Source of the DNA: Selaginella moellendorffii | Lineage: Eukaryota > Plantae > Lycopodiophyta | Direction: 5' to 3' | DNA: 64,000 bases | NCBI RefSeq assembly: GCF_000143415.4 | Contig: NW_003314283.1 | Span: forward strand, 1,863,228 to 1,927,227 | Shown: piece by piece, positions 1-64,000 of the stretch | Layout of the letters: every line of letters starts with the position of its first letter | Numbering within the stretch: position 1 is the first letter of the stretch | Translations under genes and position numbers: made by a program | Notes under the pieces: generated by a model | What the model was told of the DNA's origin: nothing | Databases searched by the model: none | Seen by the model: only the letters and a program-made list of their open reading frames with translations

Positions 1-3000
1 GGTCAGTTTACCCGTGCCTGAGGAACTGAAGACGGCTATAGAGCTTTCGAATCCAGAGAAAGCTCCAGGTGCAGCATGGAAAATGCTCAGCTGGGTCTTC
101 AACGCAATAGCGGGTGGGTCACCTGCTTCCGACTCCAAGGGCAAATGCGTTGTCGAGTACAACTGCGGCGGACTATTATTTCGAGCCGCACTACTCAAGG
201 GTGTCCCGTATGTTGCGGTGACAAACTCCATTGAAGAAGTGACTTCAATGGAGCATATAATTACAGTTGCCAAAGAAAAACAGTATCTTCTTTGCGAACC
301 TGGTGAGTACGCACTTTAAGTTTAAATGTTATCTCACAAGCTCTGTATGCAGGAGCGTGGCCACCCCCAGATGCTGAAACGGCGTTAACAGCTACTGTTG
401 AAGATACCCATGTTGGGCCGAGCTCACAACCTGCACAAGGTAAGGTCACGTGAGGCCTCACGCCATTTTGATTATAAATCGTTGTTAATATTCAGACACG
501 AGGACTGAAAAGCGCACTGGTGGCGCGTAGAAGAAGGACAAACAAACAAGCAATAGGAAAAAAGGAGGTACAAATTATATTTGCAATGGTGTGTGGTCTC
601 ATGCCATTCCTTGCAGGAGACACTTCTTCAAAGGCAAAACAGGCAAGCACCAGCCAAGCTCAAACTGACAGTGGTCATAAAAAGCGAAAGCACGTTGGAC
701 AGTCATCGGGATCAGAGGCATTTGATTCGAAAAGGAAGAAGGGCAACGAAAAGATGATAGGTAATGCCTCGCGGTTATGGCGTGTGTGCTCATGCCATTC
801 ATTGCAGATCAAGGGCTGAGTGAAAGCAGCCAGTCACCACCTCCTGACTCAGATTCCTATGGCGGACTCCCCTTCCCCAATCTCAATGGAGAGGTACAAT
901 GAATGAAGGATGCTTTTCAAGTCAGGGCCACGTTTTTCTCATCTCGTCGTCTTCGAAGGGTGCAAGAACGTGCAGAAACCATGTTAAGACAGTCGGGTGA
1001 GGATACGGTCCTAGGTTAGGCACTAAAACAGGCTATGGATGTCTTGTATTTTGAGATGGAGACTCGGCCAGATGATTTTCCCAAGATGGTCCTGGAAGAA
1101 CAAGCCATCCAGCCTGAGCAGCCTATGGAAGAAATGCAGGAGGGGGATGAGGAGCCAGAGAAAGATAATGAGCAGGAAGAGCAGAAAAACGAAGAGGAGG
1201 ACAAAGAAGAGGAGGACGAAGAAGAGGAGGACAAAGAGGACTTGGATGGTCCTCACAATGGTGACGATCACAATAACGACGACGACGATGATGACGACGA
1301 TGGCCAGCCTGAGGTGGCCAAAGAGCAGCGGAGGAAGGTCATACAAGACAAACCATCAGGTAAATAATAGTACATCCATTCCTAACCTTTTACCATTTCT
1401 AACATTGTCCATGTAGATCGCAAAGCAAATGGTAAGTAGAGATTATTCAGTTGAATTAAGATACAAACTCTAGCCTTTAGTGTCGAGGAAGGATAGTGCC
1501 AAGCAAGGGTCGAAACGTATGTCCAATCCTTCAGAATCAACAGTGCGCCCAAGTGATATCGGTCCTAGTTCCTCAATAGCAGTTGATGGTAAATACAATA
1601 TAGTCGATTCAATGTGCTAATGAGTTTGTTTTTAGTAGCCAGTAGGGAGGATACCATCTCAATCGAAGGGAGATATTTGGACATGCATATGGATCCGCCA
1701 GTGGACTCTACTTGCCTGCAAGAGTCATCAGAGCTGGTGGAGGCTACTATCCATATCAACGCCAAGCAAGCTGACCACGCTCCACTTGATGCTGCCCATA
1801 CCACTGAGTCAATCTTGTCCACGTATCCAACTGACGGTGACCAGGCGCCATTGGACCCGCATAAGGCCGCCCCAACCGCCGAGCCGGTCGTATCCTCATT
1901 TCCAACGGACTCAACGTGTGCCCAATCGTCTGACTACGCGCCGTTGGAACCTCCCTACACCGCCCCTACTGCTTGTTTGGTCATGTCCACTTTGCCAACG
2001 GAGGCACCAGCTGAAATGGCGTGTGATCACACACCATCAGAACCACCCCATGCCATTGTTGAGCCAGTTGTACCAGAGTCTACAGCTGAAATGGCATGTG
2101 CCCACACGCCATCGGATGTGATTGACCCCACATTGCAGAGGAGAGTATTTCCACCCTTCACGTTTCCTCGACCAAAACCCTCTCAATGACCATCGGGAGC
2201 ACCATTCGCTAATATTGTAGATGGTAAAATTGACTTGTACCATTTTTTATGTTGACGCATTTCATTTCAGAGTCACGGCGAAGGTACTGTATCGTTTTTG
2301 ATCTGAACGGTGTCCTTTTCTCCCATGAGCGTGGCTCGTCCTCGAATGTCACTTCACCCTCCAAAGCCTGCGGTCGCAAGTTGGTCAAAAGAGACAGATT
2401 CACATTAATCACACGGGAGAAACTGCGGGATCTAATAATGACCATGCGACACTTAAAACAGAGGGCCGGGTTCAATTTGCAATTGGGAGTTTGGACATCC
2501 ATGATGCACCACAATGCATTAACGTTGCTACAGATGATGCACGATCAAATGCGAGTAATATTACCATTTGACTTTCTCCTAACACAGGAGGATTGCTTGA
2601 CTATGGTCCATGTGAGGGGTAGCAAGCCCATCTTCGTCAAGCCAGAGGCTGTAGTGATGAACTGGACTGCTAGGTCAAGTGAAATCCTCATCATTGATGA
2701 CTCGCCGATTAAAACTGCAGCGAACATGCACACATATGCAGTGCACCCCATCTCTTGCAGTATGGAAACTAGGGAGAAGAAACCATATGTTCTGGGGGAC
2801 CTTGCAAAACGGCTTGGAGCGATGGTGATAGAGAACCAGCCAGTCCAGGAGGTGGCTGCAGAAATCAACCAAATGGCAGATGGAACGGTATATCAGAAGC
2901 CATTTGATCGGACAGACACCAATCATCATTTATGGCATGTATATTGTCTAGCCAAGCACTATCCGCATCTCCATAATCTGCTCAACCGGATGGGTTCTTC

Positions 3001-3133
3001 GACCACTGAACATGAGCGTGGACGTATTAGAGAAGAGATGGCATTACTATTGGGTTTAAATCCTGATAGTGTGGAGAGTGATGAAATTCCAAGATTATTG
3101 TATAGGCGTTGGAGGCAAAAAATAACAGTCTGA
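1..3133 (+). pseudogene. Multi-exon gene, 5' end outside window: N4/N6-MTase-like C-terminal segment, acidic/Pro-rich linker, FCP1/NIF-type HAD domain; several premature stops
   Basis: GT-AG introns at 303-352, 440-495, 568-616 and 761-807 splice the first exons in frame into ORF 1035..1367. A further intron lies at 1360-1416; exon structure between 1417 and ~1640 is unresolved. Intron 2224-2270 joins the 1614 frame to the FCP1 exon. In-frame stops at ~528, ~900, ~1017 and 2187 are TAG/TGA, consistent with C>T changes. Confidence 0.6.
2271..3133 (+). CDS. FCP1-homology (NIF/SCP-like) HAD phosphatase domain exon
   Basis: IVFDLNGVL (HAD motif I variant), LGVWTS (motif II), IFVKP (motif III Lys), LIIDDSPIKT (motif IV). 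Confidence 0.75.
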
Positions 3134-3540
3134 GATGGCATGTATTTATTTTAAAATGTAACTTATTATGGCATGGGGTTCCATGCCATTGTATTAATAT
3201 TAAAAGACAATTCTTTGAGAGGATTTGCATTATACTAGAAGTGTTACAGCATGTTATTGGAAGTCTACGAAGTTGTTTTATTAATAAGGGGAAAGTAAAG
3301 ATTGAATGGGGACTTGGGCTCCACCTAGACTCGGAGCAACTGAGCCAATATTAAAAGGATGGAAAGAAATTGGACGACGATGACAAAGAGAAGAGAGAGG
3401 TGAAGCAGTGGCAGGGGGAGGAGAAGTGATTGAGTAGACATTTCCTTGTTTAAAATAAAATGGCATGTGCCTCAATGCAGTTGAATTTTGTTATATTTAT
3501 ATACTATATAAAGGTTTGGAAACCTTATTTTACAAGTGGG

Positions 3541-4203
3541 ATAATGACAATTCCCACTTTAATGAAATAGAGCTTTCTTCCCGATAGGATGCCACCACCG
3601 CAAGGGGATACTCTATCATGGAGTGTGTTGTAAGCCCAACACATTTCCCAAGCCTTAAAGGTTGCGAGCAGCTTCATGACTTTTGAGGGTGTGGTTGTCA
3701 TGATCCTTCCCCGCTCTCTAATATGGAAAGGCCTTCTCGCACACTTGGCTGACAACAATGATGGATTTATCGAGTTTTCATCTAGTTGCCTTCTTTCGAG
3801 TATGGTGGTGGACACAAAAGACACTAGTGGGCAAAAGCAAAAGGTGTGTGACTTCTTTATTTAGAAATTAACTCTATTCTTTTTTTTTTTTTTCCAGGTT
3901 TATTCCTGGAACTACCATGCTCTATGCCACATTGGGAACCGGCGTAATACCATACAAGCTGATGAGTGTGCTGCTCTTGCTTTACTAGGATATGACAGCT
4001 CTATAGACATCATCCCAAATGTGATTGACTTGGACATTCTTCACCCAGCATTCCTTGGTTATCGACATCGTTCGGTCACGGCCATGCAGATCTTGTTGGA
4101 GTTATTCTGTCCACCAAAGGGGATTGTACTTGATGCTACAGTAGGATTTGGGTCAATGGTACAGGCAGCGAAAGAGACAGGCCGAGAAGCAGAAAAAGAT
4201 TGA
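3541..4203 (+). pseudogene. Beta-class N4/N6 DNA methyltransferase-like gene relic (copy A)
   Basis: Intron 3844-3897 joins two exons in frame. C-terminal HRSVTAMQILLELFCPPKGIVLDATVGFGSMVQAAKETGR resembles the N6_N4_Mtase SAM-binding end (..L..lie.fsppgd.VLDpFaGsGst..AA...gR). Stops upstream and an internal deletion at the 3' end. Confidence 0.6.
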
Positions 4204-4399
4204 ATATATTCTGATTTTAATATAAGTTATGTGGTTTAATATATTATTTTCTTTCTTTGTAGACTAAAAGATTAGTTCATGTCGAACTAATAATCTACAT
4301 GAGCTTATGGAATACCTTAAACACCTAGATTTTATGTTAAAAATTCTTGGTTCGAAACAAACTAAGGTAGTGCCATTAAACTTTCACTTGTTAGGGGAT

Positions 4400-4468
4400 T
4401 GTATTGACTTCTTTTGACTTTTGTTGACTTTTATTGACTTGAGCTCAGCTCAAAAACTACCCAGCCCC
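4400..4468. repeat. Putative DNA-transposon terminus (TTGACTT repeats + GAGCTCAGCTCAAAAACTACCCAGCCCC)
   Basis: Homologous ends at ~30250-30310 and, more diverged, 13445-13523. In all three the similarity stops at a C run. Confidence 0.45.
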
Positions 4469-5438
4469 TGCCATTGCTAACGAATCTCACCACCTCCCAT
4501 TCTGCCGAAGCATCTAGACCTCCACTCCTCTAGCTGCCTCAATTTCACTTGCTCCTTCAGGATGGTGTAATGAAGCTGCACTACTACAAGAGTGAGTCTC
4601 CACCACAATGCCACCACCATCGATATCCTTGCTTGTTGCCCATAAAAGTGGCAATGGTTTTGTGCCTCCTAGAGTGCTTGCACTTCTGTCACTCTCCAGA
4701 TGGACCAGCGCTCATGGCCCATCGCCTCCCAAACTAACATCCCGACTTCAGCCCCTATTGCGTCCCACTAGACCCAACTTCAACCCCTATCGTACTACTT
4801 GAATCCTGCCCTTGACTTCATCATCCGTCACTATCGGCATGACCTGTTTATCTCCTGCTGGCAGCTGCATGTCGCCTCTCATAACCCGACAAGGACGCCC
4901 AACATTCTGTTTTGGGGACACAATGAACCACACCTCCACATCACCATCCTCCCAAGTTGGTGTTGGGGCTGCAAACACCCGTGTCTAGGCCCCCAAGCTG
5001 ATGCGTTCCCTGTTTGGCTCCACGTCCCATTATAGAGCCACAACGTCTCCAGGTTTGAGACAATGCCTAGGCCAGAGCTGCCCTTTCTTCACCTCACTCA
5101 CTGCTTTGATGATGCGAAGAAGATTGAGGTGGACTTTCCTCCACCATCCTTGGTTAAAGACTTGCATATGCCTTGTAGTCTTCCTCCTATCCTTGTCTAG
5201 AACTCCCACCAGTTGCTTGAGGGTTCTGAAGCCTTCGCCATGCAGCTTTCTCCAGATTGTGTAGTGGTCTTCCCTACCCAATGTCTTGTCATCCACTTTG
5301 AAGAGGTCATTGAAGAATAGGGGTTGGTTCAGCCAGTCCTCCACTCGCCCTGGCATTTCCCTACTGACTAGAAACTTGCTCCATAACCTGAGAAACCCTT
5401 GAACCAGTGTGCCCCCCTTGACTACTTGCTTCGGCCCT

Positions 5439-6245
5439 TCAACAAACAGCCAACGTGGATCCTTCTCCCATGGTGCCTAGTGTTGTGCCTAGGTCGAATT
5501 GCCAACAAACTCTGCCTAAACATGAGTCTTTACCTAGTTGAAGGCCCATAAGGAGGATTTTGTACCGTAGTGCCTTTGCCATGTTGCTCGGATCAATAAC
5601 TCCAAGTCCTCCCAAGACTCGTGGACGTGTTGTGGATTGCCATGCAACCTTGGCCATGATCCTTCCTGTGACAAGCGCACCCCACCACACATACTTACGA
5701 ACCATCATGCGTACCTTTTTAAGAGTGCATTCAAGGACATGCCAGATTGAGAGGTGGTACCAAATGTTGGGCAGAATGATGCTCCTAGCTACAACCACTC
5801 TCACTAGCAAACCAAGTTTCTGAGGAGCCCACTTCTGGATTAACATTTGTATCCTTCGGAGCAAGGTGTCATCTTGAAGTGTTGCATTAAACTGGGTACC
5901 AACCTGAATCCCCAAGTACCTAGTGTCCTCTCTTGGTTTGAGCTACTGGAAGTCGATGTCTTGGCCCCATGACTCAATGCTTGGCTGCCCCTAGTTGATG
6001 CCCACTGATTTGTTCCAGTTGATTGCTGCGCCAACTGCGAGGTTGAAAGTCTCCAGTGCCTTCTTAGCTGCATCTAGGTTCTCCTTTGTTGCGAGGAGGA
6101 ACAAGGCCGTGTCATCTACAAATGCTCCATCCAGGAGTTCCTGAGTCACCCTTGCTATTCTTGGAAGTTGCTGTCTCACAGCTGGTAGGGTGAGTTCTTT
6201 GATGCACCCACCTTCTGCTAGAAAAGTGCCTAGGGCCTTAACCAC
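5439..6245 (-). pseudogene. LINE ORF2 reverse transcriptase C-terminal fragments
   Basis: AFVDDTALF, INWNKS, GIQVG, KVAWQ..GGLGV. Confidence 0.75.
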
Positions 6246-6973
6246 AAACCACTCGTGGGGGACACACTAGGGAAGGGATGCACGCACTTCCACTGCCGCA
6301 TTTTCCCTCTCTGCAGTCCACTACTGGGCTGTGTACAGCAGTTGGTAGAACTCCTAGGTGAGCTGCTGCATCCCTTGTTGATCCTCGATGACCCTCCCAT
6401 CATTGTGCTTCAGTCCCAGGATGGGAGGACAGTCAGTCATTGGCCTGATTCCCCTAAAGAAAGACTTGTTGAGAAGGCATTCATTTAGGGCCCATTCATC
6501 TTCCATGGCCCAGACACCCTTGCTCCACGCTACATACTCCAGGTCATGTAGCTTGGCTTCCTGTTCATCCAATACTACTTGCCACTTGTTCTCATTTTGT
6601 GTGTTCAGCAACATCCTATGCACTGCTGCCACCTTCTACCTGGCCAATCTCACGTCCTTCATCACTGCTCCTTTGAGATCCTTTTGGCATGCCCGGAGCT
6701 TCTGGGAGCAAGACAAGAGCATTGGGATCAGTCCCATCTTGTCTTGCACGAGGGTGTCATGTATTAGCCCAATCGTCACTAAGTCTCGCACGTTGCTCTT
6801 GTGATTGAGTGCTGGACTGTTGTCCCTTTGTTCCTTTGAAGCTTGATCACACTGCAGAGGGGGTCGTGATCAGAGAAGGAGGTGAAACCGAGCCACGTCT
6901 TAAGGCTTCCACCATCCTACCATATGCGAGTTGAGGCATAAATCCGGTCTAGTCTCAATTGGGAGGTCACTGA

Positions 6974-7580
6974 CTACCGCCTCGTAAAGGGGTGAGCATG
7001 AGATGCAAACCCCATTGCATGTTGGAGGTCCATGATCCCTAGTGCATCCACAAGCTGACTCCACTGCTCCCACTCACAAAGTAGAATTATTTCCTGCATT
7101 CCCTTGCAATTGCAGATGTCCTTAACCATGTTGAAGTCTCCTAGAACCAGCCATTCATTTGCTTGCCCTTGGGTGGATTGCAATATGCTCAGCCAGAATT
7201 CTGCACATCTCCCTTTCCTCATTGGTGCATAGATGTTGATTATCCCCACCCGTCTGAAGTGGAGATGAAGGACAAGCAACTGAGCCTTCCCCGGAACCAG
7301 GACAATGTGGTTTCGTACCTGAGCAGACCATTTGGTTGAGACTACCACTGCTGTGCCACCTCCTGATCTGGCCACCACTTGCGTGGCTGGGTTCCACCAG
7401 AGCCATCCCCTCATGCCAAAGGTGTAGTCTGGGGCTTCGATCATTTTGTGCTCTTGCAAACATAGGATGTTGATGCCTCCTAAGCTGATCTCGCGGATGT
7501 GGGACTTGAGTTGCACCCTTTTGTTGAGTCAACTGCTGGTCCAGCTGAGTCCCCGACAGTTCCAAGTGACAGTCATAAGT
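6974..7580 (-). pseudogene. LINE ORF2 APE-type endonuclease fragment
   Basis: CLQEHK, NIYAP, GDFN motifs. Confidence 0.8.
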
Positions 7581-10500
7581 GTTGTCATGGAGCCATGTAC
7601 TTCCAATAAAATGAGGTGTTGTGGGGTCTTGCCCTCCATTCTGTGGAGATGGTCCACACCATAGTCATCTTCCCTCTATACTTTGTCCATGAGAAGCCTT
7701 GGACAATGTATCTCGCAAAGCTTGTCCACTTCATGATGGCACTCTCCATGCATTTCTAGTAGTCGCCAATGGTGACAACCTCCGGGAAGGCTGTGTCCCG
7801 CAGCACATCAGCCAGTCTCCTACCTCTATGGAACTTAATTCCCACTTAGGTGGAATCCACCTGATTGCCATTCCTACTGTCTAAGGGAGGACCGGCTGGA
7901 AGCCATCCCCTTCAATGTCAATGATAGGTCCCTCAAACAGTTTGGGCTGCAAGGAAGAGCCCAAGAGTGGTGGGGGCGACCGGGAAGCGAATGTGTGGCA
8001 TTTGGTCAGGAGGGCGTGCCTTCAAGATCTTCTCTTGCTTTTCTGGTAACTCAAACGGCTTCTGGGAGGCTAGCCTGTTCCACTTGACTGAGCAGGCCTC
8101 CTCCCGGTATCCAGTACTCTAACAAAAGTTACATCTAGGTTCCGAGTTCTCCATTTGGATCCTGATATACTAGCCCAGCACTACACTCTCTACCAGGATT
8201 TCAGCCGGGGCTGAGACAAAAACCTTGAGTTGGATGGGGCCAAGGACACCCTCTGCTTCTACAGTATCAAGACCAAGCACCATCTGGCTGATACTCCCTT
8301 CAACCAGCTCCTGGATCACCATTGTGATCCGCATTTCATGGGAATGTCCCACAATGAAATGTTCACTGGAAAGCTCCCACGCTTGAGGCGTGCCTAGTCC
8401 TCGCTGTGAACCTCGGGATCCATGGGTGGAATGACACCACCCAATGCTCTTGTCAATGAGGCCATGCATGGCCTCCTTTTGAGACTGTGCCTCCTCTGTC
8501 TCAAAGACAACTGTGTAACAGCCCTTCCCATGTGGTAGCATCTTCTTCATGAGGATCCCCTGTCCCAACGTTGTATTGATCAAGTTGTTAGCCATGCAAC
8601 CTATTGGGAACTTCCCTCTGAAAATTGCAATCAATGCCTTCTTACGGAGTTCCTCTTCCTTCTCTACCACTGCTCTTTGCATAGCCTCAGCTAGCTTCAC
8701 AGGAATAGCCTTTCCTCTCGTGTCAACATGGACCAAGTCACTTTCACCTTCTCCTGCTGCTGCCACCTTGGGCACTTCTGCATGTCCAAATGTTTCCCCG
8801 TTCATGTTATGGGAGGCGTTCTTCTTGTTGCCATCACTATTCCCGTCCGAGGAGTGTAGTGCTTCTGCCACCTTTCCCTGGCCCCAAGTCTTCCCTGCTC
8901 TTGACTAGGCCTTTGCCACTCACTCAGACGTGTCAACCTCTTGGCACTTGTTCTCTTGCATACCTGTACTCTTATCAGTGGGGGCCTACTCCTCCTCGAG
9001 AAAGGCTTCAACTGTGTTTGTCCAGGATAGGCCCTCCTTGACAAGTCTCAGAGTTTTAAGTTTCTGCCATGTTGCTCGCTTCACTTTCTTCTTCTTGCAT
9101 TTGGTCTTCCTCTTGTTGAAGATATCCCATTCCTGGAATTGAAGTGTCCCATCTGACTTTTCATCCAATGAGTGCTCGGTCTCTGGCTTTGTTTCTGGCT
9201 CTCCAAGTCTCACATCCTTTGTTGGTGTTGGTGCAACATCCAACTTGCCATCTTGCTCTTGTGCCCATGCATCAAACAGATCCACTTGCTGTGTGACCAC
9301 TACCTTCGTGATTAATTCCTGTGCTTCTCACAGTGCAGGTCCCAACACAAGGTCTTCTCCCAAAGGATTCAGGTCCAACTCTCTAGTCATGGACAGTAGA
9401 GTTGATTGGAGTTCTTTGGTCGAGCGGAGACCTTTGGATCCTTCCCTCAAAGTGGCAAGGGTCCCAGACCAACATCTCGGCCTCGTCAAGTCTTGGAAAT
9501 GGAGAGGGGAGCAACACCTTCTGCCCCTCATATAGCACTGTGGGAGAGTCTAGGTCTGATTTCCTCTCTTGTGGCTGGTGTGCAAGGTCCACCTAGCATG
9601 CTTCCTCTTGCCTTCTTGCATGTACTGGGTCAGGGATGGGCCCATCCTTGTCTACAGGAGTCTCTGGGTGATATGGGGGGTTCCCACCAGCTGATGGCAT
9701 GAGCTTGATGCATTCCCATGAGTAGGGAGTGTGCCAGTTGCCCAGTCCTTCTGTGTCTTGAGGTCCTTCGTTAGAATTCCAAGAGCTGCTTAACATGCAT
9801 CCCACAGAGAGACGTTCCCCATGTCTTCCATGTCATCCATTTGGTGAGTTAGCTGCATGACTTCCTAATAGATTCGTTGTGTTGGATCACGATGCACCTG
9901 TTCCATGAACCTCTCACTATTCCAAAAGACTATACCACCACCTGCAAGCTTCAGCAAGAACAAGTGTAGACAATCTGTGTTGTCTCCAACCTGTCTTGCA
10001 TTAGTGTAGAGCCTCGCCACTAGGGGCTGTGAGCTGGATCTTGGCCTCACACTTGAGGAACGAGCTGGTGAAGATGGGAGTGAAGCCCTGGGCTTGTTCG
10101 TAAGGTCTGACAAGCATTTGTGGGCAAACTTCAATGTCCGGAGTGGTTGTTCCTTGCTCGGCCCTAGGGCCACAACTGAACGGTCAATCTCCTTGGAGAT
10201 CTCCTGGCCTTGGTTGTGTCTTTGAGTGAGGGATTGTGAACTCACCTTCTAATGAGACCTTCATATTGATCCTGCAGGACAGAAGCGCATCCACACTCGG
10301 GCCCTGTTCCTCCCTGTTTTTGGTCGTTCTGAGTGGGGGAGACTTGAGTTCTCCTGTCCCATGCCCTAGCTCTGCTGCTGCTGCATGTGCTGCTGCTCTG
10401 GTGGTGACTCCTAACCTAATCCTGGTGCACCGCTGCTGCACTTCTATGAGACATCCATCCCTATGAATCCCCTCAACTACAAAAGTGCTTGGGATGATTC

Positions 10501-11014
10501 CCCACAAGCCTTCCTAACTTGTGACTGGCCTGAGACTCTCACAAAGCTCCTGCACTCCAGCCAGTGACCATGCTAGTGGGTGAGGGGAGGTAGCTTTGTC
10601 CTCTCCTCCACTCTCAATGGCCAATTCGCCTCTAGCATGGCTTACACTTCCAGCTTTTTCCAGGACCTGGCCATCTCCCAACCTAGAAACGTCCACCACT
10701 TCTATCTCATAGTTCTTATCCTGTTGGGCTGCTACTTTGTGCGGCTCACTTGCTGCCTTGCACAGCAGTGTTCTGGCCGTTGATATAGAGGGCCCTTTCC
10801 CATCCTAGCTTACTGCTGTGCATGTTCCAGGACCCCAACCTTGTAACAGTCCTCCTTGTGGGAGCCAAATGCTGTGGCCCCTACCTCACACTCCACAACC
10901 TTGAGAGCTTAGATTGATGGGCGTGGATGTTATGACTCCCTTGCAGCTGTTCTCCATGCTGCTGACAAGAGAGTGAATACACAACAGAACCAAAAAAAGG
11001 AGTACAATGTTTTG

Positions 11015-11296
11015 CCTAGGTATAATAGTTCCACTAACATCATACCCAACCTTATGGATGAGTAGATCTGTAACACGTTTCTAGGGTACTGATTTTGAAC
11101 TTCATCGGCGATGCAAGTCTTGCTTGAGCTCTATTGCCCACCAGATGGTGTTGTGATTGATTGCACAGTAGGTAGCGGTTCTATAGTGAAGGTAGCATGT
11201 GACTCTAGTAGGTCGGTGTTTGCTTTTGAAGAACATCATTTCTTCAAACACTGTATTAAAGGATTTTGTGAGTTCCCTCCATCCTCAAGGAGGTAA
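11015..11296 (+). pseudogene. N4/N6 DNA methyltransferase-like relic (copy B)
   Basis: YNSSTNIIPNL...AMQVLLELYCPPDGVVIDCTVGSGSIVKVACDSSRSVFAFE aligns with copy A and keeps a DxxxGSG SAM motif plus the following strand ending in E. Confidence 0.65.
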
Positions 11297-13444
11297 ATTA
11301 TGTTAATTAAAATTTCAATATATGTTTAATTCTATTTTATAGATCACAGTCACCTAGAGTTTTTAGAATTGGAGGCTTTGAAAGTCTCCCCAACTATGCA
11401 AAAACTTTAGCTCAACATATGCAAAGTGAATCTTCCCCACAATACCAATATAGGAGGAAGGATAAAAGAAATCAATATGTTGATAATGAGGTAGAAGAAA
11501 ATTAATTGCATCCTTACATAAAATGAAAAACTTATTATATGTTAGATGTTTATGAAGGTGTCAAATATCAATGAAGGTGTCAAATGTCAGTGAAAGTGTC
11601 AGTGTCAGATATCATAATTGTAAATTATCATTCTCACATATCACCATCACTTTGTAGCACTTGTGTGTTGCCATCTCCTCCTTCAACATTTTATAAACAA
11701 TTGTATGTGATATGATAACATCTTCTAAAACAAAGTATGTTACCTACAACTAATATCATTTTATTATATTTTTTCGTTTAAAAGTAACAATACTATAGTA
11801 TAGTAAAGTAGTTCTAAATCTTACATTCCACTATAGGGTGGCCTAAAAACCCCATATTTTGCATTAGCTGATACAATGTTTCCCAAGGGGATGTTATTTC
11901 CCACAATGAAGTGATAGTAGGTATGTGTTTGTAACTCATTCTTGAATTTATTGTACATCCACATGTGCATATTTTTCAGACCCACCATTAGGCAATTGCT
12001 ACAGTGCTCAAGAAAAATTTATAAACTTATAGAGCCATTTGTCTTATCCAAGAAAAAGTAGCATATTGAACACCGAATGTAATAACATTCTGTGCTTTTA
12101 AGTAGTCCTGCCATATCAGAAGCAAGATCTTGCAAAAATATGTGACATTACTCTTGAAACACTAGAGGCAATCCCTCTCTAGTAGAAAAATCCAGAATTT
12201 TATATATAGGGAGCTCTAATTTAGCTTTACTAGAGCCCTCAGCAAAAAAAAGATTGTTATGTGGAGGTGAAGGTAGAATGTTGGTAGAACTTAGGGATGG
12301 AGATTGATATGAAATGCTAGGGGGCCAAGTACAAATAACAATGACTTTCCTTCGAGCTATTTCAAAACAAAATTCCAAGGAGCTCAAGGAAAACAAAAAA
12401 ACTATGATGATTATAAATTTTCTAGATAGTTTATATACCAAGTTTTAGTCTTGGGAATGAGGTTTATTTATTATGACACTGACAATACTTAGATTCTTTA
12501 AATGTTAGTCTTGGAAATGGGGCTTCATAATCATAGCTTGCTTGTAAATATAAGAGAGTCTAAAATTTTAGATTATCATGTATACACATGCTCTATCATT
12601 ATGATGAAATCCTACTTTGCTACATATATATTCTTTTCTACACATGTCAAATGTCTAGAGAAATAGACTGCAAGGAAATATAGACTATATTATAGTGGCA
12701 GAGCACGTTAGCATGTTACCATTCTCTCATGTGAGATTGCCTTTCAGTCTTGGAAATGTAGATAAAGTTGATTCTTTGATATGATATTACTTTTGAGTCT
12801 TTTGAAAGATTTCGATTTCTTTTATTATTATTCACAAACAACTCCCAAAAACTTTTAATGAGGATTCACTACAAAAATAGACCTTAGTCTTATCATATGA
12901 GAGGATTGCGATATAGGTAGGAAACAGAGTTTTTGATATGAATTAATATGTAAATTACAAATGTCATGGAAAGTTTAATGAAGTAGATTTCTTGGTGCTT
13001 TTTACCGTGTTATTCATTTCTTCATTTCTTTAACTTTGGACTATTGTTTCAGAAGTAACAAAAGCATTTTTATCAATCGTAATAGTGGTCTCCACATTCC
13101 TAAATAGGTAATAAGTACCAGGAGTGTAATATAGAGATTGTGGTAGTGAAACAAAATTAACATTTTCACATTCCTTTGCATTACAACTTTTACTCATAGA
13201 TCTTGTATTTTCCTTGCTTCCCATCTTCTCAAGAGCCCTAAAAAATCTTCTGAATAAAGGAATAGTATCTACAACTATAAAAGTATTCAAAATATTAGCT
13301 GTAACAGTAGTTATAATTAAATAATATAGCTTTACAAAAGATAGGTTCTCATGAATTTTGTATTTTTTAAACAATTCAACCTTATAGAAACTTTTAACTC
13401 AGATATTTATATATTTAAATATTTTAAAGTTTGCTAGAACCTTC

Positions 13445-13523
13445 ATTGTTGACTTTTAGTTGACTGTGTTGATTTGAGTTGACTTGTGTTGAATTGAGCT
13501 CAACTCAACTTTAGACCATCCCC
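13445..13523. repeat. Putative DNA-transposon terminus, diverged
   Basis: GTTGACT repeats, GAGCTCAACTCA, ends ACCATCCCC; parallels 4400-4468. Confidence 0.35.
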
Positions 13524-13529
13524 ATGGGA

Positions 13530-15560
13530 GCTTGTTTATTGGCCAAGTGATTTCAAATAGTCAACGCACTTTCATCTTCAAGATGTCAACTCTAGTGTGG
13601 ACCTTATATAATAAATGGATATAGATGGAGGTGGGGACTTAGATAATTCCTAGATCTATTTTGACCATATGAAATGAGTTTTAGGCTGGTCAACTATGAG
13701 AGCATGTTTATGATCACAAATAAGTGGTTTTTCATTTTATAAAGATTCCATACTATTTTACATTCTACCTATTCCTTCTATAGGTTGTAGTGCAATCTGA
13801 CTATAGCTATAGCTGAATTCAAGTTCCAGGATTTCCAAGTTCAAATTATCTTTTGGACATGTATGTCTGAGGTTTTTGAACAACGAACTAGGAAGAAACC
13901 CAACTTCCATGGTTTTATGGCAGATGCTATGGTGCTAATTGGTTGACTATGCGGCAAGTGTTTGGAGGTGATAAAAGTCAACTGTTATAAGGTAGAGAGA
14001 AGAGTTATAAGTTTCATTAGGCAAGGAGTATCAACAAATATTGCTAATGCAACAAATTTGACTTCCATCATAAGTTCAAGTAACTTTATCAAGAATGGAT
14101 GGATGCACCAACTAAAGAAGAGCATGAGGCAAAGGCAAATAAGATGTGCATATAGTGGTGTGAAGGAGATAAAGTGCCAATTGAACACCTTCCATAGATG
14201 GAATGTTAGCTTGTATGGTGAGAAGTTTGAATGTTTCAATAGGGCCATTATATTCTCCATGTAAGCTTTCTCCCATTTCTTTTGTTGCCACATTCAAATG
14301 TTGCATTTTTCCTAGGATCAACCACTTGATGACATTGAACATACACTAACAATTAATCTTTTTAAGAGTAAACATTGGAGTTGGAAAGCTTCTGAAGCAA
14401 AGAAAGGAAAAGTGTCCCTCTATGAAGTTATGCTCTCCAACCTCACTAAATCTCTTGAGCAGTCATCAAAAGCTTTGGCTACATAGGAAGCGAGGTTTGT
14501 TAGTACAAGTCCAAATTTAGATAGGCTTCAAGAGTGGGTTGATAGAAAGATAACACTAGTAGTAGGGTTAATATCTAAGATAGTGGAGGAAGTTGTTGTT
14601 GGAACTCCTATAGAATTAAGTTATAAACCACTTGGGGTCATGAGGACAGCCTGTATGAAGTGTCTACAGATATTTGATAGGCATAACATCACTCCTTCCA
14701 ACTCTCATTGCCTAGAGTTTGACTACCATTCTGTTCTATGACACTGGAAAAGAACTAAGGAATATAGAGTGGAGGAGGTGTCAGTTGTTACACAAGTAAA
14801 TCTAGTGCCAAAGGTTAAGAAGGTTATTAATAGCTCGTGAACTAGTTTTTTGTATCAACTGGGCAATTCAAAGAGTCAGTACCAAGAGCAATGCACGTTG
14901 CTCCAGAATGATTGGGAGTTGAGGTCAGTGTCTTGCATGTATACGTTTAGATTCAAGTTCTTCAGCAGTGCCATGTTTCTAAAGCTGTCAAGATCTAGGG
15001 GTAAAGGGCTGCTAATCAAGCTAGAGTTACTATTGTGGAATTGATGTTACTCATACAAGCCAAATCCACAACTCAATTATTTTGAAGCCAGATTCTATGC
15101 TAGAAGAGTGGCTAGTTGAGCAAAGCTGCAATCTTTTGAAAGAAGAGATTGAAAGTTTGGAGTAAGCAAGTTTCAAGCTAAAGACTTCCTTAAATGTTAC
15201 CAATGTCAATACTAAACTGGCCTACATGACCAACTAGAAATAGAAAAGCTGTATAATATAAGTCTTCCATTTCAAAAAGGTGCACAAGAGAAGATCAAGT
15301 TAGCAAAAGAGTTGAAGTGCACAATCACAAAGATAAACTACATTAGTACCATAGCTAAGGAGTTTGTTGTTGTGATTGAGTCATCAAAAGGTACGAACTA
15401 CATTGTTAGAATCTACAAAAATCCATCTTATATCTACCTAGATTTTACATATAGGGAGAATAAGGGAAAGGTATATTTAGCCTACAAACACATTTGTTAC
15501 ATTTTTATGTAGAAACTAAACCAAGATCCTCCACCAGGTAAGCCTTACAATTGCAGATCT
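13530..15560 (+). pseudogene. Decayed SWIM zinc-finger transposon-associated gene
   Basis: YIVRIYKNPSYIYLDF...AYKHICYIF at 15312-15512 fits the SWIM pattern Y.V.I...PSCTCPDF...CKH with Cys>Tyr (TGT>TAT) decay; many stops. Confidence 0.5.
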
Positions 15561-15875
15561 TGAGAAGTGTTTTTAGATTGCTTTTAGTGTTCAGATCTAT
15601 ATTTATATTTGTATTTTATTGGTCTAATTTATAGATTAAATCAAAATGTGAAAGATGAAAAAATGTTGGTTCAAGTTGAACCAATGTTTTTCTTGTGTTT
15701 GAGAAGTCATGAGCTCAGCTCATGAGCTTAAAACCTACCCGAACTCATTTGAATTGGCATAAAGTGTCTAATATGCACTAGATGCTAATTTCTCACAAAG
15801 AAAAGAGAAATTTAGCCAGAAAGAGGGGAAAAACACAAAGAATGTTGTGAAAATCACTTAGTAGGATGTGGATAT

Positions 15876-17505
15876 TGTAAGACACAAAATCCCTAGGCCC
15901 TAAAGTGGAGCCGGAAGGGCGCCATGTGGTAGTGGCCGAAGCGAAAGCCAAACAAATGTAACACGTTTGGACTAAAAAGCTTTGACTTGAAAGGTCAAAA
16001 GCAAGAGTGGAACTCTCAACAAAGTGCTTGAAGAAAGAGCATGAAATAAGTGAGGCTCTAAAAAGGGACCCAAAAAGACCGAGACGGAGTCCAAGATGGA
16101 GTTCGAGACGGAGTCTAAGATGGAGTCCGAGATGGAGTCCAAGATGGAGTCCGAGATGGACTGAGACGGAGTCCGAGATGGACTGAGACGGAGTCCGAGA
16201 TGGAGTCCGAGATGGACCGAGACGGAGTCCGAGATGGACCCGAGATGGAGTCCGAGATGGACCCGAGATGGAGTCCGAGTTGGACCCAAGATGGAGTCCG
16301 AGATGGACCCGAGATGGAGTCCGAGATGGAGTCCAAGATGGACCCGAGATGGAATCCAAGATGGAGTCCAAGAAGGACCCGAGATGGAGTCTGAGGTCGA
16401 GACCGAGACCGGGACCGAGACCGAAATCGGGACCGAGACCAAGACCGAGGCCGAGGCCGAGTCCGAGCCTGAGCCCAAGTCCGAATCCGAGTCCAAGTCC
16501 CAGTCCCAGTTCGAGTCCAAGTCCAAGTCCGAGTCCTAGTCCGAGTTTGAGTTCGAGTCTGAGAGGGTGAAAGCCCAAAGCATTCGTCTCCCAAACCCTG
16601 GGGGGTTTGGTGAATTCCAAAAGTATAGTGAGGGGGAGGACTGTAGTGGAGCCAGTTTGGCCAGGAAAGGCCAGTATGGCCCAGGAAGGCTGTACCCAGT
16701 GTTGGGTGATGAGCTGCCCACTGGGAAGTCCAAGACTAGAGTGAATACAGACCGACAAGCGGGGTAGTTTGGTGAAGTGTTCAAGAGCCGGCTCTAGTTC
16801 CCTCAGGAGATCGATTGGATCTCAACGGAACCTCGCTCTAAGCCCATGGCTAGAGCACCTAAAGGCGGAAGGCGGGGAGAGTACCCATGAGGCCCACGTA
16901 GGGCCACAGTGTTCCGAAATGTTGTCCCAAAGTCCCAGACTGTGGAAAGGAAGAGGAGTGGCCCTCTAGTGTTGTGACCAAGGACACAGTCACACAATGA
17001 GGAAGTCCTAGAGGACAGTGGGACTTAGTGGTTGGTCCCATAGGCCTTGGTCCAGTGGCAGTGTTGGCAAACTCAGCCAAGGATAAAAAGGGACTTGGTG
17101 GGGACTGGAACGGAGATATTGGGGAAGGTTATTCCCCATGTTTGCAAGCATCCTAAGGATGGTAAAGAGTGGATTTGGGACGACCACTCATGGACGAATA
17201 GCCCAGTCTTGGAGAGATGGGATTGCAATGCAGGTGGTGTTAGACCACCGATGTGACCAAGGTGAATGAGCATGGCCTAGCGTAACAGGCTCATATGTCA
17301 GTGGTACTTTGGGGTGTCAGTCATGGGATCGGACACGTGGAGCACTTGGACCAAGTGCAAAGGTTGAGTGGCATGGATGCCATTCTCGGGGCTAGCAAGC
17401 CCCAAGTCCTGAATGGGACTTATAAAGGTTGTGAATGAGACTCCTTCAAGTGGTCGGAGGTGTGGTTAAGTGACTAAAGTAGAATGGAAAAATTAGTCGT
17501 TTACA
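15876..17505. mobile_element. Solo LTR or internally deleted LTR element (family C), 1630 bp
   Basis: Ends TGTAA...TTACA; flanked by 5-bp direct repeat GATAT (15871-15875, 17506-17510); homologous pieces at 59440-59764 and 61120-62436. Confidence 0.75.
16075..16562. repeat. Minisatellite (GAGATGGAGTCC / GAGATGGACCC 11-12-mers grading into CCGAGT/CCGAGA hexamers) inside LTR-C
   Basis: Directly visible tandem array; gives low-complexity ORFs in several frames. Confidence 0.9.
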
Positions 17506-18449
17506 GATATAAAATGCCACTTAAAAATGATGTAGAAAAGAAAAGAAATCAAGCTCCAATACTCATAACTAATCAAGGGGAATATGTTTCCATAGAAATC
17601 TCTTGACTTTACACACGAAATTGAGTATGGATAGATTCATTGGAAAGCCTAGGCTTAAACCAAGAGAATGACTAAAATCATGAGTTAAAATTACCAAAAG
17701 CTCAAAAACAAATTAACTCAAACATCAAATTTTTAATAAAAAGAAGAACAAAACAAATGCACTCCTTAGTATAAGAAATATTCATATTTTCTATGTTGGT
17801 CTTGGCATTGGGATACTTGATACTATAAGACTATTCCAATGTCACTTCATGCTCCTTCCCCTTCACTCCTTAGGCTGTATGATAGAGAGTTATTCCATGC
17901 TCTAGTTTCTTATGCTCTTTAGTTATATATTTAGGAGTTTGGCTCCATACCTTTATTCAATGGCTTAAGGCCTTAAACTTGGGTTCCAACCTTGGCCCAC
18001 ATGTCTAAGGGTTAAGGTTCCACTCCAAGGTTAACTTATGGTAAATCACATAGGGTAAAGGGTGAAAACCATATTTGTTACACTTATGCTCTAGATTTAT
18101 AGAAGTAAAGACCTTTATGAATATGAATTTAGCCTAAACTCTTCATTCTTTAAAGAAAGCTAAGCTAGCTCATTATGTCAGGTTCACCAACTATTGGGGC
18201 ATCTCTCAACCCTACCCATGGATCCATCCTTTACGAACATGCTCACAAACTCATAGTTCTGAGCTCAAGTGCAAGAACAATATAGGGTGGAACCCTATAC
18301 TCAATCCTCTTATGTACAAGGATGAGGGAATATTCCAAGAACATATAATATTTTCTATGCTTTATTAAGCCAGAATTTAAACCATGATATGAGGAGAATG
18401 TGGCAATGAGCTAGTGCCGCAAAAACTCCTATATTTGCTCTCGGAGAGA

Positions 18450-19200
18450 TTAATTGTTAGTGTAATATCAAGTGTTAATTTTTTTTTCAGTCTTATAATT
18501 GCCCTAGACAAATCTCAAGTATGGAATGTACCTTGAATTTTGGTCATAGAATGGCCCCATTGAAGCATTTAAACTTCCCACCATGTAAGTTAACACTCCA
18601 TTTGTGGAAAGTGTTTTATTAGCACTTTGTCTCCTTCATGCTATCATAAGCACATCTCATTTGCCTGTCCCTCATAGTCCTCTTATTTGGTGTGCCCATC
18701 CACTTTCGACAAAGCCACTTGAACTCATTATGAAAGTCACATTTAATGCAATAACAATGTTCGTTAACACTCTTTGCCCAATGAAACTCACAACTCTTCT
18801 CTCTACCTTATAATGGCTAATGTTTATCACCTCCAAAAAATTGTCATATACCCAACCAATTACCACCATTAGTATTTGCCAGATTCTTAACCTTGAATTT
18901 GGCTATAGCTATGGCCAAGTTGTATAGCAATCTATAGAAGGAATGGGTATAGTGGAAATTGGTATGAATTCCTAAAAAATGAAAAGCCACTTCCTTGTGA
19001 TCATAAACATAGGCTCCTATAATTGACCAGCTTAAAACTCGTTTCATGTGGTCAAAATGGATCTAGGGATTAGCTAAATCCCCATCTCCATCCATATCCA
19101 TTTAACATATAAGATTCATACTAAAGGTAGGACCAAGAATCAACATCTTGAAAATGAAAGTGCATTGACTATTTGAAATCACTTGGCCAACAAATAAGTT
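18450..19200 (-). pseudogene. Inverted diverged paralog of the 13530-14360 segment
   Basis: Reverse complement of 19141-19200 matches 13531-13590 (TTGGCCAAGTGATTTCAAATAGTCAA); shared peptide YKVERRVI/VSFI.Q.V.TNI. Confidence 0.65.
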
Positions 19201-20807
19201 TCCATAAATAAATTCATAGAGACATTTTCTCTTCACTTCCAAAATTACATCCAATCTAGATTGAAACTTCCGATTTCACCATTCTTGCATCCAGTTCTTT
19301 ATTCAACTAAAGAAAGAGTATTATTAGAGATGAAGTAGAGTTAAATATTAATCTTTTATCTATGTAAATTTATAATATATTTATGGGTTTTATATTTCAA
19401 AGCAGGTCCTTCAAGCTCACTTTGAAGTTGTGGCACTTTTCTTTTTAACCTCTACAACAACAATAGCTTTCAAATTGTGAAAAGAATCATGGCAAATTCC
19501 ATTCTTTATTGTGTGTTGGTGGTGTCTAATATGCATTGCTGCTCTATCTAAATAGCCATCCCACAACAAAAAGTAGTGCATCCTTGCATCAAAACATGCT
19601 CGACACATAGATATCACCTTGCATTTGAAATATTTAAACCCTATAGCAACCTTGTCATGCCTAGAGGGATTGATCATTGAGCCTTCAAAGAAATATATAT
19701 TCCTAGTCATTTAATGCTTTAAATATTAAGATATTAATATATGCATAATTGATTGTAAGAAAAATAATACTACTGAGATGAATGGGGTTATGAGCAAAAG
19801 GCACTAACCAATTATAACAGTTGTAACACTAATAGCTTGTTCTCCCTCTCATCTCCATGTTGTTTCCCTAAGAGAGAGTTTCATTCTTTTGTAAGAAGTG
19901 AGAGTCAAGCTTAGAGAAGTTAGTTCACACATAAAACCAATTAGATATAGCTTCTTAGACAAAGAGGTGTGTTGCTTTTGGACTAGTTTTTGAAATGGTG
20001 GATAAGGCATTTCAGAAATCTCAATCATTACAGATGGAATTGAAGGAAATTGAGTACATAAGAGATGAGGAACTTCTGTCTTCTTACAATGGGAATATAT
20101 ATTCTTCAAATTTTCACTATGTCCTTGTAAAGAACACATTAAATCTTTGTTCATAGAAGATTTATCCAATAAATATATCCTACCATTTATAAAATTAAAG
20201 TCACTAGAATCTAGGAAGCAATTGCCATCAAAGAAAATAAAAATTGTGACCATTCATTGTGACTATTGATTGTGTTAGGCACCAAGTCAAAATAATAGGA
20301 TAAAGAAAGGGCCCTACAATGAAGTGATCACCCCTTTAGTTAATTAGCTTAGGGTGTAAGGGATAGGGGATAGGATCCTAACATTGGTATCGGAGCCTAA
20401 TTCGATTCTCGTGGCTGATGAGTGGGGCAAAAATATTCTGAAGGAATATTCAACATGGTGGATCTAGAGAGAGAACCAAAGTTTAGTAGACTCTAAAAGA
20501 AGAAATACCTAAGTATGTGTTAGGATCCTATCCCTTACACCCTAAGCCAATTGACTAAAGGGGTGATCACTTGATTGCAGGGCCCTTTCTTTATCCTATT
20601 ATCCTGACCTGGTGCCTAACAATCCTCCCCCTCGTCAGGAAATGATCGTCCGCGATCATACTTAGGCCACCATCCGGTCACCATGGTCCTTCTCTTAGGG
20701 TCTACCAAACCTTGGTTCTCCCTCTAGATTCACCATGTTGAATATTCCTTCAAAATATTCCTGCCCCACTCGTTAGCCACAAGAATCGAATTGGGCTCCG
20801 ATACCAA

Positions 20808-21040
20808 TGTTATGATCCGGCGCAAAAAGACAAAGATCTAGTTGCCCTAGACTATGTTACGCCACCTCTTGAGGTTCCTCACCACCCAACCACCCCCGAG
20901 CTACCTCAAAAGCTCCACTGCACCGCCGCTCCATTGTGAGCCCTAGGGTAGGTTAAGTCCCTTACCCTAACATGCCTTAATATACCCTTGAGCCTCCCTT
21001 TGACCGATGTTGACCATGTAGTCAAAGCTGGCACCTAACA
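20808..21040 (-). repeat. Ty3 LTR-A (233 bp)
   Basis: TG..CA ends; preceded by PPT GGGGGGAAGAAT; homologous to 38688-38920, 40503-40751, 47964-48196. Confidence 0.9.
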
Positions 21041-23028
21041 ATTCTTCCCCCCCAACAAAGTCCTTGTCCCAAGGACGAGTTGTACCGGTGATCACCCTTT
21101 CTGGGGAATCCTGCTCAAGCTCCTGATCCATCTTCCACAGCCGTATACATCAAGGAGGCATTGGGCCCGTCACTCTGAGATAGTACACCTTTCAATTGGC
21201 TGACATAAAATACCGGATGAATTTTCACCTCAGCTGGCAGCCGCACCCGATAAGCCGCTTTACCAATGTGCTCCAGCACTTCATATGGACCAGCATATCG
21301 ATGGGAAAGTTTATCACTCTTCCCTGTCCGTAAAGGCACCAAGGTGTTCTGCCGGACGGCACTTGACGGAAAGATCACTCGCACAAAGACGAGATCACCC
21401 ACCTTATATTCCTGGAATTGGCGATGCTCATTGGCAAACTTCTCCGCTCTATCCTGAGCTGCTTGCAAATTCCGTTTGCACACCACCAGAATCTCATCAA
21501 GTTCTGTGGCCCGATCAGTTGCCTCGGAATCAAGCTTTTCTTGAACGTCCTTACTCAAATGCAATCCCAACTCCACCGCTATTCAAGGATGCCTTCTAAA
21601 CATCGCAAAATAAGGACTTAGCTTGGTTCCACTGTGTTGGCTATTGTTGTAAGCAAATTGCACCAACAGAAGATATAAATCCCACTGTCCTTGCCTTTGA
21701 CCAATACTACAATGTAACATATCCTCCACCACCTGATTCACACGCTCGGTTTGCCCATCTGTCTGAGAATGATCTCCACTCGAGAGTTTCAAAGTCACTT
21801 GCATAGCCTTTGCAAAGCTTTTCCAAAATCCACTGGTGAACTTTGAATCTCGATCACTAATGATGTCCTCCGGCAAACCAAAATCAGGAAAAACCTTCTC
21901 CAAGTAAACCGCAGCCAAGTCTGAGGCAGTGACAGTCTTCCGAAGAGCCAACAACCGCACATAATTCGTCAACCGATCCACTATGACCCATACTTGCTCC
22001 TTTTGCCTCTGTGTTTGTGGCAAACAAGTGATGAAGTCCATAGAGATACTACACCAACGGCTCTGAGGAATAGGTAAAGGTTGCAAAAGTCCCCCCGGCT
22101 TCTCCCGTGGCACCTTAACCCACTGACAAAGTTCGCCTGATTTACAATACTTGAGGATATCAGCTTTCATATTCCTTCAATAAAAGTTGCGCTTAATCAA
22201 CTCATACGTCTTCTTCCCCCCAAAATGACCGGCCTCTGGACGATTATGATAGTGGAATAAAACTTGAGTAATTAACGCATCCACCCGTGGCAAATATACA
22301 CGGCCATTATAGTAGAGAATCCCATCCACCAATGAGAAAGGGTCTTCCATTTGGTCTCGCAAAGAGGCCACCTCAGCATCTTGAGCCTGAGCATGCTCAA
22401 CCAACTGCCCAAACTCGCTGACCACCTTACTCAAATGATGACAAAATCGTGTTCGTAACGTCGTCACATGACGAACACGAGATAAAGCATCTGCCACCAC
22501 ATTTGATTTTCCCGGACGATGCTCAATAGGAAACTCCCCAAACTCCATGAGTTTGACCATCCAACGAGTTTGCCTAGTGTTCAACTCCTTCTGTGTGAAA
22601 AGATACACAAGTGGTTTGTGATCTGTCAACACCACAAACACTGCACCATAAAGATAGTGCCGCCACGTCTGTAAAGCATGAACAATAGAGAGTAACTCTT
22701 GCTCATATGTGGAATAACGTTGCTCCACGAAATTCAAAGTTCGACTCTCATATGCAATAGGCTGTCCCTCTTGCATGAGAACGCCTCCCAGTGCATAACC
22801 ACTCGCATCGCATGTCACCTCGTAAGGTTTCGATGGATCAGCAATGCGAAGCACTGGAGTCTCGCTCAACAATCGTTTCAACGCCACAAAACTCTCTTCT
22901 TGTGGCTTCTTCCACTCAAATGGCACATTCTTGCGTAACAACCGTGTCAAAGGAATAGCCACCTCTGCAAACTTATGCTGGAAACATCGGTAGTAACTAG
23001 CCATACCAAGAAAACTGCGCAACTCAAC

Positions 23029-24024
23029 TGTAAGCAACCAAAGGGAACGACTCTAGAGATGATCCATAGGGGTTCAAATATAAAGGGAAAGGGCCCATGA
23101 ATAAGAGTGCACCCCCTTTTCCAATCGGTCAAGGGTCTTGGGATAGTTGGAGTTAAGCGTCCTTGGGTTTGAATAGTACTGGGCTGGGTGACCTCCCGGG
23201 AAGTCCAAACTCAGGAGCTTACATTTGGTATCAGAGGGGTCTCGGGTCCGACTCTGTTGGTTGGCTAAGGGAATCACACCACATGTTGATTGACATCTGG
23301 CTGGTCCAGTTTGCTCCCGCTGGGCTCGACCTGAGGGGTAGGGTGTCAAGAGAGCGAGGCTCTCGGGAGAGCTGCGGCTCTCAGCTTCCGTTCACGAGGG
23401 CATGAACTTGCAGGGAAGCGTGGTGGATTGTAAGCAACCAAAGGGAACGATTCGAGAGACGATCCATTGGGGTTCAAATATAGAGGGAAAGGGCCCATGA
23501 ACAATAGTGCACCCCTTTTTCCAATCGGTTAAGGGTCTTGGGATATTTGGGGTTAAGCGTCCTTGGGTTTGAATAGTACTGGGCTGGGTGACCTCCCGGG
23601 AAGTCCAAATTCAGGAGTTTACATTTGGTATCAGAGAGGTCTCGGGTCCGACTCTGTTGGTTGGCTTAGGGGAATCGCACCACATGTTGATTGACATCTG
23701 GCTGGTCCAATTTGCTCCCACTGGGCTCGACCCGAGGGGTAGGGTGTCAAAAGAGCGAGGCTCTCGGGAGAGCTGCGGCTCTCAGCTTCCGTTCACGAGG
23801 GCGTGAACTTGCAGGGAAGCGTGGTGGATTGTAAGCAACCAAAGGGAACGACTCTAGAGATGATCTATAGGGGTTCAAATATAGAGGGAAAGGGCCCATG
23901 AATAAGAGTGCACCCCCTTTTCCAATCGGTTAAGGGTCTTGGGATAGTTGGGGTTAAGCGTCCTTGGGTGTGAATAGTACTGGGTTGGGTGACCTCCCGG
24001 GAAGTCCAAACTCAGGAGCTTACA
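23029..24024 (+). mobile_element. Cassandra-type TRIM tandem array (LTR-int-LTR-int-LTR)
   Basis: Three ~195-bp LTRs (23029-23223, 23429-23623, 23830-24024), TGTAAG..TTACA; PBS TGGTATCAGAG; period ~400 bp; TSD TCAAC on both sides; LTRs carry a 5S rRNA internal segment. Confidence 0.9.
23151..23206 (+). promoter_or_regulatory. 5S rRNA-derived Pol III type-1 promoter segment (box A-IE-box C) in LTR; repeated at ~23551-23606 and ~23952-24007
   Basis: AGTTAAGCGTCCTTGGG..GAATAGTACTGGGCTGGGTGACCTCCCGGGAAGTCC vs plant 5S AGTTAAGCGTGCTTGGGCGAGAGTAGTACTAGGATGGGTGACCTCCTGGGAAGTCC. Confidence 0.85.
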
Positions 24025-27000
24025 TCAACCACTGTAGTCAGTGTAGGCCAGTTTTCCACCACAGCCACCTTCCTTAGATCCGTCTTGACACCCTTAGATG
24101 TCACAATATGGCCTAGATATTCCACCTCTGACTTTGCAAATTCACATTTGCTCTTCTTCGCATAAAGTTTGCTGTCACGAAGTAACAAAAGAACCTTGCG
24201 CAAATGCACCCTATGCTCCTCCATATTTTTGCTAAAAACAAGAATATCATCCAAGAAAATCTCCACAAAGTCATGAAGATAACGCCCAAATACCTTCGTC
24301 ATCAACCGAGTAAATGTGGCCGGTGCATTTGTCAAACCAAACGGCATAATTGTAAACTCAAAATGTCCGAAGCTTGTGTTGAATGCCGTCTTGGAGATAG
24401 ATGCATCATCCATTGCAATCTGATGATATCCACTCCTGAGATCAATCTTGGTAAACACTCGTGCTTCACCAAGTTTGTCCAGGATATCATCCACACGTGG
24501 CATCGGCATCTTGTCCTTCACTGTCTTCTTGTTTAAAGCACGGTAGTCAATACACATCCGCATTGAACCATCTTTCTTCTTCACAAGCAAGACTGGAGCA
24601 CCAAACGGAGACTTACTTAGCTGAATAAATCCAAACTCAAGTAACTCCTTGACTTGTCGTTGAACTTCTTGCTCCTCCGCATAACTTAACCGGAATGGAC
24701 GCCAGTAAATGGGCTGTGTCCCCGGCTGCAATGTAATCCCATGCTCCACACCTCGTAATGGAGGCAATCCATGAGGAAGTTCAGATGGAAAAACATCAGA
24801 AAACTCATCAAGTACATCCCGTACTGCTGCTTCTCCCCCATACGTGCCTTGGTCCCCCAAGTCACGAACAAACAGCAAGTAACTTGAAAGTGCTTTTCCA
24901 TTACGACAAGCCCACTTCAAAGATGTAGCAGAGAGCATAACAACTGGTGGTTGAACACCCTCGCCAAACCACACATCTTTAACGCCACCGTACTCCAGCG
25001 AGATATGCTTAATGCTCCACTTTATCTCTAGATCCACCTTCACCAACCATGGCATCCCAAGAATGAGATCCACACGATGGATATCTGCGAGATAAAAAGT
25101 CTCCACAAGTGTGGTTTTGCCAACGAACACTTCCAGCCCCTCGACACAAGCATCGAAATGCTGAGCAGAGGTAGCCGCACCTTCCACTGTGTATGGAAGA
25201 ACTCCACGTGTGTTCAGGCAATGCTCCGCAACAAACTTTGCCGAAACAAAGTTGTCATCGCTCCCACTATCCAGTAAAATCCGCACTGGATCGCCACGGA
25301 ACACGCCCTCCAGCATTAAAGCTGATTCACGCGTATCCTCAAGCTCCATCTTGTTCCACACATAGTTGAGTTGACGAGCAACGATCGAAAGTCGCTTCCT
25401 CCGACCGGAATGGTCATTCTCCTCATCCTCACGCTGCAAAGTTTGCAACTTTTTAGTAACTGACTTACCGTGAGAAGATGATTGGCCATTCTTCTTGTCC
25501 TGCTGCTTGTTCTTCAACTACGGACAATCAGCCTTGTAGTGTCCAAGTTCGCCGCAATGATGACAACCCTGTCTATAATTCTTCACAAATAACTTCTGCT
25601 TCTTGGACCAGCATCTAAAGTAGTCACCACCGACTTCAACTTGTGATGCTTGTTCCCATCCTTGTGTCCACGGTGATCATCACGACGATTCTCGACAGAA
25701 GGACTCCGCGAACGCTTGCAAGACTTGTGCTTGTCATTGTCAAGTCAACGAGCCATCAAAGAGCTCCTCCAAACTCTTTGTAGGCTGAGAATGACACAAG
25801 TGTTGCTGCATGCTCTCACTATGTAGGCCATCAATGAAGTAGGACTTGTTCTGATCTGGATCCTTCGTTGGAACACGACTAATCAAGCGAGTAAGCTTCT
25901 CAATATAATCCCCAAGCATCATTTTCCCTTGCTGGAAATGGTGAAGTTCTGTATGAGCATTCTCCACATCGTAATGAGGGGCAAAATGTAAACGGAAAGC
26001 AGCCTCAAACTCATCCATGGTAGACACTGGTGGTTTCTTATCCGCAACACGGGACTCCTCAAGCCAATTCCACCATTGAAGACCTGCATCACGCAAAACC
26101 ATCGGAATAGCCACTAAAGCCTCTGCATCTGGAGTTCCTCTAGCAGCCAAGAACTTCTTCACATTGGCTAGCCAAGCGAGACACTCGTCCACACCACCAT
26201 CACCGGAAAAAGTTGGAATCTTGAGTCGATCTACCAAAGAAGGCTTACTTGGAGCGCTACCCCATCCAGCCTCGAGTGCCTCAACCTGCCCATGCATGGT
26301 ATCCATCATGCCATGCATCTCGTCTTGTATCTCTTGCTGATTTCAGTTAAGGGCTCGCAACTCATGAACCACATCTTGAATGGTCCAAATCTCCGTAGGA
26401 TTCCAGCGTTCAGCTTGGTCGGCCATTGCAACCAACTGCTCCGATACCAATGTTAGGATCCTATCCCTTACACCCTAAGCCAATGGACTAAAGGGGTGAT
26501 CACTTGATTGCAGGGCCCTTTCTTTATCCTATTATCCTGACCTGGTGCCTAACAATATGATCGCAGACAATCATTCCCTAATAAAGGGAGAATTGTTAGG
26601 CACCAGATTAAGATAATAAAATAAAGAAAGGGCCTTGCAATCAAGTGATCACCCCTTTAGCCAATTGGCTTAAGGTGTAAGAGATAGGATCTTAACAGAT
26701 TGTGACTATTGATTTTTAGGGTTTTACAGTTAGGGTTTGAACAGGGAAAGGCAAGAGAAAAGTGTTTCAATCTCACAATGCACTTCAAGACACTCCTCAA
26801 TCAATATGATAGACACTCTCCAAGACACTCCTTAATCAATTGCTCCCAATGAATTGCCATCTCCTTGCTTTATTTCTTTCATTAGAGAAATAATGTTTTT
26901 TTTCTTGATTTTTGTTTTCTCTTGAACAATAGAAAGGATGGAGATGTCAGTTCTTGTATAAACTTACATCTCCTAGCATTCTATTTTGTTTTTTATTCAG

Positions 27001-27499
27001 TTTTTTACCCATCTTGGTCTTATTATTTCTTTTTATTTTCTTGTTGAAACATTGATTCACAAGTGAACCAATATCTCCCTATCATTGTTTTTCCTATAGG
27101 TGAACTTTCCTTGTTTTTATCTTATATCTGGGGGTGAGATTCTTATATTTTAAAAAATAGGGAGAGATAGAGACATCAATTCTTGTGTGAACCAACATCT
27201 TCAAGGATATTGTGATGTTTTTTTCATGATTTTAAAGACTTGACAGTACATTTCTCATGGAAATGGGAGGGTGGAAGATCTCAATTCTCATGCGAACCAA
27301 CTTCTCTCATATGTTTGTCATTTTTTCTTTTTCTTCGAGGCATCCCCGATCTCAAGAATTTTTTCTTTTTGAATATTAGAGAGGTAGGGTAAGGTTGGTT
27401 CTTATATGAACCTACCTCTCTTGGTGACTTGCATTTTTTTTCATTGTATTTCTTGTAGTTTACAATTGATTTTTAACTTCTTTTATTTATAAACGTTTC

Positions 27500-30310
27500 T
27501 TGTGAGAGCAGATATAAATCAAGCTTAATTGGCTAGAACTTCTAAGAGGGGACTTGAATTTATAATGAGACAAGTTTGCTTTACTTTACAAGCTAGACAT
27601 TATAGTATTTTAATTTTTATTTTAGAGGAAGCATCAGACCATAACAATGAGATGGATACTGAGACAAACAATCAAACTGGTTTTAATGATATTGTTATTA
27701 AGGTTGTTGGTACTAGTGCTCTTAATGCTGTGACTGCTAGTGGTAGGGTACTTATGCCTGATGGTGGTGGTGGTGGGGGAGCTGTGCCTTTGGCTGCTGA
27801 GGTTACTTATGGTGGGGTAAATAAGCCTATTGTAGGATATTGGTAGTGTGGTAGCTATATCTACTGTAAAGGCTATTAGAGGTGAAATTGTTTCTCGTAT
27901 TCATAAATTTTAAAAATTTGTGAAACATTTCATAAATCCCTCTCTATATAGGAACTAGTAAAGCATTGGAGGAGTTCATTTACAACATCTCCAAAAGAAA
28001 AATATCCTTTGCCAAACAAAGCTTTTACTTGGAACTTTTCAACACTTAGCTGCAAAATAATGAAAAATGTTGCAAGACAAGGATAAAGAAGGTAATGAAG
28101 GAGAAGGTATACATTTCTTAAAGTATTCTACTAGTGAGGAGATGTTGCAAGTCTAGAATGAGAAGTTTCTTTCTTACACTTGCATAGATATCACCCTCAA
28201 GAAATATATTCATGTTTGTCTTGTAGAGAGAAATAAGGAAGGTTGGCTTCCTTATGGTGGGATGAGTTTAGCCAAGTTCAAGAACTAATTAGGACAACCA
28301 TTTCTTATGAGGTGCATAGTTCAAGTATTTTCTTAATTCTTGTTTATATACTTATATTATTGTTTCACTTTATAGATATTTAAAATAATACCACAATGCA
28401 CCCGTATACATGGCTAATGTTTTGCATAGGCTCTTAACTAGAGGCAAGAATCTTATGATGTATAAGATAGAGTTCTATTATCCTTATATATATGAGAGGG
28501 AGTTATGCCTATGGTCCCTTCAACTTGTGGAGCAGATGTCAACATTAAACTTTAAGTTGGATCTCTATCTCAAATGTCATCTAGGTTTGCTTGAATCTCA
28601 GCGCTTAGCTAGGAAATATTAACCTTGAGTTATATTCTTCTTTTCTAAAGGCTCTTTTTAACCATGACGACAATGTTGTTGAAGTTCAACAACAAAACCA
28701 AGAATCCACACTTAGGAAATTGTTTAGGAGATGCCAAATCCAAATACCATTGAACTAAAGGAAATTGTACAAGAGATTCTAGCATAAGAGATTCCAGTGC
28801 ATGCTCCTCACAAGCTCCAAAAGGGCCATCATGAAACTTTCATAAGAGCAAGGACTTTGATTTAGAACTTTTTTTGTTATTATTCTTGACTTTGCTTTTT
28901 TTTTCATAGATGTAGAGAATAGCCACAAGTCTTCTTGGTAGACTAGAACATTCTTTCCATCCCTCCTTATGGCTATAGACAACAACCTAAAAGAGCTCTC
29001 TTTCACAGCTATGCACAAAAGGGTTAGTAAGCATGAATTTTATCTCCAACTTCTAACTCTAATAATTTTTTTTTTAGGTTTGCCCTCTATCCCTAACAGC
29101 CAATGCTGGGGAAGTTGCTATTCTCATTGGGGATTACATGTGACTTCTAGATGCTATTAATCAAGAGCTCTACATGCTTGATTAGTGGATCCATGGTCTA
29201 GGTCAACTCACACTTTATAAGAAGATTGATTTCATCTTCTTCAATCTTTTTAATAGGATGCACCACCCCATGGGGATACTCTTTCATAGAATGTGTTGCA
29301 AGCTCAATACATTTCCCAAATCTTATAGGTTGCAAGCAGCTTCATGACACACAAGGGTGTGATTGTCATAATCCTTAATGTGGGAAAGCCTTCTTAAATA
29401 GCCATGTTGAGGACATAGGCTAAACGCACCTAGTGACTCTGCATAAGATGGCAAACTGGAATATGAAGATTTTCTTGCACACTTGGTTAACAATGATTAC
29501 AAATGTGACTTCTTTATTTACAAATTAACTCTTTTCTATTTGTTTTGCTAGGTTTATTCTTGGGATTACCATGCTCTATGCCATATTGGGAACTGTCAGA
29601 AGGCCACATGAGCTGACAAGTGTGTTGCTCTTTCTTTATTAGGACATAACAGCTCTATAGACATAATCCTGAAATTGATTGACTCAGAGGTTCTTCATCC
29701 ATCATTCCCTTGCTATCAACACTGTTCGGTCATGACCATGCAGATCTTGTTGGAGTTCCAAATGAGATTGTGCTTGAGAAGGAGAGTGCCTTTGAGGATA
29801 TTCTTAGGAGATTTTGCAATAGGTGATATTAGTGTTTGAAATAATCTATAATATTTATTCTAAAATATTTCTATGTTATTAGATCCACCCTTATCACATG
29901 TCTTGATGATGTGGAAGTTCATATGGACCAAAGTCAATTCCACTTACCTATTTATGCTGAATGCATGGCACAACATTTTATGCAACATGAGCCAATAGTA
30001 AAGGAGCATTCCGCTATACCCATTCCTGCATTTTTGGACATAGAAGCAAAAAAAGACTAAATATTTCTGATTTTAATAATAATTATATTGTTTAATAAAT
30101 TATTTTCTTTCTTTGTAGACAAAAAGACTAGTTAGTGTCAAACCAATAACCTGTGTAAGCTTTTGGAATACCTTAAACACATAAATTTTAACCTAAAAAA
30201 TCTTGGTTTACGATGAACTAAGTGCGTAACTTTAGCTAATTAGGGGACTGTATTAACTTCCTTTAACTTTCATTGACTTGAGCTCAACTCAAAAACTACT
30301 CAGCCCCCCC
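27500..30310 (+). mobile_element. Decayed putative DNA transposon with MTase-like gene (copy C) and terminus
   Basis: 29250-29760 aligns with 3580-4105, including the intron; KIDFIFFNL near 29221 resembles motif IV context; 30040-30310 matches 4185-4468. Left boundary uncertain. Confidence 0.55.
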
Positions 30311-30319
30311 CAACCCCAA

Positions 30320-33300
30320 CCCCAAAATGGTTCAATAACACCTTAGGGAATTCCTTCAAAATTGGATCCTAAACTTCAATATCTTTCTTATACTTCCCCC
30401 CAAGAGATGCACTTTAGACTTCATTTGTATTAGTAATCTTGGGAAGAATGGTTTTATGATAGGAAGCCAAGGATGGATTGAGAGTGCAATGTTTTGCATA
30501 TCGAAGTTTGTGGCATTGTGAAAGAGATTGTCCAAACATACAATAATAGTGATACTCCATTGATTAATGTTTTTGAGTTGGTGAAGTGCACACATAAAAT
30601 AGTTACGCATTTCTTTCTAATATGATCATGTCTCATTTGGTGTACGTTTATGGTGGGGTTTATATGAAGTGCATTCAAGAGGAGTTCCATGACATTTTTC
30701 TGGGTGAGTTGCATGATGATTTACCCTCAGAACATAGAATTCAACATGAGATCAACTTTGTTCCTAGAGCTATTCCTTATTATTGATAGCCAGACTTATA
30801 CTATTCTTGCTAAAAATAAGGAGATCAATAGGCAACTTATTGAGTAACTTTGGAAATAGTGGTTATGGATAAGTAAGTTTCCTTGGGCTTCTTTAGTGGT
30901 GAAGGGATTGAATGATGAAGAACATATTACTAATCCCTCGTATTGATTATTTTCTTATTTGTCTTCATAGTGCTCAATACTTTATAAAGATTCATTTGAG
31001 GCAACATATCATCATATTTCTGTTAAGCTGAAAGATGTTCCAAAGACTACATTCTGAACAAGGACAGGTCACTACAAGTTTTTGTAATGCTGTTTGGTTT
31101 GACAAAAGTTTCTAAAACTTTTCAAAGGTGATGAATCAAATTTTACAACCTTACTTGAGGATGTTTACTATTGATTTCTTGATGATATTCTTGTGTTCAG
31201 CTTTATAGTGGAGGAATATGACATGCATATGTAAAAGTTTTTTGCAACATTTGAGGGACAACAAACTCTACTTAAAGTTATCCCAAGTGCAAGTTTTTCT
31301 TAGAGAAAATTGGATATCTTGGGCATTTGATTTAGTACATAGTGTGAGAGTTAATCCCACAAAAATTCAAGTTATGCTTGATTGGCCTATACCTTTAATA
31401 GTGCATGATCTCTTTGGTATGGCTAGAGTTTTTCGACAATTTGTGAAAGACTTCTCAAAAATATCTACTCTTTTGGTCAATCTTTTTTAGAACATATTGA
31501 AATTCATAGTTGGGATGAGAAGTGTCAAATATCATTTTAGTGATTGAAGCAATGTTGAGTCTTTTGAAGATTTTTAATCCTAAAAACTCTTTTGTGATCG
31601 AGACAAATTAAAGTGACATTGCTATTAGAGACATATTGCTTCAAGTTGGGCATCCTCTCACATACATAAGCCATAATTCTGATGCCACATAGTGAAATTG
31701 GCCTACTTGAAATAAGGAGTTGTATGCCGTGATTGTTATTTTGAAGAAATAGTGATATTATATGTATGGATGTGGACTCAAACCATCAATCTCTCCAATA
31801 TTTCAGTCATCAAAAAGATCTTCAAGGCCAATTTACTTATTGACAAGAGTTCTTGTAGAAGATATTTGTTAAGATCTAGTGGTGCTAACATATTATCCAA
31901 GATGATGAATTCTATCTCATTTAAAAAGCTATCCAACAATCTCTTAGATGAGTTTAAAGAGTTTGTTAACTTTAACTCTTTTATCACTTTATTGAGGGAC
32001 ACCTCTACAAATTTGAAGGGTGATAAGTTTGTGTCATTTGAGGTACAAAATAGAATCTTGGTAAAGAAAGGATGTGTAGTGGTTCTTTATGTTAACAAAC
32101 TCATCAAATGGATCTTAGTTTAGTGTCATGCAATGGTACTGAAGACATATATATTGGTGAAGAGGCATTTTTTTGGCTTGGGATGAAGTCAAGTGTTGAG
32201 AAGTACATACATAGTTATTTGACTTACCAGGAAATCAAAGTTGATCATCAAAAGTTCACAAGCCTCTATTATCCTCCACATCTACCCAAAAAAAAATAGG
32301 ATAACATCTCAATGGACTTTATCATTAGTTTGTCCTTAGTCCTTTCAAAGAAATGATGTTATTTAGGCTATTATTGATTATTTGATGAATATGGCTACCT
32401 ACTCCCCAAAACCCAAAGCCAAAACCCTATCTCCCCAACTTATCACCCTAGTGGTCAAGTTGGCCAAAACCCAAATAAAGAGGAGTAAACAAAGGTTTAT
32501 TTTGTGGCAATATCTACTGCTGCCATTGCTGTTGGTATTGCCATATCACTACCCCATGCTTGAGACCAAATAATCTGTGCCACATTACTTAGCACTGCAT
32601 TGTGTTTGGTGCTTGTGGCTTTGGCTTTAGGGAGAGCAAGTTAGCTGTAGATGGGTGGCAATCAGTGGGAAACATGGCTCACTTCTTCCCAATGAAGATA
32701 AAAATTAAAACTTCTAAACTTATTTAGGTATTTGTAGACTGATTATTCAATCTCTAAGGCAAACCTTAATGGTCCCACTCTCTAGGAAAATACAACAGCC
32801 TTGATTGCTATAGGCTTAGTTGATGGAGTGGAGATCCATCCTAAGTATCCAATGAAGTTTCTGCTGGTTGTGTTGAAGGAGGCAATGAGGTTTACTCCTA
32901 AGTCACATCTAAGTTTTAGAAAATGGTTTTTGATAAGCTATAAACTAAGCTAAGCATGAGCATGGTGAGCATCTATAATCAGATGGGTAGATAGAGCTTA
33001 TAAATCAATTGTTGGAAGATATGCTTATGAGAAACTTGAGTCAATAAGGAGTATGGAAAAAATACTTGCCTTTACTCCAGTTTATTCATAATAGCGCTCA
33101 TCAATCAGCTATTGGCATGTTTCTATTCATGTATGTATCCCATGAGTTTGAGTTTGGCTATGGTTCAAATGCCTCATACTTGTGATTTCTTAGAGGATAT
33201 GGAAAACAAACTTGAGTTGGCAAAGTTGATTGTGAGATAAGCTCAAGAATGAGAGAAGAGACTGATTCATAAACATCATCTTCATAGGAGTATAAAATTG

Positions 33301-33400
33301 GTGACAAGGTCTTCCTTAAGCTATTGCATGCACAATAATCTTTGAAAGGAGGTGGCAGTGTTAAATTATCTCCATACTATTGTGAGCACTAGATAATTTC
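30320..33400 (+). mobile_element. Old, heavily decayed Ty3/gypsy pol remnant
   Basis: Remnants of RIQHEI, FLDDILVFS, RNase H and ISMDFI integrase motifs with many stops; AT-rich. Confidence 0.7.
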
Positions 33401-34777
33401 ATAGCCATTTATCACAATATCGGTGTTGTTGTTTGTACATCTTTTCTCCATGGTTATATTGCTTTGGATTCCCATCACATAAGGCTTATTTAGCTTCTAA
33501 AGGCTACTATATGTAGCTTTTTCATAAGGGATAGAAGAATGACACAAAAAACAATAATATTGGCCTAGGGGATTTAAGGCAACACCTTAAGAGTTGGGAG
33601 GTTGGAGCTTGTAAAGAATTTATTTGGTTTGCAGCAACCCTATAGTCGTTTTGAGGAAATGTCCTATAGGGACTAATACAAATAAATTGCTATGCGTTGC
33701 ATGTAGCAACGCTTGGTTTGCTTAATGGTAGTTTTATTATTACTTATTAATCTAATTGATCAAATAAAGTTTATAATTATAAGCATGTTTATAATTTATA
33801 AACACAAGATTAATCTTATTGCATATCAACCATTAGATGATAGAATAAAAAAGAATATACTAGAAAGGGTTTAAGAAAATTTATAATTTATAAACATGTT
33901 TATAAATTATAAATACCAGATTAATCTAAATGAATACCAACCGTTAGATGGTAGAATATCCTAGAATATCCAAGCATATTCTAGATATATTCAGTCCCAG
34001 CAAACCAAAAACCAGATGTACTGCCCTCTGGAGAGAACTACCTAGTGAAGCAAAAGCAGGCCTAAACTTGCAATGAGAATGGCTGTAGTACTGTGTCCAG
34101 GACGACATCCCATCTATGCAGACCTGTGAACACTCTGGCTGTTTTGACCTGGCAAAGTCTGAGCCAAAACCAAAGGTAGGAGGTCCTATGTCTCATAGAT
34201 TCCTCCAATCAAGAACCTAGTGAGCTAAACAGATTGTTTAGGGATGCGCTGTTTCCAGAGGTCAGCTGTGAGCTACAATCAAAGCTCTATAAATCACTCT
34301 GAGTGCAACACTCATCTACACAATTAAACATTTTAAACATTCCTAAATGCTTCAAGAGGCATGAGACTACTGTTGTCATCCTCTTCCTTTTATAGCCGTC
34401 TCTCAACATATCTCATTTGTCTCTTATTGAGGATTCTTCCTGCCTGGATCAAGGGAATATGTGTGCATCTCCATGTCATGCCATAAATACTGCATCGATC
34501 AAAACTCAACTTCAACTATTTCCAGTCTAGATGGTAAATGCTAGCTGGGGCAAGAGATCATCACCTAGTGGATAATAAATCTGGGAATTGAAGCACAGAA
34601 TCTGTATAGACATTGGCCATGAAACCCTCTCTTGTTCTTAGGTTTTGAGACTGATTTAAAAGGCCTTTTCTTATGTGCATTGAGGCTAGGTAAAGATAAC
34701 TCCTCAAACATTAAAGACAATACAATAAAGTTGTGGTATGAAGCTAATCCTGATTTAATCAATGAGTAAGAGCCAAT

Positions 34778-34814
34778 TTAGAGCCTCAGCTTTTTCCTAT
34801 TCGGTTCCATATAG

Positions 34815-34857
<43 letters not shown>

Positions 34858-36550
34858 CATCATCATCCTCTTTCTCTTCCACTTTGATTTGCTTAGCCTG
34901 TGGAAGTCCCAGAAGATATTTGTCATGCTCTTGCAGCATCCGCAGCCCTTCCCCAACACCCAGTGACCAGTTGACACCTTCATGGTTGATGAAACTGGGA
35001 TACAACGACCCAGGCAAGCCTTCCTCCTTGGCCCAGTCGAAATCTATGAAACGCACCTCAAGCTGCCCATTCGTCATCTTCACCATGACATTGCTGTCCC
35101 GCATGTCACCATGAACGCCATAAGTCGTTCCACCCTTCCACTTCCGCACTTCAACCTTGTGTGCCTTTGCCAGATTGGAAACAACTTCGTCTCTGAGGTT
35201 ATCCGCCTCCGGGAGGCCATACAAGAGCTTCCAACCGTCTTCTTCCGGGAGCCATTCCATCCTCACTTCAAGCCAGCCTCCCCCAACCTGTTTTAAGGAG
35301 AGAAGCTTTGGCGCAAGTCCTGCCTCACCCCACGCCCTATGAACATCAGCCCCGTAGTCCTGCTGACAATACTTGATGACACAATCTTCTCCAGGCTTCT
35401 TCAGAATGTAGACCCGCTTGTGCTCACATGCCAGATCCACCCTGACCCCCGGCTTCACTGCTTCACGATGCAGCAGCCCTGGAATCCTCCTCCTAAACAG
35501 CTCACGCCTCTTGGAGGACGGTCCTTTCTTGCAATTTCGATCGCCCCAATTCCCGTAGAAAGTTATCAGCCTTGCGACTGCAGCTTTGATTGCCATGCAA
35601 GTCCTCACACCATCCATCGCTAGCGACACATCATGTCCGTGGAGCAGAGCGAGATAAGCGGACGCCAATGGCTGATAGCAAATCTTGTCCTTTTTCTCAC
35701 CACCATCACCTGAATATTCAAAGTAAAAGTATATGAAAACCGCATGAATGGAATGCTCACCTGCTGGCAACGTGATAACCCCTCCAACTAAGAGCAGCTG
35801 ACCAATGTGTTGAACGATGAGAGCTGGTAAGCAGGTGTCAGACATAAGCGCCTTCACACCCCTCCGTGCTGCGTTCCAGTTGAGCTCGTAGTTGGTGACA
35901 GCCTGCATCAGTGGTTCAGTGTGGCTCGTCGATGTTCCTCGCTTCACTTCTTTAAGTAGCACGAGAGCATCGTGAAGAGGATCCCAAGTCCAAAGATCTG
36001 TCGTGTGCTTATTACAAGAACCTGTGTACATCTCGTCGACAACGTTCACCTCGAGGTACCCCCGCCATATTTGCCGCAGTTCGGTCCTCAGGTCGCTCTC
36101 GTGGTCGTAGAAAGTGGAGCAGGCAGTTACCAAGTCATTGAAGTGCATGTAGTCGGCCATGGTGGGATCAGGCAATTCTCCCCTCAAGTCGCTGATAAAA
36201 CGTCCAAAGACTTTGTGCATCAGCTGTAACGGTAATGGGGGTACCGCAGTGGCAGGCATGAAGCTGAGAACCTGCGGATCTGGCACCATCTGTCTTGCCA
36301 TGACAACGTTGTAGCCCTGGCTTGAAGGAGAGCAACACGGATTTGACAAACTTGTATTGCCAATGTATGTGTAATCCCCATCAGGGAGAAGTTCATCAGG
36401 GGCAAGGAAGATCTTGCCACTAGAGGAATACACACATGGGGGGCTTTCGTTGCATTCCCCGAACTTACGGCCTAGAACCTGCAGAATCGCTCCAAGCGTA
36501 CAGCCGCTGCCGAATTCGAGCGCCTTCCCTTTGCAAGTGATTGTCGCCAT
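34778..36550 (-). CDS. Crinkler/RHS-type protein: N-terminal Ubl-like header, PD-(D/E)xK REase-like domain, protein kinase-like domain, acidic tail, NLS
   Basis: Open frame from ATG 36550; probable 51-nt in-frame intron 35710-35760; PLQLMHKVFGRF, TD..EVK..Q REase-like motifs; VIKY, GLAPKL, VHGDMRDSNVMV, IDFDWA kinase motifs; C-terminal RKKLRL. Confidence 0.75.
34814..34868 (-). repeat. (GAT)n microsatellite encoding poly-Asp tail
   Basis: TCA repeat run on + strand. Confidence 0.9.
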
Positions 36551-37116
36551 GACTGCCCTAAACCTAATTGTGCGGTGGTGATTAAAAGGAATATGCCTCA
36601 ACGTTTCTTTTCGTCACCTAATCAGTCAACTATGGTATAAAGGTTTTCACAAAAAAAAAGAAAATATTTTGTGATGGCTATCCATAGTGGTTTATAAAAA
36701 CAAAGTTCATTAGAACAAAAGCAAAGTTCATCGTTGTGACTGCCAAGGTGGAGCTGTCGACCTGAATTGCCAGGGAGCTGGTACTCTGTACTAGGAAGGA
36801 GGTGCTAAAAGTACTTCCTTTCCTTCAACCTCGTGGATTAAAATAATTTCCAGCTTTGTAAAAGGTTGGAAACACTGGAAGTGCACCAGAAAACATGATG
36901 TACTTCCAGTTTTTTGCAAAAACCCATATTAATAAACCCTAGACTATGGCTTCTTCTTTCATGGCAAGATGGGTGCAGGTTTGAGTGCAGCGACCCGGGC
37001 ATCTGGATCACAGCCTCCTTGAAGTAGCATCTTCCCGAACAGCTCCAGAGCCATTCTAGCGTCCCCACCTCATGGCAGTATGGCTACATGTTAGGCACCA
37101 GGTCAGGATAATAGGA

Positions 37117-38613
37117 CCACTTGTGTATCTTTTCACACAGAAGGAGTTGAACACTAGGCAAACTCGTTGGATGGTCAAACTCATGAAGTTTGGGGAGTTT
37201 CCTATTGAGCATCGTCCGGGAAAATCAAATGTGGTGGCGGATGCTTTATTTCGTGTTCGTCATGTGACGATGTTACGAACACGATTTTGTCATTAGTTGA
37301 GTAAGGTGGTCAGCGAGTTTGGGCAGTTGGTTGAGCATGCTCAGGCTCAGGATGCTGAGGTGGCCTCTTTGCGAGACCAGATGGACGCTCCTTTCTCATT
37401 GGTGGATGGGATTTTCTACTACAATGGCCGTGTCTATTTGCCACGGGTGGATGCGTTAATTACTCAAGTTTTATTCCACTATCATGATCGTCCAGAGGCC
37501 GGTCATTTTGGGGGGAAGAAGACGTATGAGTTGATTAAGCGCAACTTTTATTGGAGGAATATGAAGGCTGATATCCTCAAGTGTTGTAAATCATGCGAGC
37601 TTTGTCAGCGGGTTAAGGTGCCACGGGAGAAGCCGGGGGGACTTTTGCAACCTTTACCTATTCCTCAGAGCCGTTGGTGTAGTATCTCTATGGACTTCAT
37701 CACTTGTTTGCCACGAACACAGAGGCAAAAGGAGCAAGTATGGGTCATAGTAGATCGGTTGACGAAGTATGTGCGGTTGTTGGCTCTTCGGAAGACTGTC
37801 ACTGCCTCAGACTTGGCTGCGGTTTACTTGGAGAAGGTTTTTCCTGATTTTGGTTTGCCGGAGGACATCATTAGTGATCGAGATTCAAAGTTCACCAGTG
37901 GATTTTGGAAAAGCTTTGCAAAGGCTATGCAAGTGACTTTGAAACTCTCAAGTGGAGATCATCCTCAGACGGATGGGCAAACTGAGCGTGTGAATCAGGT
38001 GGTGGAGGATATGCTACGTTGTAGCATTGGTCAAAGGCAAGGACAGTGGGATTTATATCTTCCGTTGGTGCAATTTGCTTACAACAATAGCCAACACAGT
38101 GGAACCAAGCTAAGTCCTTACTTTGCGATGTTTGGAAGGCATCCTCGAACAGTGGTGGAGTTGGGATTGCATTTGAGTAAGGACGTTCAAGAAAAGCTTG
38201 ATTCCAAGGCAACTGATCTGGCCACAGAACTTGATGAGATTCTGGTGGTATGCAAACGGAATTTGCAAGCAGCTCAGGATAGAGCGGAGAAGTTTGCTAA
38301 TGAGCATCGCCAATTCCGGGAATATAAGGTGGGTGATCTCGTCTTCGTGTGAGTGATCTTTCCGTCAAGTGAGCGGCGGAACACCTTGGTGCCTTTACGG
38401 ATAGGGAAGAGTGATAAACTCTCCCATCGATATGCTGGTCCATATGAAGTGCTGGAGCGCATTGGTAAAGCGGCTTATCGGGTGCGGCTGCCAGCTGGGG
38501 TGAAAATTCATCCGGTATTTTATGTCAGCCAGTTGAAAGGTGTACTATCTCGGAGTGACGGGCCCAATGCCTCCTTGATGTATACGGCTGTGGAAGATGG
38601 ACCAGGAGCTTGA
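37117..38613 (+). pseudogene. Ty3 RNase H end + integrase (copy 1)
   Basis: GHFGG..CELC zinc finger, SMDF, SDRD, DGQTE, GPY; stops at ~37294 and ~38350. Confidence 0.9.
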
Positions 38614-38687
38614 GCAGGATTCCCCAGAACGGGTGATCACCGGTACAACTCGTCCTTGGGACAAGGACTTTGTTGGGGGGGAAGAAT

Positions 38688-38920
38688 TGTTAGGCGCCAG
38701 CTTTGACTACGTGGTCAACGTCGGTCAAAGGGAGGCTCAAGGGTATATTAAGGCATGTTAGGGTAAGGGACTTAACCTACCCTAGGGCTCACAGTGGAGC
38801 GGCGGCGCAGTGGAGCTTTTGAGGTAGCTCGGGGGTGGTTGGGTGGTGAGGAACCTCAAGAGGTGGCGTAGCATAGTCTAGGGCAACGAGATCTTTGTCT
38901 TTTTGCGCCGGATCATAACA
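38688..38920 (+). repeat. Ty3 LTR-A
   Basis: TGTTAGG...CATAACA after PPT; followed directly by mid-pol sequence with no PBS. Confidence 0.9.
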
Positions 38921-40428
38921 CAGATCACAAACCACTTGTGTATCTTTTCACACAGAAGGAGTTGAACACTAGGCAAGCTCGTTGGATGGTCAAACTCATG
39001 GAGTTTGGGGAGTTTCCTATTGAGCATCGTCCGGGAAAATCAAATGTGGTGGCGGATGCTTTATCTCATGTTCGTCATGTGACGATGTTACGAACACGAT
39101 TTTGTCATCATTTGAGTAAGGTGGTCAGCGAGTTTGGGCAGTTGGTTGAGCATGCTCAGGCTCAGGATGCTGAGGTGGCCTCTTTGCGAGACCAAATGGA
39201 AGCTCCTTTCTCATTGGTGGATGGGATTCTCTACTACAAGGGCCGTGTCTATTTGCCACGGGTGGATGCATTAATTACTCAAGTTTTATTCCACTATCAT
39301 GATCGTCTAGAGGCCGGTTATTTTGGGGGGAAGAAGACGTATGAGTTGATTAAGCGCAACTTTTATTGGAGGAATATGAAGGCTGATATCCTCAAGTATT
39401 GTAAATCATGCGAGCTTTGTTAGCGGGTTAAAGTGCCACGGGAGAAGCCGGGGGGACTTTTGCAACCTTTACCTATTCCTCAGAGCCGTTGGTGTAGTAT
39501 CTCTATGGACTTCATCACTTGTTTGCCACGAACACAGAAGCAAAAGGAGTAAGTATGGGTCATAGTAGATCGGTTGATGAAGTATGTGCGGTTGTTGGCT
39601 CTTCGGAAGACTGTCACTGCCTCAGACTTGGCTGCAGTTTACTTGGAGAAGGTTTTTCCTAATTTTGGTTTGCCGGAGGACATCATTAGTGATCGAGATT
39701 CAAAGTTCACCAGTGGATTTTGGAAAAGCTTTGCAAAGGCTATGCAAGTGACTTTGAAACTCTCAAGTGGAGATCATCCTCAGACGGATGGGCAAACTAA
39801 GCATGTGAATCAGGTGGTGGAGGATATGCTACGTTGTAGCATTGGTCAAAGGCAAGGACAGTGGGATCTATATCTTCCGTTGGTGCAATTTGCTTACAAC
39901 AATAGCCAACACAGTGGAACCAAGTTAAGTCCTTACTTTGCGATGTTTGGAAGGCATCCTCGAACAGCGGTGGAGTTGGGATTGCATTTGAGTAAGGACG
40001 TTCAAGAAAAGCTTGATTCCGAGGCAACTGATCTGGCCACAGAACTTGATGAGATTCTGGTGGTATGCAAACGGAATTTGCAAGCAGCTCAGGATAGAGC
40101 GGAGAAGTTTGCTAATGAGCATCGCCAATTCCGGGAATATAAGGTGGGTGATCTCGTCTTCGTGCGAGTGATCTTTCCGTCAAGTGAGCGGCGGAACACC
40201 TTGGTGCCTTTACGGATAGGGAAGAGTGATAAACTCTCCCATCGATATGCTGGTCCATATGAAGTGCTGGAGCGCATTGGTAAAGCGGCTTATCGGGTGC
40301 GGCTGTCGGCTGGGGTGAAAATTCATCCGGTATTTTATGTCAGCCAGTTGAAAGGTGTACTATCTCGGAGTGACAGGCCCAATGCCTCCTTGATGTATAC
40401 GGCTGTGGAAGATGGACCAGGAGCTTGA
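38921..40428 (+). pseudogene. Ty3 RNase H end + integrase (copy 2)
   Basis: Near-identical to 37117-38613; two stops. Confidence 0.9.
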
Positions 40429-40502
40429 GCAGGATTCCCCAGAAAGGGTGATCACCGGTACAACTCGTCCTTGGGACAAGGACTTTGTTGGGGGGGAAGA
40501 AT

Positions 40503-40751
40503 TGTTGGGCGCCAGCTTTGACTACGTGGTCAACGTTGGTCAAAGGGAGGCTCAAGGGTATATTAAGGCATATTAGGGTAAGGGACTTAACCTACCCTAG
40601 GGCTCACAGTGGAGCGGCGGCGCAGTGGAGCGGCGGCGCAGTGGAGCTTTTGAGGTAGCTCGGGGGTGGTTGGGTGGTGAGGAACCTCAAGAGGTGGCAT
40701 AGCATAGTCTAGGGCAACGAGATCTTTGTCTTTTTGCGCCGGATCATAACA
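40503..40751 (+). repeat. Ty3 LTR-A with 16-bp internal duplication, followed by tRNA-iMet PBS (40753-40763)
   Basis: GTGGAGCGGCGGCGCA duplicated; TGGTATCAGAG. Confidence 0.9.
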
Positions 40752-40774
40752 TTGGTATCAGAGGATTGGTTGCG

Positions 40775-43437
40775 ATGGCCGACCAAGCTGAACGCTGGAA
40801 TCCTATCATCGATGGTGGTGCCGACGATGGTGCCGACGTAGCTGCGGAGATTTGGACCATTCAAGATGTGGTTCATGAGCTGCGAGCCCTTAATAAAAAT
40901 CAGCAAGAGATGCAAGACGAGATGCATGGCATGATGGATACCATGCGTGGGCGTGTTGAGGCACTCGAGGCTGGACGGGGTAGCGCTCCAAGTAAGCCTT
41001 CTTTGGTAGATCGACTCAAGATTCCAACCTTTTCCAGTGATGGTGGTGTGGATGAGTGTCTCGCTTGGCTAGCCAATGTGAAGAAGTTCTTGGCTGCTAG
41101 AGGAACTCCAGATGCAGAGGCTTTAATGGCTATTCCGATGGTTTTGCGTGATGCGGGTCTTCGATGGTGGAATTGGCTTGAGGAGTCCCGTGTTGCGGAT
41201 AAGAAATCACCAGTATCTACCATGGATGAGTTTGAGGCTGCTTTTCGTTTACGTTTTGCCCCTCATTACGACGTGGAGAATGCTCGTACAGAACTTCGCC
41301 ATTTCCAGCAAGGGAAAATGACGCTTGGGGATTATATTGAGAAGCTTACTCGCTTGATTAGTCGTGTTCCAACGAAGGATCCAGATCAGAACAAGTCCTA
41401 CTTCATTGATGGCCTACATAGTGAGAGCATGCGGCAACACTTGCGTCATTCTCAGCCTACAAAGAGTTTGGAGGAGCTCTTTGATGCGGCTCGTCGACTT
41501 GATAATGACAAGCACAAGTCTCACAAGCGTTCGCGGAGTCCTTCTGTCGAGAATCGTCGTGATGATCGCCATGGACACAAGGATGGGAACAAGCATCACA
41601 AGTTGAAGTCGGTGGTGACTACCTCGGATGCAAAGGGGTCCAAGAAGCAGAAGTTCTTTGTGAAGAATTATAGACAGGGTTGTCATCATTGCGGCGAACT
41701 TGGACACTACAAGGCTGATTGTCCGCAGTTGAAGAACAAGCAGCAGGACAAGAAGAATGGCCAATCTTCTTCTCACGGTAAGTCCGATACTAAAAAGTTG
41801 CAAACTTTGCAGCGTGAGGAGGAGGAGAACGACCATTCCGGTCGGAGGAAGCGACTTTCGATCGTTGCTCGTCAGCTCAACTGTGTGTGGAACAAGATGG
41901 AGCTTGAGGATACGCGTGAATCAGCTTTAATGCTGGAGGGCTCCGTGGCGATCCAGTGCGGATTTTACTGGATAGTGGGAGCGATAACAACTTTGTTTCG
42001 GCAAAGTTTGTTGCGGAGCATCGCCTGAACACATGTGGAGTTCTTCCATACACAGTGGAAGGTGCAGCTACCTCTGCTCAGCATTTCGATGCTTGTGTTG
42101 AGGGGCTGGAAGTGTTGGTTGGCAAAACCACACTTGTGGAGACTTTTTATGTCGCGGATATCCATCGTGTGGATCTCATTCTTGGGATGCCATGGTTGGT
42201 GAAGGTGGATCCAGAGATAAAGTGGAGCATTAAGCGTATCTCGCTAGAGTATGGTGGCGTTAAAGATGTGTGGTTTGGCGAGGGCGTTCAACCACCAGTT
42301 GTTATGCTCTCTGCTACATCTTTGAAGCGGGCTTGTCGTAATGGAAAAGCACTTTCAAGTTACTTGCTGTTTGTTCGTGACTTGGGCGACCAAGGCACAT
42401 GTGGGGGAGAAGCAGCAGTACGGGATGTACTCGACGAGTTTTCTGATGTTTTTCCATCTGAACTTCCTCATGGATTGCCTCCATTACGAGGTGTGGAGCA
42501 TGGGATTACATTGGAGCCGGGGACACGGCCAATTTACCGGCATCCATTTCGGTTAAGTTATGCGGAGGAGCAAGAAGTTCAGCGACAAGTCAAGGAGTTA
42601 CTTGAGTTTGGATTTATTCAGCCAAGTAAGTCTCTGTTTGGTGCTCCAGTCTTGCTTGTGAAGAAGAAGGACGGTTCAATGCGGATGTGTATTGACTACC
42701 ATGCTTTAAACAAGAAGACAGTGAAGGACAAGATGCCGATGCCACGTGTGGATGATATCCTAGACAAGCTTGGTGAAGCACGAGTGTTTACCAAGATTGA
42801 TCTGAGGAGTGGATATCATCAGATTGCAATGGATGATGCATCTATCTCTAAGACGGCATTCAACACAAGCTTCGGACATTTTGAGTTTACCATTATGCCG
42901 TTTGGTTTGACGAATGCACCAGCCACATTTACTCGGTTGATGACGGAGGTATTTGGGCGTTATCTTCACGAGTTTGTGGAGATTTTCTTGGACGATATTC
43001 TTGTTTTTAGCAAGAATATGGAGGAGCATAGGGTGCATTTGCGCAAGGTTCTTTTGTTACTTCGAGACAGCAAACTTTATGCGAAGAAGAGCAAATGTGA
43101 ATTTGCAAAGTCGGAGGTGGAATATCTAGGCCATATTGTGACATCTAAGGGTGTCAAGACGGATCCAAGGAAGGTGGCTGTGGTGGAAAACTGGCCTACA
43201 TCGACTACAGTGGCCGAGTTGTGCAGTTTTCTTGGTATGGCTAGTTACTACCAACGTTTCCAGCATAAGTTTGCAGAGGTGGCTATTCTGTTGACGCGGT
43301 TGTTACGCAAGAATGTGCCATTCGAGTGGAAGACGCCACAAGAGGAGAGTTTTGTGGCGCTGAAACGATTGTTGATCGAGGCTCCAGTGCTTCGCATTGC
43401 TGATCCATCGAAACCTTACGAGGTGACATGTGACTAA
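40775..43437 (+). pseudogene. Ty3 gag-PR-RT, 3' truncated at start of RNase H, 4-bp deletion frameshift near 41941
   Basis: CHHCGELGHYKADC knuckle, LLDSGS, FLDD. The copy at 48220 shows gag-PR are normally one frame. Confidence 0.92.
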
Positions 43438-43477
43438 GTATGATCGCGGACGATCATTCCCTGACGAGGGGGAGGAT

Positions 43478-43871
43478 TGTTAGGCACCAGGTCAGGATAA
43501 TAGGATAAGGAAAGGGCCCTGCAATCAAGTGATCACCCCTTTAGCCAGTTGGCTTAGGGTGTAAGGGATAGGATCCTAACAATGGTATCGGAGCCCAGTT
43601 CGATTCTCGTGGCTGACGAGTGGGGCAAGAATATTCTGAAGGAATATTCAACATGGTGGATCTAGAGGGAGAACCAAGGTTTGGTAGACCCTAAGAGAAG
43701 GACCATGGTGACCGGAGGGTGGCCTAAGTATGATCGCGGACGATCATTCCCTGACGAGGGGGAGGATTGTTAGGCACCAGGTCAGGATAATAGGATAAGG
43801 AAAGGGCCCTGCAATCAAGTGATCACCCCTTTAGCCAGTTGGCTTAGGGTGTAAGGGATAGGATCCTAACA
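43478..43871 (+). mobile_element. Young TRIM-B unit (104-bp identical LTRs, 186-bp internal)
   Basis: LTRs 43478-43581 and 43768-43871 identical by eye; PBS TGGTATCGGAGC; PPT GAGGGGGAGGAT. Confidence 0.92.
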
Positions 43872-44543
43872 CTACATAAGGGCCAAGCAAGCAAAAAAAA
43901 GGGTGTCATGGCAGCCATGGCTATGTGCCAGCAGTGCCAGATGCCACAGCCAAACTGCTATGGCCTAGTGCTCCTTGGTTGTCCTATCCTCACCATAGAA
44001 ATGCTCCTAATTCGCTGATCCCTGTTCAGCCCCCAATCCTAAATGCTCTCATGAATTATTTTGTAAACTATGCTTGTCTGCTAACACTTAAGTGATACAA
44101 GCTGCTCATATTTTAATGCTAGAGTAAAGAAAATACCAAGTCTTGGATTTTATAGCAAATTATTAATAATTAAAGATCATTAAATTTTGAGATAAATTGA
44201 ACTCGTAGTTAATAATTACTGATGATTTGTATAAATAAACTGTAATAATTCAAAACCATAACTAAATAAAATAAATTATTAATATAATATAATCTGAATA
44301 ACACTTTTTATAGCAAATAATACTTTAAAACATATTTTTCAGCTAATTATATATAAAACCATTGAAAAAAATTGTAAAAATAGTATTTACTAAATAATAT
44401 TCTATTTAATCTTATTTTAGGGATGATACCGAGAGTGTCTTGGAAGACATGGTAAACTATCATCTAATAAATATTGAGGGAGTAGACTCAATATCTCAAG
44501 GGATCCCAACATTAGCGAATACAAGCTAACAACATATGTCATA

Positions 44544-44770
44544 TGTTAAGAGTCATTTTATATATGACGAACACAAGAGTGATATAAGATGGGTGTGTAT
44601 GGACTTAGGGCATGTTATCATTTTGGATCTTCTCCTCTTCCTGGTTTCTCTTCCTCCTGTCCTTTTCCTACTTCTCCATGTGTAGCATATGTGATCATTG
44701 TAGTGCATGTGGTCTTTACCTTGTATTTTATAGTGATTTACCATAGAATAACCACAAAGTGGTACCTAAA
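44544..44770 (+). mobile_element. Possible decayed LTR + PBS remnant
   Basis: TGTTAAG...AACCACA followed by AAGTGGTACCTAAACC (degenerate iMet PBS). Confidence 0.3.
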
Positions 44771-45002
44771 CCATCAATGTGCCACATGCCACATCCCACG
44801 TGTCCATAGACCTGAGTTTTAGGGCATTGGGCCACTGCATGAAGGAATAGAGCCAAACTCCCAAGTATGGAGCTAAGGAGTGACGAAACTAGAGCACAGA
44901 GCAACTCTCGACCATACAACCCAAGAAGCATAGGGACAAAAGCATGGAATGATTTGAAATAGTCCTAGAGCATCCAACATCCTATAGCACACAAAACGGA
45001 GT

Positions 45003-45020
45003 GGTTTAGGGTTTAAGGTT
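45003..45020 (+). repeat. Short telomere-like tract at junction
   Basis: GGTTTAGGGTTTAAGGTT. Confidence 0.5.
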
Positions 45021-45022
45021 CC

Positions 45023-45792
45023 CCCAGTATCCTTCCGGTGCTCGCGGCCTACCACACCCCAGGGAGATAAGCACTTTGGTCTTTCACCCCATGTGTCCAT
45101 GTCCGAGCCGGAACCCGAGTTCGAGATGGTGCCCGAATCCGACTCTGACATGGTGCACACAGGGTGGAGCCCGGCAGCCCGCGCATGCACTGGAAGTCCA
45201 GCTGGGGGTGTGGAGCTGGGCACCCGAGGTCTGACCTCGGGCTGCCCAACACTCGCATTCCCCACTATCCTTTCGGTGTTCGCGGCCTACCATGCCCCAG
45301 GGAGACAAGCACTTTGGGCTTTCACCCCCACGTGTCCATGTCCGAGCTGGAACCCGAGTCCGAGATGGAGCCCGAGTCCGACTCCGACATGGTGCATGCG
45401 GGGTGGAGCCGGGCAGCCCGTGCATGCACTGGAAGTCTAGCTGGGGGTGTGGAGCCAGGCACCCGAGGCCTGACCTCGAGCTGCCCAACACTCGCATCCC
45501 CCACTATCCTTCCGGTGCTCGTGGCCTACCACACCCCAGGGAGACAAGTGCTTTGGGCTTTCACCCCCACATGTCCATGTCCGAGCCGGAACCCGAGTCC
45601 GAGATGGAGCCCGAGTCCGACTCCGACATGGTGCATGCGGGGTGGAGCCCGGCAGCCCGCGCATGCACTAGAAGTCCAACTGGGGGTGTGGAGCCGAGAC
45701 ACCCGAGGGCTAGCCTCAGCTGCCCAACACTCACATCCCCCACTATCCTTCCAGTGCTCGCAGCCTACCACACCTCAGGGAGACAAGCACTT
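45023..45792. repeat. ~239-bp tandem repeat (3.2 copies), probably rDNA intergenic-spacer subrepeats
   Basis: Unit starts at 45023, 45261, 45500, 45739; lies ~110 bp downstream of the 25S 3' end on the minus strand. Confidence 0.8.
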
Positions 45793-45904
45793 CACCCCAG
45801 GGAGTCAACCACTTCACCCCACACGCTCAAGCCTGAGCCCAAGCCCATGTTGCCCGGGTCCATCGGGCTACTGTACCCTTTGGTTTTATTCCTTCTGTGG
45901 GTGG

Positions 45905-46501
45905 GACAAATCGGTGGGACAGAGGGATGAACCTCAGCGGATTGTAGCAGCAAGGCTACTTTGCCACTTACAGTACCCCGTCCCCTATTTAAGTCTTCTG
46001 CAAAGGATTTATCTCCTCGACCGTTCGAAATTGGATTTCCAAGCCGCGCCCCCGGGGCAGCATCGGCCCCGAGGGACGGCACTTGCGTCATGTGTTCTCG
46101 GGGGAGCACGGGGCCCCCCTAACCGTAATCAGGTAACAGCTGAGGAGGTAGAGAGCACCGCATCTAGCACGGATTCTCACTTAGAGGCGTTCAGTCATAA
46201 TCCCATGCATGGTAGCTTCGTGCCACTGGCTTTTCAACCAAGCGCAATTACCAATTGTGCGAATCAACGATTCCTCTCGTACTAAGTTGAATTACTATTG
46301 CGGCACAGCTCATTAGTAGGGTAAAACGAACCTATCTCACGACAGTCTAAACCTAGCTCACGTTCCCTATTGGTGGGTGAACAATCCAACGCTTGGTGAA
46401 TTCTGCTTCACAATGATAGGAACAGCCGACATCGAAGGATCAAAAAGCAACGTCGCTATGAACGCTTGGCTGCCACAAGCCAGTTATCCCTGTGGTAACT
46501 T
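45905..46501 (-). rRNA. Orphan, mutated 3' fragment of 25S/26S rRNA gene
   Basis: Reverse-complement matches such as CCACAAGCCAGTTATCCCTGTGGTAACT, CCGACATCGAAGGATCAAAAAGCAACGTCGCTATGAACGCTTGG, TAGAGGCGTTCAGTCATAATCC; scattered transitions relative to the consensus. Confidence 0.93.
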
Positions 46502-47262
46502 CCAGACAGCCTTTTTAGCAGCCAAACACGCATGCCTTGAACGACTAAACCTGCAAGAAGATCAGCACCATCGTTGGTGGAAGGTGGATGAATCGATCAT
46601 ATGCACCCTCCCCAACATGGCATCGGGACTAGTCTTCGAGGCAGGACAGGCTGGACGCTTGTACCCCATCGTTACCCCCGAGTACGAGGACCTCCCCGAC
46701 ATGAGCAGAGCTAAACCGATCAGAGTGATTCAAATGGAGAAAAAAACTGCCAACGTTGATCCTTTGATCCCAGAAAACCAATATGCTCGCCTCTACTGGT
46801 TCCGCCAACAAACCTTGGACGAACTCAAGTGGGATCCCGCAGAGTGGCATTGGAGGGGAACCACGTGCAAGGACTTCTTCCAGTACGAGATCAAGCCAGG
46901 CCGCAAACTGATCAGGGTGCCGACTCGATCCTCCCTCATCCGGAAAGCAAAGGCCCAACAGATCCATTCCAGGAACCACTCACACAGCATCAACAAGATC
47001 TGGAAGGGGCGCTGGTCAGCTAAGAACCGCTACTTAATGTGGCTGGCCCAACAAGAACGTCTCCCATCTCTGGTCACCATACATCTTCCGAACACAGCCT
47101 GCAAGACCTGTGGCGCCACAGAAACACAGCGACACATCTTATGGGAATGTCCGGCAGCACAGAAAGTATGGGAAGGTGCAGCAGTGGTACTAAAACGAAC
47201 GTCAACCGGAGGAGCTGCAATCACATACGAATCGGCGCTCTGGGGTAGCTTCATCTAGGGAG
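46502..47262 (+). mobile_element. L1-like LINE (family 2) ORF2 3' fragment with zf-RVT
   Basis: W..AQQERL...CKTCGATETQRHILWECPAAQKVW. Confidence 0.85.
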
Positions 47263-47963
47263 CAGATGAGAACCTTCGCAGAGGCAGGGATGAGAACCTT
47301 CGCAGAGGCAGACACCATGATCCAGCCCAACCAGACGGCCAACAACTGTGACCGAATCAGTGCCTTCTACGGAATAACCATCTCAGAACACAGGATGCGT
47401 AAATTCTAGACAGCCTTTTTAGCAGCCAAACATGCATGCCTTGAACGACTAAACCTACAAGAAGACCAATACCATCGATGGTGGCAGGTGGACGAGTCGA
47501 TCGTATGTGCCTTCCCCAACATGGCATCGGGACTCATCTTTGAGGCAGGACAGGGTGGACGCTTGTACCCCATCGTCACCCCTGAGTACGAGGACCTCCC
47601 TGATATGAGCAGAGCTAAACCGATTAGAGTGATTCAAATAGAGAAAAAAACTGCCAACGTTGATCCATGATCCCAGAAAAACAATATGCTTGCCTCTACT
47701 GGTTCCGCCAACAAACCCTAGATGAACTCAAGTGGGATCCTGCAGAGTGGCATTGGAGAGGAACCAGGTGCAAGGGCTTCTTCCAGTACGAGACCAAGCT
47801 GGGCCGAAAACTGATCAGCGTGCTAACTCGATCCTCCCTCATCCGGAAAGGAAAGGCCCAACAGATCCACTCCAGGAACCACTCACGCTGCATCAACAAG
47901 ATCTGGAAGGGGTGCTGGTCAGCTAAGAACCGCTACTTCATGTGGCTGGCCCAACAAGAACGT

Positions 47964-50062
47964 TGTTAGGCGCCAGCTTTGACTACGTGGTCAACGTCAG
48001 TCAAAGGGAGGCTCAAGGGTATATTAAGGCATGTTAGGGGAAGGGACTTAACCTACCCTAGGGCTCACAGTGGAGCGGCGGCGCAGTGGAGCTTTTGAGG
48101 TAGTTCGGGGGTGGTTGGGTGGTGAGGAACCTCAAACGGTGGCGTAGCATAGTCTAGGGCAACTAGATCTTTGTCTTTTTGCGCCGGATCATAACATTGG
48201 TATCAGAGGATTGGTTGCGATGGCCGACCAAGCTGAACGCTGGAATCCTATTGTCGATGGTGGTGCTGACGATGGTGCCGACAAAGCTGCGGAGATTTGG
48301 ACCATTCAAGATGTGGTTCATGAGCTGCGAGCCCTTAATAAAAATCAGCAAGAGATGCAAGACGAGATGCATGGCATGATGGATACCATGCGTGGGCGTG
48401 TTGAGGCACTCGAGGCTGGACGGGGTAGTGCTCCAAGTAAGCCTTCTTTGGTAGATCGACTCAAGATTCCAACCTTTTCCGGTGATGGTGGTGTGGACAA
48501 GTGTCTTGCTTGGCTAGCTAATGTGAAGAAGTTCTTGGCTGCTAGAGGAACTCCAAATGCAGAGGCTTTAGTGGCTATTCCAATGGTTTTGTGTGATGTG
48601 GGTCTTCGATGGTGGAATTGGCTTGAGGAGTCCCGTGTTGCGGATAAGAAACCACCAGTGTCTACCATGGATGAGTTTGAGGCTGCTTTCCGTTTATGTT
48701 TTGCCCCTCATTACGACGTGGAGAATGCTCGTATAGAACTTTGCCATTTCCAGCAAGGGAAAATGACACTCGGGGATTATATTGAAAAGCTTACTCGCTT
48801 GATTAGTCGTGTTCCAACAAAGGATCCAGATCAGAACAAGTCCTACTTCATTGATGGCCTACATAGTGAGAGCATGCGGCAACACTTGCGTCATTCTCAG
48901 CCTACAAAGAGTTTGGAGGAGCTCTTTGATGCAGCTCGTCGACTTGACAATGACAAGCACAAGTCTCGCAAGCGGTCACGGAGTCCTTCTGTCGAGAATC
49001 GTCGTGATGATGGCCGTGGACATAAGGATGGGAACAAGCATCACAAGTTGAAGTCAGTGGTGACTACCTCGGATGCAAAGGGGTCCAAGAAGCAGAAGTT
49101 CTTTGTGAAGAATTATAGACAGGGTTGTCATCATTGCGGCGAACTTGGACACTATAAGGCTGATTGTCCACAGTTGAAGAACAAGCAGCAGGACAAGAAG
49201 AATGGCCAATCTTCTTCTCACGGTAAGTCCGATACTAAAAAGTTGCAAACTTTGCAGCGTGAGGATGAGGAGAACGACCATTCCGGTCGGAGGAAGCGAC
49301 TTTCGATCGTTGCTCGTCAGCTCAACTGTGTGTGGAACAAGATGGAGCTCGAGGATAAGCGTGAATCAGCTTTAATGCTGGAGGGCGTGTTCCGTGGCGA
49401 TCCAGTGCGGATTTTACTGGATAGTGGGAGCGATGACAACTTTGTTTCGGCAAAGTTTGTTGCGGAGCATGGCCTGGTCACACGTGGAGTTCTTCCATAC
49501 ACAGTGGAAGGTGCAGCCACCTCTACTCAACATTTCGATGCTTGTGTCGAGGGGCTGGAAGTGTTGGTTGGCAAAACCACACTTGTGAAGACTTTTTATC
49601 TCGCGGATATCCATCGTGTGGATCTCATTCTTGGGATGCCATGGTTGGTGAAGGTGGATCCAAAGATAAAGTGGAGCATTAAGCGTATCTCGCTGGAGTA
49701 TGGTGGCGTTAAAGATGTGTGGTTTGGCGAGGGCGTTCAACCACCAGTTGTTATGCTCTCTGCTACATCTTTGAAGCGGGCTTGTCGTAATGGAAAAGCA
49801 CTTTCAAGTTACTTGCTGTTTATTCGTGACTTGGGGGAGAAGTAGTACCGGTCTACCAAACCTTGGTTCTCCCTCTAGATCCACCATGTTGAATATTCCT
49901 TTAGAATATTCTTGCCCCACTCGTCAGCCACGAGAATCGAACTGGGCTCCGATACCATTGTTAGGATCCTATCCCTTACACCCTAAGCCAACTGGCTAAA
50001 GAGGTGATCACTTGATTGCAGGGCCCTTTCCTTACCCTATTATCTTGACCTGGTGCCTAACA
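47964..50062 (+). mobile_element. Inverted Ty3/TRIM-B chimera (Ty3 LTR-PBS-gag-PR joined to reversed TRIM-B internal-PBS-LTR)
   Basis: TSD AACGT at 47959-47963 and 50063-50067; both outer ends are LTR 5' (TGTTAGGC) ends. Confidence 0.85.
48220..49845 (+). pseudogene. Ty3 gag-protease, 3' truncated
   Basis: Continuous ORF with CCHC knuckle and LLDSGS. Confidence 0.9.
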
Positions 50063-50305
50063 AACGTCTTCCTTCTCTAGCGGCCATACATCTCCCGAAC
50101 ACAGCCTGCAAGACCTGTGGCGCCATAGAAACACAGTGACACATCTTATGGGAGTGCCCGGCAGCACAGGAAGTATGGGAATGTGCAGTAGCTGTACTCA
50201 AAAGAACATCAACCGGAGGAGCTGCAATCACATACGAATCAGCACTTTGGGGTAGCTTCATCCAGGGAAAAACAAAGAATCCTGATGGTTGGAAGTGGAG
50301 ACACA

Positions 50306-50336
50306 TAGGGTTTAGGGTTTAGGGTTTAGGGTTTAG
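50306..50336 (+). repeat. Interstitial plant telomeric repeat (TTTAGGG)~4
   Basis: TAGGG(TTTAGGG)3TTTAG, perfect. Confidence 0.92.
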
Positions 50337-50985
50337 ACCAGACCTCCAACATGGGGCACAGAGCTGGGTTTCAAATGGCTGAACACGGAGGAGACCACCC
50401 GCTACCTTGGCTTCCAAGTCGGATGCCAGTATGATCAAGAACCTCAGAACCAAAAAGTAGTTACAAAACTAAGGGATCAACTCAAGTTCTGGGCGAGCAG
50501 AAAACTATCATTCTCAGCACGCTGTGTGGTGGCTAACAGCATCCTGCTTGGAGCGATATGGTTCCTGGCAGCATGCTTGGTTTGGTCCAGATTGATCGTC
50601 TCACTCGCGGCCCGCCTGGACACGCTGATCAAAGGAGGCGTGGAAGGGAAGATAGCGAAGGAGAAGGAGCAGCATAGGAAGTATGGGAAGGTGCAGCAGC
50701 GGTACTCAAACAAACAACAACCGGAGGAGCGGCAATCACATACGAATCAGCACTCTGGGGTAGCGTCATCCAGGGAAAAACAAAGAATCCTGATGCTTGG
50801 AAGTGGAGACACAACGAGGCCCCACACTTTGATCAACTCAACCAAACTCGGACACACATTAAGCATCTCTACCAGGAGCTCTTTGACGCGCTTCGGGGAT
50901 GTACACTAGCAGAGATATGGAAGGCTCGCTGTGCCAGGCTGTTCGAAGACACGGACCCCTCGGCTCGAGCAACTATCTCAAAGGT
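50337..50985 (+). mobile_element. Scrambled LINE family 2 fragments (RT C-terminus and 3' region)
   Basis: RYLGFQVG...KFWASRKLSFSARCVVANSIL; third copy of the 3' segment at ~50672-50985. Confidence 0.7.
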
Positions 50986-51345
50986 TTGGTCCAGATTGAT
51001 CGTCTCACTCGCGGCCCACCTGGACACGCTGATCAAATGAGGCGTGGAAGGGAAGATAGCGAAGGAGAAGGAGCTGTGGCCGTTTTTTAGAGAAAGAAGC
51101 AAGGCTGGAGAAGAAGAATGGTTGTGGAAGCCACCATTATGGATTTGGCAGCACATGTTCAGGAACAACAGTACGTGTAGCTCTCTGAGTCGACAGAGTT
51201 CCACACCAGGAACTTCGGAAGTTTGGAGATCAGACATCACGGGCTCGAGTGCCAATTCTACTTTGTCCCCCTCGTCCCACCCCCCCTAAAAATCTTGAAG
51301 AGCTCTTTCCCGGTTTCAAGCATGTCGAAATCGGACTCTATGGTT
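50983..51345. repeat. ~360-bp dispersed cassette (also 52210-52556; partial 50579-50671)
   Basis: Direct visual alignment: GATTGATCGTCTCACTCGCGGCCC...GTCGAAATCGGACTCTAT. Confidence 0.8.
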
Positions 51346-52556
51346 TATAGAGGATAAAATAAAAAACCCCATTGACAAAGTCAGCCATTTTTGTGGATCC
51401 ACCATGATCAAGGCACTCAGAGCAATGCCATTTGATGTATGGGATGTTTCGAGGGGCACGGCTCGTGTCAGAAGCTGCATCAGGCTAGCTTGTTGGAGTG
51501 CAGAAACGTAGCTTCAACCCAGATCCGAAAGGAGCAGCTCACCTTTGGTCGTGATTCCAAATGGATAGCGCCAAGGGTACGGCTACACTGGTATGAGGCT
51601 GTGGGACTGGCATGGTGGCACTACACTTGCACGGCCTGATGGGAGGCTGGAAACAGCAATCCCAGTTGGAGGGGATCAGTCACACAGCAGCGAGGAGAGG
51701 ACTTCCAGGCAGCAGCAGCATCACCATTACCGGAGACGGCACACTCCTCCTCAGTTCACCGCACTGTGGGATCCAGGACAGTACATCTCCAGGGGCTTCT
51801 TATATCTCTGGAAAACTGTAGGTGTCATACAGATGGAGATCAAGCAAGGGTGGTGTACCTTCACTGATCTCACGATCGACTCAAGTCCTTCACATCAGTA
51901 GATGCAATCACATGGGAGAGATGAGGCTGGGGACCATGGATAAGGCGCGAAGTTCACCACCAGTACGGATAGGGAGCACGCGTTTGCGGAGTGAGTGGCA
52001 CGGCTTTGGGCAGCACAGAACCGAACACTAGTTCCTTGATCTGATCTGCACAGAACCGAACCGAACTCTAGTTCCAAGGATCCTCCCTTCATCACAACCC
52101 CCCCATATGCTCTTTGCCAGTTTCGAGCATGTCGAAACTGGACCTCTATGGTTTTCAAGAGGATAAATATGAAAAGCCCCATTGACAAAGGCGGACTAGA
52201 TTCTGATTGATTGATCATCTCACTCGCGGCCCGCCTGGACATGCTGATCAAATGAGGCATGGAAGGGAAGATAGTGAAGGAGAAGGAGTTGTGGCCATTT
52301 TTTAGAGGAAGAAGCGAGGCTGGAGAAGAAGAATGGACGTGGAAGCCACCATTATGGATTTGGCAGCACATGTTCAGGAATGAAGGCACGTGTACCTCCC
52401 CGAGTCGACAGAGTTCCACACCAGGAACTTCGGAAGTTTTGAGATCGGACATCACAGGCTCGAGTATCAGTTCTACTTTGTCCCCCTCGTCCCACCCCCC
52501 CTAAAAATCTTGAAGAGCTCTTTCCCGGTTTCGAGCATGTCGAAATCGGACTCTAT

Positions 52557-54202
52557 CTATGCCCTGGCATCCCGCTCCACCTCATGAGCACACTTCTTCC
52601 GAATTCTGCAGCGCCGTCTTCCAACTGGAATTGATGATTGGATCCTGGCTGGTGACTTCAATTTCGTGGACCACGAGGAGGACAAAAGGGGAGGCATAAT
52701 CCAGGACAGACGTACACGTGTGGAACGCCTTGCATGGAACTCGTTCCTCCTAGAAATTGCCACCTGTGACACCTACGAGATCCCAGGGTTTGTAACACAT
52801 GAACCGCGCTTCACATGGCAAGAACATCAACACAGAGGCATACAATGTCGTCTGGACCGCTTCTACGTCACCATGGACCTGTGCATGCAAGGAGGGAAGT
52901 TGGACATCGACAACACCTACACAGACTTCTCAGACCACCATCCGATTAGACTCACACTTCCCTTTCGAATATCGAGAGGTCCAAGAAAGCCAGTTGCCAT
53001 ACCCAAGAAGTTCTTTGAGGAACAGACCAACAATAACTGGGCACACGAGCAATGGGAAAAACACAAGGGGAACCTACACTCCACCCTTCGAATCGCACAA
53101 GAGGCTCAAGCCAAGATCCAGAAAGATAAGAGAGGTGTCTTTAACACAGTCCAAAAGGTTCGGAGAATCCTGACCTCGATCAACACCAACCTTCGCAGCA
53201 ATCCGGATGACCCATGGCTACAAGCACAAAAAATCCAGGTTAAGTGCCAACTGGAAAGGATAGAGGCCGACAAAATGGAAGCCTTCCTAAAAGTAGGACA
53301 CATTAGATGGCACGCAAGCGAGCTTGCGCTGAATAGGGAGTTCTATCGATCCATAAGATCCAAAGTGGTTTCCCCGCCAATGTTCGGACTGAAGGATGAA
53401 CAAAGGCATCTACACACAAAGATTGATGACATGCACAACATGGCAGAACACTACTACTCTCAGTTTTTCAAGGAGGAACCATGGGATGAGGTTAGACAAG
53501 ACAAACTTGAGCAAGTGCTAGAGCATATACCAACCAAGTACACCCCAGCAATGAACATCAGACTAACAAGACTTTTCACGCTGCGTGAACTAAAGGACGC
53601 CCTGGATGACCTCAAGGACGACAAGATGCCAGGGGAGGATGGCATGCCACCAGCCTTCTACAAACAAAACTGGGAATGGATCAGACCAGAAGTTCTCAAG
53701 ATGTGGCAAGAAACCATGCGAGCTGGGAAGTGGCCAGAAGGAGCTATGGATGGGATCATAGCACTAATACCAAAAAAAGGAGATATGTCCCACCTCAAGA
53801 ACTGGAGGCCCATTTCTATGCTCAACACCAGGTACAAAATTGTAGCAAAAGTCTTGGCATCACGTCTCAAGCCTCTGCTCCCAGAAACGATTAAGGAGAC
53901 ACAGAACAGATTTGTGGAGGGCAGACAAATCGTGGACAATCTCCTAACAGTCCTTCTGGTGCAAGTACACACCAAAGACATGGTGGAGTAGATCGCAATC
54001 ATTCTCTTGGACTTCGAAAAAGCTTATGACCGGGAGGATTGGAAAGTTCTCCAGGCCATAATGATCAAGCAAGGAGTTGCTCAGCAGTTCGTGGAATGGA
54101 CAGCATACCACTTGGCATCAAGCAGGGTTACAATCAACGGAACTATGGGACAGTCCTTCAAACTTGAAAGATTGGTCCGCCAAGGATGCCCCCTCGCACC
54201 AG
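52557..54202 (+). pseudogene. LINE ORF2 fragment (endonuclease C-half + RT N-half)
   Basis: WILAGDFN, RLDRFY, SDHHPI, PGEDG, NWRPISMLN, DFEKAYDR, VRQGCPLAP; one stop at ~53989. Confidence 0.92.
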
Positions 54203-54699
54203 GAAAACTGTTTTTTGCTTTCGACAAACACACTCCCGAACACTCCCTCCTTCGCCACTTTCGCTGGATCTGCTCCGGGTCCCCCTACTTCAAGCTCGCT
54301 CCACCCAACAGTCGGTCTAAACGGATCCATTTGGGTAGTGAAGGGATCGTCTCAGGACCTCCAGGGCCGATAGGAATGATGGCCGCACAGCCCACAATCC
54401 TCTTTGCACCACTGCAAGGTTAAAAAAGAGGCCCCCGGTGGGGAAACAGCGAAAGTTCCCCTCTGCTCCCCCCACCTCAAGAACAAAAATGAAAACGTGC
54501 CAAGCCGGATCAGGGGAAGGAAGCTCGAAGCACTGAAAAGGGATAGATGCACATGAGAAGCAAACTGAGCGTGTACCGCCACGTACTCTCCACTTCCCGG
54601 ACATGAGCGCCCTCAGCAAGCACATCCAGAGGAGCCGGAGTAAAGAACGTCCCTTGGACCAGCGGCGAACATGCCTGCTTTCCTCTTTGAGCACCCCCT

Positions 54700-54889
54700 C
54701 ATCTCAACACCATGGCTGCAAAATGTGGACGTTGCCAGTGAGATGGTGTATGCCTTCAAAACGTTTGGTAAGGGGAGCGCTTTGAAAGTAGTTCAAATTG
54801 ATGGTAGTGGCCATTGTGTACCCATTGAAAGCCCATTGCTGCTTGTTCAAGCTCTACACAGTTTTATGCTTGGAGTTGGATTGAATTGA
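54700..54889 (+). pseudogene. Alpha/beta-hydrolase-like C-terminal fragment
   Basis: VVQIDGSGHCVPIESPLLLVQALHSFM resembles the catalytic-His C-terminal motif; followed by AT-rich UTR-like sequence. Confidence 0.45.
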
Positions 54890-55414
54890 GTATTGCAATG
54901 CTATTTATGCCAAAGAAGTGGCAAGAACTTTCATTATGATAGTCTTCTTTTCATACTTCTGTAGAAAAAAGTTAGAATAAATTGAAACTAAAAGTTAATG
55001 ACATTTCAAATGGTCTGGTTTCAAATGTATAGTAGGGATAGTGATTCATTTGTTTTGCATCTGATTTGGCTAATTTCTATACCATATTAACTAGTGGAGT
55101 ATTTATATTTTTGTATTAAGTGCTGAAATAATGCCAAACTATGTTTGGCTCTGTTTTACATATTAATCTTGGTGTTTGGGATGCATTTCAATGAGTATTA
55201 TCTAGTGTATACACAAAGAACCAAGTGGGTACACATTTGGTTATTATAACTTCACATATATATGGTTGGCAAGTATCATTTTGTATCACCTTGTTAAGCA
55301 TGTCTATATTCAGTTGAAGTTTAATCCTAAATTTCATACTATTAGAATTTTGTGTTAGGCCAACATTATGTTAAAATTATGTTAAACTATATTTGGCTTT
55401 GTTTTATGTACATG

Positions 55415-55447
55415 CCCTAAACCCTAAACTCCAAACCTTAAACCCTA
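55415..55447 (-). repeat. Degenerate telomeric tract (CCCTAAA)n
   Basis: CCCTAAACCCTAAACTCCAAACCTTAAACCCTA. Confidence 0.6.
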
Positions 55448-55640
55448 CACTCACAAGTTTAGTCTATACATTAGTTTGGGCTGTACACTTAGGAATATTT
55501 TTATTGGAAATGGTCACTTCAAATCTGGCATAGATGGCAACATTGAGTAATTAGAGGTTATTTTTTGTATACTTAATAATGATATAGTATTTAATTAAAA
55601 AATAATTATAAGTGGTATTATTATAAATAAAATATGAAGA

Positions 55641-56063
55641 GGCATAGTATAATCTAGGGAGATTAGATCTTTGTCTTTTAGCACTGGATCTTAATATTGA
55701 TAAAGAAAAGGCCCTGTAATAAAGTGATCACCCCTTTAGCCAATTGGCTTAGGGTGTAAGTGATAGAATTCTAACATTAGTATTGGAGTAGTTCCATTTT
55801 CGTGACTGACAAATAAAGTAAGAATATTCTAAAGGGATATTTAACATGGTGGATATAAAGGGAGAACCATGGTTTGGTAGACCCTAAACAAAGGACAATG
55901 ATGACCAAAGGGTAGCCTAGGTATGATTGTGGATGATCATTCCCTAGTGAGGGAAGGATTGTTAGGCACCAAGTCAAAATAATATAATAGAAAAAAGGCC
56001 TTGCAATAAAGTAATCACTCTTTTAACCAATTGGCTTAGGGTGTAAGGGATAGAATCTTAGCA
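55641..56063 (+). mobile_element. Old TRIM-B copy preceded by a decayed Ty3 LTR-A 3' end
   Basis: 55641-55699 matches the LTR-A end (TAGATCTTTGTCTTTT..GGATC.TAA.A), then TRIM-B partial LTR, internal and LTR. Confidence 0.7.
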
Positions 56064-56209
56064 TCTTCTAGACCAGTTTTTAAAGCTATGGATAAAGCAT
56101 TTTGACAGTCTTTATCATTATAGCTGGAACTAAAAGAATTTAAGTACATGAAAGGTGAGGAGCTTCTGTTTTCCTATAATGGGAATATATTCTTTAAATT
56201 TCCACTAGA

Positions 56210-57390
56210 CAGTTTGTCAAGACAACCTTTTGCAGACAGTGTATGAGAATGATGGTCTAGCACAAAAAGTGTTGCTAAGGAACCAAAAGGCATGGGATGC
56301 TCACCAAAAAAGTGAGTTGCCTACAAAAGAGAAAACAGGTTATATGGAACATAGTGGACTTATCGATTATAAACAGATAAGAGTGTATGTTCCACAAAAG
56401 GAACTAAGGAAAGTAGCCTTAAAAGAGTGTTATGATAGATCTTTTGCAAGACATGGTGGAGTTCTTAAGATAATGAGTTTATTTAAGAGAAAGTATCACT
56501 AGCCAAACATGGCTAAGAACATCCAAGACTATGTAAAGATATATCCAACATATTAACAAATCAAAGCCATGACTAAGGCTAGTGGGGGCTTGTTACAAAG
56601 CCCCTTAATTCCAGATTATCTATGGAAATGTTTTACAATAGACATTATTATAAGACTCCCCCCAAGTAAGAGGTTTGATACAATATTTGTAATGGTGGAT
56701 TGGTTTTCAAAGATGGCATATTTCAAATTCACCATGATGGAAATGGATGTGGAAAGTGTGGCAAATTTGTTCTTCGAACAAATGGTTCAAATGTGGGGAA
56801 GGCTAGAGGAAATTATCTTAGATCGAGATAAAACCTTCATTAGTAGGTTTTGAAGAACTCTCCTAGAATAATATTGCACCAAGTTGAAATTCAACATAAT
56901 TTATCACTCATAGACAAGTATTAAGTATTGAGTTAAGTTTAATGGTAATGACACTTTTTGACAGACGGACAAACAGAAAAGGTAAATAAGCAACTAAAGC
57001 ATTATTTACGATGCTATGTCTCTAGAGACCAAATTAATTGAATAAATCATTTAGGACTTGCAAAAATGTGTTATGACAACTCACCACATTCAAGTATTGG
57101 GGTGAGTCCATGGGAAGTCATCAATAAGTGAGCTATTAAAGGCCTTATAGAACTTGGCGTGGCTGAGTATTATAAAGAGTTACCTGTAATGGAAGCATTT
57201 ATGGCAGAAAGACCCAATACTTGGAATCTATTGAGGGATTCTTTGGAACTGGCTCAACAAAAACAAATTAAATACACAAACTAGAAATGTCAAGATGTAG
57301 AGTTCCAATCTAGGGAGAAGGTGTGGTTGAACACCAAAAACCTAAAGTTATCAAGTGGAATCAGTTGCAAGTTGACTCAAAGGTAAAATG
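56210..57390 (+). pseudogene. Decayed Ty3/gypsy integrase region
   Basis: RVYVP..LKECYD, GLLQSPLIP..W...TIDII, MVDWFSKMAYF, IILDRD. Confidence 0.75.
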
Positions 57391-57536
57391 CATATATTCT
57401 TGGAAATGAATTGATATTGTCTTTATCCTTGTCTTTGCACTCAGGTAGTAGCAGCATCAACCTTCATTAGAATAAGACCATCTCCCATAGGAAATGGAGT
57501 TGAAGGACGTGTAGCGAAGGACATGGAGTGGAAGAG

Positions 57537-58103
57537 TGTAGTGCATGTGATCATGGGATGAGATTTGGATATACTGTCACCGTGGATCCTTGGAACCTTG
57601 GGGGATAAATGGGGATAAAATAGCCACTAAGGGCTCTCTCATCAAGCAATTGCCCCTTTTCCAGTTGGCTTAAGGGGAGAGAGATAAGGTGTGCTACAGT
57701 TGGTATTGGAGCAAATGGCACGGGTTTGATTCCCATTGATTAGTGGCTACTTAAAAGTATAATATACCCTTGAGCAAGGTATATTCCTACCCCTAAATTT
57801 GAAATCGTACATATTGAGCATCCATACATACATCCTTCCTCTTGTGTGGAGTATCCACGGACAAAGGTATCCACCATGGGACTGCGGTACGGGTGGATGA
57901 CTAGTTGCCTCACATGGAATAGCTGGTCTACACAATGGAAGGATTGGTAGCTTGAGTGCAGAAATGGAAGTGTTGGTTCCCCTTGGCTCAGTAAGGGTTG
58001 TTAGTCAATAGTCAATGAGGACATTGACATTTTTGAAAGGGGGGTGAGTGTAACGCATGTGATAATGGGATGAGATTTGGATATACTGTCATCGTGGATC
58101 CTT
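57537..58103 (+). mobile_element. TRIM-D: 162-bp LTR, PBS, ~350-bp internal, PPT, truncated second LTR (other pieces 60915-61115, 62641-62958)
   Basis: TGTAG..CTACA 57537-57698; PBS TGGTATTGGAGC; PPT GAAAGGGGGGTGAG; second LTR from 58049. Confidence 0.7.
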
Positions 58104-58479
58104 AAACTCAGGAGATTACATTTGGTATCGGAGCGGTCTCGGGTCCGACTCTGTTGGTTGGCTAAGGGAATCACACCACATGTTGATTGACATCTGGCTG
58201 GTCTAGTTTGCTCCCGCTGGGCTCGACCCGAGGGGTAGGGTGTCAAGAGAGCGGGGCTCTTGGGAGAGTTGCGGCTCTCAGCTTTCGTTCACGAGGGCGT
58301 GAACTTGCAGGGAAGCGTGGTGGATTGTAAGCAACCAAAGAGAACGACTTGAGAGACGATCCGTTGGGGTTCAGATATAGAGGGAAAGGGCCCATGAATA
58401 AGAGTGCACCCCCTATTCCAATTGGTTAAGGGTCTTGGGATATTTGGGGTTAAGCGTCTTTGGGTGTGAATAGTACTGG
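58104..58479 (+). mobile_element. Partial Cassandra-type TRIM (LTR end, PBS, internal, truncated LTR)
   Basis: Matches a unit of the 23029-24024 array; breaks within the 5S segment. Confidence 0.85.
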
Positions 58480-59764
58480 CAAACTTGTTAAGGTGCCGAG
58501 GTGAGATCACTAGGTGATCTTGTGGCTAAATAAGGACAAGGTCCTTGTTTAGGTTAAGGAATAAGGTTCTTAGTTCAAAGTGTGATTTGAACTATTGATG
58601 ATGGTGTGGCTTGGTCAAGGTGACCAAGTGGGAAAAGCACCTTAGGGAAATGAGCTATGTCATTGCGATGGCATAGTGTGTCCAAGGAAAGTAGTCTCTA
58701 GAGAGACCCATGGGAGGGTCACAAAGTTGGGCCGTGCATAGAGCCCACCGCAGAAGATGCTAAAGAGACTTACTAGGGGTGAACACCCTAGTCTTGGCAG
58801 AGCAGAGCCTTTGCTATGGAATCAAAAAAATACCTCAAGGAGGGAGGTAAAGATTCGATGTTGCTTGGTGCAACAATCAACGGATAGGAGCAAAAGATGA
58901 GTGGCCAAGATAGGGCCGTGGAATCCCTTGGAAGGAATCCAAGTGACAAAGTTAGGCGAGGAACACTAATGTGTTGGACGCTAACAAATTGCGGGAAAGG
59001 AAGTGTGTTTCCAAGGATGGATTCCGAATTGCTCCGATTTGGCGAAAGTGGAAGCTCCAAGGGAGGGAACAGTAAGGTAGCCAAATGATAGAGCCATGGA
59101 CAGCCCTAGCACAAAGTATGATGAATGGAACTTAGTGCCCAAGGTGGCACGAAATAGAAGAGAGGATGATGGTGCCCTCAGGTAACGAACTTCCTAGGAT
59201 GGGGAAGTGGAGTTGCACAATCTGTGCAATGCAAGGTGTTGGAGACACCTAGGAAATTGACTTCCAAAAGTCAAAAGAGTAAAAGTTCCAAGGTGCAAAC
59301 GTTCAATAGATGGAAATTGAGACTACTCGAGAAGGAGTAGTGGGATTGACTTAGAGAAGGGTCTCTATGAAGTTTAGTGAGAACTAAACCAATAAAAGGA
59401 GAGAACCACTATATGTGGTCCAATCAGTCTCTAAGTTGGAGAGTACCCAGGTGGCTCACGTAAGGCCACGGTGTTCCAAAATGTTGTCCCAAAGGCCTAG
59501 ACTGTAGAAAGGAAGAGGAGCAGTCCTCTGGGGTAGTGACCAAGGACACAGTCGTGTGGTGAGGAAGTCCCAGAGGACCGTGGGACTTAGTGGTCGAGCC
59601 TGTGGGCCTCGATCCAGTGGCAGTGTTGGCAAACCCGGCCAAGGGCAGAAAGGGACTTAGTGGAGACTGACAGAGGGATATTAGGGAAGGCTATTCCCCT
59701 TGCCGGTGGGCATCCTAAGGATGCTAAGGAGTGGATCTGAGATGACCACTCACGGAGGGATTGC

Positions 59765-60784
59765 AGCAGACTGGAACCATCTAGGAATATGTGAATGGGT
59801 TCATGGCAAAGAGGATACTTGTCACGGACATGGGGGATATGGATGCGTTCCATGCCTTTATATCAGGTTTGCAAACCTGGGCTCGCGGTGAGGTGATGCG
59901 CTGGAACCCGACCAACTACAAGGAAGCGTTGGATGCGGCCATCAAGGTGCATTTCAACGATAACCTGCGAAAGGAGAACACGACGGGGTCGGGATCCACG
60001 TTTAGCAAAGGCCAAACCAAGGGGAATGTATAGCAGGGGGAAATTCAAGAAGAGTTTCTCTAAGAATGAGTCCTCGGGGTTCCAGAAAGGCAAATCCAGT
60101 GGCCAGCGAGCAAGTACATGGGGGAGTCAAGCAAAAAAAGACAAACCCACGGATAAGAAGGTCAAGTCATATAGCAGCGTGGAAAACAACGTATGCTACA
60201 ACTGCGGTGAAGCAAGACACTTTTCGAGGGAATGTCCCTACCCGAAGAAGACCAGAGCCAATATGGCCATCAAGTCGGGTGAAGTCCAAACTGAGGTATG
60301 TGATCTAGTCCCTAACTCAAAGTTACTCATTACACGAGCAACTTTGGTAGAGAGTCGTTCGCGACATCCACTAGCCCTCCGAGGGAAGCTCGGAGGTAGC
60401 TTTGTTAAGATCCTTATTGACACGGGTGCTTTGGATAATTTTGTGGCTGCAGACATAGTCTGGCAAGCCGGACTAACGGTGCAGCGGCTAGGCGAACCAA
60501 GGACTATAGAGTTTGTTCAAGGTAGCCAAAGCACCGATGAGGTACTTCGACAAGCGAGAGTCGAAGTAGGGACATGGAAAGTAGATATGGATTTTACCGT
60601 GTTGGACATGGCGGGATTTGACGTGATCTTCGGAATGGATTGGTTCAATCGGTTTGTGGTAGCCCTACATGGACAAGGTAGGAACCTTGTGGTACTGGCG
60701 AATGCCCAAGGAAGAAGATCTAGGGTGGAGGTCGAGGAACCAATTTTGAAGGGACTCTCCAGTTGGGCTTCCAAACCGACTTGA
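59765..60784 (+). pseudogene. Ty3/gypsy gag C-terminus, zinc knuckle and protease (different family)
   Basis: FISGL, CYNCGEARHFSRECP, ILIDTGA, DVIFGMDWF; frameshift near 60030. Confidence 0.85.
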
Positions 60785-61119
60785 GGTTGAGACTGGGACC
60801 GAGGGGCCTTGGGTGGGAGTGAGCATGGACTTGGCTGGTGCCGGAGGGGCCATCCAAGGAAGTGCTCAAGAGCAGCTCCCACTCCCGAAAGGGAAACCGA
60901 TTGCATCCCAGACGAAGGTATCCACGGTGGGACTGCGGTACGGGTGGATAACTAGTTACCTCACATGAAATAGCTAGTCTACATAATGGAAGGATTGGTA
61001 GATTGAGTGCGGAAATGGAGGTGTTGGTTCCCCTTGGCTCAGTAGGGGTTGCTAGTCAATGGTCAATGAGGACATTGACATCTCTAAAGGGGGGGTGAGT
61101 GTAGCGCATCTATGATCTT

Positions 61120-62436
61120 CACTCCAGGACTTGGGACTTGCTAGCCCCGAGAATGGCATCCATGCCACTCAACATTTGCACTTGGTCCAAGTGCTCCACA
61201 TGTCCGATCCCATTATCGACACTCAAAGGTACCACCGACATGGCAGCCTGTTACGCTAAGGCCCTGCCCAATCACCTTTGCCACACTGGTAGTCCAATAC
61301 CACTTGCATCACAGTCTTGGCTCTCCAAGACTAGGCAAACCATCCATGAGTGGTCATCTCAGATCCACTCCTTAGCATCCTTAGGATGCCCACCGACAAA
61401 GGGACTAGCCTTCCCCAATATCCCTCTGTCAGTCCCCACTAAGTTCCTTTCTGCCCTTGGCCGTGTTTGCCAACACTGCCACTGGATCGAGGCCCACAGG
61501 CCCAACCACTAAGTCCCACGGTCCCCTGGGACTTCCTCACCACATGACTGTGTCCTTGGTCAGTACCCTCGAGGACTGCTCCTCTTCCTTTCCACAGNNN
61601 NNNNNNNNNNNNNNNNNNNNNNNNNNNNNNNNNNNNNNNNNNNNNNNNNNNNNNNNNNNNNNNNNNNNNNNNNNNNNNNNNNNNNNNNNNNNNNNNNNNN
61701 NNNNNNNNNNNNNNNNNNNNNNNNNNNNNNNNNNNNNNNNNNNNNNNNNNNNNNNNNNNNNNNNNNNNNNNNNNNNNNNNNNNNNNNNNNNNNNNNNNNN
61801 NNNNNNNNNNNNNNNNNNNNNNNNNNNNNNNNNNNNNNNNNNNNNNNNNNNNNNNNNNNNNNNNNNNNNNNNNNNNNNNNNNNNNNNNNNNNNNNNNNNN
61901 NNNNNNNNNNNNNNNNNNNNNNNNNNNNNNNNNNNNNNNNNNNNNNNNNNNNNNNNNNNNNNNNNNNNNNNNNNNNNNNNNNNNNNNNNNNNNNGCCCCC
62001 CCCCCCCCCCCCCCTGGGGGACGATCGCTTTGGGCTTTCACCCAACTGCCTATATTAGTATTCGGACTCGGACTCGGACTCGGACTCGGACTCGGACTGG
62101 GTCTCGGTCCCGGATTCGGACTCGGACTCGGTCTCGGTCTCGGTCTAGGTCCTAGAGTCGGTCTTGGACTTGATCTTCGACTTGGTCCCATCCGATGAAC
62201 TCTTTGTCATTTTGGTCATGCTTTCCTTTAGCCTACGACACCTCGGCGAGTTGGTTCCTTACATCTTGCATCACAGTCTTGGCTCTCCAAGACTAGGCAA
62301 TCCCTCCGTGAGTGGTCATCTCAGATCCACTCCTTAGCATCCTTAGGATGCCCACCGGCAAGGGGAATAGCCTTCCCCAATATCCCTCTGTCAGTCTCCA
62401 CTAAGTCCCTTTTTGCCCCTGGCCGGGTTTGCCAAT
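61120..62436 (-). mobile_element. LTR-C fragments spanning an assembly gap
   Basis: Reverse complement of the 16400-17410 region; CGGACT hexamer array 62062-62150. Confidence 0.7.
61598..61994. other. Assembly gap
   Basis: Run of N. Confidence 1.
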
Positions 62437-62958
62437 AGGTACTAGGTCTTCCAGACCTTTAACTTATTAACTACGACCCCGGGGGCATCCCCCACACTTG
62501 GCGGTGCGCCCAAGCCAGCCCTTCCGGCCAAGGGTCCATAGCAACTGAGACTGGGTGTCCCCATCTCATTCACCACGTCCTTGGTGCCACTGGCACCAAA
62601 GTGTTCAAGTTAGATATGCTGAGCCACACTAAGCAATCTAAGGTATCCACCGTGGGACTGCGGTACGGGTGGATGACTAGTTGCCTCACATGGAATAGCT
62701 GGTCTACACAATGGAAGGATTGGTAGCTTGAGTGCAGAAATGGAAGTGCTGGTTCCCCTTGGCTCAGTAAGGGTTGTTAGTCAATAGTCAATGAGGACAT
62801 TGACATCTCTGGAAGGGGGGTGAGTGTAACGCATGTGATCATGGGATGAGATTTGGATATACTGTCATTGTGGATCCTTGGAACCTTGGGGGATAAATGG
62901 GGATAAAATAGCCATTAAGAGCTCTCACATCAAGAAATTGCCCCTTTTCCAGTTGGCT

Positions 62959-64000
62959 TGTAGAACTGAGGGAATATTCCATTTGCCGCCACGTCAGTAT
63001 TAGGGTCACGACCATTGGGGACACTTAAGGGGGAAAAAACAGGGGATCAAATATATGTGTGAGGAAGTGAAGAAGAGAATAAAGGAAAAAGGATGCCTCA
63101 ACGAAGAGGTCCTCGGCGAAGCGCCCTTGATCGTGTGAACGAGCGACTTCGGATACGACGAGAAGCAAGAGAACGAGCCACTATGAGCATACCCTGTCCT
63201 CACTGTGGGCAGCGGTTCTATTTTAGAGCAAACTCCTAGATATTCCCTGGGGTGTCTTCACTGGTGCACTGCCCAAACCCATTCTTCAATAAACCTACAG
63301 AGTTCGAGCGAGGAGAGCCGAACCAAGTAGTGTCATTGAACAATTGGGACTAGACAGCAGCACAATCGTTTAGTTAAAATCTTGCTGGATTCCGAGCGGG
63401 AGGAGCAAATCCGACGCCAGCAGGACGAGCGGGCAGCCCGCTACGCACGACGTCAGGCGCTTTCTACGCCACTTTCGTCTCCTCGCATAAGACCCTCGTC
63501 ACCAAGCGAGGAGCCTTCTTCCCCACCAGATCTTGACGAGGAAGTTTGGGGCGAGTACCAATCGTCCCCACCACCAGCCCCTCCTCCACCCATCTCAGTT
63601 TCTATTCCTCCAAGAATGAGTGGCGCTGGCGGATCCGGAGGTGCACCACCGCCGCCGCCGCCGCCAATTCCTCCTCTGCCAGGACGGCATTTTACACGCA
63701 TGAGGTATCCTTCTTTCTCGCCCATCGCGGGCAATGATGCGGACGCACATCTCAATTCCTTTGAGACTGTTGGCATCGCCAACCAAGAAGCCGATGAAGC
63801 CGATCGCCTTCGGTTCTTCCCTGCTACACTCCAAGACGCTGCTCTGGAGTGGATCTCCAAGCCCAGCATTCTGCACCAGCCAGTATTGCGACCTGGGACC
63901 TGCTTCGATCAGCCTTTCTCGCTGCTTTCCGACCCGTGGGATTCGCACAGCGAGTTAGTGAGGTACTAACTACATTCGATTGCTACCAAACGAAAGCTTA
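62959..64000 (+). mobile_element. 5' part of another Ty3/gypsy element (candidate LTR 62959-63299, Pro-rich gag)
   Basis: TGTAG...AATAAACCTACA; gag-like YPSFS..DADAHLNSF..RLRFFPATLQDAALEW. Confidence 0.6.

Follow-up and report, generated by a model that had tools for sequence, protein, structure and literature searches.

A TRIM and a Ty3/gypsy element joined at the PBS in a three-LTR chimera of Selaginella moellendorffii

The locus studied here raises the question of how a coding Ty3/gypsy unit came to lie between the LTRs of a noncoding TRIM, and whether the two were joined before or after reaching the chromosome. We analysed a window of 64,000 nt from Selaginella moellendorffii (GCF_000143415.4, NW_003314283.1:1,863,228-1,927,227), and all coordinates below are those of the window. 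The chimera, C1, runs along the minus strand from 26554 to 20518 and reads sLTR-PBS-gag-PR-RT-RNaseH-INT-PPT-LTR233-PBS-TRIM internal-PPT-sLTR, where sLTR is the TRIM LTR and LTR233 the single gypsy LTR (Table 1). All parts of the layout proposed in the initial annotation were found again at their positions. Without a nested Cassandra-like TRIM, C1 is 5036 nt long. Its gypsy domains (Pfam: Retrotrans_gag, RVP_2, RVT_1, RT_RNaseH, Integrase_H2C2, rve and SH3_Tf2-1) follow one another on the minus strand in the gag, protease, RT, RNase H, integrase order of Ty3/gypsy elements, and no chromodomain was found by Pfam in the integrase segment at 21115..22170. This gypsy unit is not bounded by two LTRs of its own and a 5-bp TSD; its one LTR is internal.

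Table 1. Features of C1, its surroundings and the other chimeras in the window
Feature	Position	Strand	Details
5' TRIM LTR (sLTR), SmoRetroS4-type	26451..26554	-	104 nt, TGTTAGG..CCTAACA; size as in Gao et al. 2016 Table S16
5' PBS of C1	26438..26450	-	TTGGTATCGGAGC; TRIM alleles G8, C12
Gypsy leader in C1	from PBS nt 13 onward	-	AGTTGGTTGC
gag ORF (Retrotrans_gag)	25740..26318	-	Pfam; then in-frame stops at 25742-25520
Protease + reverse transcriptase	24025..25517	-	Pfam; ended by Cassandra insertion
RT tail, RNase H, start of integrase Zn domain	22177..23023	-	Pfam; ends at in-frame stop 22179
Integrase core + SH3 domain	21115..22170	-	Pfam; in-frame stop 21585
Gypsy PPT	21041..21053	-	GGGGGGGAAGAAT
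LTR233	20808..21040	-	233 nt
Middle PBS of C1	20795..20807	-	TTGGTATCGGAGC; TRIM alleles; abuts GGATCATAACA of LTR233
TRIM internal region + PPT	20622..20794	-	PPT GAGGGGGAGGAT
3' TRIM LTR (sLTR)	20518..20621	-	103/104 identical to 5' sLTR
TSD copy of C1	20513..20517		GTATG on +
TSD copy of C1	26555..26559		ATATG on +, CATAT on -; CTAAGTATGATCGC spans this site in the intact TRIM paralogue
Host TRIM, left part (LTR, PBS, internal region)	20273..20512	+	Interrupted by C1
Host TRIM, right part (remaining internal region, 3' LTR)	26560..26697	+	Interrupted by C1
Host TRIM TSD	20268-20272 and 26698-26702		GATTG
Nested Cassandra-like TRIM	23029..24024	+	996 nt; three 195-nt LTRs with 5S-like segments
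Cassandra-like TRIM TSD	23024-23028 and 24025-24029	-	GTTGA
C2, second TRIM/gypsy mosaic	37089..43871	+	Perfect TSD CTACA; canonical LTR233/PBS/gag and sLTR/PBS/TRIM joints
C3	47964..50062	+	LTR233-PBS-gag-PR tail to tail with inverted TRIM 5' half; perfect TSD AACGT

C1 entered the chromosome once, as one unit. Its TSD reads CATAT/CATAC on the minus strand, a match at 4/5 positions, and is stronger than this figure suggests because C1 lies inside an older TRIM, so that the target can be verified in an uninterrupted TRIM paralogue: the sequence spanning the insertion site is CCTAAGTATGATCGC in intact TRIM copies, and GTATG is therefore the duplicated target. The outer sLTRs differ from each other at 1/104 positions, and their identity to the 43.5-kb copies is 96-97%; together with the verified TSD, the near-identity of the outer pair establishes a single integration. 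Two claims of the initial annotation, a single TSD (GTATG/ATATG) bounding C1 and two TRIM LTRs one nucleotide apart, are thus borne out. Ordinary nested insertion was considered and rejected: LTR233 is single, with a PPT on one side and a PBS on the other and no duplicated 5-mer, and a search for a TSD around this inner LTR found none, in agreement with the earlier argument that one Ty3 LTR without an inner TSD is not ordinary nesting. The initial annotation had further described the gypsy cargo as a whole, autonomous one-LTR unit. It is complete in extent, but it contains in-frame stops (Table 1) and its RT/RNase H region is interrupted by the Cassandra-like TRIM, which has two ~205-nt internal regions and the PBS TGGTATCAGAG. 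We asked whether the interior had decayed before integration; 4.1 LTR changes were expected and 1 was observed (P = 0.085).

The TRIM parent is represented in the window by units at 43478-43871, 20273-26697 (the host copy) and 55699-56063. These consist of a 104-nt LTR, an internal region of ~186 nt and a second 104-nt LTR and show the features of TRIMs: short TG..CA LTRs, a PBS and a PPT, noncoding sequence, a total below ~1 kb and, in the host copy, a 5-bp TSD. Their length of 394 nt (104 + 186 + 104) compares with 393 bp and 104-bp LTRs for SmoRetroS4 (Gao et al. 2016, PMC4717578), and the TRIM is this published element, assigned by organism, size and LTR length (reference copy ADFJ01000100:60349-60741); L001 (see below) and the protein XP_024545268.1 bear out the organism. 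The LTR pair of the host TRIM is 85.6% identical, and the copy at 55.7 kb is ~80% identical to the copies in C1 and C2, which indicates that the TRIM is older than the chimera and that the chimera is derived rather than ancestral to the TRIM.

The gypsy parent has LTR233 as the 5' LTR of gag-pol at 40503, at 47964 and in L001, a copy at an independent S. moellendorffii locus (GL377627.1) that was the one further copy obtained by genomic sampling outside the window. LTR233 is truly terminal, adjoining a TSD, in C3 and L001. No sampled gypsy copy had LTR233 at both termini, and all four terminate in a TRIM LTR. The LTR bodies of sLTR and LTR233 are unrelated; the two LTRs have in common only their 5'-terminal ~13 nt and their 3'-terminal ~11 nt. 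Because the two families have LTR termini, an iMet PBS and a G-rich PPT in common, this small Ty3/gypsy family is the likely helper of SmoRetroS4, as judged from sequence features.

Both heterologous joints of C1 fall within the sole block common to the parents, TAACA|TTGGTATC.GAG., which consists of the LTR end TAACA and the iMet PBS; the initial annotation had placed them at the iMet PBS, as our analysis supports. L001 has the structure LTR233-PBS(A8,G12)-gag-pol-PPT-LTR233-PBS(G8,C12)-TRIM internal-sLTR and a perfect TSD, GCTTT. The middle LTR233/PBS/TRIM joint was present at only two sampled loci, C1 and L001, and thus recurs. The TSD copies of L001 adjoin a gypsy LTR on one side and a TRIM LTR on the other, so L001 cannot have originated in place from an inserted TRIM. 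Consistent with this, we infer that C1, C2, C3 and L001 probably all formed before integration.

The PBS itself carries informative variants. TRIM-type alleles are G at nt 8 and C at nt 12, and the gypsy family's own 5' PBS has A8/G12, although one Logan contig suggests an LTR233 copy with C12. C1 passes from one family to the other 3' of PBS nt 12 at its 5' joint, and 5' of nt 8 at its middle joint. TRIM-type alleles were found in 3/3 PBS copies adjoining TRIM sequence (C1 5', C1 middle and L001 middle).

The explanation that we favour, and regard as reasonably probable, is that C1 is a three-LTR co-integrate of SmoRetroS4 and the Ty3/gypsy element, made before integration during reverse transcription of co-packaged RNAs and then inserted by integrase in one event. 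Co-packaging is assumed here, and the strand transfers may have taken the following order. TRIM minus-strand cDNA would be completed as far as its PBS, where its 3' end, the complement of the PBS, would mimic the 3' end of the tRNA primer and anneal to the PBS of a co-packaged gypsy RNA. Synthesis through the gypsy U5-R would be followed by another strong-stop transfer, this time to the R at the gypsy 3' end, and copying of U3-PPT-pol-gag back to the gypsy PBS would give one unbroken minus strand with the order PBS-gag-pol-PPT-LTR233-PBS-TRIM internal-PPT-sLTR. Strong-stop plus-strand DNA (sLTR-PBS) started at the TRIM PPT would then transfer to the far PBS and supply the 5' TRIM LTR; if the gypsy LTR-PBS strong-stop transferred instead, the L001 form would result. 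The TRIM-type middle PBS of both C1 and L001 is as expected if the end of the TRIM cDNA was the primer. Against this model, the 5' PBS of C1 carries the TRIM allele G8 where a gypsy- or tRNA-type PBS is predicted. To account for it, the gypsy parent must have had a PBS with G8, the template must have switched once more at the PBS 3' edge, or the PBS must have been inherited via the element and not the tRNA.

The initial annotation had proposed instead a reciprocal plus-strand transfer with the PBS overhangs acting as sticky ends. Two cDNAs in one particle would each use a strong-stop (LTR plus PBS overhang) to anneal to the minus-strand 3' PBS of the other, and sealing of one joint with resolution of the other by strand displacement would yield a three-LTR product. 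This accounts for the location of both joints at the PBS, the single TSD and the near-identical outer LTRs, and L001 could be another outcome of resolving that intermediate. However, the model needs the 5' end of the gypsy minus strand to be ligated to the 3' end of the TRIM minus strand, a step outside the normal course. The PBS alleles also bear on the choice. Priming by TRIM cDNA predicts a TRIM-type middle PBS every time, whereas plus-strand transfer predicts a mixture there and, at the 5' joint, a PBS of the tRNA or gypsy type, so the alleles hint at a slightly better fit to priming, with n = 3 PBS. The heterologous three-LTR co-integrate of the initial proposal, which entered as one unit, stands; its sticky-end mechanism is weakly disfavoured, and we consider it unlikely. 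Still less probable, in our view, is recombination between extrachromosomal DNAs, in which a one-LTR gypsy circle (or linear cDNA) would cross with unintegrated TRIM cDNA at the ~13-18-nt block in a Campbell-type event before integration. The C1 cargo is exactly a circularly permuted one-LTR gypsy copy opened at the PBS, and recombination before integration is one proposal for the complexes of rice (10.1101/452573). Yet homologous recombination would have had very little matching sequence to act on, a single reciprocal crossover would put both joints at the same point, so that the differing joints of C1 demand an additional conversion, and the L001 form, with LTR233 at its 5' end, requires another substrate.

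A question of history, compatible with any of these founding mechanisms, is whether the event recurred or a chimeric lineage propagated. A PBS-joined chimera could have arisen once, long ago, with C1, L001 and perhaps C2 as descendants copied in trans as non-autonomous elements, and with free TRIMs and TRIM-LTR gypsies (SmoLTRA4) as by-products of deletion between two PBS or PPT repeats. The TRIM LTR that ends all four sampled gypsy copies could reflect such a lineage, a single deletion in a C1/L001-like 3' half would produce the right half of C2, C1 could replicate as a unit with its TRIM LTRs at both ends, and a large element is the TRIM progenitor in the reading of Gao et al. (PMC4717578). 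We give this history a minority chance, as free TRIM copies older than C1 exist, the standard route does not allow L001, with its unlike end LTRs, to replicate as a unit, and no private variant common to C1 and L001 was found. An origin after integration (by nesting and deletions or unequal crossing-over in place), or a repeat mis-join in the Sanger assembly, seems very improbable. The region is repeat-rich, and the Logan contigs that match the stretch measure 80-316 nt, with no contig spanning the structure or its joints. Nevertheless, two exact PBS joints without an inner TSD would require two precise deletions, the TSD and host TRIM flanks agree on both sides, the same joint occurs on another scaffold (L001), and the common block of 13-18 nt is far below Sanger read length.

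SmoRetroS4, TSD-flanked three-LTR complexes and 'autonomous partners' with TRIM LTRs are already published; what is new is the heterologous version joined at the PBS. TSD-flanked three-LTR complexes have been attributed to template switching (Sabot & Schulman 2007, PMC1950507) and, in rice, to pre-integration recombination (Zeng & Sun 2018, bioRxiv 10.1101/452573). Like them, C1 has three LTRs, two internal domains, one 5-bp TSD and outer LTRs that are most alike, and their formation, too, was placed before integration on the basis of co-packaged RNAs. Unlike C1, the published complexes unite two members of a single family by way of LTR/R homology, and their three LTRs are homologous to one another, whereas C1 pairs a TRIM of 394 nt with a coding gypsy element and has its joints at the PBS.

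The S. moellendorffii gypsy element SmoLTRA4 (4373 bp, two 104-bp TRIM LTRs, intact 1218-aa ORF) and rice OsajLTRA10, in which a duplicated 25-bp LTR-end plus PBS flanks ~8 kb of cargo, are 'putative autonomous' TRIM relatives that Gao et al. (PMC4717578) regard as progenitors, with TRIMs arising by deletion. C1 resembles SmoLTRA4 in having 104-bp TRIM-type LTRs at both ends of a gypsy polyprotein, interrupted in C1, and resembles OsajLTRA10, by its published description, in having cargo inserted at the PBS. It differs from SmoLTRA4, as far as the description allows comparison, in its length, its in-frame stops and the additional LTR233-PBS-TRIM internal module, and no internal foreign LTR is reported for either published element. 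The older free TRIMs and the separate gypsy LTR point in the opposite direction to the progenitor reading. A Ty3 subfamily with TRIM LTRs as its normal LTRs, named earlier as a finding that would count against the co-integrate, is approached by SmoLTRA4, but this leaves the internal gypsy LTR of C1 unexplained. With its two 104-bp LTRs of this TRIM, SmoLTRA4 (PMC4717578) also makes plausible the suggested route to LTR swapping.

C1 suggests how a parasite and the element that probably helps it can exchange parts at their common tRNA primer site. It is possible, though we hold it only tentatively, that reverse transcription in this genome regularly takes a side path of PBS-guided cDNA joining, with the TRIM minus strand serving as a tRNA-like primer on the helper PBS to give co-integrates that resolve into gypsies and TRIMs carrying each other's LTRs. 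If so, SmoLTRA4 and perhaps OsajLTRA10 would be recombinant descendants, not ancestors, of TRIMs, and PBS-joined chimeras would be a general sequence marker for which helper packages which TRIM, Cassandra included. The soybean SARE and SNRE elements reportedly exchanged LTRs between helper and parasite through recombination linked to reverse transcription, giving two-LTR recombinants; LTRs were thus swapped between autonomous and non-autonomous partners, as we propose for the families in C1, and we know of no three-LTR intermediate with a PBS joint described for them.

The Cassandra-like TRIM nested in C1 belongs with the published tandem arrays of TRIMs and the Cassandra copies with several LTRs (Gao et al. 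2016, PMC4717578; Yin et al. 2014, PMC4079214). Unlike C1, those arrays are homologous, each built from one TRIM family and with no coding partner.

The TRIM/gypsy co-integrate C1 was found again with the layout proposed in the initial annotation, in which a TRIM LTR is followed on the minus strand by a primer-binding site (PBS), gag-pol, a polypurine tract (PPT), a Ty3 LTR, a second PBS, the TRIM internal region, a PPT and a second TRIM LTR. The two copies of the TRIM LTR (sLTR) are identical at 103/104 positions, as the single annotated difference implies, and are 96–97% identical to free copies at 43.5 kb. C1 measures 6,037 nt as a whole block, or 5,036 nt without a nested Cassandra-like TRIM, and its cargo is a one-LTR gypsy copy that is circularly permuted and opened at the PBS. 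This cargo had been described as a whole autonomous unit. Its full extent is present, but it is not intact: in-frame stops interrupt gag-pol at 22179, at 21585 and in the interval 25742-25520, and the Cassandra-like insertion splits the RT/RNase H region.

Features of C1 and of related elements (window positions unless stated)
Feature	Position	Strand	Description
C1, 5′ sLTR	26554-26451	-	104 nt, TGTTAGG...CCTAACA
C1, first PBS		-	iMet-type, TTGGTATCGGAGC, directly after the 5′ sLTR
C1, coding order		-	Retrotrans_gag, RVP_2 protease, RVT_1 reverse transcriptase, RNase H, integrase zinc/core/SH3
C1, PPT		-	GGGGGGGAAGAAT, between integrase region and LTR233
C1, LTR233	21040-20808	-	233 nt, sequence unlike sLTR
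C1, second PBS		-	TTGGTATCGGAGC, after LTR233
C1, TRIM internal region		-	non-coding, ~173 nt, 3′ end GAGGGGGAGGAT
C1, 3′ sLTR	20621-20518	-	second sLTR
Host TRIM	LTR 20273-20383; internal 20384-20512 and 26560-26593; LTR 26594-26697	+	older copy of the small element of C1; TSD GATTG
Cassandra-like TRIM	23029-24024	+	996 nt; three 195-nt LTRs, two ~205-nt internal regions, PBS TGGTATCAGAG
C2 chimera	37089-43871	+	perfect TSD CTACA; first 28 nt of sLTR, 3′ pol segment, LTR233, repeated 3′ pol segment, LTR233, truncated PBS-gag-pol, last 44 nt of TRIM internal, sLTR, TRIM internal, sLTR
C3 chimera	47964-50062		perfect TSD AACGT; LTR233-PBS-gag-PR and inverted TRIM 5′ half
L001 chimera	L001 8583-12878 (GL377627.1:876002-880297)		perfect TSD GCTTT

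C1 lies within an older TRIM copy. Its minus-strand flanks, CATAT and CATAC, match at 4/5 positions, which alone would be weak evidence, and the annotated target-site duplication (TSD) GTATG/ATATG is borne out by the host: across the insertion point, intact TRIM copies read CCTAAGTATGATCGC, whereas the host copy reads CCTAAGTATG, the insert and ATATGATCGC. From this comparison, GTATG is the duplicated target, and the 6,037-nt block was therefore inserted as one unit. For window positions 20600-26590, no joint-spanning contigs were found in three DNA contig sets (contigs of 80-316 nt); the joints present in matching contigs were all canonical, LTR233-PBS-gag or TRIM-PBS-sLTR, and belonged to other copies, and RNA coverage in one run was almost nil.

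By size and LTR length, the small element corresponds to SmoRetroS4, a published TRIM of 393 bp whose LTRs measure 104 bp (Gao et al. 2016, PMC4717578, Table S16). LTR233 is native to the gypsy family: it stands directly 5′ of PBS-gag at 40751 and 48196, and 3′ of the PPT at 38688 and 40503. The TRIM and the gypsy family have only cis signals in common, namely the first ~13 nt of the LTR (TGTTAGGC.CCAG), its last ~11 nt (GGATC.TAACA), the PBS core and a G-rich PPT, a pattern of sequence likeness that would be expected of a parasite and its helper. Complementarity of the TRIM to the 3′ end of plant tRNA-iMet, judged against the Arabidopsis tRNA, may extend well past the 12-nt PBS, to ~25–30 nt with mismatches (window positions 20795-20770 and 43583-43610). 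We also take the primer, plant tRNA-iMet, to carry U opposite PBS nt 8; no tRNA-iMet gene was found in the window. Protein searches with the gag ORF and with the 544-aa gag-PR ORF returned no matches, and one with the RH-INT ORF returned no relative above 61% identity. An exhaustive search of 1.8 billion representatives gave a sole close match, the S. moellendorffii protein XP_024545268.1 (P0001) on GL377627.1 of GCA_000143415.2, which led us to the locus L001.

Both heterologous junctions of C1 had been placed at the iMet PBS, and the crossovers locate there. The canonical gypsy joint reads ...GGATCATAACA followed by TTGGTATCAGAGGATTGGTTGCG, and the canonical TRIM joint ...GGATCCTAACA followed by A or T and TGGTATCGGAGCCCAGTTCG. 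In C1, the 5′ joint passes from sLTR...CCTAACA through TTGGTATCGGAGC to AGTTGGTTGCA, and the middle joint from LTR233...CATAACA to TTGGTATCGGAGCCCAATTCG. The gypsy leader in L001 is GAGGAGTTGG, which identifies AGTTGG as a gypsy variant and therefore confines the 5′ crossover to the step from PBS nt 12 to nt 13; at the middle joint, the crossover falls in the interval from LTR nt -6 to PBS nt 8. The TRIM alleles G8 and C12 are present in each PBS of C1 (A8 and G12 in the gypsy type). One contig derived from a different copy seems to show LTR233...GAGC-ATTGG, which would put C12 in a gypsy copy.

The LTR233-PBS-TRIM joint recurs at L001, a locus unrelated to C1. The order there is LTR233, a gypsy-type PBS (TTGGTATTAGAGG), gag-pol, PPT, LTR233, a TRIM-type PBS (TTGGTATTGGAGCCC), TRIM internal and sLTR. 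Its two LTR233 copies are 84% identical, a divergence that marks the element as old, and its pol has lost roughly 850 nt and contains an inverted stretch of ~100 nt. In C3, two LTR 5′ ends face outward and 11 filler nt connect the halves tail to tail; it looks as if two different cDNA ends were used in a single concerted integration and repair then joined the inner ends. Across C1, C2, C3 and L001, a sample of four loci in one genome, the ~18-nt PBS block holds three of the eight heterologous joints. In C2, the tandem pol-3′/LTR233 units are 98% alike, the terminal two-unit TRIM array has identical LTRs, and two illegitimate joints in pol lie 11 nt apart (at the equivalents of C1 positions 22626 and 22615). 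A further LTR233-end joint occurs in an old TRIM copy of about 80% identity (55641-56063, plus strand), in which the first 26 nt of the 5′ LTR are replaced by ~54 nt resembling the LTR233 3′ end, plus TTG.

Unlike ends beside one TSD cannot be built in place after integration, and this class of chimera therefore forms before it. On balance, C1 probably originated during reverse transcription of co-packaged TRIM and gypsy RNAs, followed by one insertion. Ordinary nesting with deletions was rejected as its origin, as was in-place recombination, which the structure of L001 does not fit. Three pre-integration routes can yield the cargo. In minus-strand continuation, which would need only one abnormal step, the finished TRIM minus strand would end in the PBS complement, the same sequence as the tRNA primer 3′ end, and would anneal at the PBS of a gypsy RNA packaged with it. 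The normal programme would then proceed through U5-R, strong-stop transfer and U3-PPT-pol-gag-PBS, giving a full LTR233 in a continuous minus strand, and the plus-strand strong-stop DNA would set the product: sLTR-PBS would give C1, and LTR233-PBS the L001 form.

The TRIM-type middle PBS predicted by minus-strand continuation is seen in both C1 and L001. By contrast, reciprocal plus-strand transfer, the model of the initial annotation, can produce the same cargo but predicts mixed PBS types and requires two minus strands to be ligated, and we prefer minus-strand continuation to it only modestly. A one-LTR circle recombining with TRIM cDNA can also do so, although homologous exchange over just 13–18 nt would be required and both joints would be expected at the same point, which is not the case in C1. 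The G8 in the 5′ PBS of C1 receives a simple explanation from none of these routes; a gypsy parent with a G8 PBS is a possible source.

A TRIM LTR terminates each of the four sampled gypsy copies, which makes a chimeric lineage that propagates, instead of recurrent events, a possibility. Sequence comparison of C1 with L001, which is too decayed, gave no convincing derived variants common to both. Asking whether decay preceded integration, we found 2.8% private changes in the C1 interior, mostly CpG C-to-T, and one change in its two TRIM LTRs where 4.1 were expected after sequence-context correction (P = 0.085). Private changes were mostly C-to-T or G-to-A, with ancestral CpG sites hit at 14% versus 1–3% for other sites, a bias in keeping with decay driven by methylation; CpG is absent from the 104-nt TRIM LTR. 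The host TRIM LTR pair is only 85.6% identical, so free TRIM copies are older than C1 and C1 is not their ancestor; derivation of the TRIM by deletion from C1 was rejected on the same ground.

Insertion of a chimera as a single unit provides physical evidence for an encounter of the two RNAs or cDNAs prior to integration, for which a shared particle is the simplest setting, and it points to the C1 gypsy family as the helper of SmoRetroS4. It bears on which autonomous elements mobilize TRIMs and on the source of TRIM LTRs, and the PBS joint offers a concrete route for an LTR swap between parasite and helper. In soybean, such swapping was reportedly inferred by Du and colleagues in 2010 without an intermediate. 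It was likewise inferred without one in rice, where a survey found TSDs at 45/63 complexes and invoked recombination before integration together with LTR swapping (bioRxiv 10.1101/452573). Complexes that share with C1 a TSD, three LTRs and a near-identical outer pair are known and have been explained by template switching among RNAs of a single family packaged together (PMC1950507), whereas the partners in C1 are heterologous. Gao et al. (2016, PMC4717578) described two elements that they read as TRIM progenitors: SmoLTRA4 (ADFJ01000078:22401-26773), a gypsy element whose two LTRs are of the 104-bp SmoRetroS4 type, and rice OsajLTRA10 (AP003234:140844-149347), with ~8 kb of cargo between duplicated 25-bp LTR-end plus PBS. 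Set against C1 by their published descriptions, these 'progenitors' may be recombinants, which suggests that published 'autonomous partners' with TRIM LTRs are worth re-reading in light of the PBS joint. That the 'progenitors' may be recombinants is a new suggestion, and also new are the pairing of heterologous elements with an internal LTR from the helper, the location of the joint at the PBS and the recurrence of this joint.

The Cassandra-like TRIM nested in C1 has its own TSD (TCAAC on the plus strand), and each of its LTRs contains a sub-threshold 5S rRNA match (28–34 bits; gathering score 38). Identity is 96.9% between its outer LTRs and 93.3% between the middle LTR and each of them, a similarity pattern proposed as the signature of template-switch complexes. 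Additionally, a eukaryotic large-subunit rRNA fragment (45908-46553, minus strand; Rfam 448 bits, model positions 2389-3399 with gaps) sits between two retroelement chimeras, away from any rDNA array.

Follow-up and report, generated by a model that had tools for sequence, protein, structure and literature searches.

How can one insertion present the 5' ends of two different retrotransposons at its two outer borders? This question was raised by an insert of 2,099 bp at positions 47964-50062 of a 64,000-nucleotide stretch of Selaginella moellendorffii DNA (contig NW_003314283.1), the whole of which is referred to here as the window. The insert consists of two parts facing each other, the front halves of two retrotransposons placed head to head: on the left the 5' end of a Ty3/gypsy element in plus sense, extending to ~49848, and on the right the 5' end of a TRIM element in minus sense (49850-50062). 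The features of the insert and of its target, and the units of the two families in the window, are collected in Table 1.

Table 1. Coordinates of the insert, its target site and the units of the Ty3 and TRIM families in the window.
Feature	Positions	Strand	Basis or remark	TSD
Left TSD copy AACGT	47959..47963		in LINE fragment	
Ty3/gypsy 5' LTR, 233 bp	47964..48196	+	BLAST against LTRs elsewhere in the window	
Ty3 PBS TGGTATCAGAGG	48198..48209	+	one base past the LTR; same motif after the LTR at 40751	
gag / zinc-knuckle / aspartic protease ORF, 541 aa	48220..49845	+	Pfam	
Internal G-rich polypurine tract GGGGGAGAAG, candidate central PPT	49833..49842	+	same tract in sister copies	
Inner junction, Ty3 (plus sense) / TRIM (minus sense)	49849..49851		alignment of copies	
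TRIM internal region, first 109 nt past the 5' LTR, reversed	49850..49958	-	99% identity to 43580-43690	
TRIM PBS TGGTATCGGAGC	49946..49957	-	one spacer base from the LTR; sequence view	
TRIM LTR, 104 bp, reversed	49959..50062	-	97% identity to both LTRs of TRIM 43478-43871	
Right TSD copy AACGT	50063..50067		sequence	
Paralogous empty site, AACGT once	47056..47060		adjacent LINE-fragment copy (46495-47261)	
TRIM	20273-26695			GATTG
Ty3/TRIM composite, nested in TRIM 20273-26695	20518-26554			GTATG/ATATG
Permuted Ty3/TRIM composite	37089-43871			CTACA
Ty3/TRIM composite with two U3 tips	47964-50062			AACGT
More divergent TRIM	~55701-56063			

The left border had been read in an initial annotation as the start of a Ty3 LTR, and closer comparison bore this out. 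The LTR starts with TGTTAGG and ends with CATAACA, its outward tip is the U3 start, and its first base is also the first base in the copies at 38688, 40503 and 21040 (minus strand), where it follows the 3' PPT. By BLAST the LTR was 97% identical to 38688-38920, 95% to 21040-20808 and 90% to 40503-40751, the last with a 16-bp indel. The ORF behind it gave Pfam matches to Retrotrans_gag (4e-11), zf-CCHC (4.5e-5) and RVP_2 (6.4e-9); its 541 codons are uninterrupted, and the single stop at its end (TAG, 49843-49845) arose through a C-to-T difference directly ahead of the inner junction. Exact-protein look-ups returned no record for this gag-protease ORF (two start choices) or for the neighbouring 590-aa ORF, and a word-based protein search with the 541-aa ORF gave no hit of similar length at E<=1e-20.

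Sister Ty3 copies (40503-43433, and 26461-24029 on the minus strand) run on into reverse transcriptase and RNase H. Within the window these two domains lie at 41956-43437, and integrase lies ahead of the 3' LTR at 37297-38352 and 39574-40428, so the family has Ty3/gypsy gene order. The coding content of the insert is gag and protease only, against the full Ty3/gypsy set of gag, protease, reverse transcriptase, RNase H and integrase. The insert is not a canonical Ty3/gypsy copy: it carries one Ty3 LTR, its opposite end is a reversed TRIM LTR, it has neither a 3' PPT nor a 3' LTR, and its only polypurine tract is internal.

The right border, annotated as a reversed TRIM LTR start, proved to be exactly that, the segment 49959-50062 being the reverse complement of the TRIM LTR with its PBS inward; the LTR length is 104 bp rather than 102 bp. 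Read along the minus strand, the TRIM part comprises the LTR (50062 to 49959), one spacer base, the PBS (49957-49946) and 97 nt more to 49850, and it matches the complete TRIM at 43478-43871 at 209 of 214 bases. That reference element is 394 bp long, has 104-bp LTRs, a PBS and a PPT, and conforms to the definition of a TRIM in having no ORF and a length below ~1 kb. The piece in the insert is only a fragment of such an element, with one LTR, the PBS and the 97 nt. Its terminal base at 50062 is the same as that at the TSD-flanked TRIM ends at 37089, 20273 and 26554. Since the PBS lies on the inner side of the LTR in both parts, both outward tips are U3 starts, and the orientation of the homology is unambiguous at 97-98% identity. 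Rfam and tRNA scans of 43300-50400 gave no match within the insert.

The target site looks like that of a single, regular insertion. The initial annotation had reported the TSD AACGT on both sides and a LINE target that rejoins cleanly, and both observations were reproduced: the 5-bp duplication is perfect, and it has the length found for the two families elsewhere in the window, at three further TSD-flanked units (GATTG, GTATG/ATATG and CTACA). The insert sits in a LINE fragment, an older direct duplicate of which, ~90% identical, lies 903 bp upstream. When the insert and one TSD copy were removed, 200 nt of flank aligned without gaps to this paralogue, in which AACGT occurs once; two repeat families, D5 and D10, overlap there by exactly these 5 bases (47056-47060). 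A second empty form was found in public run X4, a sample other than the best-matching runs, in which a 238-nt contig joins 47958 to 50063 as uninterrupted target, with 0 mismatches over the left 184 nt and 5 letters that fit either side. The in-window paralogue differs by ~9%, so this contig is not derived from it; judged by its sequence, it comes either from an allele or haplotype lacking the insert or from a very recent duplication of the locus. The empty-site check proposed at the outset therefore gave an uninterrupted target twice, and the nearly identical empty form indicates that the insert came as one unit.

Both termini of the insert are exact LTR tips (TG...CA), each at the first base of its LTR as in other copies, and they are accompanied by a TSD of the usual 5 bp and by a clean empty site. 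Two U3 tips, one perfect 5-bp TSD and a clean empty site are the signature of one integrase-mediated event, and the arrangement lies well outside what chance would produce. The best explanation of the insert, and a probable one, is that it was integrated through the U3 ends of two different elements; that part of the original reading stands on the single TSD, the exact tips and the empty site. The like-end reading comes from one locus (n = 1). The tips themselves are much alike: the 3' ends offered to integrase are CTGGCGCCTAACA (Ty3 U3) and CTGGTGCCTAACA (TRIM U3), identical at 12 of 13 positions, and these two U3 tips resemble each other more than U3 resembles U5 within either element.

The inner ends had been placed near 49840 with a small deletion, and this had to be revised. 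The BLAST match to Ty3 ends at 49838; a by-eye alignment of three copies extends the homology to ~49848. Compared with its Ty3 sister copies, the insert is short of one CAG triplet near the junction and of 18 bp that lie between two TGGGGGA repeats; past these losses it reads GAAGTAGTAC, matching GAAGCAGCAGTAC in the sister copies, which then continue with GGGATG. At the junction itself the Ty3 sisters read TACGGGATG, the reversed reference TRIM TTAGGGTCTACC and the insert TACCGGTCTACC. Ty3 sequence passes straight into TRIM sequence at 49849-49851, where 2-3 G are common to both (GG/GGG microhomology) and no filler intervenes. An apparent 11-bp filler at this place was discarded when closer alignment identified it as Ty3 sequence, and an inner junction made by integrase, as in autointegration, was rejected on the ground that neither inner end is an LTR tip.

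The Ty3 piece stops 6-9 nt beyond a polypurine tract at the protease/reverse transcriptase boundary, and this internal tract (49833-49842) resembles the 3' PPT of the family, GGGGGGGAAGAA at 38675. A PPT-like pattern, defined as five G followed by at least three purines, was scanned for in ~4.4 kb of internal sequence. Only two further sites were found: the one at the protease/reverse transcriptase boundary, located at 42403, 24839 and 49833 in the three copies, and one in integrase at 37510. The probability that a random breakpoint falls within 20 nt downstream of either internal tract is ~0.009, a value calculated post hoc. A similar coincidence on the TRIM side was set aside, that piece having three tracts in 186 nt (p ~0.06). 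Plus-strand synthesis in Ty1, HIV and the Arabidopsis element EVADE is segmented, with segments that stop at central PPTs, and extension products ending at such cPPTs have been reported from plant VLP DNA (PMC7197481). By this comparison the Ty3 piece is proposed to be the upstream segment of a cDNA whose plus strand was made discontinuously, with the internal tract acting as a central PPT. It shares with the cPPT intermediates of Ty1 and of EVADE VLP DNA an extent from the U3 start to just past a polypurine tract; cPPT autointegration in those elements yields circles, whereas the insert is chromosomal, its inner junction is not at an LTR tip, and its cPPT is a candidate.

A course of events can be outlined from this anatomy. 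It is likely that a single integrase event inserted two PPT-primed 5' cDNA segments head to head, one from the Ty3/gypsy element and one from its TRIM partner. The first segment would comprise the Ty3 LTR, PBS, gag and protease to just past the PPT-like tract, and the second the TRIM LTR, the PBS and the next 97 nt. The top strand, read 5' to 3', runs in Ty3 plus sense from the U3 start to about nucleotide 1885 and then in TRIM minus sense as far as the complement of the U3 start, and the bottom strand mirrors it. Each product strand would begin as a PPT-primed plus strand, with the exact U3 5' end, and would end by copying the plus strand of the other element. Since genomic RNA begins at R and the TRIM part includes U3, the template of this part would have been plus-strand DNA, not genomic RNA; the reach of the TRIM part 97 nt past the PBS into authentic internal sequence indicates a cDNA that had passed the second strand transfer. 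We infer these strand-transfer steps by fitting the textbook course of reverse transcription to the anatomy of the insert. Both cDNAs would have been past the second strand transfer and would have co-existed, most simply in one virus-like particle, and we likewise infer that Ty3 and TRIM RNAs were packaged together. Integrase would then have handled the near-identical U3 tips like an ordinary end pair and so produced the 5-bp duplication.

The inner ends could have been joined by either of two routes. The truncated 5' segments may have been joined before integration, through 3' ends that annealed at the 3-nt GGG/CCC overlap and primed each other or through end joining, and the fused linear DNA would then have been integrated by its two U3 tips. 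Alternatively, the U3 tips in one intasome may have belonged to two molecules not yet joined, with the chromosomal break closed afterwards by microhomology end joining. The two routes give the same product, and the 2-3 nt of microhomology fit joining before or after integration. The initial annotation had settled on the second, an intasome using one end from each of two cDNAs. A truly bimolecular integration in vivo, in which the U3 ends of a Ty3 cDNA and of a separate TRIM cDNA in the same particle were inserted 5 bp apart, is a possibility that we hold only tentatively and regard as rather unlikely.

Concerted integration of two separate like-end donors is a standard in vitro reaction of retroviral and Ty1 integrases, and Ty1 integrase even favours U3 donors (PMC8487063); there, as here, identical or near-identical LTR tips are joined to target strands 5 bp apart, but the assay uses oligonucleotides, whereas the insert is chromosomal, either fixed or polymorphic, bears the tips of two families and has its inner ends joined. 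In yeast cells, any fragment with TG..CA ends is accepted by Ty1 integrase and inserted with a 5-bp TSD (PMC2939329). Proper tips suffice in that system whatever lies between them, and a 5-bp TSD is made, in common with the insert; the yeast experiments relied on over-expression with PCR fragments, whereas the substrate here was natural. A literature search drawing on few subscription journals turned up no TSD-flanked natural insertion of the U3/U3 or inverted-LTR type.

Fusions of two parents formed during replication are known from the template-switch 'complex' elements described in Triticeae (Sabot and Schulman 2007, PMC1950507). Such elements are like the insert in that the two parents are fused and inserted under one TSD; they differ in having one orientation and U3 plus U5 tips, whereas the TRIM part of the insert is inverted, its parts are not colinear, and its tips are U3 and U3. 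The neighbouring units at 37089-43871 and 20518-26554 are of the template-switch 'complex' kind. A foldback or copy-back product does not describe the insert either, its arms being different elements and its inverted repeat only ~13 terminal bases.

The alternative that fares best, though improbable, is a history of nested insertions followed by two deletions. In its main form a complete reversed TRIM inserted into the LINE fragment, duplicating AACGT, and a Ty3 element then inserted in forward orientation into the 3' part of the TRIM; a deletion of less than ~180 bp between TGTTAGG tips set the Ty3 LTR start at the flank, and a second deletion of more than 3 kb removed everything from just after protease to TRIM internal nucleotide 109. 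In the mirror form Ty3 came first, a reversed TRIM nested within it, and the deletion occurred at shared TAACA. The initial annotation had held that nesting plus deletion cannot place one TSD on the 5' ends of two elements. This was too strong: the Ty3 LTR start and the end of the reversed TRIM LTR share the 7 nt TGTTAGG, the U5 and U3 tips share the 5 nt TAACA, and deletions at such microhomology could mimic the geometry. Elements do nest in the window, the composite at 20518-26554 lying within the TRIM at 20273-26695, and the 2-3 nt of microhomology at the inner junction are as found with illegitimate deletions. Four events would nevertheless be needed, two insertions and two deletions, one of them base-exact, and throughout them the perfect TSD, the open 541-aa ORF and the 184-nt flank identity to the empty form would have had to be kept. 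Both parts are truncated at their inner ends and meet directly, a second TSD is absent, and neither a TSD belonging to the inner element nor any deleted portion has left a trace. The deletion endpoint would, moreover, have to fall beside the PPT-like tract by chance alone (p ~0.009, post hoc). The still intact gag-protease ORF argues for a young history of few steps.

It is very improbable that assembly or cloning created the junction between Ty3 and TRIM, or the filled form as a whole, and that the plant lacks it. The concern has some basis in that the region is highly repetitive, that the window contains an assembly gap elsewhere (N at 61598-61994, its sole gap), and that the bridging contigs in public runs, among the matches listed, show the empty form only. 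Among those matches, which are short Logan contigs only, none spans 47963/47964, ~49850 or 50062/50063, and public-run contigs have the ordinary Ty3 continuation at 49838 and the ordinary TRIM continuation at 49850. Against an artefact, assemblers join at shared sequence and cannot create two exact LTR tips together with a 5-bp target duplication; the inner junction unites non-homologous sequence with only 2-3 bases shared, and no N occurs within 46000-52000. Even with a collapsed interior, the outer U3 tips and the TSD would stand.

Slightly less credit still is given to an origin without a two-ended integrase reaction, through cDNA captured at a break by end joining or with one end joined by the host. 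Aberrant retroviral integrations with truncated ends and extra viral DNA in either orientation are known (PMC5041404), and truncated viral DNA fused to more viral DNA recalls the interior of the insert. In those cases one end is host-joined and host DNA is rearranged; truncated ends and irregular host junctions would be expected, whereas here the tips are complete, the host junctions are of the normal integrase type and the duplication is the normal 5 bp. A later inversion within an ordinary PBS-type chimera, which the initial annotation had named as a way to refute its reading and which same-orientation Ty3/TRIM chimeras nearby bring to mind, has a negligible chance, since it does not produce the geometry: flipping back the LTR, the PBS and the 109 nt puts the original right end in TRIM internal sequence, which is no integrase end, and one breakpoint is required exactly at the boundary of element and flank.

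The likeness of the two families is not confined to U3. Their U5 tips, GGATCATAACA and GGATCCTAACA, are near-identical, and their PBS differ at 2 of 12 positions; near-identical tips and PBS make the TRIM a plausible non-autonomous partner of the Ty3 family. Three of the five units of these families in the window are Ty3/TRIM mixtures inserted as units, which indicates that mixed cDNAs of the pair are recurrent. Recurrent mixtures are the result expected if both RNAs are packaged together; general background has been given elsewhere (PMC6894440, PMC1950507).

The insert is a dead, one-off product of a kind of aberrant retrotransposition and not a new mobile element. Its interest lies in what it records. 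Like-end pairing by integrases has been known only from test-tube assays, and here is a natural U3/U3 insert, apparently still polymorphic, which shows that the pairing of U3 with U5 is not strictly enforced by the cell. Through the close match of tips and PBS and the fusion of both cDNAs in a single product, the insert connects a TRIM lacking genes with one particular autonomous Ty3/gypsy helper, a connection that can usually only be guessed. The breakpoint beside the internal PPT-like tract provides a testable candidate for a central PPT in an early-diverging vascular plant. Dead inserts with inverted ends are units that LTR-finding software would overlook or mislabel. If the bimolecular reading is true, the locus would be direct genomic evidence of like-end synapsis by the integrase of an LTR retrotransposon in a living cell, of a TRIM and its autonomous helper residing physically together, and of a plus strand interrupted at an internal PPT in a gypsy element of a plant.

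The composite flanked on both sides by CTACA was found to start at its left end with nucleotides 1–27 of a TRIM LTR, followed by two tandem units, each made up of the 3' part of the Ty3 integrase gene and an LTR. These are followed by the PBS, gag, protease and RT, reaching position 43433, and the right end is formed by the final 44 nt of a TRIM internal region and a complete TRIM. A direct repeat of 148 nt, identical at every position, precedes both TRIM LTRs of this composite. The internal polypurine tract GGGGGGAAGAAGA differs very little from the 3' PPT, the tract preceding the Ty3 3' LTR, and is another candidate plus-strand priming site.

The reversed composite reads, in order, TRIM LTR, PBS, full Ty3 genes, Ty3 LTR, PBS, TRIM internal region and TRIM LTR. 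Because it is nested in a TRIM with its own TSD, two TRIM LTRs lie head to head. In the minus-strand Ty3 copy, the RT/RNase H region is broken up by a tandem repeat of ~400 bp.

Features located in the window.
Feature	Position	Strand	TSD	Remarks
TRIM	20273-26695		GATTG	internal region split by reversed composite
Reversed Ty3/TRIM composite	20518-26554		GTATG/ATATG	inside TRIM 20273-26695
Tandem repeat	23029-24025			unit ~400 bp, 2.5 copies, 93-97% identical
Head-to-head TRIM LTRs	26453-26554, 26594-26695			
Long open ORF	34778-36601	-		607 aa from TTG, 590 aa from ATG
Ty3/TRIM composite	37089-43871		CTACA	
Internal polypurine tract	37510-37522			Ty3 integrase region
239-bp tandem repeats	45020-45806			3-4 copies; adjoin 28S rRNA fragment
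Eukaryotic 28S rRNA fragment	45908-46553	-		Rfam LSU_rRNA_eukarya
Plant-type interstitial telomere repeat	50309-50336			TTTAGGG, ~3.5x, short
Divergent TRIM with preceding Ty3-LTR-like stretch	55636-56063			repeat family D15
Further copy of ~400-bp unit	58104-58479			

The long ORF gave no Pfam match at E<=0.01, and an exact-protein look-up among recorded proteins returned no identical entry.

Immediately upstream of the LINE fragments, the Rfam scan placed the 28S rRNA fragment at model positions 2389–3399 (448 bits) with an internal loss; together with the adjoining 239-bp repeats it resembles a displaced rDNA segment that includes subrepeats of the intergenic spacer. The telomere repeat is flanked by two LINE-derived segments and showed very high depth in the public sequencing runs, as is expected of telomere repeats.

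Ahead of the more divergent TRIM, which is ~80% identical to the TRIM at 43478, lie 67 nt that share 79% identity with the end of the Ty3 LTR, and a degenerate PBS. The locus may be another old Ty3/TRIM junction.
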